Source: Patescibacteria group bacterium
GTDB lineage: Bacteria > Patescibacteriota > Minisyncoccia > Phycocordibacterales > Phycocordibacteraceae
Direction of reading: 5' to 3'
Assembly (NCBI GenBank): GCA_030837225.1
Contig: JAUPKX010000005.1
Location: forward strand, 8,049 to 72,048
DNA length: 64,000 bases
Within the stretch, counting starts at the first letter, position 1, and the number at the start of each line of letters is the position of its first letter. A model generated the notes under the pieces. It worked only from the letters and a program-made list of their open reading frames with translations, was not told the origin of the DNA and made no database searches. Positions 1 to 64,000 of the stretch are shown here, one piece after another. The position numbers were made by a program, and so were the translations under genes.

Positions 1-36
1 AGGATACGTTTTGGGTGGCTTTCCCTCGCAACTTCC

Positions 37-1440
37 GTGTTTGTGGCCATGTTCTATAGTATAACTGCAAGCATGATATATGGCGGCACGCGCGCTCCGG
101 CGCTCCTCTTTTTCGGTGATATCGCCGTTTTTGCTATTTCACTCTGGATAACGCTGTTTATTCGTACTGGTGCACTCCCGAAGAGTACGCTGCTTGAGGA
201 CCACTTGGGTCCCTTCGCACTCTTGTTCCTTGTATGGGTACTCGTGTTCTACATGTCAGGTCTCTACGGGAAGGGAACTATTCTTCTGAAGAGCCACTTG
301 CCGCAGGCCTTGCTTCGTACACAGGTAGCGAACATCGTACTCGCAGCGCTCTTCTTTTTCTTGGTGCCTGGCGTTGGTATCGCGCCAAAGACGAATCTCG
401 CGATTTATCTCGCGGTGTCACTCCTCTTGATCTTCCTATGGCGCCTCGCGATATATCCGCGCATCTCCGTGAGCAACACCCGTTCGCGTGCTGTACTTAT
501 CGCCGAAGGGCCCGACGCAGAGTATCTTATGAGCGAGGTGAATGGAAACGTACGGTACCCGCTCACGTTCGTCGACAAACTCTCACCGTCTGATTTCCTC
601 GCACTTTCTGACGAAGGTCGTCGAGCACTCATACCGGACGACGTTGATGCGGTTGTCGCGGACATTCCTGCCTGCAATGCACACGGACTCTTGCCGGTGC
701 TCTACGATTTGCCGCGCGGTATCGGCAACTACGATATTGTTGATTTCACCGATCTTTACGAGGAAGTCTTCGACCGTATCCCACTCTCGCTTCTCGATCA
801 GGGTTGGTTTATAGAACACGTCGCCGAAGAGGATCCGCTTTGGTATACGCTTCCTAAGCGACTCATAGATATTCTTGGCGGACTTGGTATGGGACTAGTG
901 ACAGTCCTAGCCGTCCCGTTCGTCTGGCTCGCGCTTAGGCTTGAAGGACCTGGCGCACTCCTTATCTCGCAGGATCGCATGGGCAAGCATGGCACTCGAA
1001 TGCGCGTCTACAAGTTCCGGAGCATGTCTGGCAACAATCGCGCATCTGGAGCGTGGGTAGGGGAGGAAGAGCTGCGTGTCACAAAGGTTGGTGCAATCCT
1101 GCGTCAGACCTCGCTCGACGAGTTCCCGCAGTTCTGGAATATCTTGAAGGGCGACATCTCCCTCATTGGTCCGCGGAACGATATTGTGGGCCTGGGGAAG
1201 CGCCTTGAGGCTGAGCTTCCGTACTACGCTATGCGCTATTCCGTTACGCCAGGTATCACGGGATGGGCGCAGATAAACCAGCAGTACGAGCAGGGGAACC
1301 TTTCACCACAGTCGGTAGAGGAGACCAAAGTGCGTCTCGCGTATGATTTTTACTATCTGAAGCATCGCTCGCTCGGTCTTGATCTCGTGATTGCGCTCAA
1401 GACTATAAAGCGCATGTTCTTTAGGCTTTCTAACTGGTAG
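37..1440 (+). CDS. Polyprenyl-phosphate sugar phosphotransferase (bacterial sugar transferase, WbaP/WcaJ-like priming enzyme). It has multiple N-terminal TM helices and a C-terminal catalytic domain.
   Basis: Translation shows hydrophobic N-terminal helices. The C-terminal motifs 'DRMGKHG', 'KFRSM' and 'DEFPQFWNILKGDISLIGPR' are typical of the exopolysaccharide/O-antigen priming sugar transferase family. Confidence 0.8.
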   Translation: MFVAMFYSITASMIYGGTRAPALLFFGDIAVFAISLWITLFIRTGALPKSTLLEDHLGPFALLFLVWVLVFYMSGLYGKGTILLKSHLPQALLRTQVANIVLAALFFFLVPGVGIAPKTNLAIYLAVSLLLIFLWRLAIYPRISVSNTRSRAVLIAEGPDAEYLMSEVNGNVRYPLTFVDKLSPSDFLALSDEGRRALIPDDVDAVVADIPACNAHGLLPVLYDLPRGIGNYDIVDFTDLYEEVFDRIPLSLLDQGWFIEHVAEEDPLWYTLPKRLIDILGGLGMGLVTVLAVPFVWLALRLEGPGALLISQDRMGKHGTRMRVYKFRSMSGNNRASGAWVGEEELRVTKVGAILRQTSLDEFPQFWNILKGDISLIGPRNDIVGLGKRLEAELPYYAMRYSVTPGITGWAQINQQYEQGNLSPQSVEETKVRLAYDFYYLKHRSLGLDLVIALKTIKRMFFRLSNW

Positions 1441-1449
1441 TCTTTATAT

Positions 1450-2520
1450 ATGAAGCACACCGTACTCGTCACAGGTGCCGCAGGATACGTGGGCTCTATG
1501 CTCGTGCGCAAATTTGCGTCACGTGAGGACGTTGAGTGCGTCATCGGACTCGACAAGGAACCGGTACCCGATCTCATCAAAGACGAAGCAAAGCTCGTCT
1601 ATCTTGAGACGAACACTGCAGACGACGGGTGGGAAGAGAAAGTTGCCGCCTATGCGCCGACGGTTGTTGTGCACACGGCGTGGCAGATTCGTGAGATCTA
1701 TGGAAACCGCCCGCTCTCCTGGAAATGGAATATCGACGGTTCGGATCGTGTCTTCCGGTTCGCGTACAACACACCATCAGTTACGCGATTGGTGCACTTC
1801 TCAACCGTTGCCTCGTACGGAGCATTCTCAACGAACACAATCGAGTACCGCTTTACAGAGGAGGATCCGTTCCGAGAAACAGACTATTTATATGCAGAAG
1901 AGAAACGCATCGCTGAGGAGCACCTTGAGGCGTGCTTTGCAGAAGCGTCGCGTAAGGTGCCTACGGCTATTGTTCGTCCCGCAGCGATAACCGGTCCCCG
2001 GGGTCGCTACATGCGCATACGCTTCGGACTTCAGGCTGCACTCGCGGGCCAGCTTAAGGATTCTTTCGCGTACCGGTTGGTTTCTATGATGACGAGGTTC
2101 GTACCGGTTACACCGAAATGGGTACGGCAGTTCATCCATGAGGATGACGTCGTACGCCTTGTGGAGCTGCTCGCGTTTTCAGAGCCTAAGGGCGAGTATG
2201 AGGTCTTCAATATCTGCCCGCCGGGAGAGGTGGTACTCGGGAACGATATGGCCGCGGCCGTAGGCAAGAAAGCACTCCTAATTCAGCCGTGGATGACTCG
2301 TGTTCCGTTCGCGTTCCTGTGGCATGCGACACGAGGCAAAATTCCAACGGCGAAGGGAAGCTGGAAGGGGTACTCCTATCCAATTGCGGTAGACGGCTCT
2401 AAGCTTTCGAAGGTCTACGGATACGAGTACAAGTACCCGAGTCTCGACGCATTCCGTTACACTGACGGCGAGTACGAAGTGTTCGTGCCGGAAGGAGAGC
2501 GCCGCTCTAAAACCACATGA
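1450..2520 (+). CDS. NAD-dependent epimerase/dehydratase family protein (SDR, Rossmann fold).
   Basis: N-terminal 'VLVTGAAGYVGSMLV' Gly-rich NAD(P)-binding motif. The length and later motifs are consistent with sugar-nucleotide epimerases. Confidence 0.7.
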   Translation: MKHTVLVTGAAGYVGSMLVRKFASREDVECVIGLDKEPVPDLIKDEAKLVYLETNTADDGWEEKVAAYAPTVVVHTAWQIREIYGNRPLSWKWNIDGSDRVFRFAYNTPSVTRLVHFSTVASYGAFSTNTIEYRFTEEDPFRETDYLYAEEKRIAEEHLEACFAEASRKVPTAIVRPAAITGPRGRYMRIRFGLQAALAGQLKDSFAYRLVSMMTRFVPVTPKWVRQFIHEDDVVRLVELLAFSEPKGEYEVFNICPPGEVVLGNDMAAAVGKKALLIQPWMTRVPFAFLWHATRGKIPTAKGSWKGYSYPIAVDGSKLSKVYGYEYKYPSLDAFRYTDGEYEVFVPEGERRSKTT

Positions 2521-3329
2521 TTGTAGACGGACGAGCTATCGCCTCAGAGATCCTCAAGGAGGTGCGTGCGAGGAGTACTCGTGCGGCTATTGTCCGTGCG
2601 GTTGTTGTCATGCCGTCTCCTGCAACAGAGTCGTATCTTGCAATTAAAGAGGCGCGAGCTGAAGAGGCGGGTATGTATCTTGAGGTGATTCGTCTTTCAG
2701 AGTCTGCGACAAATACTGACGTGATCGAAGCGATTGAGAAGCCTGGTGCTGATGCGGTTATCGTTCAGCTTCCGCTGCCTGAACACCTAGACAGCAAGGT
2801 GATACTCGACAAGATTCCGGTTGGACTTGATGCTGATGTCCTTTCCGCGCTCGCGTACTCCCGTTTCAAGGCGGATGAAGACAATGCGATCCTGCCGCCC
2901 GTTGTTGCTAGTATCGCTGAAGTACTCGAGCGCTCGAAGGTGTTTGTTGCTGGGAAGGGAGTAACGGTTATAGGGCAAGGCCGGCTCGTTGGTATACCGG
3001 CAGCTGCGTGGCTCGTTAACCAGGGCGCTGAAGTTATGGTTGTAACGCGCGAAGAAGGGGACCTCTCAAGGCTAGAAGAAGCTGACGTTATCATTGCTGG
3101 TGCTGGAAGTCCGGCCTTGATTCAGCCGCACCATATTCAGGAAGGGGTAGTGCTCATCGATGCAGGAACCTCTGAATCCGGGGGTGCCATCGTTGGCGAT
3201 GTGGATCCAGCGTGCGCTCACAAGGCTTCAGTGTTCACACCGGTTCCTGGCGGTATTGGCCCTATCGCCGTCGCCTGTCTATTTCGCAATGTGATGCTCC
3301 TAATGGAAAGGGGATTGCAGGAAGGCTGA
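2517..3329 (+). CDS. folD: Bifunctional 5,10-methylene-tetrahydrofolate dehydrogenase/cyclohydrolase.
   Basis: The 'DGRAIA...IL' N-terminus and the C-terminal 'PVPGGIGPIAVACLFRNV' motif are characteristic of FolD. There is a 4-nt overlap with the upstream gene. Confidence 0.85.
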   Translation: MIVDGRAIASEILKEVRARSTRAAIVRAVVVMPSPATESYLAIKEARAEEAGMYLEVIRLSESATNTDVIEAIEKPGADAVIVQLPLPEHLDSKVILDKIPVGLDADVLSALAYSRFKADEDNAILPPVVASIAEVLERSKVFVAGKGVTVIGQGRLVGIPAAAWLVNQGAEVMVVTREEGDLSRLEEADVIIAGAGSPALIQPHHIQEGVVLIDAGTSESGGAIVGDVDPACAHKASVFTPVPGGIGPIAVACLFRNVMLLMERGLQEG

Positions 3330-3342
3330 AACCCAGTAGACT

Positions 3343-4662
3343 TTGCATACTATGCGTTACATCCCTGCGGTCCTTGTGCTCCTCGTGTCGGGTTTCCTCG
3401 GCTGGTACGTTCTCTCTCCGGGCCATCCAATCAAACTTGGTCTTGATCTTGCCGGCGGTACTGAGCTTATCTACCGTGCGGACACGAGTCTCGTACAGAC
3501 CGACAAGCAAGGAGCCCTTAATGCACTGCGCGAGGTTATCGAACGACGCGTTAATCTCTTCGGTGTCGCGGAGCCGCTTGTGCAGCTCGAACAATCGAGC
3601 GCGGTTGCGGGTGCGGTTGAAGACAGACTCCTCGTTGAGCTTCCGGGAGTTACTGATGTGCAGGCGGCCGTTGATGCTATTGGCGCGACGCCGTCACTCG
3701 AGTTCCGTCTTGCTGCCGAATCAACAACCGCGACAAGTACGTTTGATTTCATGCCGACAGAACTCACGGGCCGGTACCTCGAGAAGGCTGATCTCCAGTT
3801 CGGTTCTCAAAGCGGAGCAGGTGTCGCTAACGAGCCGATCGTGGTGCTTACGTTCACCGCTGAAGGCGCAGCGCTCTTTGAACAGATAACCCGCGACAAT
3901 GTTGGCAATACCCTTGCGATCTATCTTGATGGCGAGCCAATCTCTACACCGGTTATTCGTGAAGCAATCGCTGGAGGCACTGCGACGGTTTCCGGAGGCT
4001 TTACGCCAGAGGAGGCGCGCAATCTCGTACGGAACTTAAACTTTGGCGCGCTTCCCGTTCCTATTGAGCTTGTGGGAAGCGGTACGGTTGGACCAACCTT
4101 GGGAGCAGAAGCGTATGAAGCGGGACTTATAGCGTCTGCGCTCGGGTTCCTCTTAGTCGCACTCTTCATGATCCTTTGGTACCGCCTCCCGGGATTTATC
4201 GCTTCCGTAGCACTCGTTATTTACATGCTCATCACCGTAGCGGTTATTAAGTTCATGCCAATAACCCTTACGACGTCCGGTATCGCAGCGCTCATACTCT
4301 CGATTGGTATGGCGGTGGATGCAAACGTGCTTATCTTCGAGCGCATGAAAGAGGAGCTCCGAAGAGGGGAAGGAGCACATGACGCGGTACGTATCGGATT
4401 CGCACGTGCATGGACCGCAATTAGAGATGGTCACTTCACGATGCTTATCTCGAGTGTCATTCTCTTCTGGATAGGTACGCCGCTCGTGCAGGGCTTCGCG
4501 CTCGTCTTCGGATTCGGTGTGATCGCGTCTCTTATTTCCGCAGTGTCCATCACACGCGTATTCCTTCTCGCGATCGTGCCTGAAGAGGCGAGTCCGCTCT
4601 GGCGCTTCCTTCTTGGGACCGGGCTTTATCGGCATAACCGCTCCGAGGGAGCCTCCACCTAA
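3343..4662 (+). CDS. secD: Protein translocase subunit SecD.
   Basis: 'LGLDLAGGTELIYRAD' and 'GALPVPIELVGSGTVGPTLG' are SecD hallmark periplasmic and TM motifs. It is followed directly by SecF. Confidence 0.85.
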   Translation: MHTMRYIPAVLVLLVSGFLGWYVLSPGHPIKLGLDLAGGTELIYRADTSLVQTDKQGALNALREVIERRVNLFGVAEPLVQLEQSSAVAGAVEDRLLVELPGVTDVQAAVDAIGATPSLEFRLAAESTTATSTFDFMPTELTGRYLEKADLQFGSQSGAGVANEPIVVLTFTAEGAALFEQITRDNVGNTLAIYLDGEPISTPVIREAIAGGTATVSGGFTPEEARNLVRNLNFGALPVPIELVGSGTVGPTLGAEAYEAGLIASALGFLLVALFMILWYRLPGFIASVALVIYMLITVAVIKFMPITLTTSGIAALILSIGMAVDANVLIFERMKEELRRGEGAHDAVRIGFARAWTAIRDGHFTMLISSVILFWIGTPLVQGFALVFGFGVIASLISAVSITRVFLLAIVPEEASPLWRFLLGTGLYRHNRSEGAST

Positions 4663-4663
4663 T

Positions 4664-5599
4664 ATGTTTGTTGTACGTCATCGCAAATTCTTCTTCATTC
4701 TGACGGGAGTATTGCTCGCAGGCTCCATCCTTGCGACGATTATAGTTCCGCCGAAACTCTCGATTGAGTTCACGGGAGGGTCGCTTCTTGAGGTTGCCTA
4801 CGAAGGCGAGCGGCCTGAGCTCGAAACTGTTCGCGAGCGCATCAGTGTCGTTGATTTAGGCGAGCCATCCGTTCGTGAGAGCGGCGAGAACGCCATTACA
4901 CTCCGCACGCGTACGCTTTCTCCTGAGGAGCGCACAACGCTTCTCTCAGCGCTATCCGTTAACGGTGCAGAGCCCGTTACTGAGCTCCGTTTTAATTCAA
5001 TCGGTCCGTCACTTGGAAATGAGCTCGCCATAAAAGCGCTCTACGCTATCCTCGCCGTTACACTCGCTATTGTGCTCTATATTGCGTTCGCGTTCCGTGG
5101 TGTGTCACGTCCGGTACCCGGCTGGGGCTACGGACTTATTGCGGTGTTCATGCTCGCGATTGATATCATCGTACCGACTGGCTTCTATGCGATTTACGCA
5201 TACTTCACGGGAGCGCAGTTCGACTCCTTGTTTGTTATCGCGCTCCTAGCGCTTCTTGGATACTGCGTGAATGACGTGATTGTTATCTTCGATCGTGTCC
5301 GCGAACACTTGAGGAACAATGTAGAGGACAAGGTGAAGGAATCGTTTGAGGTGACGGTTGGGAAGTCGATCGACGAGACCATGGGCCGTTCAATTAATAC
5401 CGGTATGACGGTTGTCCTTGCACTCCTTGCTCTCGTTATCTTCGGCAGTGAAGCAACGCGCAACTTCGCACTCGTTATGATGGTGGGCGTCGCTGCAGGA
5501 ACGTTCTCTTCAATTACTCGGTCTGCACCACTTTTGATTCCTATTGCGTCCTGGCTCGAGAAGAAGCGCGCGCTCAAAGAAGCTAACGAGAAGAAATAA
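4664..5599 (+). CDS. secF: Protein translocase subunit SecF. The likely start is the ATG at 4664; the listed ORF extends upstream to 4613.
   Basis: 'LSIEFTGGSLLEV' N-terminal motif and a multi-TM C-terminus. It sits immediately after secD in the usual secDF arrangement. Confidence 0.8.
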   Translation: MFVVRHRKFFFILTGVLLAGSILATIIVPPKLSIEFTGGSLLEVAYEGERPELETVRERISVVDLGEPSVRESGENAITLRTRTLSPEERTTLLSALSVNGAEPVTELRFNSIGPSLGNELAIKALYAILAVTLAIVLYIAFAFRGVSRPVPGWGYGLIAVFMLAIDIIVPTGFYAIYAYFTGAQFDSLFVIALLALLGYCVNDVIVIFDRVREHLRNNVEDKVKESFEVTVGKSIDETMGRSINTGMTVVLALLALVIFGSEATRNFALVMMVGVAAGTFSSITRSAPLLIPIASWLEKKRALKEANEKK

Positions 5600-6153
5600 T
5601 GATCATTGGGATTACGGGATCATTCGGGGCAGGGAAGGGTGCGGTTGTTGATTATCTCGTTCGTGAGAAAGGATTCGGTGACTTCTCCGCGCGTTCATTC
5701 ATAACGAAAGAAATTAAGCATCGCGACCTACCTATAAATCGCGACAGCATGATCGAAGTCGCCAATGACCTGCGTCAAAAGCATGGAGCGACCTATATCA
5801 TTGAGTCTCTGTATAACGAGGCGAAGGAGCGGGGAGGTGACGCGGTTGTGGAGAGTCTTCGTGCGGTTGCTGAAGTTCGCCTCATTAAGAAACTCGGTGG
5901 CGTCGTTTTGGGCATTACCGCACAGCCAGAGATTAGGTATGAGCGAGCGCTCGCGCGTGGGAGCGAGACAGACAAGGTAACGTATGAGGAGTGGATCCAA
6001 CAGGAAGTGAAGGAATCGAATCCTGACGATCCAACCAAGCAAGATATATTTGGTGCGCTCAGTGAATCGAGTGTTTTAATAGAGAACAACGGCTCTTTGC
6101 AGGATTTGTACGCAGCAGTGGAGAAGATGCTCAAAGAGCAGCGACTTGGTTAA
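5599..6153 (+). CDS. Small P-loop nucleotide/nucleoside kinase (dephospho-CoA kinase / NMP-kinase-like).
   Basis: N-terminal Walker A 'IIGITGSFGAGKG' with a short about 180-aa kinase-like fold. The specific substrate is not determinable from sequence alone. Confidence 0.4.
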   Translation: MIIGITGSFGAGKGAVVDYLVREKGFGDFSARSFITKEIKHRDLPINRDSMIEVANDLRQKHGATYIIESLYNEAKERGGDAVVESLRAVAEVRLIKKLGGVVLGITAQPEIRYERALARGSETDKVTYEEWIQQEVKESNPDDPTKQDIFGALSESSVLIENNGSLQDLYAAVEKMLKEQRLG

Positions 6154-6935
6154 GAGATAATCGTTCCTTTGAACGGCTTTCCGTCGAGATAATCAGAGAA
6201 GGATTCCAAATTAGCGCCGTTGATGATGGCAACCTCAAGGCCGAGCGACTCGGCTTCTTTCGCAGCTATAGGATCGAACGGGGAAGAGAGACCCGGATCC
6301 CATTCGGACGGGATGAGCTTTCTGAAGTCTGCCCAATTAATATTCTCGATCTTTTCTGCATCCGGATTCTTTCGGGGGTCTGCGGTGTATACGTAATCAA
6401 TGTTGGAGAGGTTCACGAGCTTCTTGGCACCCAGTGTCTTCGCTGCCATAACTGCGCAGTAGTCAGTTGAGCGACCAGGCTTCCAGCCAGCCCCAATAAC
6501 CACACTCTCGCGACCACGGAACCTGCTCGTTGGATTCTTTATGATGCGTGCCTGCGCTTCTTCAATGAAGATGGTGCGGAGGAGATGTGCGTTAAGGCGC
6601 GTGGAGTGAATGCCAAGCCAGTCGACGTCCTCTCGATTAAGTATTTCGCCCCCGCGGATCTCGGCTGCCGCTTCCTGGTAGTCACGAGACAGACGGCCGC
6701 CCCCCGCGATTATATAAAAAGAAGACCCTTCTTGGGTCTTCTCGAGCACGAGCGTACGGAAATTCTGGAGGAAGCTAACGTCAATGCCCTTAGGAACGAG
6801 AAGCGAGCCTCCAACGGAGACGACAATATATTCACGTTTGTTTCTGAGCGAACGCATTGCAAAGCTTGACGGCTGTTTCCATTCTACGCTCATGAGAGGG
6901 GAGTGCAATCTAGAAAAGTCTGATATCGGTGTCAT
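6150..6935 (-). CDS. pyrH: UMP kinase-like protein (amino-acid kinase fold). The probable true start is the internal Met giving 'MRSLRNKREYIVVSVGGSL', near 6857.
   Basis: 'IVVSVGGSL', 'IIAGGGRLSRDY', 'GWKPGRSTDYCA', 'VYTADPRKNPDA' and 'INGANLE...GTII' match conserved UMP kinase motifs. It is divergent from the rRNA gene. Confidence 0.6.
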   Translation of the reverse strand: MTPISDFSRLHSPLMSVEWKQPSSFAMRSLRNKREYIVVSVGGSLLVPKGIDVSFLQNFRTLVLEKTQEGSSFYIIAGGGRLSRDYQEAAAEIRGGEILNREDVDWLGIHSTRLNAHLLRTIFIEEAQARIIKNPTSRFRGRESVVIGAGWKPGRSTDYCAVMAAKTLGAKKLVNLSNIDYVYTADPRKNPDAEKIENINWADFRKLIPSEWDPGLSSPFDPIAAKEAESLGLEVAIINGANLESFSDYLDGKPFKGTIIS

Positions 6936-7047
6936 AAGAGGCTTGAAGGTAGAGTCTGGTTGGTCTCAAAAACCTGGTCATACCGTCTCTCAGAATTGCC
7001 ACAACTTCGGACCCAAAGCGACCTTATTGTACGCCTTAGATTCACGC

Positions 7048-7076
7048 TTGACGCCCCCTATCCCTTCCTATAGTAT
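7048..7076 (+). promoter_or_regulatory. Candidate sigma-70-like promoter for the 16S rRNA gene: -35 TTGACG (7048-7053) and -10 TATAGT/TAGTAT (7069-7076).
   Basis: Seen directly in sequence about 115 nt upstream of the 16S 5' end and upstream of the processing stem. The spacer is 15-17 nt depending on the -10 choice. Confidence 0.35.
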
Positions 7077-7128
7077 GTCTTTACTGCCCTCATGTGAGGG
7101 CGGGGTTTGTTTTCGCTCTTCGAAAGCT

Positions 7129-7184
7129 GAATAGTTAGAATGAAATTGGTAAGAACATGAGTTTTCTTGTGTTCCGCCTATTCT
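7129..7184 (+). repeat. 5' arm of a long rRNA processing stem (inverted repeat partner at 10936-10986).
   Basis: 'tagttagaatgaaattg...aacatg...ttcttgtgttccgcctattc' is the reverse complement of 'gaataggcggaacacaag...catgtt...catttcattctaacta' downstream of the 16S. Confidence 0.75.
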
Positions 7185-7642
7185 TAATGAGAGTTTGATC
7201 CTAGCTCAGGATGAATGCTGGCTGTATGGATAAGGCATGCAAGTCGAACGGACCGCAAGGTCAGTGGCAGACGAGGTAGTAACACGTAGGTACGTACTCC
7301 GAAGTCGGGCATAGCCAACCGAAAGGTTGGGTAATTCCCGATAGTCCCGTAAGGGTAAAGATTTATCGCTTCGGAAGCGGCCTGCGTAGTATCAGCTTGT
7401 TGGTAAGGTAACGGCTTACCAAGGCTACGACGCTTAGGGGAGCTGAGAGGCTGACCCCCACCGATGGGACTGAGACACGGCCCATACTCCTACGGGAGGC
7501 CGCAGTCGAGAATCTTCCGCAATGGACGCAAGTCTGACGGAGCGATACAGCGTGATGGACGAAGTGCTTCGGTACGTAAACATCTTTTATGTGGGACGAA
7601 ATTATTGACGGTACCACATGAATAAGGGGCTCCTAACTCTGT

Positions 7643-8555
7643 AGAGTTAACGGTTAGGAATACCACAGCAAAGAATTCTGTAATTACTGGTGCAGCGTAG
7701 GTGAGCAATCGCCTACGAGAAAACTTGGCTATATGCTGGAAATCTCAAGGGACTGCGTCCTATAAAACTTAGGTTTTATAGGATCCCTTGAGACAATCAG
7801 CAGGGAAGTCGGGTATACTTAGTGAATGATCTGTGCTTTCTCTAATACGCAACGAGATATACTTGTTGGTCTTATGCTCGGAGATGGAAATCTCGAGTTT
7901 AATGGCTACCGAGGTACTCGATTGCAAATAAAGCAATCGGAGGAGAAAGAAGGGTATGTGCTCTGGCTTCACAGCCAGTTTGCAGATCTCGTACGGACTC
8001 CTCCGCAGCAACGAATGGATACACGTCAATGGTATTTCGGGACGCGCTTCTTCGAGAATTTAGAAGATCTAAGAAAGATTTTCTATAGCGATCGAAAGAA
8101 AGTTGTTCCTGCAAATATCAATGATCTGTTCCAGTCACCGCTCACGCTCGCGGTGTGGTTCATGGATGATGGACGGCTCGATTATCGAGCAAAGTCGCAT
8201 TATGCGTACCGTATAAGCACTGATTCCTTTACGGAATCAGAAGTGAAGCAGTTGCAAACATTGTTGTTAGAGAGATTTGGCATAGTGGCAAAAACGTATT
8301 TGTCACTGTGTCGAGGAAAACGCTATCCAAAGCTTTATATCGGAAAGGAAGGACGTGATCAGTTTACAAAGACTGTCGCTCCCTATATCCTTCCGTGCTT
8401 TGGATACAAGCTTCCTCCAGATTATCGCCAATATATCTTGACCCCTCAGAGACTACACGCCGAGCCCCGCATACGAACATAAGCGGGTGATGATATAGTC
8501 CGATCCCTACCGTGAGGTAGGTGGTCTCCTTACAAGAGACCTCTAAAACTGAATG
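7643..8555 (+). mobile_element. Group I intron 1 in 16S, inserted in the 'CTAACTCCGTG|CCAGCAGCCGCGG' region. It carries a homing endonuclease ORF.
   Basis: The upstream exon ends in T (U) and the insertion ends in G, as expected for group I splicing. The flanks reconstitute the conserved 16S sequence. Confidence 0.7.
7826..8482 (+). CDS. LAGLIDADG homing endonuclease (intron-encoded).
   Basis: Two LAGLIDADG-type motifs are present: 'LVGLMLGDGNL' and 'LAVWFMDDGRLD'. The ORF is located entirely inside the 16S insertion. Confidence 0.8.
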   Translation: MICAFSNTQRDILVGLMLGDGNLEFNGYRGTRLQIKQSEEKEGYVLWLHSQFADLVRTPPQQRMDTRQWYFGTRFFENLEDLRKIFYSDRKKVVPANINDLFQSPLTLAVWFMDDGRLDYRAKSHYAYRISTDSFTESEVKQLQTLLLERFGIVAKTYLSLCRGKRYPKLYIGKEGRDQFTKTVAPYILPCFGYKLPPDYRQYILTPQRLHAEPRIRT

Positions 8556-9418
8556 GCCAGCAGGAGCGGTAATACAGAGGCCCCAAGCATTATCCGGAAT
8601 CACTGGGCGTAAAGGGTGTCAAGGCGGTTATGTTAGTCGTTCGTTAAATCTGGGGGCTCAACCTCCAGCCTGCGAGCGAAACGGCATAACTTGAGGTCGG
8701 GAGAGGTATGTGGAACTCATGGTGTAGGGGTGAAATCCGTTGATATCATGGGGAACACCAAAGGCGAAGGCAGCATACTGGCCCGAATCTGACGCTCACA
8801 CACGAAAGCCAGGGTAGCGAATGGGATTAGATACCCCAGTAGTCCTGGCCCTAAACGTTGCTCGCTCGCTTTACGGAGTATCGACCCTCTGTGAGGCTAA
8901 GCTAACGCGGTAAGCGAGCCGCCTGGGTAGTACGATCGCAAGATTAAAACTCAAAGGAATAGACGGGGACTCGCACAAGTGGTGGATGATGTGGCTTAAT
9001 TCGTCGATAAGCGAAAAACCTTACCAAGGCTAGAAACCATGCTGCACGCTCCCAGAAACGGGAGAAGCCTTCGAGGGTGCATGGCAGGTGATGCATGGTC
9101 GTCGTCAGTTCGTGGCTTGAGCTGTTCCCTTCAGTGGGGTAACGAACGCAACCCCCGTTGTCTGTTAAATTTTCAGGCGAGACTGCCCCCTCACGGGGGA
9201 GGAAGGTGGGGATGACGCCAGATCAGCATGTCCCTTGATGCCTTGGGCTGCACACGTCATACAATGGGTGGTACAGAAGGACGCAATACGGTAACGTGGA
9301 GCAAATCCCAAAAACCACCCCCAGTACGGATCGAGGTCTGCAATCGACCTCGTGAAGCCGGAATCACTAGTAATCGTGGGTCAGCACACCACGGTGAATA
9401 CGTTCTCGAGTCTTGTAC

Positions 9419-9843
9419 TCATTCAAAAAAGTGCTCGGCAGGTATATAATCCAGTCCGTTAAAATCGGACCCAGATCTCTGAACGTGATCTGCGTAGCAA
9501 ACGGACAGTCGGAGAACCGCGAGGTTCACGGCAGAGGGTCCTAGTAGCAAAAAGCAGCCCTCCTGTAGTGATACAGGTAATGAAGCGTTCGCGACCCATC
9601 CTGGTGAGTGATGGGGAAGCGGGCCACTGAAAAGCTTCGAGCGGATGCAAGGAACGGAATATATACTGACCCGAGGAGATCTCATGAGGGTAGAGGTTAT
9701 ACACACCTCATGAGAAGTCAGCTGCGTCGTAGTAAGTATTGCAAAATACTGAAGGACAAAACCGGTATCAGTAAGATACTGGGCTCGCGTAGTACGAGAA
9801 ATTCGTACGCTACGTGGGAACGCGAAATTGACCTCAATTATCG
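9419..9843 (+). mobile_element. ORF-less group I-like intron 2 in 16S, inserted in the 'TTGTACACACCGCCCGTCA' region. The boundaries are within +/-3 nt.
   Basis: The 16S signature 'cttgtac' at 9411-9417 is separated from 'ccgcccgtcaagtcagg' at 9847 by about 425 nt. This insertion has no long ORF. Confidence 0.5.
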
Positions 9844-9934
9844 CAATCCGCCCGTCAAGTCAGGGAAGTTGGGGGTACCCGAAATCTTGGTTTATCCAGG
9901 ACTACGGTAAATTCAATGACAAGGACTAAGTCGT

Positions 9935-10738
9935 AGGGGCAATCTGCCCTAGTTGCGACTCTAAGCGAGTAATCGCTTTGCAATCAATTCGGCTATATGC
10001 TGGAACATCTGAGTATCCCTCGCTACGAGGTATAATAATAATTATGCCCGTGACAATGCGTAGGGTGCAGAAAATCAGCAGGGAAGGCCCTGGGGGACAG
10101 CAACTCAGCTCGTCCTCTAGGGAACCCTCAGAGACTACACGCCGAACTCCTCGGTGGACAAAGCGGCAACGCATCGCTCTTGCATACCTTAATGGTGCGC
10201 TTGGTGACGCGAGCCGCAATAAGAGATCACGCATCCGCTATGCGCAAAAGTATCCAGAATGGCTTCGAATGCTTCAGCAGTTACTTGCTGAACTTGGAGC
10301 GAAATCCTGGATGTATAAGGAGGGAAAACAGCGCTCAGTATTCGTACTTGAGACTTGCTGTCCTCAACTTGATTTTGCATGTAACGGAGAGCATCTTGAA
10401 ACGCGAGACGAAAGAATCGCCTACCTTCAAGGGTTCTTCGATGCTGAAGGTGGTGTTCCGCATGGGATACACGCACGCTTCTATATTCAGTTAGTCCAAA
10501 AAGACCGACCGAAAGTAGAGATGCTTGCTCGCATGCTGGACACACTCAGTATCAAGACTGGTGTCGTACATAATCCAAGTGTTCGTGTTGATCCTGAATA
10601 CTGGAGAGTATTCGTATCGACCCGTTCGCATGCTGCGTTCGCGCAGATAATTGGTTCGCGACATCCGGTCAAAGGACCGATCCTCCAGACGAGGATGAAG
10701 ATATAGTCCATGCCGCATGGCGACATGCGGGAAATCAT
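9935..10738 (+). mobile_element. Group I intron 3 in 16S, inserted inside 'AAGTCGT|AACAAGG'. It carries a second homing endonuclease ORF.
   Basis: Exon junction 'aagtcgt'+'aacaaggcacgg' restores the conserved helix-45 sequence. The exon ends in T and the intron ends in G. It shares the motifs 'ggctatatgctggaa' and 'gatatagtcc' with intron 1. Confidence 0.7.
9978..10706 (+). CDS. LAGLIDADG homing endonuclease (intron-encoded), a paralog of the first.
   Basis: 'LAYLNGALGDAS' and 'LQGFFDAEGGV' are LAGLIDADG-type motifs. The ORF is wholly inside the third 16S insertion. Confidence 0.75.
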   Translation: MQSIRLYAGTSEYPSLRGIIIIMPVTMRRVQKISREGPGGQQLSSSSREPSETTRRTPRWTKRQRIALAYLNGALGDASRNKRSRIRYAQKYPEWLRMLQQLLAELGAKSWMYKEGKQRSVFVLETCCPQLDFACNGEHLETRDERIAYLQGFFDAEGGVPHGIHARFYIQLVQKDRPKVEMLARMLDTLSIKTGVVHNPSVRVDPEYWRVFVSTRSHAAFAQIIGSRHPVKGPILQTRMKI

Positions 10739-10935
10739 GAACAAGGCACGGCTAGCGGAAGCTGGTCGTGGAACATATCCAATCGGAATGAGAAGTCAGA
10801 AATGACTCTCTCCGGTCGATTATCGCTCTTCGGAGAGATAGGGAGATGGCGCTGCGTCCCTAAACGCGCGCACGGACGCCGGAAAAACGCACCGGTAGTT
10901 TGGTAGGAGCGCTCAATTGACGCTCGTACTGGACT

Positions 10936-10986
10936 GAATAGGCGGAACACAAGAGTACGTCATGTTCAACATTTCATTCTAACTAT
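10936..10986 (+). repeat. 3' arm of the rRNA processing stem (pairs with 7129-7184).
   Basis: Reverse-complementary to the 5' arm across roughly 45 of 50 positions. Confidence 0.75.
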
Positions 10987-10989
10987 CTG

Positions 10990-11045
10990 AAAAACCCCGT
11001 GCGGAACGATTCTCCTTGGAGTATCGTTCCGCACGGGGTTTTTCT
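10990..11045. terminator. Strong GC hairpin flanked by A-run and T-run; a rho-independent, potentially bidirectional terminator after the 16S unit.
   Basis: 'aaaaaccccgtgcggaacgat-tctccttggagt-atcgttccgcacggggttttt' has a 20-bp perfect stem. Confidence 0.6.
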
Positions 11046-11118
11046 GTAGTAGGCCAAAGCTGGAAGGAAACCCAGGATTCTGGTAGTATCCTCTAGTTCA
11101 GGGAGACAGAAGAAACAG

Positions 11119-11194
11119 GCAAGCGTAGCTCAGTTGGTAGAGCACTCGACTGATACTCGAGCGGTCGTAGGTTCGAATCCTACCGCTTGCACCA
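11119..11194 (+). tRNA. tRNA-Ile (anticodon GAU).
   Basis: Manual cloverleaf: acceptor gcaagcg/cgcttgc, D-arm gctc-agttggta-gagc, anticodon stem ctcga/tcgag with loop 'ctGATac', T-arm gtagg-ttcgaat-cctac, discriminator A and encoded CCA. Confidence 0.85.
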
Positions 11195-11196
11195 AG

Positions 11197-11231
11197 AGAA
11201 GAAGCCGGTCCCTGGGGACCGGCTTCTTCTA
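11197..11231 (+). terminator. Hairpin terminator immediately after tRNA-Ile.
   Basis: 'agaagaagccggtcccc-tgg-ggaccggcttcttct' followed by 'at'. The stem is perfect and 15-16 bp long. Confidence 0.55.
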
Positions 11232-11282
11232 TACCCACCTTATGTTCACGGAGACTCACTCGTCCCGGTATACTGCATCTAT

Positions 11283-11819
11283 ATGCGACACATGCTCATT
11301 GTGCTTGGGATCTCTCTCGCTGCCATCGTGGTTGGTGCGGGTCTCTATTTCTACGGACCGTCTGAATTGCGCGAGACACCGGTGCTGAATGGAACAGAAG
11401 CCTCAGCGCTTAGTGCAGACCAGGCCGTCCCTGTTTCGTTTGCGGTACTTGCAGAAGGTACGAATGCGTCGAGCGTTTCCGAACGCAAGAACTTCGCGGT
11501 ATATACCGAAGAAGATTTCGCACGTCTATGGGCTATGGCGTATGACACAGACGGAGAAACGATGCCATCGATTGATTTCGATACCCAGTACGTAATTGGG
11601 GTGTTCGCTGGCGAGAAGTCGAGCGGAGGACACACTATCGAGGTGGCGAGCGTTACGGACGCGAGCTCAATCCGAACGGTCTCCATGGCCCTCACGCGTC
11701 CAGGGGAGGGCTGTATGGTGTCAGAGGCTCTCACGAGCCCATTCCAGCTTATTTCCGTGCCGGTATCAGACCGGGAGCTCGCACGCACCGAGACCGAGGT
11801 CGTGACTGTCTGCCAGTAG
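11283..11819 (+). CDS. Hypothetical membrane-anchored protein (N-terminal TM helix plus extracytoplasmic domain). The listed ORF extends upstream to 11187, into the terminator.
   Basis: 'MLIVLGISLAAIVVGAGLYFYG' hydrophobic N-terminus. No confident family assignment. Confidence 0.45.
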   Translation: MRHMLIVLGISLAAIVVGAGLYFYGPSELRETPVLNGTEASALSADQAVPVSFAVLAEGTNASSVSERKNFAVYTEEDFARLWAMAYDTDGETMPSIDFDTQYVIGVFAGEKSSGGHTIEVASVTDASSIRTVSMALTRPGEGCMVSEALTSPFQLISVPVSDRELARTETEVVTVCQ

Positions 11820-11850
11820 CCGTATTGTGAGAATGCGCTAGGATTCCAGA

Positions 11851-13173
11851 GTGGAACTACAGAGCTATTTCTCCGGGAAGAAGATAACCGTTATGGGACT
11901 CGGCCTTTTGGGTCGGGGGGTTGGCGATGCACGCTACCTGGCTTCCCAAGGGGCTGAGCTCATTGTTTCGGACCTCAAGTCCAAAGAGGACCTTGTAACG
12001 TCTGTTGAGGCACTTTCCAGCTTCCCGAACATAACCTTTGTCCTTGGCGAGCACCGGCTCGAGGATTTCCAGGACCGGGATTTCATACTTAAGGCCGCAG
12101 GCGTACCACTCGATTCAATCTATATAGATGAAGCGAGGAAGGCAGGGGTACCGATCAAAATGAGCGCCTCCTGGTTCAAGGAGCTTTCTGGTATTCCGCT
12201 CATCGGCATCACGGGCACGCGCGGCAAGTCCACCGTTACCCACATGCTCCACGACATACTTTCGGCTGCAGGCGGAAAGATTCTTCTTGGCGGGAACGTG
12301 CGGGGCGTTTCAACGCTCGCGCTTCTTGAAGAGGCGACGCCTGAGCACACCGCACTCTTCGAGCTCGACTCCTGGCAGCTTCAGGGATTCGGGGAAGACC
12401 GTATGAGTCCAGAACTTTCACTCTTCACAACGTTCTACCCAGACCATCTTTCGTATTACAAGGACGATATCGATGCGTACCTAGCAGATAAGGCAAACAT
12501 TTTCCTGTACCAGAAGCCAAGCGATACACTCATTCTCGGCGAGCAGATGGCACTTACCGTTATAGACAAGTATGAGAACCAGATTGCGTCAAAGGTTCAA
12601 GTTGCCGGAGAGAAGACGCTTCCGGAAGGTCTCGAGCTCTTGGTACCAGGCGAGCACAACCGGTACGATGCGGCGCTTGCGCTTGCGGCAGCGCGTGCGC
12701 TTGGTGTGGACGACAGCATAAGCGTGAAGGCGCTTGAAGCCTTCCTTGGTATTCCGGGCAGGTTGGAGCTCGTTGCGCTCAAAGACGGTGTTTCCTTCTA
12801 CAACGATACGAACTCAACTACACCAGAGGCGACAATCGTAGCGCTCCATGCGCTCGCAGAAGAGGGAGGTGCGCGCATCAATCTCATCTTGGGCGGGCAT
12901 GACAAGGGACTCGAAATGAAGAACCTTCTTGAGCTTATCGGCGAGAGTACGAAGCATGTTTCGCTACTTGCCGGGAGCGGTACAGATCGCATCACGGAGT
13001 CTCTTCCGGATGCGCCTATTTTTGATTCGCTTGAGGAAGCGGTTACCGATGCGAGGAGTCATGCAGAGCCCGGAGACACAGTACTCCTTTCTCCGGCCTT
13101 TGCGTCCTTTGGTATGTTTACGAACGAGTATGATCGCGGCGACCAGTTTACTGCTATCGTTAAGGGTCTATGA
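11851..13173 (+). CDS. murD: UDP-N-acetylmuramoyl-L-alanine--D-glutamate ligase.
   Basis: N-terminal 'GLGLLGRGVG' Rossmann-like motif, 'GITGTRGKSTVTHML' P-loop and C-terminal Mur ligase domain. Confidence 0.85.
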   Translation: MELQSYFSGKKITVMGLGLLGRGVGDARYLASQGAELIVSDLKSKEDLVTSVEALSSFPNITFVLGEHRLEDFQDRDFILKAAGVPLDSIYIDEARKAGVPIKMSASWFKELSGIPLIGITGTRGKSTVTHMLHDILSAAGGKILLGGNVRGVSTLALLEEATPEHTALFELDSWQLQGFGEDRMSPELSLFTTFYPDHLSYYKDDIDAYLADKANIFLYQKPSDTLILGEQMALTVIDKYENQIASKVQVAGEKTLPEGLELLVPGEHNRYDAALALAAARALGVDDSISVKALEAFLGIPGRLELVALKDGVSFYNDTNSTTPEATIVALHALAEEGGARINLILGGHDKGLEMKNLLELIGESTKHVSLLAGSGTDRITESLPDAPIFDSLEEAVTDARSHAEPGDTVLLSPAFASFGMFTNEYDRGDQFTAIVKGL

Positions 13174-13664
13174 CCAGTATCTATCAGCATACGGTTGAGA
13201 ATCCATTCCATATTTCGGTTGGGGCGGTGTTGGTAAACGAAAAAGGAGAGATATGCGTGCATACGTTTCCGGTCAGTGAGCTAGCACAAGATTTGCAGGC
13301 TACTCTTTCTGTTGAGCGACTCCACATTCTTATGCGGGAATCGGTCGAAGAAGGGGAGACCTTGAGTGAGGCAGTACTACGAGGTCTTCAAGAAGAGTTC
13401 GGCGCCACGGGTACGGTTAAGCGCTATCTAGGGTCGTTGTGTGGGCGAGCTTTCTCGCCGAAGGGAAGTTTTGAGAAAACTACTCTTTATTTTTTGGTGG
13501 AGCTCGATCAGATGGGCGAGCGACCAGAAGATCTCGAGTCCTCCTCGGAGCTTCGGTGGATTGAGCCCGGCTTTCTTATGGAAAAGATGCGCGCCCAAAG
13601 GAGCGACATACGAGACGATTTAGATGAGTCAGGGATAATCGAAAACTATGTCAAATATCGCTAG
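13170..13664 (+). CDS. NUDIX hydrolase family protein.
   Basis: Nudix-box-like segment 'RESVEEGETLSEAVLRGLQEEFG' (Gx5Ex7REUxEExGU pattern). Confidence 0.55.
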   Translation: MTSIYQHTVENPFHISVGAVLVNEKGEICVHTFPVSELAQDLQATLSVERLHILMRESVEEGETLSEAVLRGLQEEFGATGTVKRYLGSLCGRAFSPKGSFEKTTLYFLVELDQMGERPEDLESSSELRWIEPGFLMEKMRAQRSDIRDDLDESGIIENYVKYR

Positions 13665-14937
13665 TGTAAAGAAGGTTCACTTCGTCGGTATTGGCGGGAT
13701 TGGTATGTCTGCACTTGCGCAGTACCTCGTTGATCTTGGCATTGAGGTTACGGGGTCTGATCGCGACGCAAGTCCCGTTACCGATCTCCTCGAGAGTCGG
13801 GGAATTTCCGTGATGCTCACGCAGGTAGCAGAAAACGTGCCAAAAGATGCTGACCTCATTGTTTATTCTGAGGCGGTATGGGCAGATAATCCTGAACGAG
13901 CACGAGCAACGGAGCTCGGTATACCGCAGAAGTCATACTTTGAGGTGCTCGGGGACGCGTCAGAAGCGAAGCGCACCGTTGCCGTATCTGGAACGCACGG
14001 GAAGACCACAACCACCGGCATGCTGGCGCGGATCCTTCGCGATGCACAGGTGTCTCCAACGGCTATCGTTGGAAGCCTGGTACGGGACTTCGGCTCGAAC
14101 TATCTCCCCGGCTCGTCCGACTGGCTCGTGGTTGAGGCATGTGAATACAAGCGTGACTTCCTTACGCTTGCTCCGGAGATTTTGGTTATAACGAATATCG
14201 AGCTCGACCACACCGATTACTACAAGGACCTCGAGGACGTGCAGAACGCGTTCAGGACGCTTGCTGAGAAACTACCACCCAACGGCACTATCATTACGGA
14301 CGCTACGCACCCGAACATTGCGCCAGTACTCGAGGGTCTTTCAGCAAAGATTGTCGACTATACGCTCGAGCCGTCATATGAGACGCGTTTCCCGGGCGAG
14401 TACAACAAGATGAATGCACGTGCTGCCGCTGCCGCTGCTCGTATTGTTCTTCCAAGCATCACTGAGTCACAGATTGCCGATGCACTTGCAGCGTTCGAAG
14501 GTACCTGGCGCAGGTTTGAATACAAAGGAACAACAAAGAAGGGTGCCGGTGTGTATGACGACTATGCGCATCATCCAACCGCAGTCCGCAAGACTATTAC
14601 GGAGCTGCGTGCAAAGACAAACGGACAGGTGTTTGTTGCGTTCCATCCACATCTCTTCAGTCGCACCCGTGATCTGCTCGACGACTTCGCAACTGCATTT
14701 GAAGGAGCGGACAGGGTGCTTATTGCACCAATCTTTGCGGCACGAGAGATCGATGACGGTACCGTATCGAACGCCATACTTGCAGAACGCATTCGAGAAA
14801 ACGGCGTCGTTGCGGACGCCATGAGTCTTGAGGAGATCAATGACGTTCTTGAAAGCGAGCCGGGAGACCAGGATCTCATCATGACCATGGGTGCAGGGAA
14901 TATATATAAGATTGCTGACCAGCTCGTGAAGCACTAG
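13648..14937 (+). CDS. murC: UDP-N-acetylmuramate--L-alanine ligase.
   Basis: 'VHFVGIGGIGMSALAQYLVDLGIEVTGSD' N-terminus and 'GTHGKTTTTGMLA' P-loop are MurC signatures. Confidence 0.85.
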   Translation: MSNIASVKKVHFVGIGGIGMSALAQYLVDLGIEVTGSDRDASPVTDLLESRGISVMLTQVAENVPKDADLIVYSEAVWADNPERARATELGIPQKSYFEVLGDASEAKRTVAVSGTHGKTTTTGMLARILRDAQVSPTAIVGSLVRDFGSNYLPGSSDWLVVEACEYKRDFLTLAPEILVITNIELDHTDYYKDLEDVQNAFRTLAEKLPPNGTIITDATHPNIAPVLEGLSAKIVDYTLEPSYETRFPGEYNKMNARAAAAAARIVLPSITESQIADALAAFEGTWRRFEYKGTTKKGAGVYDDYAHHPTAVRKTITELRAKTNGQVFVAFHPHLFSRTRDLLDDFATAFEGADRVLIAPIFAAREIDDGTVSNAILAERIRENGVVADAMSLEEINDVLESEPGDQDLIMTMGAGNIYKIADQLVKH

Positions 14938-14968
14938 GGTTCCGGGCGTATTCTGATACAGTCTTTCC

Positions 14969-15655
14969 ATGCAGGGCACTCTCTCCGTTGTCGCCACCCC
15001 GATCGGCAATCTCGCCGATATCACGCTCCGTGCGCTCGATACCCTGAAAGCCGCTGACGCCATCGCTTGCGAGGATACGCGCGTAACCGCAAAGCTTCTG
15101 GCTCGCTACGACATTCAGAAGCCGCTCCTTATCTTCCATGCGCAGAGCGGCCGCCATGCCTCGACCCGTATTCTCCAAATGCTCGCGGAAGGGAAGCATA
15201 TCGCGCTCGTGACGGACGCCGGGACCCCGGGCATCTCGGACCCAGGAAGTGCGCTCGTGCGCGAGGTCCGCGATACGCTTCGCGAGGACGCCCGAATCGA
15301 GGTTATCCCAGGACCTGCTGCGGTAACGGCTGCACTTTCGATTGCAGGCGTGCCTACCGACGAATTCACGTTCCTCGGCTTCCTCCCCCATAAGAAGGGA
15401 AGGCAAACGCTCTTCAAGGAAATTGCCGACTCAACTCGGACCATGGTCTTCTACGAGTCCCCGCACCGTATCGAGAAGGCGCTCGCCTCGCTTTCTGACG
15501 TCCTCGAGGATGACCGAAAGGTTATTATCCTTCGCGAGCTCACGAAGATGTTCGAGTCCTTTGTTGAGGGTACGGCTGCTGAGGTTGCCGCCCATTTCGC
15601 CGAGAAGCAGGACCAGGTACGCGGCGAATTCGTCGTTATCGTCACGCCTGCGTAG
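14969..15655 (+). CDS. rsmI: 16S rRNA (cytidine1402-2'-O)-methyltransferase.
   Basis: 'LSVVATPIGNLADITLRALDTLKAADAIACEDTR' is the RsmI tetrapyrrole-methylase-like N-terminus. The length, about 228 aa, is typical. Confidence 0.8.
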   Translation: MQGTLSVVATPIGNLADITLRALDTLKAADAIACEDTRVTAKLLARYDIQKPLLIFHAQSGRHASTRILQMLAEGKHIALVTDAGTPGISDPGSALVREVRDTLREDARIEVIPGPAAVTAALSIAGVPTDEFTFLGFLPHKKGRQTLFKEIADSTRTMVFYESPHRIEKALASLSDVLEDDRKVIILRELTKMFESFVEGTAAEVAAHFAEKQDQVRGEFVVIVTPA

Positions 15656-15687
15656 CGCTCTACGAGGGGCAGGGTATACTGTCCTCA

Positions 15688-15876
15688 ATGTCTCGAAGCC
15701 TTATGCTCATTGTGCTTGGCGCACTCACCGTGCTCTCACCCTTTTCAGGACTCCCTATGAGTATCCTTACCTGGATACTGCCGCTCTTCGGTCTTGCGGT
15801 TGTGGCAATTGGCGTGTCGTATCGCAGACAGCCTGCCCGAGCCTCGCATGAAGCATCTCTCTCCACATCTTCGTAA
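15688..15876 (+). CDS. Possible small two-TM membrane protein. It overlaps the start of the next ORF in another frame, so it is uncertain.
   Basis: The 62-aa ORF has two hydrophobic segments. There is no other support. Confidence 0.25.
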   Translation: MSRSLMLIVLGALTVLSPFSGLPMSILTWILPLFGLAVVAIGVSYRRQPARASHEASLSTSS

Positions 15877-16927
15877 TCCGCTGGTCCTCATCGTAGGGCT
15901 CGGTGTCCTGATACTCCTTCTCGGCCTCCTCGTTATCCCGCACGCAGCCGCGACGCGCTTTGATCGTAGTAGCGAGACCGCTACCTCTACACTCGATACG
16001 CTCTTCAACAAGGAGCCGGAGAAGCCAGTCTTTGATAACGCGGCGTATGACGCGAAGATGCTCTCGATGGCGAATTATGCGTCTACCACCTCGACGACTA
16101 CTGAGCGTATCTGGCCCGTAAAGGCTGCCTATCCAAAGGAAGGTGCTTTGCTGCCGTTCAATCGCATCATCGCGTACTACGGAAACTTCTACTCAACGAA
16201 GATGGGTGTCCTCGGCGAGTACCCCGAGGCACAGATGCTCCAAATGTTAGCTAGCGAGCAAAAGAAATGGGAGACGGCTGACCCGAAAACTCCAACAGTC
16301 CCTGCGATCAACTACATTGCCATAACGGCGCAGGAGCTTCCTGGAAAGGAAGGGAAGTATATCTTGCGCATGCCCGACACGGAGATTGATAAGGCGGTAG
16401 AGCTTGCGAAGAAAATCGACGGTATCGTTATCCTCGATATCCAGATCGGGTTCTCAACACTCGAGCATGAACTCCCGATGCTTGAGAAGTATCTTGCGAT
16501 GCCGAATGTGCACCTCGGGCTCGATCCGGAATTCCATATGATTGGCGAAGATCCACCGGGTCACGTCATTGGTTCGTTTGATGCACGAGATATTAACTAC
16601 GCGGCAGAGTACATGGCAGAGCTCGTACGGAAGCATAATCTACCGCCAAAGGTTTTGATTGTGCATCGCTTTACACAGCGCATGGTTACGAATTACCAGA
16701 ACATCACACCGCTTCCTGAAGTGCAGGTGGTCATGGACATGGATGGCTGGGGCCCACCACTGAAGAAGATCAATACCTATAAGGCGTTCGTGGCACCAGA
16801 ACCGGTCCAATTCACAGGATTCAAGATCTTCTACAAGAACGACCTGAAGCCGCCGTCTGAGCGCTTGCTTACACCAGGCGACCTCCTGAAGCTCACGCCG
16901 CAGCCAATGTTCATCCAGTATCAGTAA
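15845..16927 (+). CDS. Hypothetical membrane-anchored protein, possibly a TIM-barrel glycoside-hydrolase-like domain. The start is taken at 'MKHLSPHL'.
   Basis: N-terminal TM 'LVLIVGLGVLILLLGLLVI'. The remainder is a soluble domain with no confident family call. Confidence 0.45.
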   Translation, partial: RMKHLSPHLRNPLVLIVGLGVLILLLGLLVIPHAAATRFDRSSETATSTLDTLFNKEPEKPVFDNAAYDAKMLSMANYASTTSTTTERIWPVKAAYPKEGALLPFNRIIAYYGNFYSTKMGVLGEYPEAQMLQMLASEQKKWETADPKTPTVPAINYIAITAQELPGKEGKYILRMPDTEIDKAVELAKKIDGIVILDIQIGFSTLEHELPMLEKYLAMPNVHLGLDPEFHMIGEDPPGHVIGSFDARDINYAAEYMAELVRKHNLPPKVLIVHRFTQRMVTNYQNITPLPEVQVVMDMDGWGPPLKKINTYKAFVAPEPVQFTGFKIFYKNDLKPPSERLLTPGDLLKLTPQPMFIQYQ

Positions 16928-16963
16928 TCAAGGCTTGGTCGGCGGCCCATGGTCTGAGGATTG

Positions 16964-16972
16964 TGGTATAAT
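16964..16972 (+). promoter_or_regulatory. Extended -10 promoter element (TGgTATAAT) just upstream of hicB.
   Basis: 'ttgtggtataatg' read directly. It ends 6-7 nt before the hicB ATG at 16979, suggesting a very short or absent leader. Confidence 0.35.
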
Positions 16973-16978
16973 GTGGCT

Positions 16979-17191
16979 ATGAAGCACGGAACATTTCCTA
17001 TCATTCTCCAGAAAGAGCAGGAAGGCGGCTACTCCGTCTCAAATGTTGCGCTGGAAGGCTGCTACTCTCAGGGCGAGACCGTAGAAGAAGCGCTCGAGAA
17101 CATCAAAGAGGCAACGCTCTTGTGTCTGGAGGATGCTGACTCAGCCACTGCCAAGAGCAAGGACGTGAGTCTTCACATGGTCACGGTCTAG
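16979..17191 (+). CDS. hicB: HicB-family antitoxin (type II toxin-antitoxin).
   Basis: 'GTFPIILQKEQEGGYSVSNVALEGCYSQGETVEEALENIKEA' matches the HicB/UPF0150 RNase-H-like fold consensus. It is immediately followed by a HicA-like gene. Confidence 0.7.
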   Translation: MKHGTFPIILQKEQEGGYSVSNVALEGCYSQGETVEEALENIKEATLLCLEDADSATAKSKDVSLHMVTV

Positions 17192-17194
17192 TAT

Positions 17195-17419
17195 ATGCCG
17201 AAGCTCCCTATCCTCTCGGGAGCGGAATTGATACGCATACTCGAACGACATGGATACGAACAGGTTAGGGTACGAGGGAGTCACGTGCGCCTGTACCCTT
17301 CGGTGCCTACTTCTGGCTTGAAAAAAGTGACTGTCCCGCTCCATAAGGAGATCAGGCCAGGTACACTCCTGAGCATCATGAGGGATGCAGGACTAGGTGT
17401 CGAAGATGTTGATGACTAA
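17195..17419 (+). CDS. hicA: HicA-family mRNA interferase toxin.
   Basis: 'ELIRILERHGYEQVRVRGSHVRL...VPLHKEIRPGTLLSIMRDAGL' matches the HicA (YcfA-like) consensus, including the GSH catalytic motif. Confidence 0.75.
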   Translation: MPKLPILSGAELIRILERHGYEQVRVRGSHVRLYPSVPTSGLKKVTVPLHKEIRPGTLLSIMRDAGLGVEDVDD

Positions 17420-17448
17420 TCCAAAGGAGAGACCGATCGGAAGAGTCG

Positions 17449-19173
17449 GTGTTCGAGTATAATCCTTATATGGAGAATCCGGATCGCGTCACCTATTTTG
17501 CGGCCACTGATGCACGCGGAAAGCGCGTACCGTTTGGCATAAAGGCGAAAGACCGCTCGAAGCACATGTACGTCATCGGGAAGACGGGTATGGGTAAGTC
17601 GACAATGCTTGAGAACATGGCCATTCAGGACATACGGAACGGAGAGGGTATGGCCTTCATCGATCCGCACGGCAGCGCGGTTGATAAGCTGCTCGATTTC
17701 ATACCAGAAGATCGCGTGAAGGACGTTGTGTACTTCGCACCGTTCGATCTCGAAAACCCTATCGCATTCAACGTGATGGAGGACGTTGGCTATGACAAGC
17801 GACACCTCGTGGTGTCAGGGCTCATGGCTACCTTCAAGAAGATCTGGGTTGATGCGTGGTCGGCACGTATGGAGTACATCCTTACGAACACCTTGCTCGC
17901 GCTCCTTGAATATCCAGGCGCGACGTTGCTCGGGGTGAATCGTATGTACACCGACAAGAACTATCGCAAGAAGGTGGTTGAGAACATCAAGGATCCGGTT
18001 GTGAAGGACTTCTGGGTAAGCGAGTTCGCGAACTATGGAGACCGCTATACCCAGGAGGCGACACCGGCCATTCAGAACAAGATCGGCCAGTTCACCTCAA
18101 ACCCTCTTATTCGAAACATCATCGGACAGCCACACTCGTCCTTTGATATCCGTGACCTCATGGATAACCGAAAGATTCTCCTTGTGAATCTGTCGAAGGG
18201 ACTTGTGGGCGACACCAACATGCAGCTACTCGGCTCCATGCTCACCACGCGTATCTTCCTCGGTGCGATGAGTCGTGCGGACCTGCCGTCCCATGAGCTC
18301 GCAAAGACGCCAAGCTTCTATTTCTACGTGGACGAGTTCCAGAACTTCGCGAACGAGAGCTTCTCGGAGATTTTGTCCGAGGCTCGCAAGTACCAGTTGA
18401 GCCTCATTATCGCGCATCAGTATGTGGCACAAATGGAAGAAGAGGTGCAGGCAGCGGTGTTCGGCAACGTGGGAAGTACGGTGTCCTTCCGCGTGGGTCC
18501 ACTCGATGCGGAGCTTCTTGAGAAAGTATTCATGCCGAAGTTCCTGCAGGAGGATCTCGTTAATCTCGGATTCACGCAGATATACCTATCTCTCATGATC
18601 GATGGCGTTGGTTCGCAGCCATTCTCTGCGGTTACGATTCCTGGTATCGAACCGCCGCCACGTTCCTATCGTCTTGAAGTGCTCGAGAATTCACGCCAGC
18701 AGTTCGCAACCAAGCGTGCTGGTATCGAGAATGCCATCCTCACAGAACTCTCTCAGGCAGCTGAAGAAGCGGCCATGAATCACAAGGCAGCGTCTGCGGG
18801 TCCGGCCAATAAGAAGCCGGGCATGGGTGCGCCCCGTAGGGAAGACCGACCAGCTCCGAGAGTAGAGGCATCGCGCAGGGAAGAGCGTCCTGCACCCCGG
18901 CCTGAGCGAGTAGAGCGTCCAGCGCCTCCGCAAGCCGCAAAGACCGCAGACGATCTTAAGGCAATCTTGCGCGCAACTGTTGCGAACGTTGAGAAGAACA
19001 AGCAGAAGAAGCAGGGAGGGAAACAAGAATCCTTAAAGGATGCGCTCCGCACTACGATTGGGAACGTACCGCAGGCGCCAGTGCCACCTGCGCCTAAGAG
19101 TCCCGCTCAAGAACCGAAGCCCGTGTTCGAAGTCCCGGAAGAAACACTGCGCTCCCTTTTTAAAGATGTATAA
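17449..19173 (+). CDS. FtsK/HerA/VirD4-superfamily P-loop ATPase (type IV secretion coupling-protein-like). It has a long disordered Pro/Arg/Ala-rich C-terminal tail.
   Basis: Walker A 'GKTGMGKST', 'FIDPHG', Walker B 'FYFYVDEFQNFA'. The tail contains degenerate repeats 'REDRPAPRVE / REERPAPRPE / RVERPAPP'. Confidence 0.55.
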   Translation: MFEYNPYMENPDRVTYFAATDARGKRVPFGIKAKDRSKHMYVIGKTGMGKSTMLENMAIQDIRNGEGMAFIDPHGSAVDKLLDFIPEDRVKDVVYFAPFDLENPIAFNVMEDVGYDKRHLVVSGLMATFKKIWVDAWSARMEYILTNTLLALLEYPGATLLGVNRMYTDKNYRKKVVENIKDPVVKDFWVSEFANYGDRYTQEATPAIQNKIGQFTSNPLIRNIIGQPHSSFDIRDLMDNRKILLVNLSKGLVGDTNMQLLGSMLTTRIFLGAMSRADLPSHELAKTPSFYFYVDEFQNFANESFSEILSEARKYQLSLIIAHQYVAQMEEEVQAAVFGNVGSTVSFRVGPLDAELLEKVFMPKFLQEDLVNLGFTQIYLSLMIDGVGSQPFSAVTIPGIEPPPRSYRLEVLENSRQQFATKRAGIENAILTELSQAAEEAAMNHKAASAGPANKKPGMGAPRREDRPAPRVEASRREERPAPRPERVERPAPPQAAKTADDLKAILRATVANVEKNKQKKQGGKQESLKDALRTTIGNVPQAPVPPAPKSPAQEPKPVFEVPEETLRSLFKDV

Positions 19174-20488
19174 AACACTCGCCGTGTGTCTTGTTGGTGT
19201 AGGAGCACTCGCCCCGATGCCAACGCATGCGGCAGTAACCATAAGCGAGATTGCCTGGATGGGAACTTCCGTTGATAGCGGGAGTTTTTGCGAATGGGTA
19301 GAGCTCGCAAATGATGGTCTTGAATCAGTGTCTCTCTCGGGATGGACCCTGAAGACTACTGATGGCGGCATGTCAGTATCGCTTGCGGGCAGCATAGATG
19401 CTGGAGGTTTCTATCTAATAGAGCGCTCAACACCAACGGCATGTCCTGATCCAGTTCCAGGCATTAGTGCTGACCTGAGTCGTACGTTCGGTGGCGGTCT
19501 TTCAAATGCCGGAGAAGTATTGGTGCTTGCATCCGGAAGTACTGAGATGGATCGGATAGATGCATCCCTAGGATGGGAGGGATCGGTGGGTGGTGATAGT
19601 GCCCTTAAATACACAGCTCAGAGGAACGGGACAGCATGGGTTACAGCCGTAGCGACACCGCGGGCACTGAATGCAACTGAATCAGTTGCGGTAGTTACGA
19701 GCTCTTCAGAGACAACTACTTCCTCATCAAAGAAGACTGTCGGGAATCCCGTACCAACGCTCCTCATTGAAACGGGCGGAGATCGTGTTGTCTCTACGAA
19801 AGCGCATACGAAGTACCAACCGATTGTCTATGACAGTACTGGGCGCCATGTGCGGCAGCCGTATCTCACGTGGGCGTTCGGGGACGGCGGAAGACACGTA
19901 GGAACTAATGTTGAGCATGCGTATCGAGAACCTGGAGAATACCTCGTCGTTGTCCGTGCACAAGACCGCTACAGTCAGGGCACTGCATCGTTCATTGTTA
20001 CGGCAGACCCAGCAGACATACACATTACGGGTCTCTCTGAGAAGGGAGTAACTCTCAAGAATAGCGACACCCGTATTCTCGATCTTTCTCGATACCAGCT
20101 TGTATCAGGAAAGCAACAATTCAAGATTCCTGAAGACACCCAGATACTTCCGGGCCGCGCGGTTATCTTTCCGCCAGAGACAACCAGGCTTGCAACGACA
20201 ACATCCTCTATAAGTCTGTTGTATCCGAGTGGGGAGGTAGCGTCTGTCTATACGCATGCCACGACGACGCCAGCAGTGCTACCTAAGACCTCTGAGCCCA
20301 GTACTAATGTATTGAGAGCGGTCGAAGTACCAGCCAAAGCAGCGCCTCAGAATGATCAGACTATGATGGTCCCTGCCCAGACAATTGAACCTGTCGGGGC
20401 AGGGACGCTTTCTGCACTTCGAGCCTTTCTGGCGCCACTCTGGCCTCCTGTCCCGGAATATCGTAGGCTTTCCATAGTACTTCCATGA
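19166..20488 (+). CDS. Secreted protein with a signal peptide, two lamin-tail-domain-like modules and a central PKD domain. The start is taken at 'MYKTLAV', overlapping the upstream stop by 8 nt.
   Basis: Signal peptide 'MYKTLAVCLVGVGALAPMPTHA'. LTD-like 'ISEIAWMG...CEWVELANDG...SGWTLK'. PKD motif 'WAFGDGGRHVGTNVEHAYREPGEYLVVVRAQD'. Confidence 0.65.
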   Translation: MYKTLAVCLVGVGALAPMPTHAAVTISEIAWMGTSVDSGSFCEWVELANDGLESVSLSGWTLKTTDGGMSVSLAGSIDAGGFYLIERSTPTACPDPVPGISADLSRTFGGGLSNAGEVLVLASGSTEMDRIDASLGWEGSVGGDSALKYTAQRNGTAWVTAVATPRALNATESVAVVTSSSETTTSSSKKTVGNPVPTLLIETGGDRVVSTKAHTKYQPIVYDSTGRHVRQPYLTWAFGDGGRHVGTNVEHAYREPGEYLVVVRAQDRYSQGTASFIVTADPADIHITGLSEKGVTLKNSDTRILDLSRYQLVSGKQQFKIPEDTQILPGRAVIFPPETTRLATTTSSISLLYPSGEVASVYTHATTTPAVLPKTSEPSTNVLRAVEVPAKAAPQNDQTMMVPAQTIEPVGAGTLSALRAFLAPLWPPVPEYRRLSIVLP

Positions 20489-21927
20489 GCAAACTCATTC
20501 TCGTAACCGGGGGCGCCGGCTTTGTCGGTTCGCACCTCGTGAAGCGTCTCGTTGCTGAAGGGCACCGAGTTATTTCGCTTGATAACTATTTCGCGGGATC
20601 GAGAGAGACTCATGTAGCTGGTGTCGATTATCGCGAAGGGCACACTAAAGATATCGAATCTCACGTGCCTGAGTCGCCAGACCTCGTGTTCCACCTTGGA
20701 GAGTACTCGCGTGTAGAGAAGAGCTTCGAAGACATTGAGACAGTGTGGGACCTTAATAAGACAGGAACGTTTGCTGTCCTTGAGTTTGTGCGTCGTCGAG
20801 GATCTAAGATCGTCTATGCCGGTTCCTCTACGAAGTTCGGTGACGATGGCGCGGGGCGCGATCAGAGTCCGTATGCATGGGCCAAGGCTACCAATACCGA
20901 GCTCGTAAAGAACTACTCATCGTGGTTCGGTATTCCGTACGCTATTACGTATTTCTATAACGTGTACGGACCGGGAGAGCGTGCCGGAAGTTTTGGAACA
21001 GTAATCGAGATTTTCCGCCAGAACTATTTGTCGGGACGACCTTTTACTATTACTGCGCCAGGAACGCAGCGACGCAACTTTACGCACGTAGAAGACATTG
21101 TTGAAGGCCTAGTGCTCGTTGGAGAGAAAGGAGAAGGTGACGAGTATGGTCTAGGTGACGAGCGTGCGTATGCGATTAAGGAGGTTGCAGAGCTTTTCGG
21201 TAGCTCGATAATTATGCTCCCGGAACGTCCCGGGAATCGTATGGGATCGAGTCTTGAGACTGCAAAAGCGCGTGCTCTTGGTTGGGAACCAAAGCGTCAT
21301 CTCGCAGACTATATCAAGAGTATTAAGGAGAGCGGTGAGATACGCATAAAGAAAGAAGCTCGAGTGCTTGTCTTCACTACAACCTTCTATCCAGTTGAGG
21401 GTCCTGCAGAAGAAGCGCTCTGCGAACTTATGAAGCAGTTGCCCGACGTACAGTTCGATATCGTAACGACCCTTTACACAAAGAAAGCAAAGGACGTGCA
21501 GTGTCCTGCAGCCAACGCAACGCTCCATCGTGTTGGGTGGGGAACACCGTTTGATAAGCTGCTTCTTCCGTTCCTGGGCGGAAGCATTGCCCGCAGGCTT
21601 GCACGGGAACACGAGTACCTATTTTCCTGGTCTGTCATGGCAAGCTACGGTACGCTCGCAGCACTTTCGGTGCGCAGGGACCGTAAGCTTCCGCTTTTGG
21701 TAACACTTGCCGACCAGTCTCTCGCTTTCCATGAGCGTCTCTTCCTCAGACTCGTTATAGGCAGTGTCGATCAGGTATATGCTTCCAAGCCCGAACAAGG
21801 ACAAAGGTTGGGATCGCTAGAGTCCCGTATGCGCGCACGCAGGACCTTGGGTGAGGGAGATGCGTTCGCGAACCAGATTCGTTTTGCTTACTCCCAGATC
21901 TTAAATAAGCGAGAGCGGAAGATATGA
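20485..21927 (+). CDS. NAD-dependent sugar-nucleotide epimerase/dehydratase, about 300 aa. It is fused to a roughly 180-aa C-terminal domain resembling the N-terminal half of a GT-B (GT4) glycosyltransferase.
   Basis: 'LVTGGAGFVGSHLVKRLVAEGHRVISLDNYFAGS' is UDP-xylose-synthase/4-epimerase-like. C-terminal 'RVLVFTTTFYPVEGPAEEA...' is paralogous to the N-terminus of the next gene, 'RVLIFSLNYYPRFIGGAEVA...'. Confidence 0.65.
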   Translation: MSKLILVTGGAGFVGSHLVKRLVAEGHRVISLDNYFAGSRETHVAGVDYREGHTKDIESHVPESPDLVFHLGEYSRVEKSFEDIETVWDLNKTGTFAVLEFVRRRGSKIVYAGSSTKFGDDGAGRDQSPYAWAKATNTELVKNYSSWFGIPYAITYFYNVYGPGERAGSFGTVIEIFRQNYLSGRPFTITAPGTQRRNFTHVEDIVEGLVLVGEKGEGDEYGLGDERAYAIKEVAELFGSSIIMLPERPGNRMGSSLETAKARALGWEPKRHLADYIKSIKESGEIRIKKEARVLVFTTTFYPVEGPAEEALCELMKQLPDVQFDIVTTLYTKKAKDVQCPAANATLHRVGWGTPFDKLLLPFLGGSIARRLAREHEYLFSWSVMASYGTLAALSVRRDRKLPLLVTLADQSLAFHERLFLRLVIGSVDQVYASKPEQGQRLGSLESRMRARRTLGEGDAFANQIRFAYSQILNKRERKI

Positions 21928-23132
21928 GACGAGTTCTGATTTTTTCGCTCAACTACTACCCGCGCTTCATTGGGGGAGCAGAGGTTGCCATTAAGGAGAT
22001 AACGGATCGTATCTCTCCAGAAGAGATTGAGTTCCATATGGTAACGCTCCGTATGGACTCCGAACTTCCAAAGACCGAGCAGATTGGGAATGTGATTGTG
22101 CATCGTATCGGACCAACCAAAAAGAACCCGAGCATCGCTGACCTACAGAAAGCACCACTCCATTTCAATAAACACCTTTATCAGTTCCTTGCTGCATGGG
22201 AGGCGCAGAGGCTCCATGCGAAGTTTCGCTTTGATGGAGTGTGGGCGATGATGGCTCATTCATGTGGTATTCCAGCTGGAATCTTCAAGACCTTGAATCC
22301 TAAGGTTACGTACCTGCTCACCCTTCAAGAAGGCGATCCACCTGAGCATATCGAACGTCTCGCAAAGCCGGTTTGGCCGCTCTTCAAGCAAGGATTTACG
22401 AGCGCAGATCATCTCCAGCCTATCTCGAACTTTCTTCTTGCATGGGGGAGACGTATGGGATTTGCGGGAGACGCTGCAGTTATACCGAATGCCGTAGATA
22501 CGGCAAAGTTCATGCAGTCCTATAGTCCTGAGGAAGTTTCGGAAATGAAACAGAATCTTTCAAAGAAGACTGACGACGTCTTTCTTGTAACAACCTCACG
22601 CCTCGTGCACAAGAACGCTGTTGATGATGTTATTCGTGCACTGCCACTCCTTCCTGAGAATGTCTCATTCCTTATCTATGGCATTGGTCCGGACGAAGAG
22701 AAGCTTCAGGTCCTTGCGAAGGAACTCAATGTATCTGAACGAACTCGCTTCATGGGGCAGATTGCGCATGCAGAAATGCCGCTGATGCTCGCTGCATGCG
22801 ATATCTTCATCCGTCCATCGCGGTCTGAGGGAATGGGTAATTCTTTTGTTGAAGCGATGGCCGCTGGGCTCCCCGTTATCGCAACACAAGAAGGTGGTAT
22901 TGCAGACTTCCTCTATGACGAAACTCGCAATCCGGACAAAGAGACTACTGGCTGGGCCGTTGATAGCGATAGTCCTGAACAGATAGCGGCAGCGGTAACT
23001 GATATTCTGACGCGCCCTGAGAAGGTCTCGAAGGTTCGTGACACCGCCCTTACGATGGTGCAGAAGCGCTACGACTGGGATACGGTCGCTAAAGATATGA
23101 AAGCCCTGTTTGTACGCATGTTCGCGGGTTAG
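21924..23132 (+). CDS. GT4-family glycosyltransferase (GT-B fold).
   Basis: N-terminal 'YYPRFIGGAEV' and C-terminal 'SRSEGMGNSFVEAMAAGLPVIATQEGGIADFL' (E-x7-E region). Confidence 0.75.
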   Translation: MRRVLIFSLNYYPRFIGGAEVAIKEITDRISPEEIEFHMVTLRMDSELPKTEQIGNVIVHRIGPTKKNPSIADLQKAPLHFNKHLYQFLAAWEAQRLHAKFRFDGVWAMMAHSCGIPAGIFKTLNPKVTYLLTLQEGDPPEHIERLAKPVWPLFKQGFTSADHLQPISNFLLAWGRRMGFAGDAAVIPNAVDTAKFMQSYSPEEVSEMKQNLSKKTDDVFLVTTSRLVHKNAVDDVIRALPLLPENVSFLIYGIGPDEEKLQVLAKELNVSERTRFMGQIAHAEMPLMLAACDIFIRPSRSEGMGNSFVEAMAAGLPVIATQEGGIADFLYDETRNPDKETTGWAVDSDSPEQIAAAVTDILTRPEKVSKVRDTALTMVQKRYDWDTVAKDMKALFVRMFAG

Positions 23133-23133
23133 A

Positions 23134-24243
23134 ATGGCCTCTATGCGGCTCCTCATAGCCACCCCGTTATATCCACCCGATCCTGGGGGTCCTGCTACCT
23201 ATGCAAAGATACTTGAGCAGGAATTGCCCGGTCGGGGGATCCAGGTAGCGCTTCTAAAGTTCAGCGATGTGCGACGCTATCCAAAGATAGTGAGACATAT
23301 CGCGTATTTCATTCTCCTTGTACGTGCAGGAAAAGACTCTGATGCAATTCTCGCACTCGATCCGGTCTCAACGGGTTTCCCGGCAATGCTCGCAGCGAGA
23401 CTACTCAAGAAACCCTTCTTCGTGAAAGTAGTAGGGGACTATGCATGGGAACAAGGAACGCAGCGCTTCGGTATACGCGTCTCGCTCGACGAGTTCGTAC
23501 GCACGAAGCATGTACCGTTCTCAGTAGAGATTTTTAGAATGATACAAACATACGTTGCGCAATCAGCACGGACGGTTATTGTGCCGAGCGAATACCTTCG
23601 TGGCATCGTATCGCGCTGGGGTATCGATACGGAGTGTGTAACCGTTATCTACAACGCCATGCAAGAAGAGGAGGAAGGGGTACTTCCTCCTTCGGTGGAA
23701 GGTCTAACGCGTCCGCGCATTGTTTCTGTTGGAAGGCTCGTGCCATGGAAGGGGATGCCAGGACTCATCGATGCAATGACAACGGTACAAGAAGAGTTCC
23801 CGGATGCGGTGCTTCTTATTGCTGGAGACGGTCCCGATCTCGACGCACTCGAACGCTTCAGTCACGCGCGGCTCAAGAAGGGAGGGTTGTTACTCGGTCC
23901 GCTTCCGCACCCTGATACGCTTGCACTCATACGGGACGCTGACATCTTTGTCCTTAACTCAACATACGAAGGACTCTCGCATCTACTTATAGAGGCACTC
24001 GCGCTCGGCAAGCCGGTTATCGCAACCAATGTTGGAGGAAATCCTGAGCTTATCGAGGACGGGAAGAATGGCCTTTTGGTCCCTGTGGGGGACCGTACCG
24101 CTCTCGCTGAGGCGATCGTGCACGTGCTTAAGAACCAAAGTCACAGAGACCTTCTTGCGAATACTGCGAAAGAATCAGCGAAGCGATTCTCAACCGCAGC
24201 CATGGCAGATGCAACCGCTGCTACACTTACGCGTTACGTATGA
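23134..24243 (+). CDS. GT4-family glycosyltransferase.
   Basis: 'LLIATPLYPPDPGGPATYA' N-terminus and 'EGLSHLLIEALALGKPVIATNVGGNPELI' C-terminus. The listed ORF begins at 23110, so an alternative start exists. Confidence 0.75.
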   Translation: MASMRLLIATPLYPPDPGGPATYAKILEQELPGRGIQVALLKFSDVRRYPKIVRHIAYFILLVRAGKDSDAILALDPVSTGFPAMLAARLLKKPFFVKVVGDYAWEQGTQRFGIRVSLDEFVRTKHVPFSVEIFRMIQTYVAQSARTVIVPSEYLRGIVSRWGIDTECVTVIYNAMQEEEEGVLPPSVEGLTRPRIVSVGRLVPWKGMPGLIDAMTTVQEEFPDAVLLIAGDGPDLDALERFSHARLKKGGLLLGPLPHPDTLALIRDADIFVLNSTYEGLSHLLIEALALGKPVIATNVGGNPELIEDGKNGLLVPVGDRTALAEAIVHVLKNQSHRDLLANTAKESAKRFSTAAMADATAATLTRYV

Positions 24244-25364
24244 AGGTCCTCTTTATATCAAACGACCCAGCACTCTTTGTTGAAGGAAGCGAGGTACGTG
24301 CCCGCATGCGTTCCTACGCAGAAGCGATAGGGGAGTTGTCGATTATTAGCCGCGCACCAAAGCCCCAAGAGATTCATGAGGGCTCGCTTCATCTCTATGG
24401 CGTACGTACAGGCAAGCTCTTCTCGCCCTTTACCCTCGCGTCCCGAGCGCGCACGTTAATTCTGAAGCAGGGTATAGAGATTGTTTCAGCGCAAGATCCG
24501 TTCGAGCACGGATGGGCAGCGCTTCGGGCAGTACGAGGAACGTCGGCTCGACTACACGTACAGGTACACACCGACTTCTTGTCTCCGTGGTTCCGAAGCT
24601 CGCTTGGTGTCTCGTCGTTTCCGATGCGTGTCTTGAATCGGATTCGCGTGCATATTGCAGACCATGTGATTCCTCGAGCGGCAGGGGTTCGCGCGGTATC
24701 AAAGCGAATTCAGTCTTCACTTTTGAAGCGGTACGCATCTCGCATCAAGGAGGTCCGTGTTGTACCGATTGCAATCCCGAGCGATGTACAAGAAGAGGTA
24801 CCGCTTCCTCCTGCATCGTTTACGTTTAAACTTCTGGCTGTTGGAAGACTAGAATCCGAGAAGCGTCTTCCCGATGTGCTTAAAGCTCTTCATCATATCC
24901 ATCCCCAGTATCCAAGTATTGGTCTGTATATAGCTGGATCGGGCAGGGAGGAAGCACCTCTCAAGAATATGGTTCGAGAGCTCGGTCTCACTGAACGTGT
25001 GGTATTCCTTGGTGCTCGTACGGACGCACAGGGACTCATGCGAAACGCGCATGCATTCATTCAGGCGAGCGCATACGAAGGATACGGCAGGACACTTGTC
25101 GAAGCGGCGCTTGCGCGCGTGCCAATCATCACGACCGACGTGGGCGTTGTGGGAGAAATATTCGAAGGGTATCGAGACGTGCTTTCGGTGCCTCCTGGTG
25201 ATTCTGCTGCAATTGCGGTGCAGATCGTGGGACTCATAGAAGACGAATCCGCTCGACACTCTCTTGTTATTAATGCCGAGATCGCAGCGCGGAAGCACCT
25301 TGCCTCGAGTGAAGAGACCGTACAGGCACTATGCGACGATCTGAGAAGGACGCTTGCCCCCTGA
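24240..25364 (+). CDS. GT4-family glycosyltransferase.
   Basis: 'EGYGRTLVEAALARVPIITTDVGVVGEIF' C-terminal motif. There is a 4-nt overlap with the upstream gene. Confidence 0.75.
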   Translation: MKVLFISNDPALFVEGSEVRARMRSYAEAIGELSIISRAPKPQEIHEGSLHLYGVRTGKLFSPFTLASRARTLILKQGIEIVSAQDPFEHGWAALRAVRGTSARLHVQVHTDFLSPWFRSSLGVSSFPMRVLNRIRVHIADHVIPRAAGVRAVSKRIQSSLLKRYASRIKEVRVVPIAIPSDVQEEVPLPPASFTFKLLAVGRLESEKRLPDVLKALHHIHPQYPSIGLYIAGSGREEAPLKNMVRELGLTERVVFLGARTDAQGLMRNAHAFIQASAYEGYGRTLVEAALARVPIITTDVGVVGEIFEGYRDVLSVPPGDSAAIAVQIVGLIEDESARHSLVINAEIAARKHLASSEETVQALCDDLRRTLAP

Positions 25365-25398
25365 TACCCCAGGAAGAGATTCAGGGTTATCCTAGAGT

Positions 25399-26367
25399 AT
25401 GGTCAATATCGTAACGATAGGCGGCGGAACGGGTACGTTCGTGGTCCTTTCAGGCCTCAGGAGGCTTCCAGAGGTCTCTCTTTCGGCTATCGTCACAGCC
25501 GCGGACGACGGGGGCTCTACGGGGCACCTACGAGACGCATACGGGTTTCTTCCTGCGGGGGATGCCCGCCAGGCCCTTGTGGCGCTTGCAGAGGACGGGA
25601 ACGTCCTGCGAGACCTCTTTGCGTACCGGTTCGAGAAGAGCGAGGTTGCTGGGCATAATCTCGGGAACCTGTTCTTAACTGCCCTCACTGATCTTCTCGG
25701 TTCAGACGCAGCAGCGCTTGAAGAAGCATCACGGATTTTGCGAGTAGCAGGGAAGGTAATCATGGCAACTGACACACCTGCCACCCTTAAGGCTACGCTC
25801 GAAGATGGAAGCGTCGTTATGAATGAGCGAGAGATTGATGAGCGTATTGCGGGACGTTCTCGTATTGCTGAGCTCGCACTCGAGACATCGCTGTCGGTGT
25901 CGCTTGCTGCACGTACTGCCATAGAAGAGGCCGATCTAATTATTCTTGGACCAGGAGATCTCTACACGTCGAGCATTGCTGCACTCTTGCCAAGCGGTAT
26001 GAAGGAGACGATTGCGGGCTCAAAGGCTCGTCTTGTATATGTCACGAACCTGTTTACGAAGACGGGCCAGACTAATGGCTATAGCGTTAGCGATCATGTA
26101 CGCGAGATTGCGCGGTACGCCGGGCGCGAACCGGACGTTATATTCTTGAATGATGGTAGGCTATCGCAAGAGCTTCTTGATCGCTATGCCGAGGAAGAGG
26201 AGTATCCGCCCGTTGACGATTCCATTGATTTAGATGCGCGCGTGCAGCGCATGCCACTTGTTTCGGTCTATCAGGTTCCTGCCGTTCCGGGAGACCCGCT
26301 CCTTCGCTCCCTGGTTCGCCATGACCCGGCAAAGCTTGCTGCTGCCATTAGCACTCTTTTTGTATGA
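25399..26367 (+). CDS. YvcK / CofD-like family protein (gluconeogenesis factor / 2-phospho-L-lactate transferase-like, UPF0052).
   Basis: 'IVTIGGGTGTFVVLSGL...AADDGGSTGHLRD' and 'NLGNLFL' are family hallmarks. Confidence 0.7.
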   Translation: MVNIVTIGGGTGTFVVLSGLRRLPEVSLSAIVTAADDGGSTGHLRDAYGFLPAGDARQALVALAEDGNVLRDLFAYRFEKSEVAGHNLGNLFLTALTDLLGSDAAALEEASRILRVAGKVIMATDTPATLKATLEDGSVVMNEREIDERIAGRSRIAELALETSLSVSLAARTAIEEADLIILGPGDLYTSSIAALLPSGMKETIAGSKARLVYVTNLFTKTGQTNGYSVSDHVREIARYAGREPDVIFLNDGRLSQELLDRYAEEEEYPPVDDSIDLDARVQRMPLVSVYQVPAVPGDPLLRSLVRHDPAKLAAAISTLFV

Positions 26368-26882
26368 GGTACTATCTCGATTTCGATCGCACGCTCTTCG
26401 ATACGGATTCGTTCTATGAGTATCTCGCAAACCGGCCGGGTCTTGAAAGGACTAGAGGGCTTCCTGCGGTAGAGCTTGTGGAAGCTCTTAATCAGATGGC
26501 GATGGACAGCACGCTTACATTCGCTCCTGGCGAACTCTCGCAGTTCTTGTTTCAGGATGCGGCAAGCTTTCTACGCGAGAAGGAGAATGCGGTTACGATT
26601 ATCACCTATGGGAATGCGACGTTCCAGGAGATAAAGGTGAAGAGTGCACTTACGAGTATACCCCGTATGTCGGTTATGTATACGAATGAAGTCCGGAAGG
26701 GTATCTATCTTGCGCCGCACACCCACCTTCATGCGGGCGCGGTGCTCGCTGACGACGCTGTTGTTGAGCTTGAGATTCTTGCGGAGAAGTGTCCTTCCTT
26801 AACACTGTACGAAATGCGACGTGACGGCGGGGAAGGGGATGGACGCTGGCCGGTTATCAGGTCACTCGCAGAACTACCATGA
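26364..26882 (+). CDS. Small HAD-like hydrolase/phosphatase (tentative).
   Basis: N-terminal 'YLDFDRTLFDT' resembles HAD motif I (DxDxT). Confidence 0.4.
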   Translation: MRYYLDFDRTLFDTDSFYEYLANRPGLERTRGLPAVELVEALNQMAMDSTLTFAPGELSQFLFQDAASFLREKENAVTIITYGNATFQEIKVKSALTSIPRMSVMYTNEVRKGIYLAPHTHLHAGAVLADDAVVELEILAEKCPSLTLYEMRRDGGEGDGRWPVIRSLAELP

Positions 26883-27916
26883 GAGTCCTCTTCGTAACGC
26901 AGGCACTTGATCTGGATGAGCCAGTTCTGAGCACGTATCACGAGTGGGTCTCTGCGCTCGCTAACCGTGTCGATCATGTCGAAGCGATCTGCCTTAAGGA
27001 GGGAAGGCACGAACTCCCAAAGAACGTGAGAGTTCATTCGTTAGGAAAAGAGGATGGAAGGCAGTCGAAGATGCAGTATGCACTACGCTTTTTCTTGCTC
27101 TCGTGGAAGCTACGCAATGAGTATGACGTAGTGTTCGTACATATGAATCAGGAATATATCCTCATTTCTGGATGGCTATGGAAACTTCTAGGGAAACGGG
27201 TGTATCTCTGGAGAAACCATTACGCTGGTTCATTCCTCACAGACGTTACATCTTTCTTCTGTACGAAGATTTTTTGTACCTCGAGATACTCTTATACTGC
27301 GCGGTATAAGAAGACAGTGTTCATGCCGGTTGGTGTTGATGTTGGGCGGTTTATCGCTCGTGCTGGTGTTGTTCGCAAACCACAGTCAATTCTTTTCTTC
27401 TCGCGCATGTCCCCGTCTAAGCGACCCGAGATTCTCCTTGAGGTGCTCGCGTTACTTAAAGAAAAGGATGTGTCATTTACGGCATCCTTTTATGGAAGTC
27501 CGCTTCCGGAAGACGTGCCGTATTACGAGGGTCTAAAAAGGTTAGCGGAAGAAAAGGATCTTAACGATGTCGTTTCGTTCTTTTCGGGTGTTGTGAACAA
27601 AGAGGCGCCGGACGTGTTCCAGGCGCACGAAATATTCGTAAACTGTTCTCGGTCCGGCATGTTCGACAAGGTGTTGTTTGAAGCTGCGGCGTCGGGGTGC
27701 TTAGTACTTGCGGTGAGCGAGGACCTCGGAAGGGAGGCAGGGTCCGAGTTCATCTTTGATGAGGCTGATCCTACAGACCTTGCTGAAAAGATTGAGAAAT
27801 GGCTCGCGATAGACCTGGTAGGAGGTACGGAAGCCCTTGAGACCTTGATGGCTATGGCGAAGCGCCATAGTTCGGGAACACTCTTTGATACGCTCTACGC
27901 CGAGATGGGCACTTAG
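26879..27916 (+). CDS. Glycosyltransferase, GT-B fold (GT4/GT1-like).
   Basis: The domain layout and the C-terminal 'FEAAASGCLVLAVSEDLG' region are consistent with a GT-B nucleotide-sugar-binding half. Confidence 0.55.
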   Translation: MRVLFVTQALDLDEPVLSTYHEWVSALANRVDHVEAICLKEGRHELPKNVRVHSLGKEDGRQSKMQYALRFFLLSWKLRNEYDVVFVHMNQEYILISGWLWKLLGKRVYLWRNHYAGSFLTDVTSFFCTKIFCTSRYSYTARYKKTVFMPVGVDVGRFIARAGVVRKPQSILFFSRMSPSKRPEILLEVLALLKEKDVSFTASFYGSPLPEDVPYYEGLKRLAEEKDLNDVVSFFSGVVNKEAPDVFQAHEIFVNCSRSGMFDKVLFEAAASGCLVLAVSEDLGREAGSEFIFDEADPTDLAEKIEKWLAIDLVGGTEALETLMAMAKRHSSGTLFDTLYAEMGT

Positions 27917-27977
27917 GCCCTCCTGCATCCTTGCTTTCCCAACGCGAGTTATAAGCATATGCTAGTGTCATACTGCT

Positions 27978-30035
27978 ATGAATACTCCTAAAATCGTCAT
28001 TACCGGCGGCCTCGGCTTCATTTTCTCCTACGTCACAGAGTACTTCGTTCGGAAGGGCTGGCAGGTGGTGGTCATCGATAATCTGTCTGCGGGGGCTAAT
28101 CCGGACATTATCGACGGCTCCTTTGTCCACCATAACGTCCATACGAGCAATCCGGACATCGTACCTCTCATCATAAAGGAGAACCCTGACTATCTAATCC
28201 ACGCAGCGGCGATCACGGACGTCGATTACTCGACGCTCGAGCCGCATCGTACGATGACCAAGAATACGCTGGGTACGCTGCATGCATTTGAGGCTGCGCG
28301 CAGACTTCCGAACCTCAAAAAGTTCATGTACGTGGCGACTGACGAGATATACGGAGAGTGCGACCGTCCCATGACGGAAGAGGACCTTATTCAACCGAGA
28401 AATCCGTACTCGTGTTCGAAGGCGGTAGGATCCCTGGTGCGGGTCGCGTACGACAACACCTTTCCGATACTAAAGGGTAAGACCGTCGAGACGAGAATGT
28501 GTAACATCTTTGGTGCACGCCAGGATACGCGCAAGATCATGCCGCAGATAAAGAAAAGCCTCGAGGAAGGGTACTCTATCCCACTGCATCAAGACGGGAC
28601 GGGATACCGAGAGTATTTGTATGTAAAGAACGTCGCACCAGCAGTCGACCTCATATTGCGCGAGGGGACCGGCGCGTACAACATCTCGCTCGGGAACGGA
28701 CTTACAGTCCGCGAGCTCATACAGAGAGCAGAGACGCTCACGGGAAAAAAGGTCACGACGCACGAGGCAAATCGTCCGGGTATGGACATGCAGTATCAGG
28801 CTGATGCAACGCGCCTTCTAGATCTCGGCTGGAAGCCGCTCTACACCTTCGACGAAGGACTCAAGGAATATCTCACCGAGCATTCAGAGGAGCAGCAGAA
28901 GAAAACTCTTATTATCGGTACGAACGATCTGCTCATGGCAGGTGCGCAACGACTGGCTATAGATCAGTTGAACGCGGTAGACCGGACTGTGTTCGATGTT
29001 CACCTCGTCGTACTCATGGAGTTTCGGGGTCAGGCAACCTTCGATGATCTGATACCCGACGACGTAACAGTTCACCGCATCCGATACTCAGGACTTGCGG
29101 ATATCGCTGCGTGGCAGCGCCTATATCGAGTCCTTTCTCGCGTACGTCCTGACATCGTTAAGACTGCGACGTTCTTCAGTAACATCACCTTCCTTATTTT
29201 GAAGGTGTTCTTCGGCTATGCAGTTATCGCGGCAGAGCATAATACTGTCCGCGCGAAGCCCACATGGCAGCGTTTCGTTGATCGACTCCTCCTTCCAAGG
29301 GCGTTTACGGTAGTGGCCGATTCGAAGGCGGTGGTTGATTTCGTGAGTTCAACCGAAGGCATCGCACCAGAGAACTTCACCATTATTTACAACGGTGTCG
29401 ATCTTGATGCGGTCCGCTCGAGCAAGGAGCTCTATGCAAGAGATCGCGCAAGCATCCGTGCCGAATACGATATTCCTTCTGACGCGTTTGTTATCTTCAC
29501 TGCGTCAAGGTTGGTCCACCAGAAGAACCATCACCTCATGCTCGAAGGCTTCGCTAAGGTGCGCGATCGAGAGAAGACATACCTCGTTATCGCTGGAGGA
29601 GGGAAGTATGCTGAAGAACTAAAAGTGCTTGCAGAGGAACGAAATATCAGTGATCGTGTCCTCTTCCTTGGTGAGCAGAAGAATCTTCATCGTCTCTATG
29701 CGACTGCTGATATGTTCTTACTCACCTCGAGACACGAGGGTTTCTGCATCGCGGCCATGGAAGGACTTGCGTTCGGTTTGCCGCTCGTGTCCACTCGCGT
29801 GGCAGGAGTGTCCGAATATCTACGGGATGGGGAGAATGGCTTCTTTATCGAGGCAACACCCGAGGACATTGCAGCGAAGATCGAACGAGTTGTTGATTTC
29901 TCTAGCGAAGAGCGCTCAGGCTTTTCGAGGGCTGCAGAGGAGACCGCAGAAAACTACAGCCTTGCGAAGTATGCTGATGAATTCACATCGCTCCTAAAGC
30001 GCATTGTGGGCGATATGGACTATTCGAATGAGTAA
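27978..30035 (+). CDS. Bifunctional fusion of an N-terminal NAD-dependent epimerase/dehydratase (about aa 1-310) and a C-terminal complete GT4 glycosyltransferase (about aa 315-685).
   Basis: 'IVITGGLGFIFSYVTEYFVRKGWQVVVIDNLSAG' and 'YSCSKAVGSL' are SDR epimerase motifs. 'SRHEGFCIAAMEGLAFGLPLVSTRVAGVSEYL' is the GT4 E-x7-E motif. Confidence 0.7.
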   Translation: MNTPKIVITGGLGFIFSYVTEYFVRKGWQVVVIDNLSAGANPDIIDGSFVHHNVHTSNPDIVPLIIKENPDYLIHAAAITDVDYSTLEPHRTMTKNTLGTLHAFEAARRLPNLKKFMYVATDEIYGECDRPMTEEDLIQPRNPYSCSKAVGSLVRVAYDNTFPILKGKTVETRMCNIFGARQDTRKIMPQIKKSLEEGYSIPLHQDGTGYREYLYVKNVAPAVDLILREGTGAYNISLGNGLTVRELIQRAETLTGKKVTTHEANRPGMDMQYQADATRLLDLGWKPLYTFDEGLKEYLTEHSEEQQKKTLIIGTNDLLMAGAQRLAIDQLNAVDRTVFDVHLVVLMEFRGQATFDDLIPDDVTVHRIRYSGLADIAAWQRLYRVLSRVRPDIVKTATFFSNITFLILKVFFGYAVIAAEHNTVRAKPTWQRFVDRLLLPRAFTVVADSKAVVDFVSSTEGIAPENFTIIYNGVDLDAVRSSKELYARDRASIRAEYDIPSDAFVIFTASRLVHQKNHHLMLEGFAKVRDREKTYLVIAGGGKYAEELKVLAEERNISDRVLFLGEQKNLHRLYATADMFLLTSRHEGFCIAAMEGLAFGLPLVSTRVAGVSEYLRDGENGFFIEATPEDIAAKIERVVDFSSEERSGFSRAAEETAENYSLAKYADEFTSLLKRIVGDMDYSNE

Positions 30036-30813
30036 GCAGTACCGACCGGTGCGCTCAGTACTTCTCGCGATCCTTGCAATCGTATCTCATCTTGTGCCCG
30101 CGAGGCCTCGTATGACTGTGCTGGTATATCACGGGATTACGTCGGGTACGGATTTCTTCGCAGTTAAGCCAAAGGAGTTTGAACGCCAGCTTGAACACCT
30201 CACGAAGCGATACACGGTTGTTCCACTTGAACGCGCATTCCGGCATGCGGCGGGCGAGCCCGCAACGGAAGACAGTGTCGCACTGACGTTCGATGATGGG
30301 TACAAGAACTTCTTAACTGATGCGGTGCCGCTTCTCTGTGCGCATAACGCCCCGGCAACTGTCTTCGTACTCTCAGGTACGCCTGGCGCAGCAGACATCG
30401 GCAACGACGCTCCACTCCTTGCTACTGAGGACTTTGCGTCCGTCGCCTCCTCAACGATAGGGGTTGGTTCGCATGGAGAGACACACAAAAAACTTGCAAA
30501 GCTGTCCTACGAGGAAGCGCTCCGTGAGATGCGAGATTCAAAGCGCGTCATCGAGACTCAGTATGGGGTACCAGTGCGTTACCTTGCGTATCCGAAGGGG
30601 AGCTATAACGCTCAGACTATGCAAGCAGCGGAGCGTGCAGGCTACAAGGGTGCGGTTTCGGTAGTCGAGCGTAGCGTTAAGGTGGGAGATCTGGCGTACG
30701 CCCTGCCGCGCGTGCAGATCGACGCATCGACCTCACTCGCCGATTTCAAGGCCAAGCTCACGCCCGCCGCTGACTGGTATTATTGGCTCTGGAGTACATT
30801 TAAACGACATTAA
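30004..30813 (+). CDS. Polysaccharide deacetylase (NodB homology domain). An alternative start at 'MSKQY' lies near 30028.
   Basis: 'LTFDDGYKNFLTDAVPLL...ATVFV' and 'HGETH' NodB-type motifs. Confidence 0.7.
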   Translation: MWAIWTIRMSKQYRPVRSVLLAILAIVSHLVPARPRMTVLVYHGITSGTDFFAVKPKEFERQLEHLTKRYTVVPLERAFRHAAGEPATEDSVALTFDDGYKNFLTDAVPLLCAHNAPATVFVLSGTPGAADIGNDAPLLATEDFASVASSTIGVGSHGETHKKLAKLSYEEALREMRDSKRVIETQYGVPVRYLAYPKGSYNAQTMQAAERAGYKGAVSVVERSVKVGDLAYALPRVQIDASTSLADFKAKLTPAADWYYWLWSTFKRH

Positions 30814-30828
30814 GCGAGATACGGTATC

Positions 30829-31488
30829 ATGTACCCAATGTTCATCGGCGTATGGAAACAGCTTGCAGCGGGGAAGACGCCGCTCCGGGCACTCATGAAT
30901 CAGGCGCTTTCTGCGCATACACTCTCGACCGGAGTAGTGGTTGATCTCGGTGGCGGTAAAAATCCAAGCTACCTCAACTTCCTAAAAGGAGTAAAAGAAG
31001 CGACGTTACAGACGATCGATATGCAGCACGGGGTAGGCGAAGCACGGCTCATCGACTTCGAGAAGGATATGCTCCCTTACGTAGACAACAGTGTCGACCA
31101 GGTGCTCATGCTGAACGTGCTCGAGCATATCTATAATCATGAGTTCTTTGTCCAAGAGACACGTCGTATCCTGAAGGACGGTTCGACTGTCATAGGATTC
31201 GTCCCGTTCCTCATCAATTATCATGCGGACCCGCATGATTATTTCCGCTACACGCACGAGGCTCTGAAGCGCATATTTGCCGACACAGGATTCACCGAGA
31301 GTCGTATCGAGACGATCGGTGGCGGCCCTATGCTTCTGAATTTCAATACTATCGCGTCCTTCGCTCCACGCCTCGTTACGACGATACTTTGGCCCTTCTA
31401 CTACGCGCTCGATTGCTCCCTGCTTCGTATAAAGCCAGGCTTCAAGAAGCGGTTCCCGCTCGGGTACCTGTTCGTACTTACGAAGTAG
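30829..31488 (+). CDS. Class I SAM-dependent methyltransferase.
   Basis: 'VVDLGGGKNP' motif I and 'VLMLNVLEHI' motif are typical of Methyltransf_11/23. Confidence 0.65.
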   Translation: MYPMFIGVWKQLAAGKTPLRALMNQALSAHTLSTGVVVDLGGGKNPSYLNFLKGVKEATLQTIDMQHGVGEARLIDFEKDMLPYVDNSVDQVLMLNVLEHIYNHEFFVQETRRILKDGSTVIGFVPFLINYHADPHDYFRYTHEALKRIFADTGFTESRIETIGGGPMLLNFNTIASFAPRLVTTILWPFYYALDCSLLRIKPGFKKRFPLGYLFVLTK

Positions 31489-31492
31489 CACC

Positions 31493-32299
31493 ATGGAAAA
31501 GATACAGGCAACGGTCGGCATCCTGACCTTCAATTCAGGAAATACGCTCGCCCGCGCGCTAGAGTCTGTGCAGAATTTTGCTGATATCGTCATCTGCGAT
31601 GGAGGGTCTGCTGATGACACGCTCGACATCGCGGCGTCCTTTGGTGCTCGCGTAATAACGCAAGACAGAAACTTCCAAAACGGGAACGGCGTGTTGCGGG
31701 ACTATGCAGGAGTCCGTAACCAATGCCTCGATACTGCGGTCTTCGATTGGTTTCTGTATATCGATTCGGACGAGCAAGCGACGCCCGAGCTTGTTGCGGA
31801 GATTTGCAGGATTACTGAACAGAGAGAGCCCGTATTCCTTGTCTACAATGTCTCGCCTCGTATCGTGCTCGATGGTGTTCGGATACAACACTCATCGAAT
31901 TACCCTGGCTGGCAGAACCGTTTCTTCAATAAGAGAAGTGGTGCTCGGTTCCGTAAGGCTGTGCACGAGCGCATCGATTACGACAAAGCGGAGTATCCGG
32001 CAGGCTTTCTAAAGGGGCACTGGCTCTACTTCATCTCAAACAATCAGGACGGGGTGAAGAACAGGAAGTATGCGTATATGGACGCGACGCATCATGCTAC
32101 GAAGAAGTCTTCCGTGTTCCTTGTTCTCGTAGGGAAGCGGCTCATTGTGCTCCTGAAGGCAGTGCTGAAGATCCTTTATAACCGCGTGCGCTATGGTAAC
32201 AAGGCTAATCTTCCTCTCGTGCTCGAGTTCACGCGCGTGCAGTACCATATCTATTTCTTACAAGCGCTTGCAAGACACTTCTTTAACCGAACATCATGA
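31493..32299 (+). CDS. GT2-family glycosyltransferase.
   Basis: 'VGILTFNSGNTLARALESV...IVICDGGSADDTLDIA' and the 'DSDE' DxD region. Confidence 0.7.
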   Translation: MEKIQATVGILTFNSGNTLARALESVQNFADIVICDGGSADDTLDIAASFGARVITQDRNFQNGNGVLRDYAGVRNQCLDTAVFDWFLYIDSDEQATPELVAEICRITEQREPVFLVYNVSPRIVLDGVRIQHSSNYPGWQNRFFNKRSGARFRKAVHERIDYDKAEYPAGFLKGHWLYFISNNQDGVKNRKYAYMDATHHATKKSSVFLVLVGKRLIVLLKAVLKILYNRVRYGNKANLPLVLEFTRVQYHIYFLQALARHFFNRTS

Positions 32300-33396
32300 G
32301 GATCGCCTACCTCGCTAACGTGCGGATACCAACGGAGCGTGCCTACGGCCTGCAGATCATGAAGACCTGCGAGGCGCTCGCGAACGCAGGTGCAGATGTG
32401 ACGCTTGTGACACCGTTTCGCCGGAACACGCTTACAGATGAAGCTTTCTCGTATTACAACGTTTCCCCTGTTTTCAGGCTACTTACATTGCGCACGCCGG
32501 ACTTGGTGAGCTTCGGACCTCTCGGCTTCTTATTATCGACCTTCTTTTTCGCCGAAGCAGCGCGATGGAAGAAGGAGTTCTTCGAAGCTGATCTCGTCTA
32601 CTCACGCGATGCTCTCGTGCTTATACAGTACGTGCTCCTGCAAAAGCCGTTCGTGTTCGAAGCGCATGCGAAGCCTTCGTTCGCGTCTCGCGTTGTAGCC
32701 AAAAAGGCCCGAAATGTCGTGGTGATCTCCAACGGTCTACGCCGTGCATATGAAGCGGCAGGAATCCCTCCTGAGCGCATTACCGTTGCGCCGGATGCTG
32801 TCGATGAGCATCTATTCGACGGGGTGCCGGACCGTTTTGCGGCGAGAATAGCCCTCAAGCTTCCTTCGGAAGCCAGTATCGTAGTGTACGCAGGCCATCT
32901 TTATCCTCGTAAGGGAGCGGTAACGCTGGCTCGAGCAGCGACACACCTTTCTGGGATTGAGATTGTATTTGTCGGAGGCACATCGACTGATATAGCAGCC
33001 TTCAAGAAGGAGTGGGGAGTCCAGAAGAACATACGTATCGTTGGGCACGTGCCGCACGCGCAAGTAGCGTGGTATTTGCGTGCTGCTGACGTGCTTGTGC
33101 TGCCGAATTCTGGTAAGGACACGGATTCTGCGGAGTTCACCTCACCCATGAAGCTCTTCGAGTACATGGCATCCGGCACGCCGATCGTCGCATCAGATGT
33201 GCTCTCCTTGAGAGAGGTACTCAATGACGGAACCGCTATGCTCGTATCGCCTGACGATGCTCAGGCGCTTGCTGAAGCAGTGTCAGGGGCGCTTTCGAAT
33301 CGGGAGGCTATGGGGGAAAAAGCAGAAAAAGCTCTCGCGCGGGTCAAAGACTATACGTGGACCGAGCGCGCCAAAAGAATCCTTACGACGTGTTAG
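32296..33396 (+). CDS. GT4-family glycosyltransferase.
   Basis: GT-B organisation with the C-terminal 'FTSPMKLFEYMASGTPIVASDV' motif. Confidence 0.75.
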   Translation: MRIAYLANVRIPTERAYGLQIMKTCEALANAGADVTLVTPFRRNTLTDEAFSYYNVSPVFRLLTLRTPDLVSFGPLGFLLSTFFFAEAARWKKEFFEADLVYSRDALVLIQYVLLQKPFVFEAHAKPSFASRVVAKKARNVVVISNGLRRAYEAAGIPPERITVAPDAVDEHLFDGVPDRFAARIALKLPSEASIVVYAGHLYPRKGAVTLARAATHLSGIEIVFVGGTSTDIAAFKKEWGVQKNIRIVGHVPHAQVAWYLRAADVLVLPNSGKDTDSAEFTSPMKLFEYMASGTPIVASDVLSLREVLNDGTAMLVSPDDAQALAEAVSGALSNREAMGEKAEKALARVKDYTWTERAKRILTTC

Positions 33397-34672
33397 TGGA
33401 GCCTGCGCGTAGGAAATAACCACGGACCAGGAACGCGCTTGTTGCGAGCGAGAATCCGCGCGCGATGATGCGCGCCACAATCGCGCCAACAAGGCCAAAA
33501 AGGATTGTAAAGACGATCAGTGCTGCGATCTGGATAATCGGCGTCGCGATATTGAATATGTAGAGCTCGCGTTTGGCAGCGTGTGCTTGAAGAAGGGCGG
33601 TCGGTATGGTCGCCGAAGTCATGATGAGCGATAGTGCGAAGAACTGGGAGTACCCGACAGCGTTCATATAGGTCGGCAGGAAGAGCGAGAAGGCGAATGG
33701 AGCGATAACGATATAGGCGAGCGACGCTACGCCGAGTACGCCAGTGAACGCCCATAGACGGCTCCAGAAATTACTGCGTATCTCGTCGATGCTTCGGTTA
33801 GCGAACTTCGGCATCGCGAGGGTGGAGACCGCACTGAAGAGGCCGCGTACCTGTTCTGGCATCGCTGTCGCAATCGCGTAGACAGCGAGCTGTACCGCGC
33901 CGAGGAAATGGAACACCACGAGCTTGTCGATCTGTGCCGCTATGGTCGTCAAGAGATTCATTGCACTGAAGTGCCCGATCAGCGAGCGAAGGTCTGGACT
34001 TAGGCGATCGTTCGGGCGGTAGACAACGTAGGTGTACGCGTACAGCGACATGCCAGTGAGCACTGTAAGACAGAGGTACATGAGGAGGAATACAACCGGG
34101 CTTTGGGTGTAGAACATGGCAATCCCAAGGCCGATAGCGGGGACGGCAGCGAACACGATTCCAAGCAAGGTCATCGCCTTGAAGTTTTTCTTGCCGGAGA
34201 GGTAGGCACCAAAGAGATAGGACGGCTGGAGAAGTGGACCTAGCAAGCCGATAACGAAGAAGCCGCTCGAAAGCAGCACGTTGTCCATGAAGAGATAGTA
34301 GAGGCTCGCGACAAAGGAGATGGCCATGAGGGGTAAACCACCAATGATGCTCCACAGAAAGGAGTGACGGAATGCACCTTCGAATCCGCGGGCAACGGCC
34401 TGGGAAAGGGCCGCAGGGAGCCCGGTCAGAGTGAATGCGGCAAGGATCCATAGGGCCGCGAGTAGGTAGCGGTAGGTGCCGTATACTTCCGGAGACACGA
34501 ACTGTGCGAACCCGATAACAAGAAGTAGCGCGATAAGACCGCTCGCGAGCTGGTCAATCGTGAGCCACAAGCCGCCGATGCTCAGGTATTTAAGATCTGT
34601 GCGCATAGTGCGCTCGAAGAAGCCGAAGATCCGGTTCCGTTTGGGCGAGGGCGTGCTAGGGTCAGGAGGCAT
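33383..34672 (-). CDS. Polysaccharide biosynthesis protein / oligosaccharide flippase (MOP superfamily, Wzx-like).
   Basis: About 12 predicted TM helices across 429 aa with a typical Wzx-like hydrophobic profile. Confidence 0.65.
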   Translation of the reverse strand: MPPDPSTPSPKRNRIFGFFERTMRTDLKYLSIGGLWLTIDQLASGLIALLLVIGFAQFVSPEVYGTYRYLLAALWILAAFTLTGLPAALSQAVARGFEGAFRHSFLWSIIGGLPLMAISFVASLYYLFMDNVLLSSGFFVIGLLGPLLQPSYLFGAYLSGKKNFKAMTLLGIVFAAVPAIGLGIAMFYTQSPVVFLLMYLCLTVLTGMSLYAYTYVVYRPNDRLSPDLRSLIGHFSAMNLLTTIAAQIDKLVVFHFLGAVQLAVYAIATAMPEQVRGLFSAVSTLAMPKFANRSIDEIRSNFWSRLWAFTGVLGVASLAYIVIAPFAFSLFLPTYMNAVGYSQFFALSLIMTSATIPTALLQAHAAKRELYIFNIATPIIQIAALIVFTILFGLVGAIVARIIARGFSLATSAFLVRGYFLRAGSTNTS

Positions 34673-34745
34673 GACTTCAGTACTCTTATGGTAACACCGC
34701 CCGTGTATTCATAGGTTTCAGTAATGCTCTGGTATAGTACGCGTC

Positions 34746-35537
34746 ATGGAAAGCTCCTATAATCGCACTGAGACCGCGCGCCGGTATGTGGAGTCGCGTT
34801 TCCCGAATGCTTCACCGGCTGAACGGGAGAAGATAATAAAGGACTGGGAGACGAAGCCGAAGCAGTCAGTAGGTATCGCTGCGGATTTCGAAGTGCGCGC
34901 TCATTCACTTAAAGATGCTCGGGTGCTCGATGCCGGATCAGGGAACGGAGGTATCGGTATTGCGTTCGCTGCACGTGGTGCCCTCGTCGAGGGTGTCGAC
35001 ATCGAGGAAGAGCTTGTCGAGGTTGCGCGTTCAGAAGCGCTGGCCGCTAACTCGTCTGCGGCATTCCGCTGGTACGAAGGGACCACGCTCCCGTTTACGG
35101 ACCATACATTTGATGCTGTGCTCTCCGTGAGTGTTATAGAGCATGTGAGTGATCCGGTGCGCTATTTCAGCGAGATCCTGCGAGTCGTAAAACCCGGAGG
35201 TGTACTGTATCTCGCGTTCCCGAATCGCTTGGTACCAGTGGAGACGCACACTGGCCTCTTTGGTCTCTCGTATCTGCCTGCACCACTCGCTCGGGTATAC
35301 GCGCGTGCAACCGGACACAATCCGATCGAGGATAATAATCTCCATTTCTATACGTACTGGGATATGCGTCGCTTGCTCGCGGCCGCTAGTGTTGAAGGGC
35401 GCGCTTGGAAGATACGTGAAGAAGAAGGGAAGAGTACGAGCGTCCGGGTGCGCTTCCTGAAGCATGTACTTGGCGTATTCGGTATTCCACACCAGGCTCT
35501 CTTGCCGCACGTGATGCTTCTAGTCGAAGCGACGTAG
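34746..35537 (+). CDS. Class I SAM-dependent methyltransferase.
   Basis: 'VLDAGSGNGGIGIAFAARGALVEGVDI' motif I/II and 'LSVSVIEHV'. Confidence 0.65.
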   Translation: MESSYNRTETARRYVESRFPNASPAEREKIIKDWETKPKQSVGIAADFEVRAHSLKDARVLDAGSGNGGIGIAFAARGALVEGVDIEEELVEVARSEALAANSSAAFRWYEGTTLPFTDHTFDAVLSVSVIEHVSDPVRYFSEILRVVKPGGVLYLAFPNRLVPVETHTGLFGLSYLPAPLARVYARATGHNPIEDNNLHFYTYWDMRRLLAAASVEGRAWKIREEEGKSTSVRVRFLKHVLGVFGIPHQALLPHVMLLVEAT

Positions 35538-36923
35538 CTCGGGAGGGGCGAAGAGTTTCCTGCCACGCATCCTGTTCTGGTTTATGAGCGATGCTGCGCC
35601 GAACGCTGTCATGAGGATGAATGGCTCAACCGGCATACGGTAGCGCGCGTGTGCGATAGGTCCCGTCACAAGTGCGAAGTACATCGTGAACGAAAACAGC
35701 ACCCAGGCAAGTCTCCGATTAGGAGAGCGCCACAAGCCGATGATCATCAGAAGGGTAATGATGCCCCAGAACATATTCTCTGCGAGGGTCCAGCCATGAT
35801 TCTCGAGTACGGTCAGGAGCATCGGAAGCGAGAAAGGATACAGCGCCTGGATTAGGGACGGCTCTGGCTCAGGATCGAAGGTCGGGTGGAGAGCCTCCGC
35901 GAAGAACCAATAGTTCTGGGCACCACTTGAGAGGAAGAACTGGAGGAAGGTCGAGAGATGGAAGATCGCGTAACGGACAGGATGCTCGCTGATGACTTCT
36001 ATCGCAACTTCTTTTAGTGCTGCGCCGCTCGCGAAGTCCATCGGTACGGGTCCTGGAGGGAAGCCCGCACGCTCGAGAAGGGTATAGCGCGCCTCTATGT
36101 TCGATACGTCGGTGAGTGATTCGTAGAACTGAACTGCATTCTGTCGGAAGAGCACGAAGGGTCCGGTTGATGCGAAGGAGAAGTGGTCGAACACTTCGTA
36201 GTTTCGGTAATACCACGGGAGAAGTGCGGCGACGAACACCACGGACAAGAGCGCGAGCGCGGTGAGATGTCGTCGCGTGATTGATCCCCACCCAATGAAG
36301 AAAACGAGGTAGGCACCGATGAAGAAAGGAATGATATACAAGGACGCCGGACGAATGTAGGTGGCGACAGCAAGAAGGAGTCCAGCAATCGCGAAGCGCA
36401 CGAACTCGCCTTGCCACCTCGAGAAGAAGCAGAGATACACCGCGAGCATAAAGCAGAAGATGAACAGGGTCTCGGTCAGGAGAGAGGCAACAGCAAGGAG
36501 TGTTCCAGGGAGAAGGAGATAGAGGAGGGTAAGTGCGAAGGCCCAGCGTCTGTCCATAAACTTCTGCGCCATGGCATTGAGCAGGAGAAGTGTGAGGTAA
36601 AGGATGATGACCTGAGCTATGAGTACCGGATAGAAGCTCCCTAACAAGGCGTAGAAGGGTGCAAGGAACGCAGGGTAGCCGGGCGTTCGCCACGCATCAG
36701 GCTCGAGTGGAGTGCTGGTGCTCAGAGAGAAGACCCTGGAGTCCACCATATTTCGAGCGAGAGTCCCGAACTCTCCTGACATGGTGCCGGTAAGTGCCGG
36801 AAATTCTGTAGAAACAGGTTCTCCTGCACTGTTTGCGACATTCGTGAGGTACAGAAGACTCGCTCCTGCAGCGAGCACAGTTACTATAAAAAGGAACAAG
36901 AATGGTCGTGATCCGGTGAGCAT
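35520..36923 (-). CDS. Integral-membrane GT-C-fold glycosyltransferase (ArnT/PMT/GtrC-like polyprenol-phosphate-sugar-dependent transferase).
   Basis: 467 aa with about 11 TM helices and loop regions. The operon context with the GT2 polyprenol-P-sugar synthase and GtrA supports the role. The family assignment is inferred, not motif-proven. Confidence 0.5.
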   Translation of the reverse strand: MLTGSRPFLFLFIVTVLAAGASLLYLTNVANSAGEPVSTEFPALTGTMSGEFGTLARNMVDSRVFSLSTSTPLEPDAWRTPGYPAFLAPFYALLGSFYPVLIAQVIILYLTLLLLNAMAQKFMDRRWAFALTLLYLLLPGTLLAVASLLTETLFIFCFMLAVYLCFFSRWQGEFVRFAIAGLLLAVATYIRPASLYIIPFFIGAYLVFFIGWGSITRRHLTALALLSVVFVAALLPWYYRNYEVFDHFSFASTGPFVLFRQNAVQFYESLTDVSNIEARYTLLERAGFPPGPVPMDFASGAALKEVAIEVISEHPVRYAIFHLSTFLQFFLSSGAQNYWFFAEALHPTFDPEPEPSLIQALYPFSLPMLLTVLENHGWTLAENMFWGIITLLMIIGLWRSPNRRLAWVLFSFTMYFALVTGPIAHARYRMPVEPFILMTAFGAASLINQNRMRGRKLFAPPELRRFD

Positions 36924-36928
36924 AAAGA

Positions 36929-37603
36929 TTAGTCTATAAAGCGATAGATAATAACGGCGAACAGAATGCGGAAGCCATCACGCCAGTTGATTTTCTTTCC
37001 TTCATTGTAGTCCCTAGGTGCGTAGGAAATAGGGACTTCAACCAGACGAAAGCGCTTCTTGAGGAGCTTCGCGATCAGTTCGTGCTCGTAGGCGAATCCG
37101 TCCGAACGAACCGTAACCGAGTCCACGCCCGTTTTCGTGAAGAGTTTGTAGCCTCCAGTGTATTCGGAGACGCGCGCCCCATACAACACGTTTGTGGCGA
37201 TGGTGATCGCATGATTCCCGAGCTTGTAGAAGAGTCCCCGTTTAGGGTTCCTTGGACGTACACCCGTTACTAAGTCTGCGCGTCCTGAAAATAATGGCTC
37301 GAGAAGCGCAGGGAAGTCGGCAGGATCGTACTCGAGATCAGCATCCTGAATGAGTAAGAAGTCTCCCGTGGCATGCTTGAAGCCGGTACGGACCGCCGCG
37401 CCTTTTCCGGGCCTCTTTTCTCTAAAGACACGAACGCCCGCAAAGGCGCTCGCGATAGCGTAGGTTTCGTCCGTGGAGTTATTATCGACGACGATAATTT
37501 CCTTGGTGGCGTTTCCGATAGTGGCGCGCTGTACCCGCTCAATTACCTCCTTGAGCGTCCGTTCTTCGTTAAAGGCAGGAATGACAATGGATACCGAGGA
37601 CAT
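36929..37603 (-). CDS. GT2 polyprenol-phosphate sugar synthase (dolichol-phosphate mannosyltransferase / GtrB-like).
   Basis: 'VSIVIPAFNEE', 'IIVVDNNSTDET' and 'IQDADLEYDP' are canonical DPM1/GtrB motifs. Confidence 0.75.
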   Translation of the reverse strand: MSSVSIVIPAFNEERTLKEVIERVQRATIGNATKEIIVVDNNSTDETYAIASAFAGVRVFREKRPGKGAAVRTGFKHATGDFLLIQDADLEYDPADFPALLEPLFSGRADLVTGVRPRNPKRGLFYKLGNHAITIATNVLYGARVSEYTGGYKLFTKTGVDSVTVRSDGFAYEHELIAKLLKKRFRLVEVPISYAPRDYNEGKKINWRDGFRILFAVIIYRFID

Positions 37604-37681
37604 TGGAGCGGTGAATTACCAAAACTATACCACGCGGTATTTCTTTGACGTGCCCGACCCCGTATACTCAGAGGTACTGCT

Positions 37682-38392
37682 ATGAGCGCTACTAAGTATG
37701 ATGGCCGCGACCTCGAGGCCATGTCGTTCGCGAAGAACTATCACGAGTGGATACTTGCGATGTTTCGTCCGTTCCTTCGAGGTAAGGTGGCAGAGGTGGG
37801 GGCTGGGTCAGGAAGCTTCTCCGAGCTTCTCTTAGAGGAGTCTATCGCCGAACTCGTCGCGATTGAACCGTCTGACGACATGTACCGTCTCCTCGTTGAT
37901 GAGACGAAGCATGACGAGCGCGTGCAAACGTACAACGGTTTCTTTTCAGGAATCGGTGCCGAGCGCCCTTCGTATTTCGATACGGTTGTATATGTGAACG
38001 TCCTTGAGCATGTCGAAGACGATCGGGGAGAGCTCATTGCGGTCTTCGAAGCGCTGCGGCCTGGGGGTCACCTGTGCATCTTCGTACCCGCATTGCCGTG
38101 GCTCTATAGCGCGCACGATGCGTCGATAGGTCATCATCGCCGGTATCTGAAGGGACTGCTTGTTGCAAGCGCGCGCAGTATCGGTTTTGAGATCGTAGAA
38201 GCACGGTATTTCGATTTCTTCGGGATAGTCCCATGGTTCGTACTCATGACGCTCCTCAAGACGAAGCCAGGGGCGGGAAAGGTGGCCTTCTACGATCGTC
38301 TGGTGGTCCCGGTAGCCCGTATGATCGAGTCGCTCGTTACGCCGCCCATCGGCAAGAACGTTCTGCTCGTCGTGAGAAAGCCGGAGGGGTAG
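37682..38392 (+). CDS. Class I SAM-dependent methyltransferase.
   Basis: 'VAEVGAGSGSFSELL' motif I and 'VNVLEHVEDD'. Confidence 0.6.
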   Translation: MSATKYDGRDLEAMSFAKNYHEWILAMFRPFLRGKVAEVGAGSGSFSELLLEESIAELVAIEPSDDMYRLLVDETKHDERVQTYNGFFSGIGAERPSYFDTVVYVNVLEHVEDDRGELIAVFEALRPGGHLCIFVPALPWLYSAHDASIGHHRRYLKGLLVASARSIGFEIVEARYFDFFGIVPWFVLMTLLKTKPGAGKVAFYDRLVVPVARMIESLVTPPIGKNVLLVVRKPEG

Positions 38393-38394
38393 CC

Positions 38395-38802
38395 TTAGGT
38401 CTTCTTGAAGACGAACGTCTGGTAGGCCACGTAGGCCGTAATCGCGATTACGCCGCCGCAGATGATCTGTGCCGCGATGTACCAGACGCCGAATGTCGAC
38501 ACGAGCACATACATGAGAGCCGTGTTGATGCAGAGGTTCCCGAATGTGACGAGAATGTATCCACCGAGCTGGATCCCCATCTGATTCGGCTCGCGATTCT
38601 GAAATGCCCAGAATTTCTGGAAGCTGAACCCGGCCGCAATGGAACCTATATAGGAGAGGATAGAGGCAAGGAGATAGTGCACCTCGCCGTACTGCACGAG
38701 AAGGAAAAGGATGAGGATGTTTACTCCCGCAGCCGACGTGCCGGCAATAAGGAAACGCAGGACTTTTTGGACCTGAGCAGAACGCAGTAGGGCGATAATC
38801 AT
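38395..38802 (-). CDS. GtrA-family small membrane protein (polyprenol-P-sugar flippase-like).
   Basis: 135 aa with four TM segments. N-terminal 'KVLRFLIAGTSAAGVNILILFLLV' matches the GtrA consensus. Confidence 0.7.
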   Translation of the reverse strand: MIIALLRSAQVQKVLRFLIAGTSAAGVNILILFLLVQYGEVHYLLASILSYIGSIAAGFSFQKFWAFQNREPNQMGIQLGGYILVTFGNLCINTALMYVLVSTFGVWYIAAQIICGGVIAITAYVAYQTFVFKKT

Positions 38803-38878
38803 GGCTTGTTGCCTTGGAGTATACCCTGTGTCATCCCGGATAGGCAGTTTGAATTAAGGCGTTTATACTAGCTGTACT

Positions 38879-41056
38879 ATGAAACAAGCTGCCCACTGGA
38901 TCGCGATTATTGCGCTCTTTACCATCCCGTTCCTGCCGCTCTATGTCTCAAGTGAGCTCTTCTTTCCATTCATAACAGGAAAGGGATTCGCTTTTAGAAT
39001 CTTGGTTGAGATTGCACTCGTCGCGTACGTAGTCCTTGCGGTACTCGACAAACGGTATCGTCCGAAATTCTCTTGGGTACTGGCGCTCTTCGGCGGGTTC
39101 GTTCTCTGGATGGCGGTGGCCAATTTCTTCGGCGTCCATCCTGCGAAAGCCTTCTGGAGCAACTACGAGCGTATGGATGGCTGGGTAACACTGGCACATC
39201 TCTTCGCGTTCTTTGTAGTTAGCGGATCAATTCTTGCGGTTGATAAACTGTGGCGCAGATGGTGGATGTATTTCATTTCGGTGGCCGTGGTGGTGTGCGG
39301 GTATGGTGTTCTGCAGCTTATGGGCGCTGCAGACATTCACCAGGGTGGGGTACGTGTTGATGCATCCTTCGGGAACGCTATCTACCTTGCGGTGTACCTC
39401 ATGTTCTCGATGTTTGTGGCTGGGTGGCTTGCAGTTCGATCGGGTAAACAGCTTAGGTACTGGCTGATTGCATTCATTGCGCTGGCGTTCGTCATACTCT
39501 TCTTTACTGCGTCACGTGGTGCGCTCATCGGTCTAGTTGCGGGAGCAAGTATTGCTGGCCTACTCTATCTCTATCTCGGTCTAAAGGATGGAAAGAGCGG
39601 GATTAAATCGGCAGGATTTAAGATCGTTGCTGGTCTGCTCGTGTCACTTGTTGTTGCGGGCGGAGCGTTCTACCTCCTCAGGGATTCCGCGCTTGTGCAG
39701 GGAGAGCCAGCGCTCGCTCGTCTTTCCACTGTCTTCTCTTTGAGTGGGGAGCTCAAGGTTCGTTCAACCATATGGGGTATGGCCTATGACGGCGTACAAG
39801 AAGATCCTCTAACGGGTTGGGGCCAGGAAGGCTTTAACCAGGTGTTCAACAAGTACTACGTGCCTGCGCTCTATGAGCAGGAGACCTGGTTTGATCGTGC
39901 GCACAACATGTACATCGACTGGCTGGTTGCGGGCGGATTCCCGGCGTTGCTTCTCTTCGTTGCGCTCCTTCTGGCGGGCATAGTTGCACTTGTTCGAGCG
40001 TCAGACGTGTCACGTACAGAACGCATGCTCCTTGTTGGCGCTTTAGTTGCGTATGCAGTTCAGGCGCTCGTTGTATTCGATAACCTCTTCAGCTACGTTC
40101 CTTTTGCTGTGCTTCTTGCTATGGCACACGCAGCATCGGGTAGACCAGTCGCTGTGCTCGAGGACCTGCCTGAAGTATCTAACCAGAACCATGCGGGTAT
40201 TTTGGGAGCGGGAGGAGTTGTAGCCCTCGTTGCTCTTGTGTGGATGATAAACGTGCCGAGCATACAGGCTGCGAATCATCTGGTATACGCGGTGTCTCCG
40301 CTCCCGCAGGGTGCAAAAGCAAACCTTGAGTACTTTAAGCAGGCGCTTGGGGACGGATCGTTCGGAAGCCAGGAAATACGTGAGCAACTATCCATTCATG
40401 CGGCTAAGGTGGCTGCAGACGAGAAGATCCCGAAAGGCCTACGAAAGGACTACGTTGAACTCGCACTTCTTGAGATGGGTAAGGAAATTGAGACCTCTCC
40501 AAACGACGCTCGTCTTCGCGCACAGTATGCAAGTATTTATGAAGCTACCGGAGACCTGGACGCGTCGCTTGCTCAGATAGAAAAGGCTATCGAGCTCTCG
40601 CCCCAGAAGCAGGCGTTGCATCTTAGTAAAGCTTTCAAGCTTATAGATATGGGACGCGTTGAGGAAGCGCGTGCAGTATTCCGCTATGCGTATGCGCTCG
40701 ACACCTCGTTCGAGCAGGTTGCGGTGACGGTGGCCTCTGGGTACCTATTGATGGGAGACAATGCCGAAGCGAAAGAGCTTCTCCTAGAAGCACTTGGTAC
40801 CACAACACCTGACAACGAGAGTCTCTTCTTTGCCTACTATCAGACAAAGCAATGGAATGAGCTTATAGCAGTGGCGCGTGCTCGTGTCGCAGCGACGAAC
40901 GATTCACCAGCAAGCAGACTAAGGCTCGGGCAAGCGCTTGCAGCAGCGGGTCGCTTTAGTGAGGCGCGCGCAGAAATAACCGCAACCATAGAGAAGTATC
41001 CTGAAGTCCGTGCAGAAGGGGAGGGACTTCTCACCCGCATACCTGTCTTACGATGA
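38879..41056 (+). CDS. O-antigen ligase/polymerase-like (Wzy_C) membrane protein with C-terminal TPR repeats.
   Basis: About 10-12 TM helices in the first 420 aa, followed by a soluble helical repeat region with TPR-like periodicity ('AQYASIYEATGDLDASLAQIEKAIELSP'). Confidence 0.6.
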   Translation: MKQAAHWIAIIALFTIPFLPLYVSSELFFPFITGKGFAFRILVEIALVAYVVLAVLDKRYRPKFSWVLALFGGFVLWMAVANFFGVHPAKAFWSNYERMDGWVTLAHLFAFFVVSGSILAVDKLWRRWWMYFISVAVVVCGYGVLQLMGAADIHQGGVRVDASFGNAIYLAVYLMFSMFVAGWLAVRSGKQLRYWLIAFIALAFVILFFTASRGALIGLVAGASIAGLLYLYLGLKDGKSGIKSAGFKIVAGLLVSLVVAGGAFYLLRDSALVQGEPALARLSTVFSLSGELKVRSTIWGMAYDGVQEDPLTGWGQEGFNQVFNKYYVPALYEQETWFDRAHNMYIDWLVAGGFPALLLFVALLLAGIVALVRASDVSRTERMLLVGALVAYAVQALVVFDNLFSYVPFAVLLAMAHAASGRPVAVLEDLPEVSNQNHAGILGAGGVVALVALVWMINVPSIQAANHLVYAVSPLPQGAKANLEYFKQALGDGSFGSQEIREQLSIHAAKVAADEKIPKGLRKDYVELALLEMGKEIETSPNDARLRAQYASIYEATGDLDASLAQIEKAIELSPQKQALHLSKAFKLIDMGRVEEARAVFRYAYALDTSFEQVAVTVASGYLLMGDNAEAKELLLEALGTTTPDNESLFFAYYQTKQWNELIAVARARVAATNDSPASRLRLGQALAAAGRFSEARAEITATIEKYPEVRAEGEGLLTRIPVLR

Positions 41057-42066
41057 TCGTTAGCGAGAACGTACCACTCTCTACACACACCACTTTGCGT
41101 GTAGGAGGCACCGCGCGATTCTTTATTGAATGCGAAAGCAAGGAAGATATCCAAAATGCTCTCGCTTTTGCGCTAGAGCACGGGCTCCTATGGAGCGTTC
41201 TCGGGGAAGGGAGCAATGTACTTGCCGGTGACGACGTCTATAACGGCGTCGTTATTGCGATACGTATTCCTGGTATAGCGTTCGTTGATGCAGGCGAAGA
41301 AGTACAGATAACCGCAGGAGCCGGTGTGGCGTGGGACGCGCTCGTGCTTGAGGCTGCCCGGTGTGGACTGTGGGGTCTTGAGAACCTAGCGGGCATTCCA
41401 GGAACTGTCGGCGCGGCACCGGTACAAAACATCGGCGCCTATGGGGCTGAGGTGAAAGACACCCTCAAGGAAGTGAGTGCTCTTGATACCCGCACCGGCC
41501 AAATACGCATCCTTGTACGAGACGAGTGTGCGTTCGGGTATCGGGACAGCATATTCAAATTTAGTGCCCGGTTCGTCATACTTTCCGTCACGTTCTGTCT
41601 ACAGAAAGCAGCGCAACCGAGCATCGAGTACAAAGACCTTAAGGAGGCTCTTGCGCAAGGAACGGACCTCTCTACACCAGCATCTATTGGGAACGCAGTG
41701 CGGACTATTCGTGGACGAAAGTTTCCTGACCTTTCACTGGTAGGAACTGCCGGTTCGTTTTTCAAGAACCCAACGATTTCAGAGGAAGCCTACGCTTCAC
41801 TTAAAGAGAAATTCAGTGATATGCCAGGATTCCCGAATGCACGAGGAGTAAAGATACCTACTGCTTTTATTCTCGATCATATGCTTGGTCTTCGCGGCTA
41901 TACAGAAGGGAATATTTCTCTCTTTGAGAATCAGCCGCTCGTCCTTGTTGCACGCAACGGAGCAACACAAAAAGAGATAGATACCTTTGCAAATAACATT
42001 GCAGCGCGCGTGCATGATGCAACAGGAATTTTTATTGAACGAGAAGTAAGAAATTTTCCAACGTAA
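41053..42066 (+). CDS. murB: UDP-N-acetylenolpyruvoylglucosamine reductase.
   Basis: 'NVPLSTHTTLRVGGTARFFIE' FAD-binding N-terminus and 'GSFFKNP' MurB motif. Confidence 0.8.
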   Translation: MIVSENVPLSTHTTLRVGGTARFFIECESKEDIQNALAFALEHGLLWSVLGEGSNVLAGDDVYNGVVIAIRIPGIAFVDAGEEVQITAGAGVAWDALVLEAARCGLWGLENLAGIPGTVGAAPVQNIGAYGAEVKDTLKEVSALDTRTGQIRILVRDECAFGYRDSIFKFSARFVILSVTFCLQKAAQPSIEYKDLKEALAQGTDLSTPASIGNAVRTIRGRKFPDLSLVGTAGSFFKNPTISEEAYASLKEKFSDMPGFPNARGVKIPTAFILDHMLGLRGYTEGNISLFENQPLVLVARNGATQKEIDTFANNIAARVHDATGIFIEREVRNFPT

Positions 42067-42146
42067 AACTTTTTTGAAAGAAATTTGTTGCTAACGTTTT
42101 AAAAAACTTATCCACACATAAATTATTTTTTGTAACAAATTATTTA

Positions 42147-42178
42147 TTATGCGCGCATAATATTTTATAGCGCGCATA
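42147..42178. promoter_or_regulatory. Two GC-rich boxes sharing the core GCGCGCATA. One is a perfect 14-bp palindrome, TTATGCGCGCATAA (42147-42160). They sit in an otherwise extremely AT-rich intergenic region upstream of the histone-like gene.
   Basis: Read directly: 'ttatgcgcgcataa' and 'tatagcgcgcatac', about 19 bp apart. Confidence 0.35.
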
Positions 42179-42254
42179 CGAAAGAAATTTTTCGTAAGAA
42201 AAACTTCTTCTATGCGGGTCGACAATACTAGTCATAGAAAATTTTCATTGACCT

Positions 42255-42443
42255 ATGGCCGCAAAGAAGAAGGCAGTAAAGAAGGCAGTTCGCAAGCCAG
42301 CTAAGAAGGCAGCTCCAAAGAGGAAGCCAGCTAAGAAGGCAGCTCCAAAGAGGAAGGCAGCTAAGAAGGCTGCGAAGAAGTCTGTCAAGAAAGTAGCTAA
42401 GAAGGCTCCTGCAAAGAAGCGCAAGGCTGCAAAGCGCAAGTAG
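42255..42443 (+). CDS. Lys/Ala-rich histone H1-like (Hc1/AlgP-like) basic DNA-binding protein.
   Basis: 62-aa product composed of K/A/P repeats ('AKKAAPKRKPAKKAAPKRK'). A strong terminator hairpin follows. Confidence 0.65.
   Translation: MAAKKKAVKKAVRKPAKKAAPKRKPAKKAAPKRKAAKKAAKKSVKKVAKKAPAKKRKAAKRK
42297..42356 (+). repeat. Perfect 30-bp tandem duplication (x2, plus a partial third copy) inside the histone-like gene.
   Basis: 'gccagctaagaaggcagctccaaagaggaa' at 42297-42326 and again at 42327-42356. Confidence 0.8.
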
Positions 42444-42462
42444 TCCTTAGGACTCTTGTTGT

Positions 42463-42488
42463 AAAAGCCTCCCTCACGGGAGGCTTTT
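42463..42488 (+). terminator. Rho-independent terminator after the histone-like gene.
   Basis: 'aaaagcctccc-tcac-gggaggctttt' followed by a T-rich tract. Confidence 0.6.
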
Positions 42489-42557
42489 ACGTTTTCTTTC
42501 CTGACTGTTACAGAGAGGGCGAATGCGGTATAGTGCCGATACCTATATAGAGTACGT

Positions 42558-45086
42558 ATGGCCAATATTCTCAGCAAAATTTTCTCCAAGAACCAGTCGC
42601 AGGGCTTCGTAAAACAGGCACAGCCTGTTGTTGATCATGCGAACAGTCTCTCGGAGGCGTTTGAGAGCCTTTCAGGAGATGAGATCAAAATACGCCTTGC
42701 GGATGTACGGGGCCGTACTAATGGCGTACCGACTGAAACCGCTGACATAGCCGAGGTATTCGCGCTCGTGCGTGAGGCAGCGCGCCGTACGCTCAACGAG
42801 CGTCACTACGACGTACAGCTCGTCGGGGGTCTTGCCCTTGGAAAGGGAAAGATTGCTGAGATGCGCACCGGAGAAGGAAAGACGCTTGTGGCAACCCTTC
42901 CTGTTTCGCTTTACGCCCTTGCCGGGAAGGGGGTGCATGTGGTGACCGTGAACGATTACCTCGCACGGCGTGATGCCGCATGGATGGGTCAGGTGTATGC
43001 CGCGGTCGGTCTTACGGTTGGTGTCGTTACCAGTGGAGGTGCGTATGTATACGATGCCTCTCATGTTGAGACTGAAGAAGATAAGGCACGTGACGAAGAA
43101 GGGTCCTTCCGTGTCTTCTATGACTTCCTTCGTCCGGCAACGAAGCAGGAGGCGTATGCGGCCGATATTACCTACGCTACCAACAACGAGCTCGGGTTTG
43201 ATTATCTGCGTGACAATACTGCGTACGACGCCTCGCAGATTGTGCAGCGTGGACACCACTACGCGATTGTTGATGAGATCGATTCGATCCTTATCGACGA
43301 GGCGCGTACGCCACTCATTATCTCAGGGCCTGCAGGAGACGCTGAGGGTCTGTACGAGCGCTTCGCGTCCATCGTGCGTAACTACGTACAGGAAGAGGAC
43401 TATACTGTCGACGAGAAGCAACGCGCTGTGCAGATAACAGAAGAAGGTATTTCTAAAGCGGAGAAGGCACTCGGTATCGAAAACTTGTACGCCGAGGGCG
43501 GTATGAAGTATGCGCATCACCTTGATACGGCCGTACGAGCAAAAGCCCTCTTCAGGGGAGACAAGGAGTACGTCGTTAAGGAAGGAGAGATCGTTATCGT
43601 TGACGAGTTCACGGGGCGCCTTCAGCCAGGGCGTCGCTGGAGCGAGGGTCTCCACCAGGCTATTGAGGCTAAGGAGGGTGTGCCGATCCAGAAAGAGACG
43701 CGCACGTATGCGTCAGTTACGTTCCAAAACTATTTCCGTATGTACGAGGCTGTTGCCGGCATGACGGGTACCGGTCTTTCTTCAGAAGAGGAGTTCTATA
43801 CGGTGTATGGGCTTGAGGTTGTGCAGGTACCTACACATCGTCCGATTGCCCGAAAGGATTATGACGATCTTATCTTTCAGAATGCACGCGGGAAGTACAC
43901 GGCGCTCGCGGCACACGTGAAGGAGGTGCATGAGAAGGGGCAACCAGTTCTTATTGGAACGGTATCTATTGAAGACAACGAGGTGGTGAGCGATGCGTTG
44001 CACGAGGTTGGCATTCCGCACGAAGTGCTGAACGCAAAGAATCATGAGCGCGAAGGAGAGATTATCGCGAGTGCCGGCAGGAAGGGCGGTGTTACGGTTG
44101 CAACCAACCTTGCAGGGCGCGGTGTCGACATTAAGCTCGGCGGCATCGGTGCATCTGAGGAAATGCGTGAAGAAGTCCGATCGTTTGGCGGCCTTGCGGT
44201 TATCGGTACCGAGCGCCACGAAGCACGCCGCATTGATGACCAGCTTCGCGGGCGTTCTGGGCGCCAGGGCGATCCGGGTGAGACACGGTTCTTTGTCTCG
44301 CTCGACGACAAGCTCATGCGCGTCTTCGCATCGGATATGGTCAAGAACGTTATGGGATCCTTCAAAATCCCTGAAGACGAGCCGATACAGAGCTCGTTAA
44401 TCACTAAGGCGCTTGAGACCGCCCAGAAGCGTATTGAAGGCTTCAACTTCGACTCACGCAAGCAGGTGCTCTCCTATGATGATGTGCTTAATACACAACG
44501 TCTGTCGGTATACCGCGAGCGCATGACTGCCCTCAAGGGAACTAACGAGGAGATCGAAGAGCTCATACGAATGATGATTGCTGGAAGCCCTGAAGCGGTT
44601 ACTGCCTTCGAGCAGAAGCGTGAGGAGTTTGGACCTGAAGCCGTTGCGATGCTTATGCGCCGCCTGCTACTCCAGGTTACGGATACCTTCTGGCTCGAGC
44701 ACCTCGAAACGATGGATTATCTTCGTCGCTCAGTGTCTCTGCGTGCGTACGGACAGCGCGATCCGCTTATTGAGTATCGAAGGGAGGGTCTTGTGCGTTT
44801 CCAGACAATGCAGGAAAGCATCGCTACAGCAGTTGCTGAAGCGATTCCCCGCATACGTCCGGCAGACGATGCTCGCATTCGAGCAGAAGAAGAGAAAACG
44901 CGCGCAAGACTCGTTGCAGCGTCAGAGGGGAGCGACACAAGCGCCGAAGCTCCAGAGCCGGTCCGGAACGAGAACGCGTACAACAGGAACGACGAGGTAA
45001 CAATTAAGAAGGGGGAAGAGACGCAGACTCTGAAATATAAGAAGGCAGAGCCACTTCTTTCAGATGGTTGGACGATCGTCTCGTAA
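42558..45086 (+). CDS. secA: Preprotein translocase ATPase SecA.
   Basis: 842-aa product with DEAD-motor motifs ('MRTGEGKTLVATL', 'DEIDSILIDEARTPLIISG') and the SecA scaffold. Confidence 0.9.
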   Translation: MANILSKIFSKNQSQGFVKQAQPVVDHANSLSEAFESLSGDEIKIRLADVRGRTNGVPTETADIAEVFALVREAARRTLNERHYDVQLVGGLALGKGKIAEMRTGEGKTLVATLPVSLYALAGKGVHVVTVNDYLARRDAAWMGQVYAAVGLTVGVVTSGGAYVYDASHVETEEDKARDEEGSFRVFYDFLRPATKQEAYAADITYATNNELGFDYLRDNTAYDASQIVQRGHHYAIVDEIDSILIDEARTPLIISGPAGDAEGLYERFASIVRNYVQEEDYTVDEKQRAVQITEEGISKAEKALGIENLYAEGGMKYAHHLDTAVRAKALFRGDKEYVVKEGEIVIVDEFTGRLQPGRRWSEGLHQAIEAKEGVPIQKETRTYASVTFQNYFRMYEAVAGMTGTGLSSEEEFYTVYGLEVVQVPTHRPIARKDYDDLIFQNARGKYTALAAHVKEVHEKGQPVLIGTVSIEDNEVVSDALHEVGIPHEVLNAKNHEREGEIIASAGRKGGVTVATNLAGRGVDIKLGGIGASEEMREEVRSFGGLAVIGTERHEARRIDDQLRGRSGRQGDPGETRFFVSLDDKLMRVFASDMVKNVMGSFKIPEDEPIQSSLITKALETAQKRIEGFNFDSRKQVLSYDDVLNTQRLSVYRERMTALKGTNEEIEELIRMMIAGSPEAVTAFEQKREEFGPEAVAMLMRRLLLQVTDTFWLEHLETMDYLRRSVSLRAYGQRDPLIEYRREGLVRFQTMQESIATAVAEAIPRIRPADDARIRAEEEKTRARLVAASEGSDTSAEAPEPVRNENAYNRNDEVTIKKGEETQTLKYKKAEPLLSDGWTIVS

Positions 45087-45099
45087 TATATAAAAAGAA

Positions 45100-45130
45100 G
45101 AGCCGTCCCGTTTCCAGGGCGGCTCCTTTT
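45100..45130. terminator. Bidirectional hairpin terminator between convergent secA (+) and aspartate kinase (-).
   Basis: 'gagccgtccc-gtttcca-gggcggctc' flanked by A-run and T-run. Confidence 0.55.
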
Positions 45131-45133
45131 CTG

Positions 45134-46474
45134 TCACAGGTGATTTCGAAGTATGTACTCATAGATGGTGCCGACCGTTTCTCGTAGGCGTACCTGTGCA
45201 ACGCCAATGATAAGGTTGGCGCGGTTTCCACCGAGTTCATAGAATATAGGTTCTATGCCTCGTACCGCGAGTACATTCAGGATATGGGTTACCTTCACGA
45301 AGCTTCTCCCGAGATCCTGGCCGACAATACAAACAATGCCGATTTCAGACGTTAGAGTCACCTCAGCGGAGCATGAGTCCCGGATCGCTTGCGCGATCGT
45401 CTCACGCTGGTCGCCAATTTTTTTGTCGGGAACGATGACGTCCAATGTATCGAGCCCGGTTGTTACGTGACAGTCTCCGAGTCCGTACCCAGAAAGCGCT
45501 GAGAGCGCGTCGAGGGTGTTTTGATACTTTGCATTCATTCCTGGCTTCGCGATGGTGAACATCGTGAATCCCGGCTTTTCGGTAATGCCCGTAAAGCAGT
45601 GATTGCTGGCGGCTCGTTTGTCGCCATCAGGGTACACATACGTCCCGGGGTTGTTCGGGGTCTCGAGACCGAAGAGCCTCGTGGAAATCCCAGACTCTCG
45701 AACCGGGCCGACTGCTTCGTGGCCGAGCACGTTTGTGTCGCGATAGGCCATTTCCTGCATCTGCGAGTACCCCATACGACCAATTAGAGTCGGCGGCATA
45801 GGAAGCATTTTTGGATTGGCCACGTACACACCGGGCATATCCGTCGCATACTCGTAGAGTTCAGCTTCAATCATTGCGGCAACAATCGCCCCGGTGTTAG
45901 CGGAACCGTCTCGCGGGAAAGTGTGAATCTTTCCGCGTGAATCGCCAGCGTAGTATGCAGGGACAACTACATTGCCAGAAAGTTTAGCTCGACGAATAGC
46001 ACGCTTGGTCATAATCGCGTCATACCGTCCTGAAATACTGTATCGAATCAGTTTTGTTGCATCGATACAGCGCCAGTTTGGCCCGAGCATTTCCGTGAAC
46101 ATGAGTGCGCTCAGATATGGGCCACGGCTTTCGATGTAGTCGAATCGATTCTCGCACCGAAGCTTGTTGAAGCGACCTTCAGCTTCACGAAGGTTTGCGA
46201 TAAGCGCGTCCACGAAGCCCTGTTTAAGTTCAAGGTCCTTTGCGATTTCGACGAAGAGCTCCTTCACGGCGCGCATCGTTTCGATTGGATGTTCTGTGTG
46301 TCGTAAGCTCTGGAGAAGCTCAGCAACACTCATGTCGTGCTCAAGGCGCCTTCCGGGGGCCGGCACAACGATGTACCGACGCTTCGGATCGCTGCGAATG
46401 ACTTTGGCGGCCTGCTTGAAACCTTCAGCAGATGCCAGACAGGAGTCGTCAATTTCTAGTACGGTGTCGCCCAT
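45134..46474 (-). CDS. lysC: Aspartate kinase (amino-acid kinase domain plus C-terminal ACT domains).
   Basis: Kinase-fold N-terminus and tandem ACT-like C-terminal region ('IVCIVGQDL...'). Confidence 0.65.
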   Translation of the reverse strand: MGDTVLEIDDSCLASAEGFKQAAKVIRSDPKRRYIVVPAPGRRLEHDMSVAELLQSLRHTEHPIETMRAVKELFVEIAKDLELKQGFVDALIANLREAEGRFNKLRCENRFDYIESRGPYLSALMFTEMLGPNWRCIDATKLIRYSISGRYDAIMTKRAIRRAKLSGNVVVPAYYAGDSRGKIHTFPRDGSANTGAIVAAMIEAELYEYATDMPGVYVANPKMLPMPPTLIGRMGYSQMQEMAYRDTNVLGHEAVGPVRESGISTRLFGLETPNNPGTYVYPDGDKRAASNHCFTGITEKPGFTMFTIAKPGMNAKYQNTLDALSALSGYGLGDCHVTTGLDTLDVIVPDKKIGDQRETIAQAIRDSCSAEVTLTSEIGIVCIVGQDLGRSFVKVTHILNVLAVRGIEPIFYELGGNRANLIIGVAQVRLRETVGTIYEYILRNHL

Positions 46475-46572
46475 GGCACACCTCCTATTCTGATGTGAGT
46501 GGATACGTTCTCAAGGAACGCCTGTTCGCATCATGCCTATAATACTAGGTAAAGTCAACGTTCTGTGGTACC

Positions 46573-47562
46573 ATGCATAAAATGGCTTTCGTTGATGAGA
46601 TGCACGTACACGCAGTAGCCGGACACGGGGGTCCGGGTGTTGTGCGATGGCTCCATATGAAAGGGCAAGACAAAGGCGGTCCCGCCGGAGGCGATGGTGG
46701 ACGCGGTGGCGACATTATCGTAGAGACCGTTCGCGATCTTGGTGCACTCGCTGCGTATCGTTACACGAAGCGCATCAAGGCAGAGAATGGAGGGCCGGGC
46801 GAGGGTAACGACCGTCACGGGAAGGATGGTGAGCCAGTAGTACTCAAGCTCCCGGTTGGGAGTACGGTAGCGGTCTCCTCAACAGGTGACGTGTTCGACC
46901 TTCTTAAGGAAGGGGAGCGTATCATCGTTCTCAAGGGAGGACCTGGAGGTTATGGCAATGCCCACTACAAAGGCCCGACAAATCAGAACCCGATGAACTC
47001 CATGCCGGGTCGAAACGGCCAGACTGGGGATATCCATATCACCCTTAAGCTCATCGCTGACGCGGGTCTTATCGGCTTCCCGAACGCAGGGAAGTCCTCC
47101 CTCTTGAACGAGCTCACCCGTGCGCGCTCTCGTGTCGGCGCCTATCCGTTTACGACGCTCGATCCTCATCTCGGAGATTTCTATGGGCGTATTCTTGCTG
47201 ATATTCCAGGACTTATCGAGGGTGCCTCGGAAGGGCGAGGTCTCGGTTCTCGGTTCCTCAAGCACATAGAACGTACTAAGTTTCTTGTACATCTCGTCTC
47301 GGTTGAACAAGAAGACGTTGTTGCAGCCTATAGGGCCATACGGGACGAACTAAGTGCGTTTGGTAACGGTCTGGACGAGAAGGAAGAGCTGGTGGTGCTC
47401 TCGAAAGTGGACCTCTTGACCCCAGAAGAGGCTGAAAAGCTCCGAATTGGCCTGGAGGAGGCAGCAGGGAAGCGGGTGCTCGCACTCTCCATTGCAGACG
47501 AGAATCTCCTGAAGGCATTTTCCGATACGCTCACGAAAGAGCTAACCCGGGACGAGGCGTAG
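46573..47562 (+). CDS. obg: GTPase Obg.
   Basis: Gly-rich Obg fold 'GGPAGGDGGRGGDII', G-domain 'GFPNAGKSSLLN' and 'DIPGLIEGA'. Confidence 0.85.
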   Translation: MHKMAFVDEMHVHAVAGHGGPGVVRWLHMKGQDKGGPAGGDGGRGGDIIVETVRDLGALAAYRYTKRIKAENGGPGEGNDRHGKDGEPVVLKLPVGSTVAVSSTGDVFDLLKEGERIIVLKGGPGGYGNAHYKGPTNQNPMNSMPGRNGQTGDIHITLKLIADAGLIGFPNAGKSSLLNELTRARSRVGAYPFTTLDPHLGDFYGRILADIPGLIEGASEGRGLGSRFLKHIERTKFLVHLVSVEQEDVVAAYRAIRDELSAFGNGLDEKEELVVLSKVDLLTPEEAEKLRIGLEEAAGKRVLALSIADENLLKAFSDTLTKELTRDEA

Positions 47563-47600
47563 GTGGCGGGGGAACTTGTGCCTGTGCTAGCATCACTCCT

Positions 47601-49031
47601 ATGAGCGAATACCGACCGACCATAGGCCTTGAGATCCATGCTGAGCTAAACACTTCAACGAAGATGTTCTGCTCCTGCAAGAACGAGCCTGAGGGCTCTG
47701 AACCAAACGTGCATGTCTGCCCGGTATGTATGGCTCACCCTGGAGCGCTACCGGTTGCGAACAAGGAGGCAGTGCGAAAGGTGCTTCAAGTCGGGACTGC
47801 TCTCGGCAGTACGCTCGCGGACTTTACTGAGTTCGATCGCAAGAGCTATTTCTATCCAGACATTCCGAAGGGATATCAGATCAGCCAGTACGAACATCCT
47901 CTCGTTTCAGGAGGTGAGCTCGCTGGCGTTGCGATCACGCGCGTGCATCTTGAAGAAGATACGGCACGCTCGTCGCATACAACAAGTGAAGGGGTTAGTC
48001 TTGTTGATTTTAATCGAGCCGGGGTGCCACTCATGGAGCTTGTTACAGAACCCGTTATCCATGACGCAGAAACAGCAGGAGTATTTGCGCGTGAGCTTCA
48101 GCTCCTCCTTCGAACCATTGGCGCGTCGCATGCAAATCTTGAAAAGGGAGAGATGCGAATCGAGGCTAATGTTTCGGTCTCAAAAGATGGCACCATGGCA
48201 AAGAAATATGTGGAGGTTAAAAATATAAACTCCTTCCGTTCGGTCGAACGTGCGATTGCATTTGAAATTGCACGACAGTCAAAGCTCATTGACGAGGGAG
48301 GTGTCGTTTTGCAAGAGACGCGCGGGTGGGACGAAGGAGGCCAGAAGACCTTCTCGCAGCGCCTTAAGGAAGGGAGTGCCGATTACCGCTATTTCCCGGA
48401 ACCAGATCTTCCGAAACTTATCCTCTCAGAGATACCTGAGTTTGCCGCCGAGGCATTGCGTGCGTCGTTACCCGAGCTGCCTTGGGAACGAAGAGCGCGA
48501 TACCGAGAACTCGGTCTCAAGGAAAACGACATAGTGTTTCTTGCGGGCTCAAAGGAACGAGGGGAATTTTTCGATGCTGTCATTACCGAAGTTGAGGGCG
48601 ACACCGATCTCCTCATCGCGTGTGCAAATTACCTCATCTCTGACGTAGCAGGTTGGTATACAAAAAGCAGCAAGGAGGAGTATGAAGGACTCGCTCCAAC
48701 TTCGTTAGTTTCGTTAATTCGGCTTGTGTCCAAGGGAGACCTTTCTTCCCGTGGTGCCAAGGATGTCCTCGTAGTCCTCTTAGAAGAGGGAGGTGATCCA
48801 GAGACCATCGCCAAGGATCGAGGATTAATCCAGGTTAGTGACGAGAACGCGCTTCATGTGGCGGTCCTAGGAGTCCTTAGAGAGCACGAGGGTCCTGTGG
48901 CGGAATATCGGTCAGGCAAGGAATCGTCCCTTCAATTCCTCATAGGTATGGGTATGAAGGCAACCCAAGGAGCCGGCAATCCCGGTACGCTTAAGAAGCT
49001 TCTCCTCGAGGAGCTCAACAAGGGGACGTAG
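47601..49031 (+). CDS. gatB: Asp-tRNA(Asn)/Glu-tRNA(Gln) amidotransferase subunit B.
   Basis: 'PTIGLEIHAELNTSTKMFCSC' N-terminus and the overall GatB motifs. Confidence 0.85.
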   Translation: MSEYRPTIGLEIHAELNTSTKMFCSCKNEPEGSEPNVHVCPVCMAHPGALPVANKEAVRKVLQVGTALGSTLADFTEFDRKSYFYPDIPKGYQISQYEHPLVSGGELAGVAITRVHLEEDTARSSHTTSEGVSLVDFNRAGVPLMELVTEPVIHDAETAGVFARELQLLLRTIGASHANLEKGEMRIEANVSVSKDGTMAKKYVEVKNINSFRSVERAIAFEIARQSKLIDEGGVVLQETRGWDEGGQKTFSQRLKEGSADYRYFPEPDLPKLILSEIPEFAAEALRASLPELPWERRARYRELGLKENDIVFLAGSKERGEFFDAVITEVEGDTDLLIACANYLISDVAGWYTKSSKEEYEGLAPTSLVSLIRLVSKGDLSSRGAKDVLVVLLEEGGDPETIAKDRGLIQVSDENALHVAVLGVLREHEGPVAEYRSGKESSLQFLIGMGMKATQGAGNPGTLKKLLLEELNKGT

Positions 49032-49048
49032 GTCGTGGTTGCTAAGTA

Positions 49049-49085
49049 GAAACCACCCGGGTTTGCTCCCGGGTGGTTTCTTTCT
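49049..49085 (+). terminator. Rho-independent terminator after gatB.
   Basis: 'gaaaccacccgg-gtttgctc-ccgggtggtttc' followed by tttctgttt. Confidence 0.6.
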
Positions 49086-49158
49086 GTTTAAATCAGGCTG
49101 GAGTTATGGGTGTTCATAACCTATTCGAAACGAGGCAAGAAAGTATTATAATCCATGC

Positions 49159-50067
49159 ATGGATGAGATAACTATTGGTGACAAGACATATGTCTCGTCA
49201 AAGCAGGCGGCAAAAATTACTGGTTACGCGAAAGACTATGTCGGTCAGCTTTGTCGAGAAGGGAGAGTAGAGGCTCGCTTAGTTGGCCGTAACTGGTATG
49301 TACTAGATTCAGCTATCCGAGAGCATAGATTTGGAAAGGAAGATGAAGTTGAGCTGGTAGTTAAACAGGAGCACGCCGTTACTGATAGAGCCTCAACATG
49401 GCAGAAGCCTCAGTATGTAGCTGAAACGCCTGTTTTAGTGCCTGAATTTAGCAATAAGGCAACAGAAACTGTGGGATCTCCGGCAATTGCTGATATGCAG
49501 TCTGCATGGAGAGAGTGGTTCGATGAGAAAAAGCCTCCACAGGTAGCGTTACCTGACGGGTCTGATGACTTTAAGGATGAGTATCTTCCAATAATCGTAC
49601 CAGAAACCGCTCCTGAGCCTGTTTTAGAGGCTCCAGCGATAGCGCAGACACAGAACGCTGACCAGGAAGAAATAGTCGCTATCTCACGAATTCGAAACCC
49701 TGAGCCAGAACCGCTAACAGTCGCAGAACAAGCAATACCGGAAGAAGAAAGAGTTGAGCTACATCGATCATATGCAACAGCGAACACTCCCCGCGAGGAA
49801 TACGAGGAAGTCTATCCAGAACAGCCGTTTGTTCGACAGGCACAGAGGCCAATAACTAAGCCAGCTGCTGTAGAGGTTAAGACATCGGGCAGCAGCATCG
49901 TCGTACGCGCACTCCTAGTCGTCGTATCTGTAGCTGCAATACTTACAGCGCTTATAGGAACAGGGAATGCGGAACAGCTTCTTTCAGGAACGAGCCTTGA
50001 TTACGGAGTGCAGAAGTCGATAGTAGACTTTCTCGGAGGAAAGAGCACGTATAAAAGTAGCTTATAA
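49159..50067 (+). CDS. Hypothetical protein with an N-terminal excisionase/MerR-like HTH-like domain, an acidic Pro/Glu-rich linker and a C-terminal TM helix. The N-domain is paralogous to the start of the downstream giant gene.
   Basis: 'SSKQAAKITGYAKDYVGQLCREGRVEARLVGRNWYV' fits the HTH_17-like pattern. C-terminal 'IVVRALLVVVSVAAILTALIG' is hydrophobic. Confidence 0.5.
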   Translation: MDEITIGDKTYVSSKQAAKITGYAKDYVGQLCREGRVEARLVGRNWYVLDSAIREHRFGKEDEVELVVKQEHAVTDRASTWQKPQYVAETPVLVPEFSNKATETVGSPAIADMQSAWREWFDEKKPPQVALPDGSDDFKDEYLPIIVPETAPEPVLEAPAIAQTQNADQEEIVAISRIRNPEPEPLTVAEQAIPEEERVELHRSYATANTPREEYEEVYPEQPFVRQAQRPITKPAAVEVKTSGSSIVVRALLVVVSVAAILTALIGTGNAEQLLSGTSLDYGVQKSIVDFLGGKSTYKSSL

Positions 50068-50175
50068 AATAACAGTTTCTCGTCTCGTATATACGAGATA
50101 GACCAATAAGATTCTAGTTAACGAGATTGGTGCAAATTAGGTAAGATCATCTACTCTAACCGATCTGTTAAAGAT

Positions 50176-50198
50176 AAAGCCCTCATTTGAGGGCTTTA
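50176..50198 (+). terminator. Hairpin terminator downstream of the 49159 gene.
   Basis: 'aaagccctca-ttt-gagggcttt' followed by AT-rich sequence. Confidence 0.5.
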
Positions 50199-50679
50199 TG
50201 TACATAAGGGGTCATGGCAAGCATCCAGATAAAGGGTGCAATATCCTCTATTGTAATGCGCTGCATGCACTTAACTGGTGAAAATACCTTTTTAAGTCTA
50301 ACAATCAGTAACTATACCTATATATAGGATACGTAAGTGCAATAGAGTCTAGCTATTTCAATCCGACTTACTAGGTAAGTACTAACTATAACGGATTGCC
50401 GACCTTACGTGCTTAATTAATGTATAGATACGATAGAGTTCGAGCTTTTTTGTTGAGTCGTGGCTCTTTGCACACAAACTTAAATACTCTAGGTATGAAA
50501 TGTTGATCATGGCGCCTAAATCTTCTGTGAGAATTTTGTTTTTCTTTATAAACAAATTCCTATGGTTGCGATCGATAACTTTGTGAACTTACGCTTAAGA
50601 CTATCCACAAATGAGTATGCGGTAAATGCTAAATAACAAGCTAAAATGTAGCTAATTCGGATATCCGACCTACTGCACC

Positions 50680-53600
50680 TTGAACTCTCTTCTCCAGAAA
50701 AATTTAATCTCAACGAAAGAGGCTTCTGCACTTTCTGGTTACAACGCCGACTACTTGTCGAGACTTTGTCGTGAGAAGAAAATTGCGAGTTCACAAGTTG
50801 GTCGCACGTGGCTGATTGAGAGAGCCTCACTCGAGGTTTTCATGGAGACTCAATTAGATAGGAAAATTGAGCTTGCTGAGAATCTTGCTCGGGAGAGGGA
50901 GCTTGAATATAGAAAGGCAAATAGTTCTGTCACCCAGGTTTTTGAGGCGGGGAATGATCTTGAGAATAAGATGCGCGTGGCAGCGAGTTCAATGCTTGGA
51001 GCTTTTTCCTCTGTACGCATACCACGTTCTATGCCAGTTATGAGTGGTCGTGCATTTGCTGCAGGACTTACTGCAGTCATACTCGGCGCTAGCGTAACAC
51101 TAGCGGGTAGTGGCGTTGTGGCACGCGCAGGTGAAATGTTATTGGCTTCAGCATTTGAGGTTCGCGCACTCGTTGTTACTGCTGTCTCCACATCAAACTC
51201 ACTTGCAGTAGAGAAGACTGCGGAATTTTCTAGAATTGCAGAAGATGAAATAAAAAAAGTAGACACATCGCTTGTTCGTGCGGCAGACACACGAGTGGCA
51301 ATGTTTCCCCTTACTCTCGGTGGAGTCATTGAGAATTCACACGAGCCGGTAGAGATGACTGAACTCGCGTATGCCCGTGCAAATGAAATCTTTGAAACGT
51401 ATCCCGAGCCTATTGCGTCCACGCAGACGGTTGAAAAAATCATGTATGCAGCAATGCACCCTAAAGAAGTGCTGGCAACAATTGCACGTGAGGCGATGTT
51501 TGCATACAGCCGACTTGGCGTGTACGCACTCAACGATATTCAAACCGTCCTCGCTCTTCACCTATATGGAGTTGAGGCGGCAGCGAACGGCCTCCTATCA
51601 GTTAGTGACAATACGAGGGATATCGCAGGACAGGCACCACTAGCTATCGGAAATGCATTTGTTACTACGTCCTCTGCAGTGCTGTCTTCGTACGAACATG
51701 CGGTCTACGCATATGTCGAGAACATTGATGTACTACCGAGCGCTATCACCGGTTTGGTATACGGGCTCGGGAACGGTATTGGCGGCTCAGTAGCGATGGG
51801 TGTACAGACTGCACCGGTTGCCTACGAAGAGAGCGTACTGGCCTTCGTAGAGGAGTCAGTATCTGCAGGATCGATGATCTCCGAAGGCTCGTTCGCCTTT
51901 GGAAAAGAAGCAGATAGAACGGTTTCAGGCCTTCTGGAAGCTGAGGACCGTGCCATAGTCCAGTCAGTAGAGAGTGTAAGGCTGGCCGTTACGAGTATTG
52001 AGAACACGACAGCAAGCGCAGCGCTCGCCATCGAATCAGTACCCTCAGTGGCTACTGACAAAGTCCTTGGAATTGTGGGAGGTATTGCACTTCGTATCGA
52101 GTCGACGGATACCAGCATGCTCTCAGCATCGCCGCTAGTTTCTCTTGATATTGATCGATTCATTCCGGGGTTCCTACGGAACGTAACTGCGGTTCTGGCG
52201 CATGCAGTGGGCAGCGCTTTCCACGGAATCTTCGGTCCGCTCGCTGGTTTCTTCGGCGCGTCGGAAGAAGTGGGACTCGCGGTTATCCCAAGCGATGGGA
52301 GTTCATTCTCTGGACCAAGTGGTGCAACCGGTACGGAAGAGGCAGTGAAAGGAAACACGACGGTCTATACCGGACCGGTAACCATCGTACGTAACGAATA
52401 CCCAACGGTGACGTACGGCGGGGTACCGCAGTCCTACGTCGACGAGCGCTACGAGTTCCTTCGCCGTACGCTTTATAACCGAATCGAAGATGTTTCAAAT
52501 GACGACACGTTCTACGGCGAGGTACGAGATAGCGGTATTTACGATAGCAGCATTGTTGATTCGACTTTTACCAATGGCGAAATCATCGATTCAACAATCA
52601 CTGGAGGAACTATCACGGGCGCTGCCCTCGATGTTTCGACCTCGACTATCACTGGCTCGCTAACTGTTAATGGAGACATCGCAGCTAATGCCATTGTCTC
52701 GACAAGCTCGACAAGTACGAACGCTACGTCAACGAATCTTTTTGCAACTAATGCATCCTTCACCAACCTTCTTGGCGGGAGTGCAACAATAACGAACGCA
52801 ACCTCGACATCGTTCTACGCAACACTCGCAACCATCGTTGATGGATTCTTCACGAACCTCACCGCGACACTCGCAACCATTACGAATGCGGTTATCACAA
52901 ACCTCACCGCAACGAACGCGACGCTCACGAATGCGACATCGACTAACGCTACGTCAACGAACCTCTTCGCCACCAACCTCACGGCTACGAGCGCAACCTC
53001 AACAAACCTCTTTGCTACAAGTGCACGCATCACGACCGGTATCATCGACGCGCTCACCTCACCGCTCGCAACCATAACCACTGCGATTGTCACAAACCTC
53101 ACGGCAACGAACTCAACGCTTACAAACGCAACCTCAACAAACTCGTTCGCACTTTCGTACCTCACCCCGTCCAGACTCTTGTCCGTCGGATCGAATGGCG
53201 TCGCAACCTCAACCAGCCTTTCCTCATGGGTTGCGGGTACCCTAAACCAACTCACCGTAACGGATAACGGTACCGGGGGAATCACACTCTCGCTCCCTTC
53301 GACCATTGCGATCGGCACCTCGCAGGTAACTACCATCCGAAGCGATGGTGCTACCTCGACCTTTGGTGGCGGTATTCAGGCCTCTATTGTCGAGGGAGGG
53401 CAGTATATCGCTGGTCCGTACGTCCTTGCTACCTCAACAACCGCTACCTCTGCATTCTCGGGCAATATTGCAGTTGGCAGGAATGCGACCTTTGGAACCA
53501 GTGCCTCTGATCTCCTTACGGTTAATAGCTCCGTAGCATCAAACCTCATTCCGACCACCAACAACACGTATGACTTCGGCTCAACCGCAAGCTACTGGCG

Positions 53601-56600
53601 CCGGGGCTATATAGACGACCTTACCGTTAACAATCTCTCGGCCGCATCGACTTCTATTGCAGGTACGGTTTCAAACTCGTTTACAATTAACGCCGACAAC
53701 GCGACGAACGACACGGAGGACGTAACACTCATTTTCAAGAGGGGCACCGCATCACCAAATGCGCTCATGACGTGGAATAGCTCAACGGATCGTTTTGAGT
53801 TCAACATGCCGGTATTCTCCGCAACCGGCCTCTTCACGAGCGCAACTTCGACAAACTTCGGCACCACGAACTTCACCCTTAACAGCAACACCTTCACGAG
53901 TCTTCTTGGTACGGGACTCTCGAACGTGAGCGGTGCACTTACGGTTGATTACGACGCCCTCGATTCCGACTTCTTCCGTCAGGGAGGGAACTCATACGCA
54001 ACTACTGCAATGCTCGGTACAAATGATGCTAACGATCTCGCGTTTGAGACGAATGGTACGACGAAGATGACGATCCTTTCGGGAGGGAATGTTGGTATCG
54101 GCACCACGACACCAACCGGCAGACTCTCCATTGTTGCGAGCACAACCGGGGACTCACTCGTGATAGCAAGCACTACGGGCGCCCGCATGCTCACCGTTAA
54201 TCCAGGCGGATCCCTCATCTTCTCTGCAACGGGCCAGTCATACAAAGTGGTGTCTGGCGCAGACGAATATGGCCCAGACATTTTCCTTAATCGCACAATA
54301 GGGACCGAAGCGACCGCGAACGAGCACGGCATCATCGATCGCAACCAATTTGGAAGGGCGACCAAGGCCTATAACTCGTACGATTCTCAAACATACTTCA
54401 CTGGTACGAGTAACTACGACCACTACGCCGGCTTCCAGGCGCGGGGCGTGATGAATTCATCCGGTACGCTGACGGACTACTACTCGTTCTACTCAGCGCC
54501 TCAAGCAAGTGCAGGAACCATAACGAACGTATACGGGCTCAAGGCAGCTAATCCAGCAGGTGCAGGTGCAGTTACGAACAACTACGGTGTCTATATTGAT
54601 AGTCAGACGAAGGGAACGAATAACTTTGCCATCTACACAGATGGCACCACGAAGTCCTATTTCGGAGGAAACGTCGGCATCGGTACAACGACACCATCTT
54701 CTCTCCTCGACCTGTATAAGAGCACGGACGGATACACCAAAATAACCGTACGGAACCCGAACACGGGTACTGATGCGTTAACTGGTATAGATTTCGTGCA
54801 GGACCTGGGCGGCGTGGGATCCTTGTACGCTACAGGAAATACCTTTGACGGAAATGCAGACTTTGGCGCAATGTCAGGCTTCTCGAATAGCCTCTGGTTA
54901 GACGCATCGTTTGAACTAACTGGAGGCTTGAAGCTCGTAGCACGCAATGGAGACATTGGCTTCTATGCAGGAAGTAGATCGACACAGAACGTAACAATAT
55001 CGGGTACGAATGGAAACTTAGGCGTTGGCTCAACCACGCCGTATGCAAGACTCTCTGTTAAGGGAGCAGGTACAACTACCGGTGTTAACTTCCAGACCAC
55101 CAACTCAAGCAACTCACCACTCTTTACGGTACTTGATAGCGGTAACGTTGGTATCGGTACTACAACACCTGCCGAGCTACTCACCATTGATAGCGGAAGT
55201 CTCCGTTTCGAGTCAGTAAGCGCAGGGAGAGGAATACTCGCCAGCAGTAACGGTGTTAACCAGGTGTTCTCACTTACGCGGCAGGATACGGTTGCGTCTG
55301 CCGACCTATCAATATCTGGGTACGGGGGGGTCGGTATTACGGGCGGAAGGACGTCATCTCCTGCTACATCTGCCTACCACTTGTACGTAAATAGTGCCGG
55401 CAACGTTGGTATCGGTTCTACCACTCCAGCTGAGAACCTCACGGTTAACGGAGCAATTCAGTGGGGTAACACAACTCCTTCTACAGGAACAGCAAATATC
55501 TATAACTCAGGACGGCTCGGCACATACAACAGTGGTGCGTCACCGCTTGCACAATACAATTACGTGCAACCAGCAACAGGGAAAGCGCTTGTTGTCTGGA
55601 ACGCAAACAGCAATATAGTTGCAGCGTTCGGTCAGACCGGTAGTGATACGAACACTAACTCCTATTTTGCAGGCAACGTGGGTATTGGTACTACAAGCCC
55701 AGCTCAGAATCTGCATATAGATCAGGGCACAGCAAGTACCCTCCCTATTATTCAGCTTAGCGGAGCAGGCGGAACCATCGCAAAAATTGGTCGGGCAAGT
55801 AATTTCATGAATGCCGGAACTGCCGCTGACCTAGGAATTAATGCTCCGACAAGTCAATCACTGTATCTCGGAGTGGGCGGCTCATCGTTTGTAACACTTA
55901 AATCGACAGGCAACGTGGGTATTGGAACAACGACGCCTATCGGCAAACTCACCGTCTACGAGGATTCTGACGCCGTGATGTACACCGCTAATCCTTCTGC
56001 CAATGTATTCTCAGAAAACTACATTGACACAACCAACAATGTTACCAACCACCGGTCCGTTGCGTACGCTCACCAGTTTTACACTTCTGGTAGCACGATA
56101 GCAGCAGCAACAGAGAAGATGCGTATACACCAAAATGGAAACGTCGGTATTGGTACTACCTCACCTGAAGCAGCGCTCACCGTTAATGGAGATATAAAGA
56201 CAAACGGTGGCTTTACGACATACGCAACAAATGAAGTGTTTAAGGCTATAAACGGCGGTACGAGTGCTGTGGCGGCTCGCTACGGCAATAGCAACAATGA
56301 TTTCTATGTCGGTACAGAAGGCAATACTGCGGGAGGCTACTTCACCGGTGCACTCGCAAATAGCTCTGTACTCTATAGTACCCGCGCAGTGCAGACCATC
56401 ATAGGAGGAGTATCGAGAATGATTATTGATACGTCAGGCAACGTTGGTATTGGTACGACCAGCCCAGAAGGGAAGCTTGATGTCAATGCTGGACTCGGGG
56501 TCTACTCATACATTGGAGGTTCAGTACTGGGACATAGAAGCATCCGTATGGGCGCTGACGCTAGTGGGTATGCAACGATTCAAGGCACAGGAAGAGGTAC

Positions 56601-59600
56601 ACAGATAGGGAGTTTCTTTAACATAACGCTACAGCCAGGCGGTGGCAACGTTGGTATTGGCACTGTGAGTCCTGGGGAAAAGTTAGAGGTTTCTGGAAAT
56701 ATAAAGCTTTCGACATCCGCTAGTTATCTAGCATTTGGCAATCCGAGTACTCCGCTTTACCTTGGTAGCGGAAACTCTTTATTGTTTTCTCCGGATAATA
56801 ATGAGCAATATGCAGTATTAAGGGGCTATGCTGGGGCTGTATTAGCGGTAGGAGGTAATCCGGGGCTGCTCTTAAACGCCAGTAGCAACGTCGGTATTGG
56901 CACGACGAACCCCGGGACCAAGCTCCATGTCCTCTCTACCAATGCCGGCGGAGACTCAAACACCCTCATGCTAGATAACGCTGGAGCATCCGGCATTACT
57001 ACCACGAGTCTCACGTTCGCGAACGGAGGAGCGGTAAAGGCAAGAATAACGGGTGCTGTGTATGGTGATGGATACCTCGCGTTCAACACGAATGACGATA
57101 CTGAGAAAATGCGTATTACCGCAGTAGGCAGGGTCGGTATTGGAACGACTACACCGCAAGGCAAATTCCACGTTAAGGGCTCAGATGGCGAATCCTTACT
57201 AAGAGTGTCTGGCGCAACAGGAGGTATAAGAATACGCCCGTATGTGGACGCAACCTCAGGCACCTACATTGAAAGTGTGAATACTGCAGAAAGTGCCTAT
57301 CTACCGTTGCGTCTTGAAGCCTCAACGACAATATTAGGCATAAACGGCAATGTCGGTATTGGTACAACCACACCGCTTTCTAAACTCCAGGTTTCAACAA
57401 GTGGTGCAGATGCGTTCAGTCTCGATCTTCTTACAGGAAGCTCTCACGATACCGGCATACGCATCGGACGTGGTAGTGGTGCTAATGGTGCAGGAATACA
57501 GATGGTGACTTCCGCTACAGACTATCTTAGTTTCTACGTAAATGGTTCCGCGCTCCCTGCTATTAATACAGCAGCTCAGATGGTGCTTACGGAGGGTGGC
57601 AACGTCGGTATTGGTACCACGGGACCGTTAGGAAAACTCCATGTCCTAACCTCTACCGACACCACACCAAACACCATTGCGGCGTTTGATGCACGGCACG
57701 CTGTCTTCGGTCCAGGCACTGTCGATGGTGTTTCTATCTCTAAGACAACGGGGGGTAGTGCCTACATCAGCTCCGTTCGTCCAGGTATTGCATGGGATCC
57801 GCTAGCTGTACAAGCAAGTACCTTTAGTGTTAATCCTAGTAGCGGTACCACAGCCTTCCATGTTACTGCGGCAAGCAACGTCGGTATCGGCACGGTATCT
57901 CCTGGAAGTAAATTACAAGTTAGTACGGGCAACTCTAGTTATGTAGCCAGCACAGCCGCCTTTTCTGTGCGGAAAAACGAAGAGGGGTACGGACTGTTTG
58001 TTGGTAATGCCAGCTCTGGCAACAGTTGGTTACAGGCAGGCTATTCCGACGGCTCACTACTCTATGACTTGATACTGCAACCTAATGGCGGAAAGGTTGG
58101 TATTGGTACTACGACGCCTTCGGAAAAGCTTTCGGTTGCAGGAGACATCTTTGTGAGTGATGCCACAGACCCAGAACTCAAACTCAATAAGACTAGCGGT
58201 ACTCAAAAAACATTCTCGTTTAATGTAAATAATGACAACGCATTTCAATGGCTAGACAGGACAGCAGGCCTTACGCGCTTGTACCTCACGACAGGCGGCA
58301 ACATGGGTATCGGGGACTACTACGGGGCAACTACCAATACCCCACAGAATAAGCTCTCAGTAGCAGGAAGTGCGTCGATCGGGTATGCCGTGGGTAGTGA
58401 TGTTGCGGCTCCTACCAATGGCCTCATCGTTAATGGCAACGTCGGTATTGGTACTACCACTCCACAGGAGGAACTATCAGTCTCGAAGAACGGCGTTCCA
58501 CAGATTAGCCTTGAAAATAGGAGCGGCACTACTCGTAACGCCCAAATCATATTCCGCAATACAGCGGGTCCTACGTGGCGGCTCGGTACGGACATGAGCA
58601 CCAATAACAATACGGACAACTTCCAAATCTATAAGGATGCCCTAGGTCTTCCGGTGCTTACTATCGACTCCGCGGGTGACGTCGGTATCGGTACCGGACA
58701 TACAAATCCACTCTACCCACTCGATGTAAATGGACTCGCTCTCATTCGCGGATACACGGTTGGTGTTACCGCCGCACTCGCTGATGCCTATAAGTTTACC
58801 CATGACGGCGGAACCTCATTCGTGAACAACCAAGGAGGGAGCTTTGGTGTCGGCACAACGACCCCAACAGTTGAAATGGAAATTGGTGGTAGCAGCTCGC
58901 CATCATTACGTTTGCGTCCGTATTTCGCAGGCGCTCCTGACGCAAGCGGGTACTACACAACAATTAATGCGGCGTACTCTGATGAGGCAATGAATCTTAG
59001 TGTTGGTGGCTACAAGGTGCTCTCAACACTCGGCTACGACACTCCGACTCAGTTGCTTCTCTACACAGGCAACACCGAGCGATTGCGCATTAATTCCTCA
59101 GGCAACGTTGGTATTGGTACCTCGAACCTCTTTAAGCCCCTTACGGTTGAAGTAGGAACTGCGGGAGGTGTTAATCAGGGAATTGTAATAAACAGCTCAC
59201 ACGCTTTCGGTAGCGGCCAGGGAACGGCTGCAGCAGCGCTTGTGTTCGCGCGCAATCGCACTATAGACACCTCATCTTTGTATGCTATGGCGCAGATCGA
59301 TGGAGGAAATGAGAGCGAAACCACGAGTGCATACGGCTACCTTGCGTTCTCAACTGCGAACAGTGGCGGAACGCTGGTGGAGCGAATGCGCACTTCGTCC
59401 TCAGGCAACGTCGGTATTGGTACCACCACTCCAGACTCAAAACTCAATATCCAGATGGCGGGAGATGGAACGGGACTTGCTATAAATTCGAGCTACTCAG
59501 CAGGAGGATACAAAAAAATCATTGACGCCGGTCAGACTGGTTCGGACGGGTATCTCAAAGTGAACGACGCGCTCGGTGCCACGGTGAGTTACTTGAGTGG

Positions 59601-62600
59601 CTACACTTCGAGTCCTTCATATTTCTTGAGTAGTGTCGGTATTGGTACAAGTACCCCGGTAAGTAAGTTCAGTGTGTATCAAGCATCAGGTGCAGGAAGG
59701 AGCATTGCCGAATTCTCCAATGGTAACAGGGACCGGATGCTCCAGGTCGTACATGATATTTCTGGAGACTCAACCTCTTACATCGGTCTCAATGCCCGAG
59801 AATTTGGATCGACTCTTGGACGTGACTTCGTCATTCAGACAGGAGGGACTGAAAGAATGCGCGTAGCGTATTCAACAGGCAACGTCGGTATTGGTACCGT
59901 GAATCCCGGCGCAACGCTCGACGTTAAGAGCCAGATCAACCTAACTAATGCAACCGGTAATTCGATGGTAGGAGTCAGGGGGACTGAGTTCGGATATGCT
60001 GCGGGCTACAAGGCGCTGCAGATAGGAGCTACATCTGGCACCTACACCGTAAGTATCGGCTACGATCCGTCGACCAACGCAAGCCCAGCATTCACGGGGG
60101 ACGGCAGTGAGGTTATCTTCAGGAACGGCGTGAAGTTCCTAACGCCGAACGCTGCGAATAATAGCTATCTCAGCACCATGACGATGCTGAATGGCAACGT
60201 CGGTATTGGCGAGACTGCTCCAAGTGAGAAACTCGTTGTTGCAGGGCAGGGAACAGGCAGGATGCTCGTTGGAGACGTAGGGTTCGGTGACGGGTACACG
60301 GGCCTTTCGATGAATGGCGTACTTTCCACCACGAATTACAACCTCTTAGGCTCGCCTGGTCAGGCGCACTTTTGGATTAATCGTGCAACAGGAGGGAATA
60401 TCAGCTTCCGTGAGAATAACGGTACCGACCAGATGACTATTGCGTCAGGTGGTAACGTTGGTATTGGTGTAACTGCCCCTGACGGCAAGCTTCATATTCT
60501 CAACAATACGGCCTCGCAAGCGTTAAGTAGCGGTAGTATTCGGCTCGCCGGTTCCGCATACGCATCTTCAGGATGGGCAATGCGCATACCTGATGACGGA
60601 TCTACGGGAAATTTGTACTTCGACAGGGAATACGCCGGCTGGGCTTCAACCCCTGTCCTTATGTTGCAACGATCTACAGGCAACGTAGGTATTGGCACAA
60701 CAAACCCTACCGCTAAGCTAACGTTGAATGGAACTGCCGGAGCTAATCCAAATGCTGGTGCAGAGATTGAGTATACAAATGCGCTTATTTTCCAATCAAG
60801 CAGCGCACATTCCGTTGGTGCAATTAAAACAGTGCAACCAACTGGGTACTATGTGGATGCTGCCGACATGACTTTCTCTACAGGATACGGCAGTTTAACT
60901 GAACGTATGCGTATTCAGGGCAGCACAGGCAACGTCGGTATTGGCACCACAACTCCATCCGGAACCCTTGATATATACAAAGCAGGCAATGCCACCCTTA
61001 ATATAACGGGTACTAACATCGCGGGCATAAACCTGAAGGGTGATAATGGTAGTGGATTTGCAAACATAAACACCTACAACGACGGTACCTTGCGTATAGG
61101 GGCAAGCGTCTCTGGATACAACTCAGGCACAACAGATCTTGTGATTAAGAATGGTTATGTTGGTATGGGTACTGCAAGTCCGCTAGCCAGGTTACAGGTT
61201 GGTGATAGTGCATCTCTCACTAATTATCAAGGTGCAACTGTAGGTATCGTACGGCCTGCCGGCTCAGGCTCATGGTTAGAGTTAGCTGACAACACAACTT
61301 ACGGCTCGGCGTTCCGTATTTCGCAGGATTCAAATAGTGGAATAGCTTTTAACTCTAATGGTCGTGATATTGGTTTTAGGGCAAGCGGCTATAGTACTGC
61401 CATTGCCGATGCGCAGCTTGTTTTGAAGTCGTCGGGTAATGTCGGTGTCGGCGCCCAAATTCCGCTGGCAAAATTACACGTACAGCAAGCGCTACCAACT
61501 AGCATTGGCAGTTTGCCATCAAATGTCGGCCTAATCTTAGATTCAAACACTCACAACTACTTGCTATTTAGAAACACCGCCGATAATAGTACGTATTCCG
61601 GACTTCAATTCCAAGATAATAATGTCGGGGGATATTTGGTATTCCAAAATTTTAGTGGCGGCGTCACAAGCGACAGCATGCTCTTTGGTACATATCAGGA
61701 CTTTGTCTTCCAAACTGGTACTTCGGAAACAGTTGGGGGCAAGAGCACAGTTATGACGATTAAACAGACTGGAAACGTTGGTATTGGTACAACCAATCCT
61801 CTCGCTATAGATGGCGGTGCTGCAACACGCTTTCACACTAAAGTTACGGGTGGAACAGGGAATATTGAAGTGGCTCGATTTGAAGGAGGCGACGATACCG
61901 ATAACACCTACGCAGTGTTGCGCGTAAACCATAACAACGATCGCGGTTTCTTTGTGAAAGGTGGGCGGCAGACAGGGGACACGGCCATAGCTACCATGGG
62001 ACTCACAAACAATGGAGGAGCAATGACAGACATCATGACATTCCTCGGCAGCAACGTTGGTATTGGAAATACCTCTCCAGGCGAAAAACTCACCATTGAA
62101 GGCAACAGTGCTGCCATGCTCATTCAGACGGCATCTGATCCTACGGTCTATCGAGCAAAGATCACTGCTAACTACAACTATACGAACTCAGTACTCTTCA
62201 CGGGACTCAACAACACGGAAATTATTGGCCAGTATGCGTATAACGTTACGGTAGGTAATTCGTCAGGTAACGTTGGTGTCGGTACAACAGGTCCAACTCA
62301 GAAGTTCTCTATTCTCGCCACGGGCATATCTAATCAATTCGAACTTCGCAATAATAATCAGGCCCTTTGGATTCGCCAAGGATACAAATCGGATGGAACC
62401 GCTACCCCCGCCGCAGACACAAATAATGTGCAGTTCCAGTCAAGTGGAAGCTCTAGCGGTACCTTCTCCTTCACTAGCGGAAACGATGAAGTGTTGCGTA
62501 TGACACTTGGTAGTAGTGGTATACGATTCAATGCCTATGGAGCAGGTACGCTCGTGACTGACGCTTCAGGAAATATAACCGCATCATCTGACGAACGTCT

Positions 62601-64000
62601 CAAGGACATAGAGGGGGAGTTCACTCGTGGTCTGGATGATCTCATGAACATCAACCCCATTAACTATCGCTGGAAAGCGTCAACTGGATTAGATACAGTT
62701 AATAGCTATAGCGGATTCTCAGCACAGGATGTTCAGAATGCTATTCCTGAGGCCATCGATACTGATCCTCAAGGGTATCTCACACTCTCTGATCGTCCGA
62801 TTCTTGCAGCATCCGTTAATGCCATTAAGGAGCTCAACCTTAGAACCCTTTCGCTCGCACCTAGTGCACAGAACCAGGAAGCACACTCGCTCGCTGTTTC
62901 AAGCGACGCCTCAATCGCTGGCATACTCACCGTTACTGGAATCGGAACCTTTAGCGACTCGCTTACTGCGGCAAGCGTGCTTACGGATGGTTCTGTAACA
63001 GCACTATCGTTCCTCACAGGAACGGACGGAACTCTTCCACAAGAAGTCCTTACGGGAGGCAACGCAGATCTCTTCAAGATGGCGAGCTACGCTATAACAG
63101 GTATACAGGCACTCTCCGAGCGTACTGACCTCCTTGCGACTCGTATTGATGAGATTGATGCCCGCGTAACAGCACTCGAGAACGGCTCTACAGCGGACGA
63201 GATATCCGGCGCCGTTGGCCTTACGGTTGCAACCATAAAGAGCGCACTCCAGACCCTCGGTATCTATCTTGAAAACGGGGTAGCTACATTCGAGACCCTC
63301 GTATTCCGCCAGCTTGCGGTTGCCAAGGACACCAATGGCGACTCCTCAGCAGGAAGCGAGACCATCCTTGCGGGCAACACGGTTGTTGAAGTAGAGAACC
63401 CCTACGTCCTTCCAACCTCAAAGATCTTTGTTACCTTCACGGGACCGATTCAAGGCGCTTGGTACATCAGCAACAAAGAGGAAGGGAAGTTCCGGGTAAC
63501 GCTTGCAACAGGCCAGTCCGCAGACGTATCCTTCGACTACTTCATCCTTCAGACTGAAGGCCAGCTAGCGTCCCCTGGCGCTGCGGCGCCAATACAGACT
63601 CCGAACGACCCAGCTCCATCGAACGATCCGCTCCCTCCTGTCTTCCCAGGTGAGGGAACAGGCACCACAACACCGGTTATGGGCTCTGGAGACACAACAC
63701 CGCCTTCTATCACCTTAAACGGCCCTGCAGCGCGCGAAATAGACCAAGGTGCCACTTGGATTGATCAAGGCGCTACTGCCTCAGATGAGACCGATGGCGA
63801 CCTCACAAGCTCCATACAGGTCCAAGGAACTGTTGATACGGGTACACCAGGCACCTATACGGTATCGTACTCGGTATCAGACGCAGCAGGGAATGAGGCG
63901 CATGTATCCAGGATAGTCTCAGTGCAGGTTGTATCAGAGCCAGCACCAAGTCCAGAACCGGCGCCAGAGCCAGCACCAAGCCCAGAACCGGCGCCAGCAC
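50680..64000 (+). CDS. Giant repeat-rich membrane-anchored surface / fibre-like protein, 5' partial: it runs off the window end, so at least 4,440 codons lie in the window. It is absent from the supplied ORF track because no stop codon occurs. The start is probably TTG at 50680; the first in-frame ATG is at 50842.
   Basis: Manual translation in the frame whose codon starts are congruent to 1 mod 3. A TAA lies at 50653-50655, then there is no stop through 64000. The frame was re-verified at 50992, 52441, 55441, 58441, 61441 and 63901. The product has a coherent domain architecture, detailed in the sub-features. Confidence 0.8.
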   Translation, partial: MNSLLQKNLISTKEASALSGYNADYLSRLCREKKIASSQVGRTWLIERASLEVFMETQLDRKIELAENLARERELEYRKANSSVTQVFEAGNDLENKMRVAASSMLGAFSSVRIPRSMPVMSGRAFAAGLTAVILGASVTLAGSGVVARAGEMLLASAFEVRALVVTAVSTSNSLAVEKTAEFSRIAEDEIKKVDTSLVRAADTRVAMFPLTLGGVIENSHEPVEMTELAYARANEIFETYPEPIASTQTVEKIMYAAMHPKEVLATIAREAMFAYSRLGVYALNDIQTVLALHLYGVEAAANGLLSVSDNTRDIAGQAPLAIGNAFVTTSSAVLSSYEHAVYAYVENIDVLPSAITGLVYGLGNGIGGSVAMGVQTAPVAYEESVLAFVEESVSAGSMISEGSFAFGKEADRTVSGLLEAEDRAIVQSVESVRLAVTSIENTTASAALAIESVPSVATDKVLGIVGGIALRIESTDTSMLSASPLVSLDIDRFIPGFLRNVTAVLAHAVGSAFHGIFGPLAGFFGASEEVGLAVIPSDGSSFSGPSGATGTEEAVKGNTTVYTGPVTIVRNEYPTVTYGGVPQSYVDERYEFLRRTLYNRIEDVSNDDTFYGEVRDSGIYDSSIVDSTFTNGEIIDSTITGGTITGAALDVSTSTITGSLTVNGDIAANAIVSTSSTSTNATSTNLFATNASFTNLLGGSATITNATSTSFYATLATIVDGFFTNLTATLATITNAVITNLTATNATLTNATSTNATSTNLFATNLTATSATSTNLFATSARITTGIIDALTSPLATITTAIVTNLTATNSTLTNATSTNSFALSYLTPSRLLSVGSNGVATSTSLSSWVAGTLNQLTVTDNGTGGITLSLPSTIAIGTSQVTTIRSDGATSTFGGGIQASIVEGGQYIAGPYVLATSTTATSAFSGNIAVGRNATFGTSASDLLTVNSSVASNLIPTTNNTYDFGSTASYWRRGYIDDLTVNNLSAASTSIAGTVSNSFTINADNATNDTEDVTLIFKRGTASPNALMTWNSSTDRFEFNMPVFSATGLFTSATSTNFGTTNFTLNSNTFTSLLGTGLSNVSGALTVDYDALDSDFFRQGGNSYATTAMLGTNDANDLAFETNGTTKMTILSGGNVGIGTTTPTGRLSIVASTTGDSLVIASTTGARMLTVNPGGSLIFSATGQSYKVVSGADEYGPDIFLNRTIGTEATANEHGIIDRNQFGRATKAYNSYDSQTYFTGTSNYDHYAGFQARGVMNSSGTLTDYYSFYSAPQASAGTITNVYGLKAANPAGAGAVTNNYGVYIDSQTKGTNNFAIYTDGTTKSYFGGNVGIGTTTPSSLLDLYKSTDGYTKITVRNPNTGTDALTGIDFVQDLGGVGSLYATGNTFDGNADFGAMSGFSNSLWLDASFELTGGLKLVARNGDIGFYAGSRSTQNVTISGTNGNLGVGSTTPYARLSVKGAGTTTGVNFQTTNSSNSPLFTVLDSGNVGIGTTTPAELLTIDSGSLRFESVSAGRGILASSNGVNQVFSLTRQDTVASADLSISGYGGVGITGGRTSSPATSAYHLYVNSAGNVGIGSTTPAENLTVNGAIQWGNTTPSTGTANIYNSGRLGTYNSGASPLAQYNYVQPATGKALVVWNANSNIVAAFGQTGSDTNTNSYFAGNVGIGTTSPAQNLHIDQGTASTLPIIQLSGAGGTIAKIGRASNFMNAGTAADLGINAPTSQSLYLGVGGSSFVTLKSTGNVGIGTTTPIGKLTVYEDSDAVMYTANPSANVFSENYIDTTNNVTNHRSVAYAHQFYTSGSTIAAATEKMRIHQNGNVGIGTTSPEAALTVNGDIKTNGGFTTYATNEVFKAINGGTSAVAARYGNSNNDFYVGTEGNTAGGYFTGALANSSVLYSTRAVQTIIGGVSRMIIDTSGNVGIGTTSPEGKLDVNAGLGVYSYIGGSVLGHRSIRMGADASGYATIQGTGRGTQIGSFFNITLQPGGGNVGIGTVSPGEKLEVSGNIKLSTSASYLAFGNPSTPLYLGSGNSLLFSPDNNEQYAVLRGYAGAVLAVGGNPGLLLNASSNVGIGTTNPGTKLHVLSTNAGGDSNTLMLDNAGASGITTTSLTFANGGAVKARITGAVYGDGYLAFNTNDDTEKMRITAVGRVGIGTTTPQGKFHVKGSDGESLLRVSGATGGIRIRPYVDATSGTYIESVNTAESAYLPLRLEASTTILGINGNVGIGTTTPLSKLQVSTSGADAFSLDLLTGSSHDTGIRIGRGSGANGAGIQMVTSATDYLSFYVNGSALPAINTAAQMVLTEGGNVGIGTTGPLGKLHVLTSTDTTPNTIAAFDARHAVFGPGTVDGVSISKTTGGSAYISSVRPGIAWDPLAVQASTFSVNPSSGTTAFHVTAASNVGIGTVSPGSKLQVSTGNSSYVASTAAFSVRKNEEGYGLFVGNASSGNSWLQAGYSDGSLLYDLILQPNGGKVGIGTTTPSEKLSVAGDIFVSDATDPELKLNKTSGTQKTFSFNVNNDNAFQWLDRTAGLTRLYLTTGGNMGIGDYYGATTNTPQNKLSVAGSASIGYAVGSDVAAPTNGLIVNGNVGIGTTTPQEELSVSKNGVPQISLENRSGTTRNAQIIFRNTAGPTWRLGTDMSTNNNTDNFQIYKDALGLPVLTIDSAGDVGIGTGHTNPLYPLDVNGLALIRGYTVGVTAALADAYKFTHDGGTSFVNNQGGSFGVGTTTPTVEMEIGGSSSPSLRLRPYFAGAPDASGYYTTINAAYSDEAMNLSVGGYKVLSTLGYDTPTQLLLYTGNTERLRINSSGNVGIGTSNLFKPLTVEVGTAGGVNQGIVINSSHAFGSGQGTAAAALVFARNRTIDTSSLYAMAQIDGGNESETTSAYGYLAFSTANSGGTLVERMRTSSSGNVGIGTTTPDSKLNIQMAGDGTGLAINSSYSAGGYKKIIDAGQTGSDGYLKVNDALGATVSYLSGYTSSPSYFLSSVGIGTSTPVSKFSVYQASGAGRSIAEFSNGNRDRMLQVVHDISGDSTSYIGLNAREFGSTLGRDFVIQTGGTERMRVAYSTGNVGIGTVNPGATLDVKSQINLTNATGNSMVGVRGTEFGYAAGYKALQIGATSGTYTVSIGYDPSTNASPAFTGDGSEVIFRNGVKFLTPNAANNSYLSTMTMLNGNVGIGETAPSEKLVVAGQGTGRMLVGDVGFGDGYTGLSMNGVLSTTNYNLLGSPGQAHFWINRATGGNISFRENNGTDQMTIASGGNVGIGVTAPDGKLHILNNTASQALSSGSIRLAGSAYASSGWAMRIPDDGSTGNLYFDREYAGWASTPVLMLQRSTGNVGIGTTNPTAKLTLNGTAGANPNAGAEIEYTNALIFQSSSAHSVGAIKTVQPTGYYVDAADMTFSTGYGSLTERMRIQGSTGNVGIGTTTPSGTLDIYKAGNATLNITGTNIAGINLKGDNGSGFANINTYNDGTLRIGASVSGYNSGTTDLVIKNGYVGMGTASPLARLQVGDSASLTNYQGATVGIVRPAGSGSWLELADNTTYGSAFRISQDSNSGIAFNSNGRDIGFRASGYSTAIADAQLVLKSSGNVGVGAQIPLAKLHVQQALPTSIGSLPSNVGLILDSNTHNYLLFRNTADNSTYSGLQFQDNNVGGYLVFQNFSGGVTSDSMLFGTYQDFVFQTGTSETVGGKSTVMTIKQTGNVGIGTTNPLAIDGGAATRFHTKVTGGTGNIEVARFEGGDDTDNTYAVLRVNHNNDRGFFVKGGRQTGDTAIATMGLTNNGGAMTDIMTFLGSNVGIGNTSPGEKLTIEGNSAAMLIQTASDPTVYRAKITANYNYTNSVLFTGLNNTEIIGQYAYNVTVGNSSGNVGVGTTGPTQKFSILATGISNQFELRNNNQALWIRQGYKSDGTATPAADTNNVQFQSSGSSSGTFSFTSGNDEVLRMTLGSSGIRFNAYGAGTLVTDASGNITASSDERLKDIEGEFTRGLDDLMNINPINYRWKASTGLDTVNSYSGFSAQDVQNAIPEAIDTDPQGYLTLSDRPILAASVNAIKELNLRTLSLAPSAQNQEAHSLAVSSDASIAGILTVTGIGTFSDSLTAASVLTDGSVTALSFLTGTDGTLPQEVLTGGNADLFKMASYAITGIQALSERTDLLATRIDEIDARVTALENGSTADEISGAVGLTVATIKSALQTLGIYLENGVATFETLVFRQLAVAKDTNGDSSAGSETILAGNTVVEVENPYVLPTSKIFVTFTGPIQGAWYISNKEEGKFRVTLATGQSADVSFDYFILQTEGQLASPGAAAPIQTPNDPAPSNDPLPPVFPGEGTGTTTPVMGSGDTTPPSITLNGPAAREIDQGATWIDQGATASDETDGDLTSSIQVQGTVDTGTPGTYTVSYSVSDAAGNEAHVSRIVSVQVVSEPAPSPEPAPEPAPSPEPAPA
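52560..53170 (+). repeat. Thr/Asn/Ala/Leu-rich low-complexity segment of the giant protein, with quasi-periodic 'ATSTNLFATN' / 'LTATNATLTN' units. It is dense in N-x-T/S sequons.
   Basis: Translation: '...TNATSTNLFATNASFTNLLGGSATITNATSTSFYATLATIVDGFFTNLTATLATITNAVITNLTATNATLTNATSTNATSTNLFATNLTATSATSTNLFATSA...'. Confidence 0.6.
54084..62300 (+). repeat. Array of about 30 divergent tandem protein repeats, about 70-100 aa each, within the giant gene. Each is marked by the motif (S/G)GNVGIGTTxP followed by xKL(x)V.
   Basis: The nucleotide word 'ggcaacgt(c/t)ggtat(t/c)gg' recurs near 54084, 54664, 55150, 55410, 55672, 55905, 56141, 56436, 56645, 56887, 57130, 57341, 57600, 57885, 58095, 58436, 58678, 59101, 59404, 59640, 59878, 60193, 60455, 60676, 60928, 61150, 61436, 61775, 62052 and 62270. 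Several copies share identical 20-23-nt stretches. Confidence 0.75.
62587..62856 (+). other. Peptidase S74 / intramolecular chaperone auto-processing domain (endosialidase-type CIMCD), internal to the giant protein.
   Basis: 'SSDERLKDIEGEFTRGLDDLMNINPINYRWKASTGLDTVNSYSGFSAQDVQNAIPEAIDTDPQGYLTLSDRPILAASVNAIKELN' matches the family consensus (S-D-x-R-L-K, Y-RWK, GF-AQ-V, P-E, GYL, AIKEL). Confidence 0.75.
63701..63921 (+). other. DUF5011/Ig-like surface domain within the giant protein, downstream of the S74 domain.
   Basis: 'PPSITLNGPAAREIDQGATWIDQGATASDETDGDLTSSIQVQGTVDTGTPGTYTVSYSVSDAAGNEAHVSRIVSV' follows the DUF5011 pattern (ItLnG...G..y.DpGatA.D..DGdlt..v...g.vdt...GtYtvtY.vtD.aGN.a...R.V.V). 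Confidence 0.5.
63937..64000 (+). repeat. Tandem 30-nt repeat encoding an (EPAPSPEPAP)n Pro/Glu linker. It continues past the window edge.
   Basis: 'gagccagcaccaagtccagaaccggcgcca' at 63937-63966 and 'gagccagcaccaagcccagaaccggcgcca' at 63967-63996. Confidence 0.7.

Follow-up and report, generated by a model that had tools for sequence, protein, structure and literature searches.

A giant Patescibacteria gene with conserved ends and a mosaic array of β-helix modules, proposed to encode a cell-surface fibre

What does a 13-kb gene filled with glycine-rich repeats contribute to a Patescibacteria (CPR) cell, and how has such a repeat array evolved? The window, that is the whole stretch of 64,000 nucleotides that was analysed, carries frame 0 without a stop from 50656 to its end (4,448 codons by ORF scan and translation). 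A preliminary description had reported only the array, which turns out to sit within a far larger gene whose start lies near 50680 and whose end lies beyond the window. The TTG codon at this position is a candidate start, at which no obvious ribosome-binding site is seen. Complete relatives of the protein have 3,484–4,524 amino acids; their C-termini carry the same Pro-rich tail and lie no more than about 50 residues from the point aligned with the last residue of the window. We propose, with a probability of about 0.7 for the reading together with its whole mechanism, that the region is the shaft of a giant CPR cell-surface fibre. The features of the locus are as follows.

49159..50067, +, upstream gene of 302 aa, HTH-like domain at the N-terminus as in the giant protein, transmembrane segment at the C-terminus
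50680..63999, +, giant fibre gene (proposed), likely TTG start at 50680, at least 4,440 aa, running past the window end
50707..50853, +, HTH_17/excisionase-like domain, aa 18-66, predicted cytoplasmic (Pfam E 1.3e-5)
51049..51129, +, single hydrophobic segment following Arg residues, aa ~132-158 (Kyte-Doolittle scan)
51133..54015, +, conserved proximal ectodomain (predicted topology), aa ~160-1120
54016..62586, +, array of 33 β-helix modules (fold by homology), aa 1121-3977, each with the capping-loop motif GNVGIGTTxPxxKLxV
62587..62757, +, Peptidase_S74 core, aa 3978-4034 (PF13884, 36.3 bits against a 22-bit cutoff)
62758..63255, +, rest of the chaperone region with a long helix at aa ~4139-4175 (AF2 models)
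63262..63549, +, confidently predicted β-sandwich domain, aa ~4203-4298 (AF2)
63709..63924, +, Bact_surface_Ig-like (DUF5011) domain, aa 4352-4423 (Pfam E 3.9e-21)
63935..63997, +, Pro-rich PAPEPAPSPE tail, a 30-nt tandem repeat

Modules homologous to MAT and phage tail fibres

The array is readily recovered at the protein level. A unit profile HMM, for whose building one of the detected units was left out, finds 33 units in the giant protein (i-E <1e-3, aa 1121–3915) and none in 20 shuffled versions of it. The strict peptide GNVGIGT occurs 17 times, and a relaxed [GSN]x[VMIL]G[IVML]G motif 31–32 times between nt 54085 and 62266, the first and last copies of the capping-loop motif and also the span given in the preliminary description; an 'xTERMRI' strand usually precedes the motif. 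The earlier figure of about 30 tandem units becomes 33, and these are modules of variable length rather than a strict period. Neighbouring units are spaced by a median of 82 aa (range 43–194, CV 0.30), with 24 of 32 spacings inside the proposed 68–100 aa (205–300 nt), whereas random placement yields a CV of 0.97 and about 4.7 spacings in that range; the observed values were reached in none of 100,000 trials.

Tandem Repeats Finder did not detect an array of about 250 nt, so the periodicity lies at the level of the protein and not of the DNA. Copies of the repeat DNA are 60–73% alike over 48–66 nt centred on the motif. When the motif is masked, no two units of the gene resemble each other, and the best paralogue scores (~43) equal the background. 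A recently amplified tandem array was rejected on these three observations, in agreement with what had been proposed. The short DNA words said to be shared between copies are also there: the 23-nt word GGCAACGTCGGTATTGGTACCAC has two exact copies (57598 and 59404) and 12 more with at most three mismatches, and shuffles have none. The composition of aa 1144–3977 is rich in Gly (14.7%), Thr (11.8%), Ser (10.1%), Ala (8.9%) and Asn (7.9%), and Cys is absent.

Which known proteins share this unit? No profile in the Pfam and NCBIfam releases used matches it, and among all PDB sequences only the MAT (mosaic adhesive trimer) fibres of Bdellovibrio bacteriovorus, which bind its prey, reach E <0.01 with the unit profile (8OND Bd2133, 6e-23 over three stretches; 8OML Bd1334, 7e-14; 8OJN Bd3182, 7e-10; 8OL4 Bd2439, 5e-8). 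Phage T5 pb1 and endosialidase are not reached at E up to 1. An alignment of aa 1121–1242 with the tip of Bd3182 puts NVGIGTTTPTGRLS on RVGVGTTAPTSALH, a peptide that agrees in length and in sequence pattern with the capping loop published as R656–H669 (PMC10769870). The capping loops tabulated in the supplement of the MAT paper follow the same pattern (PMC10769870). PHROG tail-fibre families match the giant protein with 12–14 stretches, among them 9942 (E 5e-60, 14 stretches) and 18345. Together with the Peptidase_S74 domain behind the array, these matches bear out the triple-β-helix or tail-fibre type that had been suspected.

The MATs (Bd3182, Bd2133, Bd1334, Bd2439; Caulton et al. 2024, PMC10769870) are the closest parallel. 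They share the module and its capping-loop motif, include an S74-terminated subfamily with an SDxxxK motif, combine one conserved end with a diversified one, much as the N-terminal end here is conserved and the array variable, and are presented at the surface of a bacterium living on other bacteria. MATs have about 1,000 aa and a handful of modules, whereas the giant protein is four times longer, with at least 4,440 aa and 33 modules. MATs belong to a diderm cell and begin with a signal peptide and a conserved β-rich N-terminal domain of about 130 aa; in place of the signal peptide the giant protein starts with an HTH_17-like domain, predicted cytoplasmic, and a transmembrane anchor, followed by a different proximal part of about 960 aa. 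S74 lies inside its chain, with two β-sandwich domains and a Pro-rich tail behind it. The supplementary files of PMC10769870, including the table of other lineages, make no mention of Patescibacteria, Parcubacteria or Saccharibacteria, and no fibre of the S74 or MAT module type was described from Patescibacteria in the literature searched. Giant proteins of 6,681–7,725 aa that carry the module do occur in Omnitrophota and Taylorbacteria MAGs, while the very large surface proteins reported from Patescibacteria and Omnitrophota have other adhesion domains (FN3, integrin, Ca-adhesin repeats).

Chaperone, membrane anchor and chromosomal setting

The S74 domain opens with an SDERLK motif that contains the predicted nucleophile Ser3978 (62587–62589) and Lys3983 (62602–62604). 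Both residues are invariant in an alignment of 42 sequences and present in 6 of 6 relatives whose C-termini were inspected. The AF2 model of the domain (pLDDT 85–96) has as its best Foldseek match the MyRF ICA domain 7DC3 (E 2.8e-5, probability 1.0), followed at weaker scores by the endosialidase chaperone 3GW6 and by 3GUD. Autocleavage is predicted at Ser3978, and the helix at aa ~4139–4175 probably forms a coiled coil in the modelled chaperone region. S74 does not end the protein: behind it come about 420 well-conserved residues, of which the 250 or so after the chaperone helices comprise the β-sandwich, the DUF5011 Ig-like domain (pLDDT ~97; Foldseek matches to Big_3 and other Ig-like domains) and the Pro-rich tail. 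In orthologues this tail ends the protein without an LPXTG motif or a transmembrane segment. Conservation along the whole protein peaks in the stretch around the β-sandwich, with 83–92% identity over aa 4201–4350 in the relatives L002, L012 and P0283 and 84% over aa 4151–4300 in L001. Such conservation of some 420 residues past S74 is odd for a part that would be discarded, and counts against the explanation we prefer.

Do the modules trimerise? In all solved structures of module homologues three chains intertwine (PMC10769870), and by analogy with these homologues and from the S74 domain we expect trimerisation along the fibre. The AF2 monomer model leaves the last three modules unstructured (pLDDT <50), so that the β-helix fold of the modules is assigned solely through sequence homology. 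This, the internal position of S74 and a Thr/Ser/Asn-rich composition that fits a glycosylated coat would suit a single-chain, beads-on-a-string coat or S-layer-like component, in which the modules are not trimeric and S74 is a functionless relic. We regard this as quite improbable, since the solved homologues are trimers throughout, the Ser and Lys are invariant in the 42 homologues and retained in the inspected full-length relatives, which favours retained catalysis, and S74 is followed by a long helix of the kind usual in the trimeric chaperone.

At the other end, the HTH_17 match (25.8 bits) falls just under the 27-bit cutoff, and TIGR01764 matches with E 2e-4; the domain is in frame and kept in relatives, among them a homologue from Saccharibacteria and, in L001, a tandem paralogue. 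Over 4,448 aa, the Kyte-Doolittle score exceeds 1.5 only in 19-aa windows starting at aa 132–140 and, borderline, at aa 161 (1.53). The segment at aa ~132–158 would act as a signal-anchor with the N-terminus inside, and the combination of HTH and one transmembrane segment is conserved in frame out to Saccharibacteria. The proximal ectodomain beyond it includes a stretch of 'xTNxT' repeats with a period of 5 aa at nt ~52700–53150. By analogy with ToxR-type membrane regulators, the HTH domain might possibly tie the fibre to DNA or transcription, and the product of the 302-aa upstream gene may be a putative partner protein. The ICA domain of MyRF is likewise preceded by the same loop motif (PMC10769870). 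MyRF is a eukaryotic ER-membrane transcription factor whose cleavage frees its DNA-binding part; in the predicted topology of the giant protein, the membrane separates HTH from S74, so that, unlike in MyRF, the HTH could not be set free by cleavage.

Does the gene belong to the cell or to a phage? Upstream in the window lie a 16S rRNA gene with insertions and the genes for GatB, Obg, SecA and MurB. Downstream in the relatives L012 and L003 come GAPDH, pilin-like genes, an epimerase and transketolase, and the same genes adjoin a homologous C-terminal fragment of the fibre gene in L134. With GAPDH, transketolase and pilin-like genes downstream in all three, the locus is syntenic and chromosomal: the gene is cellular and sits on a Patescibacteria chromosome. 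The module is nonetheless at home in phages. Besides the strong PHROG tail-fibre matches, it is found in tail fibres of the cyanophages S-CRES1 and S-TIM5 and of pelagiphages, its motif occurs in at least 120 IMG/VR contigs, and NCBI names homologues 'tail fiber domain-containing protein'. Phage fibres and tailspikes such as the L-shaped fibre pb1 of T5 (4UW8), K1F endosialidase (3GW6) and the GA-1 appendage (3GUD), which mature by means of a C-terminal intramolecular chaperone, share the S74 domain and its fold, and phage fibres resemble the proposed fibre in their triple-β-helix shaft and mosaic evolution. That the gene is a tail-fibre gene of a prophage or its remnant, and not of a cellular surface structure, is still extremely improbable: phage genes are absent nearby, the locus is syntenic, the HTH domain and membrane anchor are common to several Patescibacteria classes, and 4,440 aa exceed the phage matches many times over. 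The last modules are matched by only 11 of 50,697 deposited phage records.

Conserved ends and a mosaic middle

Within the gene it is the array that is hypervariable and mosaic. In five comparators the flanks are 56–92% identical and the array only 17–38%; the N-terminal ~1,150 aa, which include the proximal ectodomain, retain 47–92% identity in relatives. The number of units varies between 13 and 34 (13, 18, 22, 24, 26, 26, 33 and 34), a two-fold difference between complete relatives. The preliminary description had seen in the divergence of the copies an old, selectively maintained array. This part is not supported, as the array is replaced or reshuffled in relatives; it is a fast-turning mosaic rather than a stably maintained tandem repeat.

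Single modules recur at 50–93% identity in other positions and in other proteins. A counterpart of at least 50% identity exists for 15 of the 33 modules, either where the position does not correspond or in a protein with no further relationship to this one; for the other 18, the small sample that was searched contains no close counterpart. The order can be inverted, with unit 13 resembling unit 23 of L001 and unit 17 its unit 5. Similarity between genomes begins and ends at the motifs, where identity changes in sharp steps.

Could substitutions alone have produced this pattern? The array of the same fibre might serve evasion instead of binding and be shaped by point divergence under diversifying selection from phage or host pressure and not by module exchange. 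Most array identity (17–38%) is indeed near the paralogue background, and for the 18 modules without a counterpart in the small sample, saturation by fast substitution is possible. Yet modules of 50–93% identity are non-colinear or sit in non-orthologous proteins, identity steps are sharp at the motifs, and unit number differs two-fold between complete relatives. We therefore consider point divergence unlikely and favour a process in which entire modules are swapped, acquired or lost and are joined at the conserved motif, under which close relatives would share both ends and differ in the shaft.

The codons of the motif are more uniform than the peptide demands: 22 of 23 copies use GGT for its second Gly, where the background is 0.30 (P 7e-11). 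Seven related genomes have the same bias. It had been suggested that the identical words mediate recombination, and motif junctions, varying unit numbers and codon uniformity lend comparative support to this. In its strongest form, the motif DNA word (…AAC GTC GGT ATT GG…) would be a crossover site at which whole β-helix modules are shuffled, added or dropped from a large shared repertoire, making the gene a combinatorial device for host range or antigenic variation. We put this forward as a speculative minority view; the junctions at the motif could instead reflect selection for intact structural modules and not recombination at the DNA word.

A candidate fibre for host attachment

In the proposed fibre, an N-terminal cytoplasmic HTH-like domain and one transmembrane helix would anchor the chain in the membrane. 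Some 3,800 residues would be extracellular, first the conserved proximal part and then about 33 short β-helix modules, each opening with a GNVGIGTTxPxxKL loop that would correspond to the MAT capping loop. Three chains would intertwine into a trimeric β-helix fibre, about 0.1–0.25 micrometres long when scaled from MAT structures. The Peptidase_S74 intramolecular chaperone would nucleate folding from the C-terminal side and then cut itself off at Ser3978, freeing the conserved C-terminal fragment, so that the last of the variable modules would form the exposed distal tip. The most likely targets of such a fibre would be structures on the surface of a host cell, a partner cell or a substrate.

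The module family extends far beyond this gene, with 240,132 cluster representatives and proteins of up to 7,920 aa and up to 86 stretches. Since the Pfam and NCBIfam releases used have no model for the unit, much of the family is annotated as 'hypothetical' or by its terminal domains only. Conserved ends, a mosaic middle, motif junctions and codon uniformity make this gene a tractable case of how giant repeat genes evolve.

To our knowledge, few other host-recognition factors are known for ultra-small epibionts. The way in which CPR/Patescibacteria recognise and hold their hosts is described in PMC11623550 as largely unknown beyond type IV pili. A fibre that might match the cell in length, and that shares its modules with the proteins by which Bdellovibrio and phages recognise bacterial surfaces, would offer a concrete and testable candidate for host attachment, with a shaft and tip that vary between close relatives. 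If crossover at the motif did take place, a single 13-kb gene would provide ultra-small epibionts with a combinatorial device for host range or antigenic variation.

A regular array of variable modules

Frame 0 of the + strand stays open for 4,448 codons, from nt 50656 to the final base of the window, and a TTG at 50680 is the earliest usable start of the giant gene. A Pfam search has no match on the repeats of its product and recognizes three domains, all encoded on the + strand:

aa 18-66, HTH_17-like domain
aa 3978-4034, Peptidase_S74 (S74)
aa 4352-4423, Bact_surface_Ig-like (DUF5011) domain

NCBIfam adds only an excisionase-type HTH, and the product has just one hydrophobic segment, aa 132-158. 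The GNVGIGTTxPxxKLxV motif, of which a preliminary description had noted about 30 copies, spans nt 54085 to 62266. Its strict form GNVGIGT occurs 17 times and a relaxed form 31-32 times, while an HMM built from the units detects 33 at i-E <1e-3, one of them outside the building set, and none in 20 shuffles of the protein. The spacing has a median of 82 aa (CV 0.30); 24 of the 32 spacings fall within the 205-300 nt proposed earlier, and 100,000 random placements never reach this regularity. The array is thus real and non-randomly spaced. What has to be given up is a strict tandem period, since modules of variable length (43-194 aa) fit the data better. Their extended signature comprises, in order, an '…LxFxT…' strand, 'xTERMRI' and 'xxSGNVGIGTTxPxxKLxV'. 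In composition the array is rich in Gly, Thr, Ser, Ala and Asn, much as the described Gly/Thr/Asn/Ser-rich rod, and Cys is absent.

At the DNA level, the 23-nt word that had been singled out is present in two exact copies and in 12 more with up to three mismatches (shuffles, 0), and DNA similarity between copies beyond the motif is only 60-73%, which agrees with the claim of identical short words in divergent surroundings. Recent tandem amplification can be ruled out, because Tandem Repeats Finder (TRF) detects no array of about 250 nt and a motif-masked comparison within the gene yields no mutually similar pair of units.

A second repeat with a 5-residue period (…TNLTA TNATL TNATS TNLFA…) is found at window 52700-53150, aa about 640-850. 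In the DNA it appears as families spaced 15 nt and a 45-nt TRF hit. The region is conserved in the related loci L002 and L012 (60-85% identity, aa 601-900), and no family match was found for it.

Capping loops and the S74 cassette

Which structural element does the motif represent? PHROGs matches are to the tail-fibre families 9942 (E 5e-60, 14 stretches) and 18345. A PDB sequence search with the array hits exclusively structures of the Bdellovibrio mosaic adhesive trimer (MAT) fibres. With the 33-unit profile these are 8OND (Bd2133; 6e-23, three stretches), 8OML (Bd1334; 7e-14), 8OJN (Bd3182; 7e-10) and 8OL4 (Bd2439; 5e-8), with no non-MAT match at E <0.01. MAT fibres are intertwined trimeric beta-helices whose edges bear 'capping loops', in Bd3182 R656-H669 and F752-H765 (Caulton et al. 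2024, PMC10769870). The window sequence NVGIGTTTPTGRLS aligns to RVGVGTTAPTSALH of Bd3182, which resembles the published proximal loop in length and pattern, and its motif shares the pattern of the loops LVGIGTATPAAPLH, AVGIGTTNPSGILH and, from MyRF, RVGINTDRPDEALV, listed in the supplement (PMC10769870). Matching the MAT capping loops, the repeat motif is, by sequence comparison, an element already known from the structures of S74-type trimeric fibres, in line with the triple-beta-helix tail-fibre character first suspected. In a monomeric AF2 model of the last three modules plus S74 the modules are unstructured (pLDDT <50) and the S74 part alone is informative. An unstructured monomer would be expected of an obligate trimer, yet is no proof of one.

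The S74 match exceeds its Pfam cutoff, and neither Ser nor Lys of its motif, S3978-DERL-K3983, varies across 42 homologues or the relatives inspected. AF2 models the domain with pLDDT 85-96; the top structural match is the intramolecular chaperone auto-processing (ICA) domain of MyRF (E 2.8e-5), followed by weaker matches to the endosialidase chaperone 3GW6 and to GA-1 3GUD. A MyRF-like release of the HTH by S74 cleavage is rejected because of the predicted topology.

While S74 is terminal in the classical cases, it is internal here. Modelling places behind it a long helix, a confidently predicted beta-sandwich, the DUF5011 Ig-like domain and a Pro-rich tail. The beta-sandwich stretch is the most conserved part of the protein, with 83-92% identity over aa 4201-4350 in L002, L012 and the related protein P0283 and 84% over aa 4151-4300 in locus L001. 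Complete relatives measure 3,484-4,524 aa and end in a Pro-rich tail no more than about 50 residues from the position aligned with the last residue of the window; a few tens of residues at most are thus absent from it. No LPXTG motif or transmembrane segment was found at their C-termini. The PAPEPAPSPE tail of the window protein is encoded by a 30-nt tandem repeat (window 63935-63997); orthologue tails differ in length and composition, being PAPE-, PAPAPA- or acidic-rich.

Conserved ends and a mosaic middle

Comparison with five relatives (L001, L002, L012, P0283 and a further protein, P0307) reveals a sharp partition. Over the N-terminal ~1,150 aa identity is 41-92%, P0283 being closest with 56-92%; over the last ~400 aa it is 58-92% in four of the five, P0307 diverging again beyond about aa 4200. 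From just past the first motif to about the S74 site, identity drops abruptly to 17-38% in all five, the 3' edge varying by pair from ~aa 3950 (L012) to ~aa 4040 (L001, L002). Of two metagenome scans, the one run with a mid-array query recovered no relatives and the one run with the C-terminal query a single good locus, L012. Repeat number among relatives, suggested earlier as a check, indeed varies, with HMM unit counts of 13, 18, 22, 24, 26, 26, 33 (window) and 34; the 13-unit relative is the 2,696-aa protein of the Saccharibacteria locus L009.

For individual modules, close matches exist at other positions and in other proteins. Among about 280 family members, 15 of the 33 have a counterpart with >=50% identity across >=70% of the length, often in an otherwise non-orthologous protein (90% in P0380, for example). 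Unit 0 pairs with unit 4 of L003 (74% identity) and unit 2 with units of L002 and L004 (88-91%), while units 13 and 17 pair with units 23 (70%) and 5 (61%) of L001, that is, in inverted order. In four pairs followed residue by residue, similarity runs from one GNVGIG motif to the next.

The motif is also set apart by its codons, synonymous choices being more uniform inside it than in the rest of the array (window 54085-62283). Its second Gly is GGT in 22 of 23 copies (background 0.30, P 7e-11) and its Asn AAC in 21 of 23 (background 0.46). The GGT bias is repeated in seven related genomes (L001-L005, L009, L012), with 23/23 in L001 and 12/12 in L012; unrelated viral contigs (n = 120) show it less strongly, at 56%. 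The uniformity may stem from recombination or gene conversion, from translational accuracy or from another cause.

Taken together, conserved ends, displaced counterparts, similarity bounded by motifs and codon uniformity point to whole modules being exchanged, gained and lost, the junctions falling at the motif. The conserved DNA word is a plausible site of recombination, as the longest exact match here is 23 nt, close to the lower limit for RecA-type exchange; alternatively, selection may act on the integrity of the modules or on translational accuracy.

Gene setting, family and the proposed fibre

SecA, MurB, Obg and GatB are encoded closely upstream of the giant gene, and its relatives come from Patescibacteria/Paceibacterota MAGs. 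In L012 and L003 the orthologue is followed by GAPDH, pilin-like, ribulose-phosphate epimerase and transketolase genes, as is a homologous C-terminal fibre-gene fragment in L134. The giant gene is chromosomal, conserved and carried by a CPR bacterium, and its context rules out a prophage origin. The window also contains a 16S rRNA gene split by insertions and a group I intron (7183-10730), typical of CPR rRNA operons:

7183-7763 and 8361-9460, Rfam SSU matches
7826-8482, 218-aa ORF mostly inside the 16S gap
9923-10730, group I intron
9978-10706, 242-aa ORF mostly inside the intron
11119-11194, tRNA-Ile

Diversity-generating retroelements have been linked to CPR surface proteins in the literature; a scan of ten neighbouring genes revealed no reverse transcriptase.

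The upstream neighbour (49159-50067) encodes a 302-aa protein that shares the N-terminal HTH-like domain (KxxxSxKxAxxxxGYxxDYxxxLCRE…VGRxW), followed by an acidic Pro-rich linker and a C-terminal transmembrane segment. In L001, from a related MAG, a second giant ORF (11955-21443, >3,163 aa, 18 motif copies) directly follows the orthologue and begins with its own such HTH and transmembrane segment. Fibre genes can thus occur in tandem, and these genomes seem to use membrane-tethered HTH domains repeatedly as N-terminal anchors.

In L012 (12559-13089, 14344-14877), type IV pilin-like (N_methyl) genes follow the fibre gene at a distance of a few kb, and in L134 (9937-10431, 15505-16005 and, a weak match, 16123-16596) they follow the fibre-gene fragment at a similar distance; in both loci they are interspersed with core carbon-metabolism genes, so that both kinds of surface-appendage gene are linked there.

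The fibre gene of L134 (1139-6682, JGI Ga0120162_1000094) is apparently intein-split. Its first ORF ends in S74 and a weak Hint match, four ORFs intervene (one Bro-N), and the next has a C-intein-like start, '…VYDIEVEGTHNFVGNDIFAHN|TY', before capping-loop motifs, S74 and DUF5011. Many homologues of 430-640 aa share such a start, P0138, P0144 and P0156 among them. A giant surface-protein gene of this kind may be interrupted by a split intein or by an intein into which genes have been inserted. As homologues begin with a C-intein, an intein was considered for the window gene and rejected, Pfam giving no intein match.

A search with the repeat HMM, as had been advised, shows the module to be widespread. 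The unit profile matches 240,132 cluster representatives at E <=1e-3 and 24,101 at E <=1e-30. Protein length among them reaches 7,920 aa and the number of stretches 86; the giants with a named source are from Taylorbacteria, Omnitrophota and a Burkholderiales-labelled MAG, where they are annotated as hypothetical or DUF5011. Only 11 of 50,697 deposited phage genomes match, and a degenerate DNA pattern finds the motif frequently in IMG/VR contigs. Among the large proteins of this very large and under-annotated family, that of the window is typical. Module, capping loop and S74 chaperone are already known. Literature searches for the literal motif returned nothing, and those linking Patescibacteria to tail fibres, S74 or giant genes yielded no family description. 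Nor did the literature searched contain the Patescibacteria architecture of HTH-transmembrane anchor, about 33 modules and internal S74 with conserved C-terminal cassette, or module-level mosaicism, motif junctions and codon uniformity at the motif.

How long might such a fibre be? The Bd3182 tip measures 60 Å per 135 aa, Bd2133 142 Å per 370 aa, and full-length Bd3182 about 550 Å (PMC10769870). The resulting factor, roughly 0.4-0.7 Å for each residue, would give the 2,857-aa array a length of 1,100-2,000 Å. By this analogy its length would be comparable to the diameter of an ultra-small cell. Cleavage at Ser3978 would leave a mature fibre that is conserved at the end next to the membrane and variable along its shaft and at its tip. 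A conserved proximal end with a variable tip is the arrangement that MAT fibres use for prey recognition, and the fibre encoded here is proposed to be built likewise.

Follow-up and report, generated by a model that had tools for sequence, protein, structure and literature searches.

The Peptidase_S74 or intramolecular chaperone domain of phages, as in K1F endoNF (3GW6), GA-1 (3GUD), T5 pb1 and S16 gp37 (6F45), ends its protein, and PHROG profile matches stop 10-20 positions before the profile end. However, a location at the extreme C-terminus is typical of the phage members rather than defining, as can be seen from MYRF, a eukaryotic protein with an internal S74 domain (PMC3742443, PMC8326128). 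S587 and K592 of MYRF are proven catalytic residues, equivalent to S911 and K916 of endoNF, and Y615 and Y617 are aromatics lining the cleavage site (PMC8326128). The mosaic adhesive trimer (MAT) fibres of Bdellovibrio bacteriovorus also comprise an S74 subgroup, including Bd3182, for which self-cleavage has been proven (PMC10769870). MYRF and the MAT fibres are the precedents for the case described here. In full-text literature searches, no paper was found that combines S74, 'intramolecular chaperone' or 'chaperone of endosialidase' with Patescibacteria or Parcubacteria, and nothing on such proteins came up in one for giant surface proteins and tail fibers of Patescibacteria; a preprint on giant genes mentions neither S74, endosialidase nor tail fibres. 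The Patescibacteria (CPR), which account for a considerable part of bacterial diversity, spend their lives attached to other cells.

The window, that is, the whole 64,000-nucleotide stretch of DNA analysed here, carries a giant gene whose N-terminal and stalk regions are laid out as follows (residue 1 is throughout the TTG at nt 50680):

50680 to 63999, forward strand: giant open reading frame, still open where the window ends after at least 4,440 codons; the TTG start agrees with the N-termini of the relatives P0123 and P0128
50707 to 50853, forward strand: N-terminal excisionase-type helix-turn-helix (HTH_17), predicted to be cytoplasmic; 25.8 bits in Pfam, just below the gathering score of 27
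51052 to 51123, forward strand: single hydrophobic transmembrane helix, residues 125-148, predicted from hydropathy to be the membrane anchor and found at the same position in relatives
54091 to 62307, forward strand: fibre stalk with 27 'VGIGTTTPxxKL' motifs about 70-100 residues apart, counted by regular expression

Reading frame 1 has no stop between nt 50653 and the window end, which leaves 4,440 codons counted from the TTG at nt 50680. A metagenomic contig (L001), 93.8% identical over nt 62798-64000, continues '...CCG TAA', so that its protein ends in '...EPAPAP'; since the stop sits there in this 94%-identical contig, the giant protein probably stops one codon beyond the window, at about 4,441 residues. 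An alternative start at M118, followed by a Sec signal peptide ending '...VVARA' before 'GE', was rejected because the HTH region upstream of M118 is kept in divergent relatives; the HTH sequence, which also matches TIGR01764 at 24.6 bits, stands at the N-terminus of even very divergent family members. The transmembrane helix is the sole 19-residue window with a Kyte-Doolittle hydropathy above 1.6 in the whole protein. In the stalk, the repeated motif fits the MAT capping-loop consensus V-G-G/N-pi-x-x-P-x-x-x-L (PMC10769870) in all 27 matches, the sequence matches phage tail-fibre PHROGs at 3e-27, and beta strands are predicted upstream of the S74 domain in a monomer model.

The C-terminal region, to which the remainder of our analysis is devoted, contains the following features:

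62545 to 62865, forward strand: Peptidase_S74 (intramolecular chaperone) domain with a conserved 14-residue lead-in, residues 3956-4062, from Pfam, family HMM, PDB profile matches, and AlphaFold2 with Foldseek
62587 to 62604, forward strand: 'SDERLK' motif with predicted nucleophile Ser3970 (nt 62587) and predicted general base Lys3975 (nt 62602)
62665 to 62673, forward strand: Tyr3996 and Trp3998, counterparts by alignment of MYRF Y615 and Y617
62866 to 63051, forward strand: Ser/Thr/Ala-rich segment ending 'LPQEVLTGGNAD', aligned with the relatives P0008, P0025 and P0121
63070 to 63180, forward strand: 37-residue helix, residues 4131-4167, a putative trimeric coiled coil (residues 7-43 of the AlphaFold2 model, pLDDT 82-91)
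63262 to 63549, forward strand: eight-stranded beta-sandwich knob, residues 4195-4290, resembling lectins and the C-terminal domains of tailspikes (AlphaFold2 pLDDT >90)
63565 to 63708, forward strand: Pro/Gly/Thr-rich linker, read directly from the sequence
63709 to 63924, forward strand: Bact_surface_Ig-like domain PF16403 (formerly DUF5011), residues 4344-4415, scoring 75.3 and 80.6 bits (gathering score 27)
63928 to 63999, forward strand: Pro/Glu-rich C-terminal tail '...EPAPSPEPAPEPAPSPEPAPA', residues 4417-4440, read from the sequence and cut by the window end

The S74 domain is genuine. With a gathering score of 22, PF13884 matches residues 3970-4026 at 36.3 bits (E 6.7e-9) with the whole protein as query and at 39.6 bits (E 6.7e-10) with the C-terminal 571 residues, while the family HMM gives 162.8 bits. 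A single-sequence PDB search with residues 3920-4297 returned a weak match to MYRF (E 0.4) and chance matches. A profile built from 41 relatives, used in its place, matches the S74 parts of 8jov (5.6e-15), 6f45 (2.6e-11) and MYRF 7dc3 (8.8e-9), bringing the Ser and Lys columns into register. The AlphaFold2 monomer model, with pLDDT >94 in the S74 core, has the characteristic fold of a beta 'donut' and C-terminal helix, and its top Foldseek match is the MyRF ICA structure 7dc3 (E 1.5e-5, probability 1.0), followed by endoNF 3gw6 and GA-1 3gud. The preliminary description, which had recognised the domain and asked whether its catalytic dyad was intact, began its interval at nt 62587, exactly the Ser codon of 'SDERLK'. 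The dyad aligns with the SDERLK/SDRRIK motifs of phage tail-fibre S74 domains, with MYRF S587(A)...K592 and with endoNF S911/K916, and places the predicted scissile bond between S3969 and S3970. S-x4-K is invariant in 82/82 close relatives, both residues are retained in 90 of the 91 internal S74 copies of the family, and the aromatic pair is nearly invariant in the alignment of relatives. Taken together, the retained Ser and Lys and the aromatics by the cleavage site suggest that the domain is catalytically competent.

By comparison with relatives in which the S74 domain is terminal, the domain ends at about residues 4058-4062, and therefore some 380 residues follow it and 470 follow the Ser; thus the domain, far from standing at the extreme C-terminus, ends near residue 4060 of about 4,441, and its internal position at least 470 codons before the available end, as first described, stands. 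The same description had listed a coiled coil, a DUF5011/Ig-like domain and a Pro/Glu stretch downstream, and each has its counterpart in the features above, the first as the long helix of the AlphaFold2 model and the second with 75-81 bits. The order after S74 is a short beta segment, the helix, the lectin-like beta-sandwich, the Pro-rich linker, the Ig-like domain and the Pro/Glu tail. The beta-sandwich of about 95 residues was absent from the earlier account. No Pfam or PHROG match covers the knob, and an NCBIfam scan of the C-terminal 571 residues gave no match. It resembles the C-terminal domains of a K1 capsule-specific polysaccharide lyase and of H-type lectin-like tailspikes (7W1C, 9K4A, 7EEA) in fold alone, at 12-26% identity, and, unlike those domains, the helix and sandwich module is at the sequence level restricted to Patescibacteria. 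PF16403, for its part, is a typical domain of bacterial surface proteins. The Ser/Thr/Ala-rich segment is modelled at low pLDDT (53-74), with no strands predicted there. The family HMM at maximum sensitivity found no second S74 domain in the window protein; the trace of one is limited to the short remnant 'LPQEVLTGGNADLFKMASY', visible by alignment with relatives that have it complete. At the position of 'LPQEVLTGGNAD', P0008, P0025 and P0121 carry a complete second S74 domain with STREAK or STRSAK, and we read 'LPQEVLTGGNAD' as what is left of the latter half of such a domain.

How does this protein compare with the described systems? It shares with the phage S74 proteins PF13884, S-x4-K, the predicted fold, a preceding fibre-like stalk and a C-terminal helix suitable for triple coiled-coil formation. 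Unlike them, it continues for about 380 residues through three further folded modules, and it is a cellular, membrane-anchored protein of 4,441 residues. As in MYRF, the S74 domain is internal, the protein continues past the cleavage site and is membrane-anchored, an N-terminal domain of DNA-binding type is present, and the Ser, Lys and aromatics align. In MYRF, however, the S74 domain is cytosolic and precedes the transmembrane helix, and cleavage frees the DNA-binding part, whereas here the transmembrane helix comes first and the S74 domain lies some 3,800 residues later, outside the cell; for this reason cleavage could not release the HTH. The order of HTH, transmembrane helix, stalk and S74 is thus not that of MYRF-like membrane-bound transcription factors. 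The DNA-binding domains also differ in type, being HTH_17 here and Ndt80-like in MYRF. The MAT fibres are similar in that they are non-phage cell-surface fibres with a phage-like beta-helix, the capping-loop motif and S74, in a bacterium living on other cells. In contrast, MAT proteins have about 1,000 residues and the present one is four times longer; where they start with a signal peptide and a beta-rich, conserved domain about 130 residues long, it has HTH_17 and the transmembrane helix at residues 125-148, and where their fibre ends in S74 or one alternative tip domain, here the helix, beta-sandwich, Ig-like domain and tail follow S74. We also considered a polymorphic toxin, and dropped this reading because the protein contains no toxin domain; Zhang et al., 2012, who list toxins with tail-fibre repeats, do not include S74 among the releasing peptidases.

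The layout is not peculiar to this genome. When the tail module (helix and sandwich) alone was searched by word index, two homologous proteins came up; an exhaustive HMM search, used instead, found 163 clusters at E<1e-30; the module is present in 104 species genomes, the family is restricted to Patescibacteria, and all 80 retained genome loci belong to that group. Many of the proteins have 2,000-7,275 residues, and the module always lies near the C-terminus. A full S74 domain precedes it in one open frame in 50 of the 69 species genomes that could be judged, with a gap that is usually 16-120 residues (median 78), and in some relatives the number of internal S74 domains reaches four, with a new stretch of fibre after each. 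In the remaining 19 no S74 domain was detectable before the module, which can therefore work without one. Because the layout recurs across related species, it is a lineage-wide design rather than an error. Over the tail module the window and L001 differ by 16 synonymous and 4 non-synonymous codons, which points to purifying selection. The last 560 or so residues share 62-73% identity with P0125 and P0123, as against about 25% for the stalk. Phage chaperone domains, too, are conserved beside variable receptor-binding parts, and a conserved C-terminal end on a variable stalk would fit a role in assembly.

Based on these observations, we propose, with evenly divided confidence, that the region is the self-cleaving C-terminal assembly-and-processing module, and a detachable cap, of a chromosomal giant surface fibre of an ultra-small bacterium, a member of the Patescibacteria of Paceibacterota/Parcubacteria type. 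The scheme is modelled on endosialidase, phage T5 pb1, Bdellovibrio Bd3182 and MYRF, and from these we infer that the chains trimerise and are cleaved, and also what then becomes of the C-terminal fragment and what it does. The HTH would remain in the cytoplasm behind the single transmembrane helix and about 4,290 residues would be exported, the S74 domain, helix, knob and Ig module emerging last. Three chains would then join through the C-terminal helix of S74 and the following coiled coil, and their association would set the folding register of the phage-fibre-like trimeric stalk. Once assembled, the S74 trimer would cut between S3969 and S3970 by means of Ser3970 and Lys3975, giving a membrane-anchored fibre of 3,969 residues (408 kDa per chain) that ends in a new C-terminal tip, together with a trimeric module of 472 residues (49 kDa per chain, pI 4.05). 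The latter is most likely an enlarged detachable chaperone or cap and not a permanent adhesive tip.

It could be argued that there is no such protein, and that the 470 downstream codons belong to another gene which an assembly or frameshift mistake has joined on, or that the whole is a prophage tail-fibre gene. The window is probably of metagenomic origin, and every building block does have phage relatives. However, given that one continuous frame runs through 50 independent species genomes and many full-length cluster representatives, that the codon differences from L001 are mostly synonymous, that the N-terminal HTH and transmembrane anchor are kept family-wide, that the gene lies among housekeeping genes (SecA, MurB, Obg and GatB) and rRNA with neither phage structural genes around it nor a viral contig as its setting, and that a search of IMG/VR viral contigs found no relative of the tail module, we consider this explanation extremely improbable. 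In particular, since at least 50 species genomes show this domain order within a single open frame, the downstream part is not a separate gene created by sequencing error. The giant gene is chromosomal and not part of a prophage, and the membrane-anchored, cellular nature first ascribed to its product holds; the 16S rRNA gene nearby carries a LAGLIDADG insert. The choice originally offered between an unusual cellular protein and a domesticated tail-fibre module dissolves, as both apply and they are not alternatives: this is a cellular giant protein assembled almost wholly from phage-fibre-like modules.

More serious rivals to the detachable cap concern the processing. The S74 domain might serve as a register-setting trimerisation knot in a continuous chain that stays intact from the membrane anchor to the Ig tip. 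The domains downstream resemble adhesins and are conserved, and were all of the up to four S74 domains of some relatives to cut, most of the protein would come off its anchor. Yet the Ser-to-Ala mutants of Bd3182 (PMC10769870) and MYRF (PMC8326128) are stable uncleaved proteins, which suggests that cleavage, rather than folding, is what the Ser is retained for; retention of Ser and Lys in nearly every internal copy and in all close relatives, and of the aromatics that shape the cleavage site, makes a chain that is never cut unlikely in our view. Alternatively, the chain might be cut while the C-terminal trimer of knob and Ig domains stays bound non-covalently as a host-binding tip, the cut merely relieving strain or making a breakable joint. 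The likeness of the knob to lectins and to tailspike receptor-binding domains, the surface-protein character of PF16403 and the purifying selection on a module conserved in more than 100 species favour such a tip, but the products separate in the characterised S74 systems considered here, with Bd3182 yielding distinct fibre and chaperone bands (PMC10769870) and almost no contacts between ICA domain and stalk in MyRF (PMC8326128). Moreover, one would expect greater variation in a host-specific tip than in its stalk, and the opposite is observed; we therefore think a persistent tip improbable as well. The detachable cap has its own difficulties. To discard a lectin-like knob and an Ig domain under purifying selection seems wasteful, these being domains expected at a working adhesin tip, and the genomes with the module and no detectable S74 before it speak against a scheme that depends on S74. 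A simple chaperone-only role is also hard to reconcile with relatives that have two to four intact S74 domains, because these would be cut into several pieces of which only the first is anchored.

A more far-reaching idea, which we put forward tentatively and rate as possible at best, is that S74 domains in Patescibacteria act as built-in self-cleaving separators, by which one giant gene would, like a polyprotein, yield a multi-part surface apparatus. In the present case this would be an anchored fibre of about 200 nm, by rough scaling from Bd3182, and a released trimeric lectin/Ig particle with a function of its own, which might be to mark hosts, to act as a decoy or to serve as a safety cap that can be taken off; where relatives have two to four S74 domains, each open reading frame would yield several independent fibres.

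The family, with its more than 160 clusters of anchored fibres built from phage receptor-binding parts and a conserved processing module, offers concrete candidates for how these bacteria grip or sense their hosts. If cleavage occurs as proposed, the self-cleaving chaperone logic of phage spikes, Bdellovibrio fibres and MYRF would be extended to a released piece that is a multi-domain lectin/Ig particle, and the relatives with several S74 domains would count as surface polyproteins of bacteria. In the annotation of Patescibacteria genomes, S74 is not a valid marker of protein ends or of phage. As to the unusual processing logic suggested at the outset, the tail layout is indeed recurrent, but an internal S74 domain has precedent: besides MYRF, among 82 bacterial proteins with an S74 domain of this subtype, 33 have more than 100 residues after it.

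Frame 1 of the forward strand has no stop codon between nt 50653 and the window end, and 4,440 codons of a single gene follow when counting starts with the TTG at 50680; this TTG was taken as the start, and residues are numbered from it, because it corresponds to the N-termini of full-length relatives. The product in the window (50680-63999) is 45% Gly, Thr, Ser and Ala and has no cysteine. Its features are as follows.

aa 10-58, + strand: HTH_17 domain (Pfam)
aa 125-148, +: strongly hydrophobic (TM) helix, the only one in the whole window protein
aa 1138-3876, +: stalk with 27 'VGIGTTTPxxKL' motifs, spaced about 70-100 aa
aa 3970-4026, +: Peptidase_S74 (PF13884; Pfam, 36-40 bits, gathering score 22)
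directly after S74, +: Ser/Thr/Ala-rich segment of ~60 aa
after that segment, +: 37-residue helix
between this helix and the beta-sandwich, +: short helix
after the short helix, +: eight-stranded beta-sandwich (predicted model, pLDDT 85-96)
between beta-sandwich and Ig-like domain, +: Pro-rich linker
aa 4344-4415, +: Bact_surface_Ig-like (PF16403, formerly DUF5011; Pfam)
last, after the Ig-like domain, +: Pro/Glu tail

The preliminary description had assigned an S74 intramolecular chaperone domain to a segment that begins at 62587. The PF13884 score, well above the gathering score, upholds the assignment, and 62587 is the exact Ser codon of 'SDERLK'. A profile of 41 related segments matches the S74 part of the tail-fibre protein 8jov (5.6e-15), the phage S16 long tail fibre 6f45 (2.6e-11) and the MyRF ICA domain 7dc3 (8.8e-9), and its Ser and Lys columns coincide with those of all three. 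The proven dyad of MYRF is S587 and K592, equivalent to S911 and K916 of endoNF, and the cut lies N-terminal to the Ser (PMC8326128). In the alignment, the nearly invariant Y3996 and W3998 are the counterparts of MYRF Y615 and Y617, which line the cleavage site (PMC8326128). An AlphaFold2 model of aa 3925-4130 has an S74 core of pLDDT >94, with MyRF ICA (E 1.5e-5, probability 1.0), endoNF 3gw6 and GA-1 3gud as top PDB structure matches.

The domain is indeed internal, with the helices, beta-sandwich, Pro-rich linker, Ig-like domain and Pro/Glu tail all C-terminal of it. Since 30 proteins of the same S74 subtype stop no more than 35 residues past the domain, we place its end at about aa 4058-4062; in phage protein families, too, the match finishes at the profile end. 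Among predicted viral structures the beta-sandwich best matches 'K1 capsule-specific polysaccharide lyase C-terminal domain' proteins and H-type lectin domains, and is by these matches a lectin-like terminal domain of the phage-spike kind, the likeness being one of fold only.

The 3' end is supplied by L001, a metagenome contig (JGI 3300043411) whose positions 1254-2456 share 93.8% nucleotide identity with window nt 62798-64000. It reads '...CCG TAA' right past the last position of the window, and from this stop the window protein very probably ends one residue further on, giving 472 residues from Ser3970 to the end. Codon differences in the tail module (the 37-residue helix plus the beta-sandwich knob) are 16 synonymous and 4 non-synonymous, and this comparison shows, as read from the codons, purifying selection on the module. 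Identity starts inside the last S74 helix and climbs toward the 3' end, with diverged sequence upstream; because it is limited to this part, and because the last 140 codons contain zero synonymous differences, the pattern suggests that the terminal cassette recently recombined, or was gene-converted, between paralogues or strains.

An exhaustive search with the tail-module HMM returned 1,577 cluster representatives at E<1e-3, of which 163 reach E<1e-30. Lengths of 2,000-7,275 aa are common among them, and the module always lies 45-310 aa from the C-terminus. In 138 representatives, 91 full S74 domains precede the module, typically by 16-120 aa; Ser and Lys are both present in 90 of these, and the lone exception can be re-aligned to S-x4-K. 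A GTDB scan (one genome per species) gave 104 relatives, and every one of the 80 loci retained belongs to Patescibacteria (Paceibacterota, Kaiserbacteria, Nomurabacteria, Minisyncoccia and some labelled Saccharibacteria), to which the family is restricted. Where upstream sequence sufficed, 50 of 69 loci have a full S74 in one unbroken frame with the module (median gap 78 aa), so that homologues share the domain order and its family-wide recurrence rules out an accident of the window sequence. No relative of the tail module was found in IMG/VR viral contigs. Three relatives, P0008, P0025 and P0121, have a complete second S74 with 'STREAK' or 'STRSAK', and the long helix is its final helix; the window protein retains only the remnant 'LPQEVLTGGNADLFKMASY'. 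The tail module therefore probably arose by extension of an S74 domain.

Further arrangements were seen among the relatives. Giant members including P0169 (S74 at 1481, 2645, 3736 and 4927), P0142 and P0145 have two to four complete S74 domains with Ser and Lys intact and the same fibre 'restart' ('...NATSTNTD..LCLGxDCRSSWP..DLSGYALL...') after each internal copy; they resemble a series of fibres strung together within a single ORF. A small two-cysteine motif ('..LC[IV]..x..C[IVL]T..QL..LL'), another recurrent post-S74 extension, replaces the tail module in 11/82 proteins of the same S74 subtype (for example, P0066, P0070, P0073, P0081 and P0094). Gene calls of the Minisyncoccota-type P0014, P0025 and P0027 start within an intein (PF14890, '...THNFVGNDIFAHNT') that lies a short way upstream of the tail module; inteins therefore occur in some giant fibre genes of this family.

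The elements are already known: S74 itself, the phage-like fibres of predatory bacteria, and an S74 at an internal position, as in MYRF. The window stalk matches phage tail-fibre PHROGs (3e-27), and its motif fits the capping-loop consensus of Bdellovibrio MAT fibres, V-G-G/N-pi-x-x-P-x-x-x-L, in which S74 is terminal and self-cleavage has been demonstrated, Bd3182 being cut at S782 unless mutated to S782A (PMC10769870). MYRF is the known protein that continues past an internal S74 (PMC3742443, PMC8326128), but its topology differs, since its S74 is N-terminal to the TM helix and the cut liberates the DNA-binding part. Full-text literature searches turned up no account of S74 domains in Patescibacteria, and related searches and a giant-gene preprint added none.

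By analogy with these systems, we propose that the C-terminal region would be exported last, that it would trimerise by way of the S74 helix and the coiled coil behind it and so fix the stalk register, and that the assembled S74 would then cut S3969|S3970, leaving an anchored chain of 408 kDa and an acidic fragment of 48.8 kDa. A non-cutting S74 is disfavoured, because the Ser is invariant although apparently dispensable for folding, Ser-to-Ala mutants of Bd3182 (PMC10769870) and MYRF (PMC8326128) being stable uncleaved proteins; the relatives in which as many as four S74 domains are intact, with a new restart behind each, do lend non-cutting some support.

Conservation is mosaic: against P0125 and P0123, identity is 65-75% over the first ~1,100 aa and 62-73% over the last ~560 aa, whereas the ~2,700-aa stalk is ~25% identical and differs in length. 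Phage chaperone domains are conserved, unlike host-specific tips. Our main rival readings are a non-cutting S74 and a C-terminal fragment that stays attached as the working tip. We favour a released fragment that would act as an enlarged, detachable chaperone or cap, since conservation over the last ~560 aa far exceeds that of the stalk and since known S74 products come apart (PMC10769870, PMC8326128). A surface-polyprotein logic with cleavage as its key step is possible, and the system provides a testable starting point for studying how CPR bacteria contact their hosts.

The window protein is chromosomal and membrane-anchored. Its neighbours encode a Wzy_C/TPR protein, MurB, SecA, an amino-acid kinase-family protein, Obg and GatB, and its N-terminus of HTH_17, charged helix and TM (50680-51123) is kept in relatives with otherwise ~25% identical stalks (P0128, P0172, P0191, P0198, P0207, P0221, P0231, P0245 and P0253). 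A prophage fibre was rejected in view of the housekeeping neighbours, the 16S rRNA and this conserved N-terminus. Possible roles for a DNA-binding-type domain on the cytoplasmic side of so large an extracellular fibre are anchoring, localisation tagging and signalling. The gene immediately upstream, 49159-50067 (302 aa), also begins with an HTH of this kind ('SSKQAAKITGYAKDYVGQLCREGRV...') and has one hydrophobic helix, close to the C-terminal end; the fusion of a cytoplasmic excisionase-type HTH to a membrane anchor thus seems to recur as a module in this genome. The 16S rRNA falls into two Rfam pieces (7183-7763 and 8361-9460) around an insert with a LAGLIDADG_2 endonuclease ORF (7826-8482, E 1.4e-32), and such LAGLIDADG-coding inserts are a CPR/Patescibacteria hallmark. 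A group I intron (9923-10730, 54.3 bits) with a LAGLIDADG_3 ORF (9978-10706) sits between the 16S 3' end (9460) and tRNA-Ile(GAT) (11119-11194).
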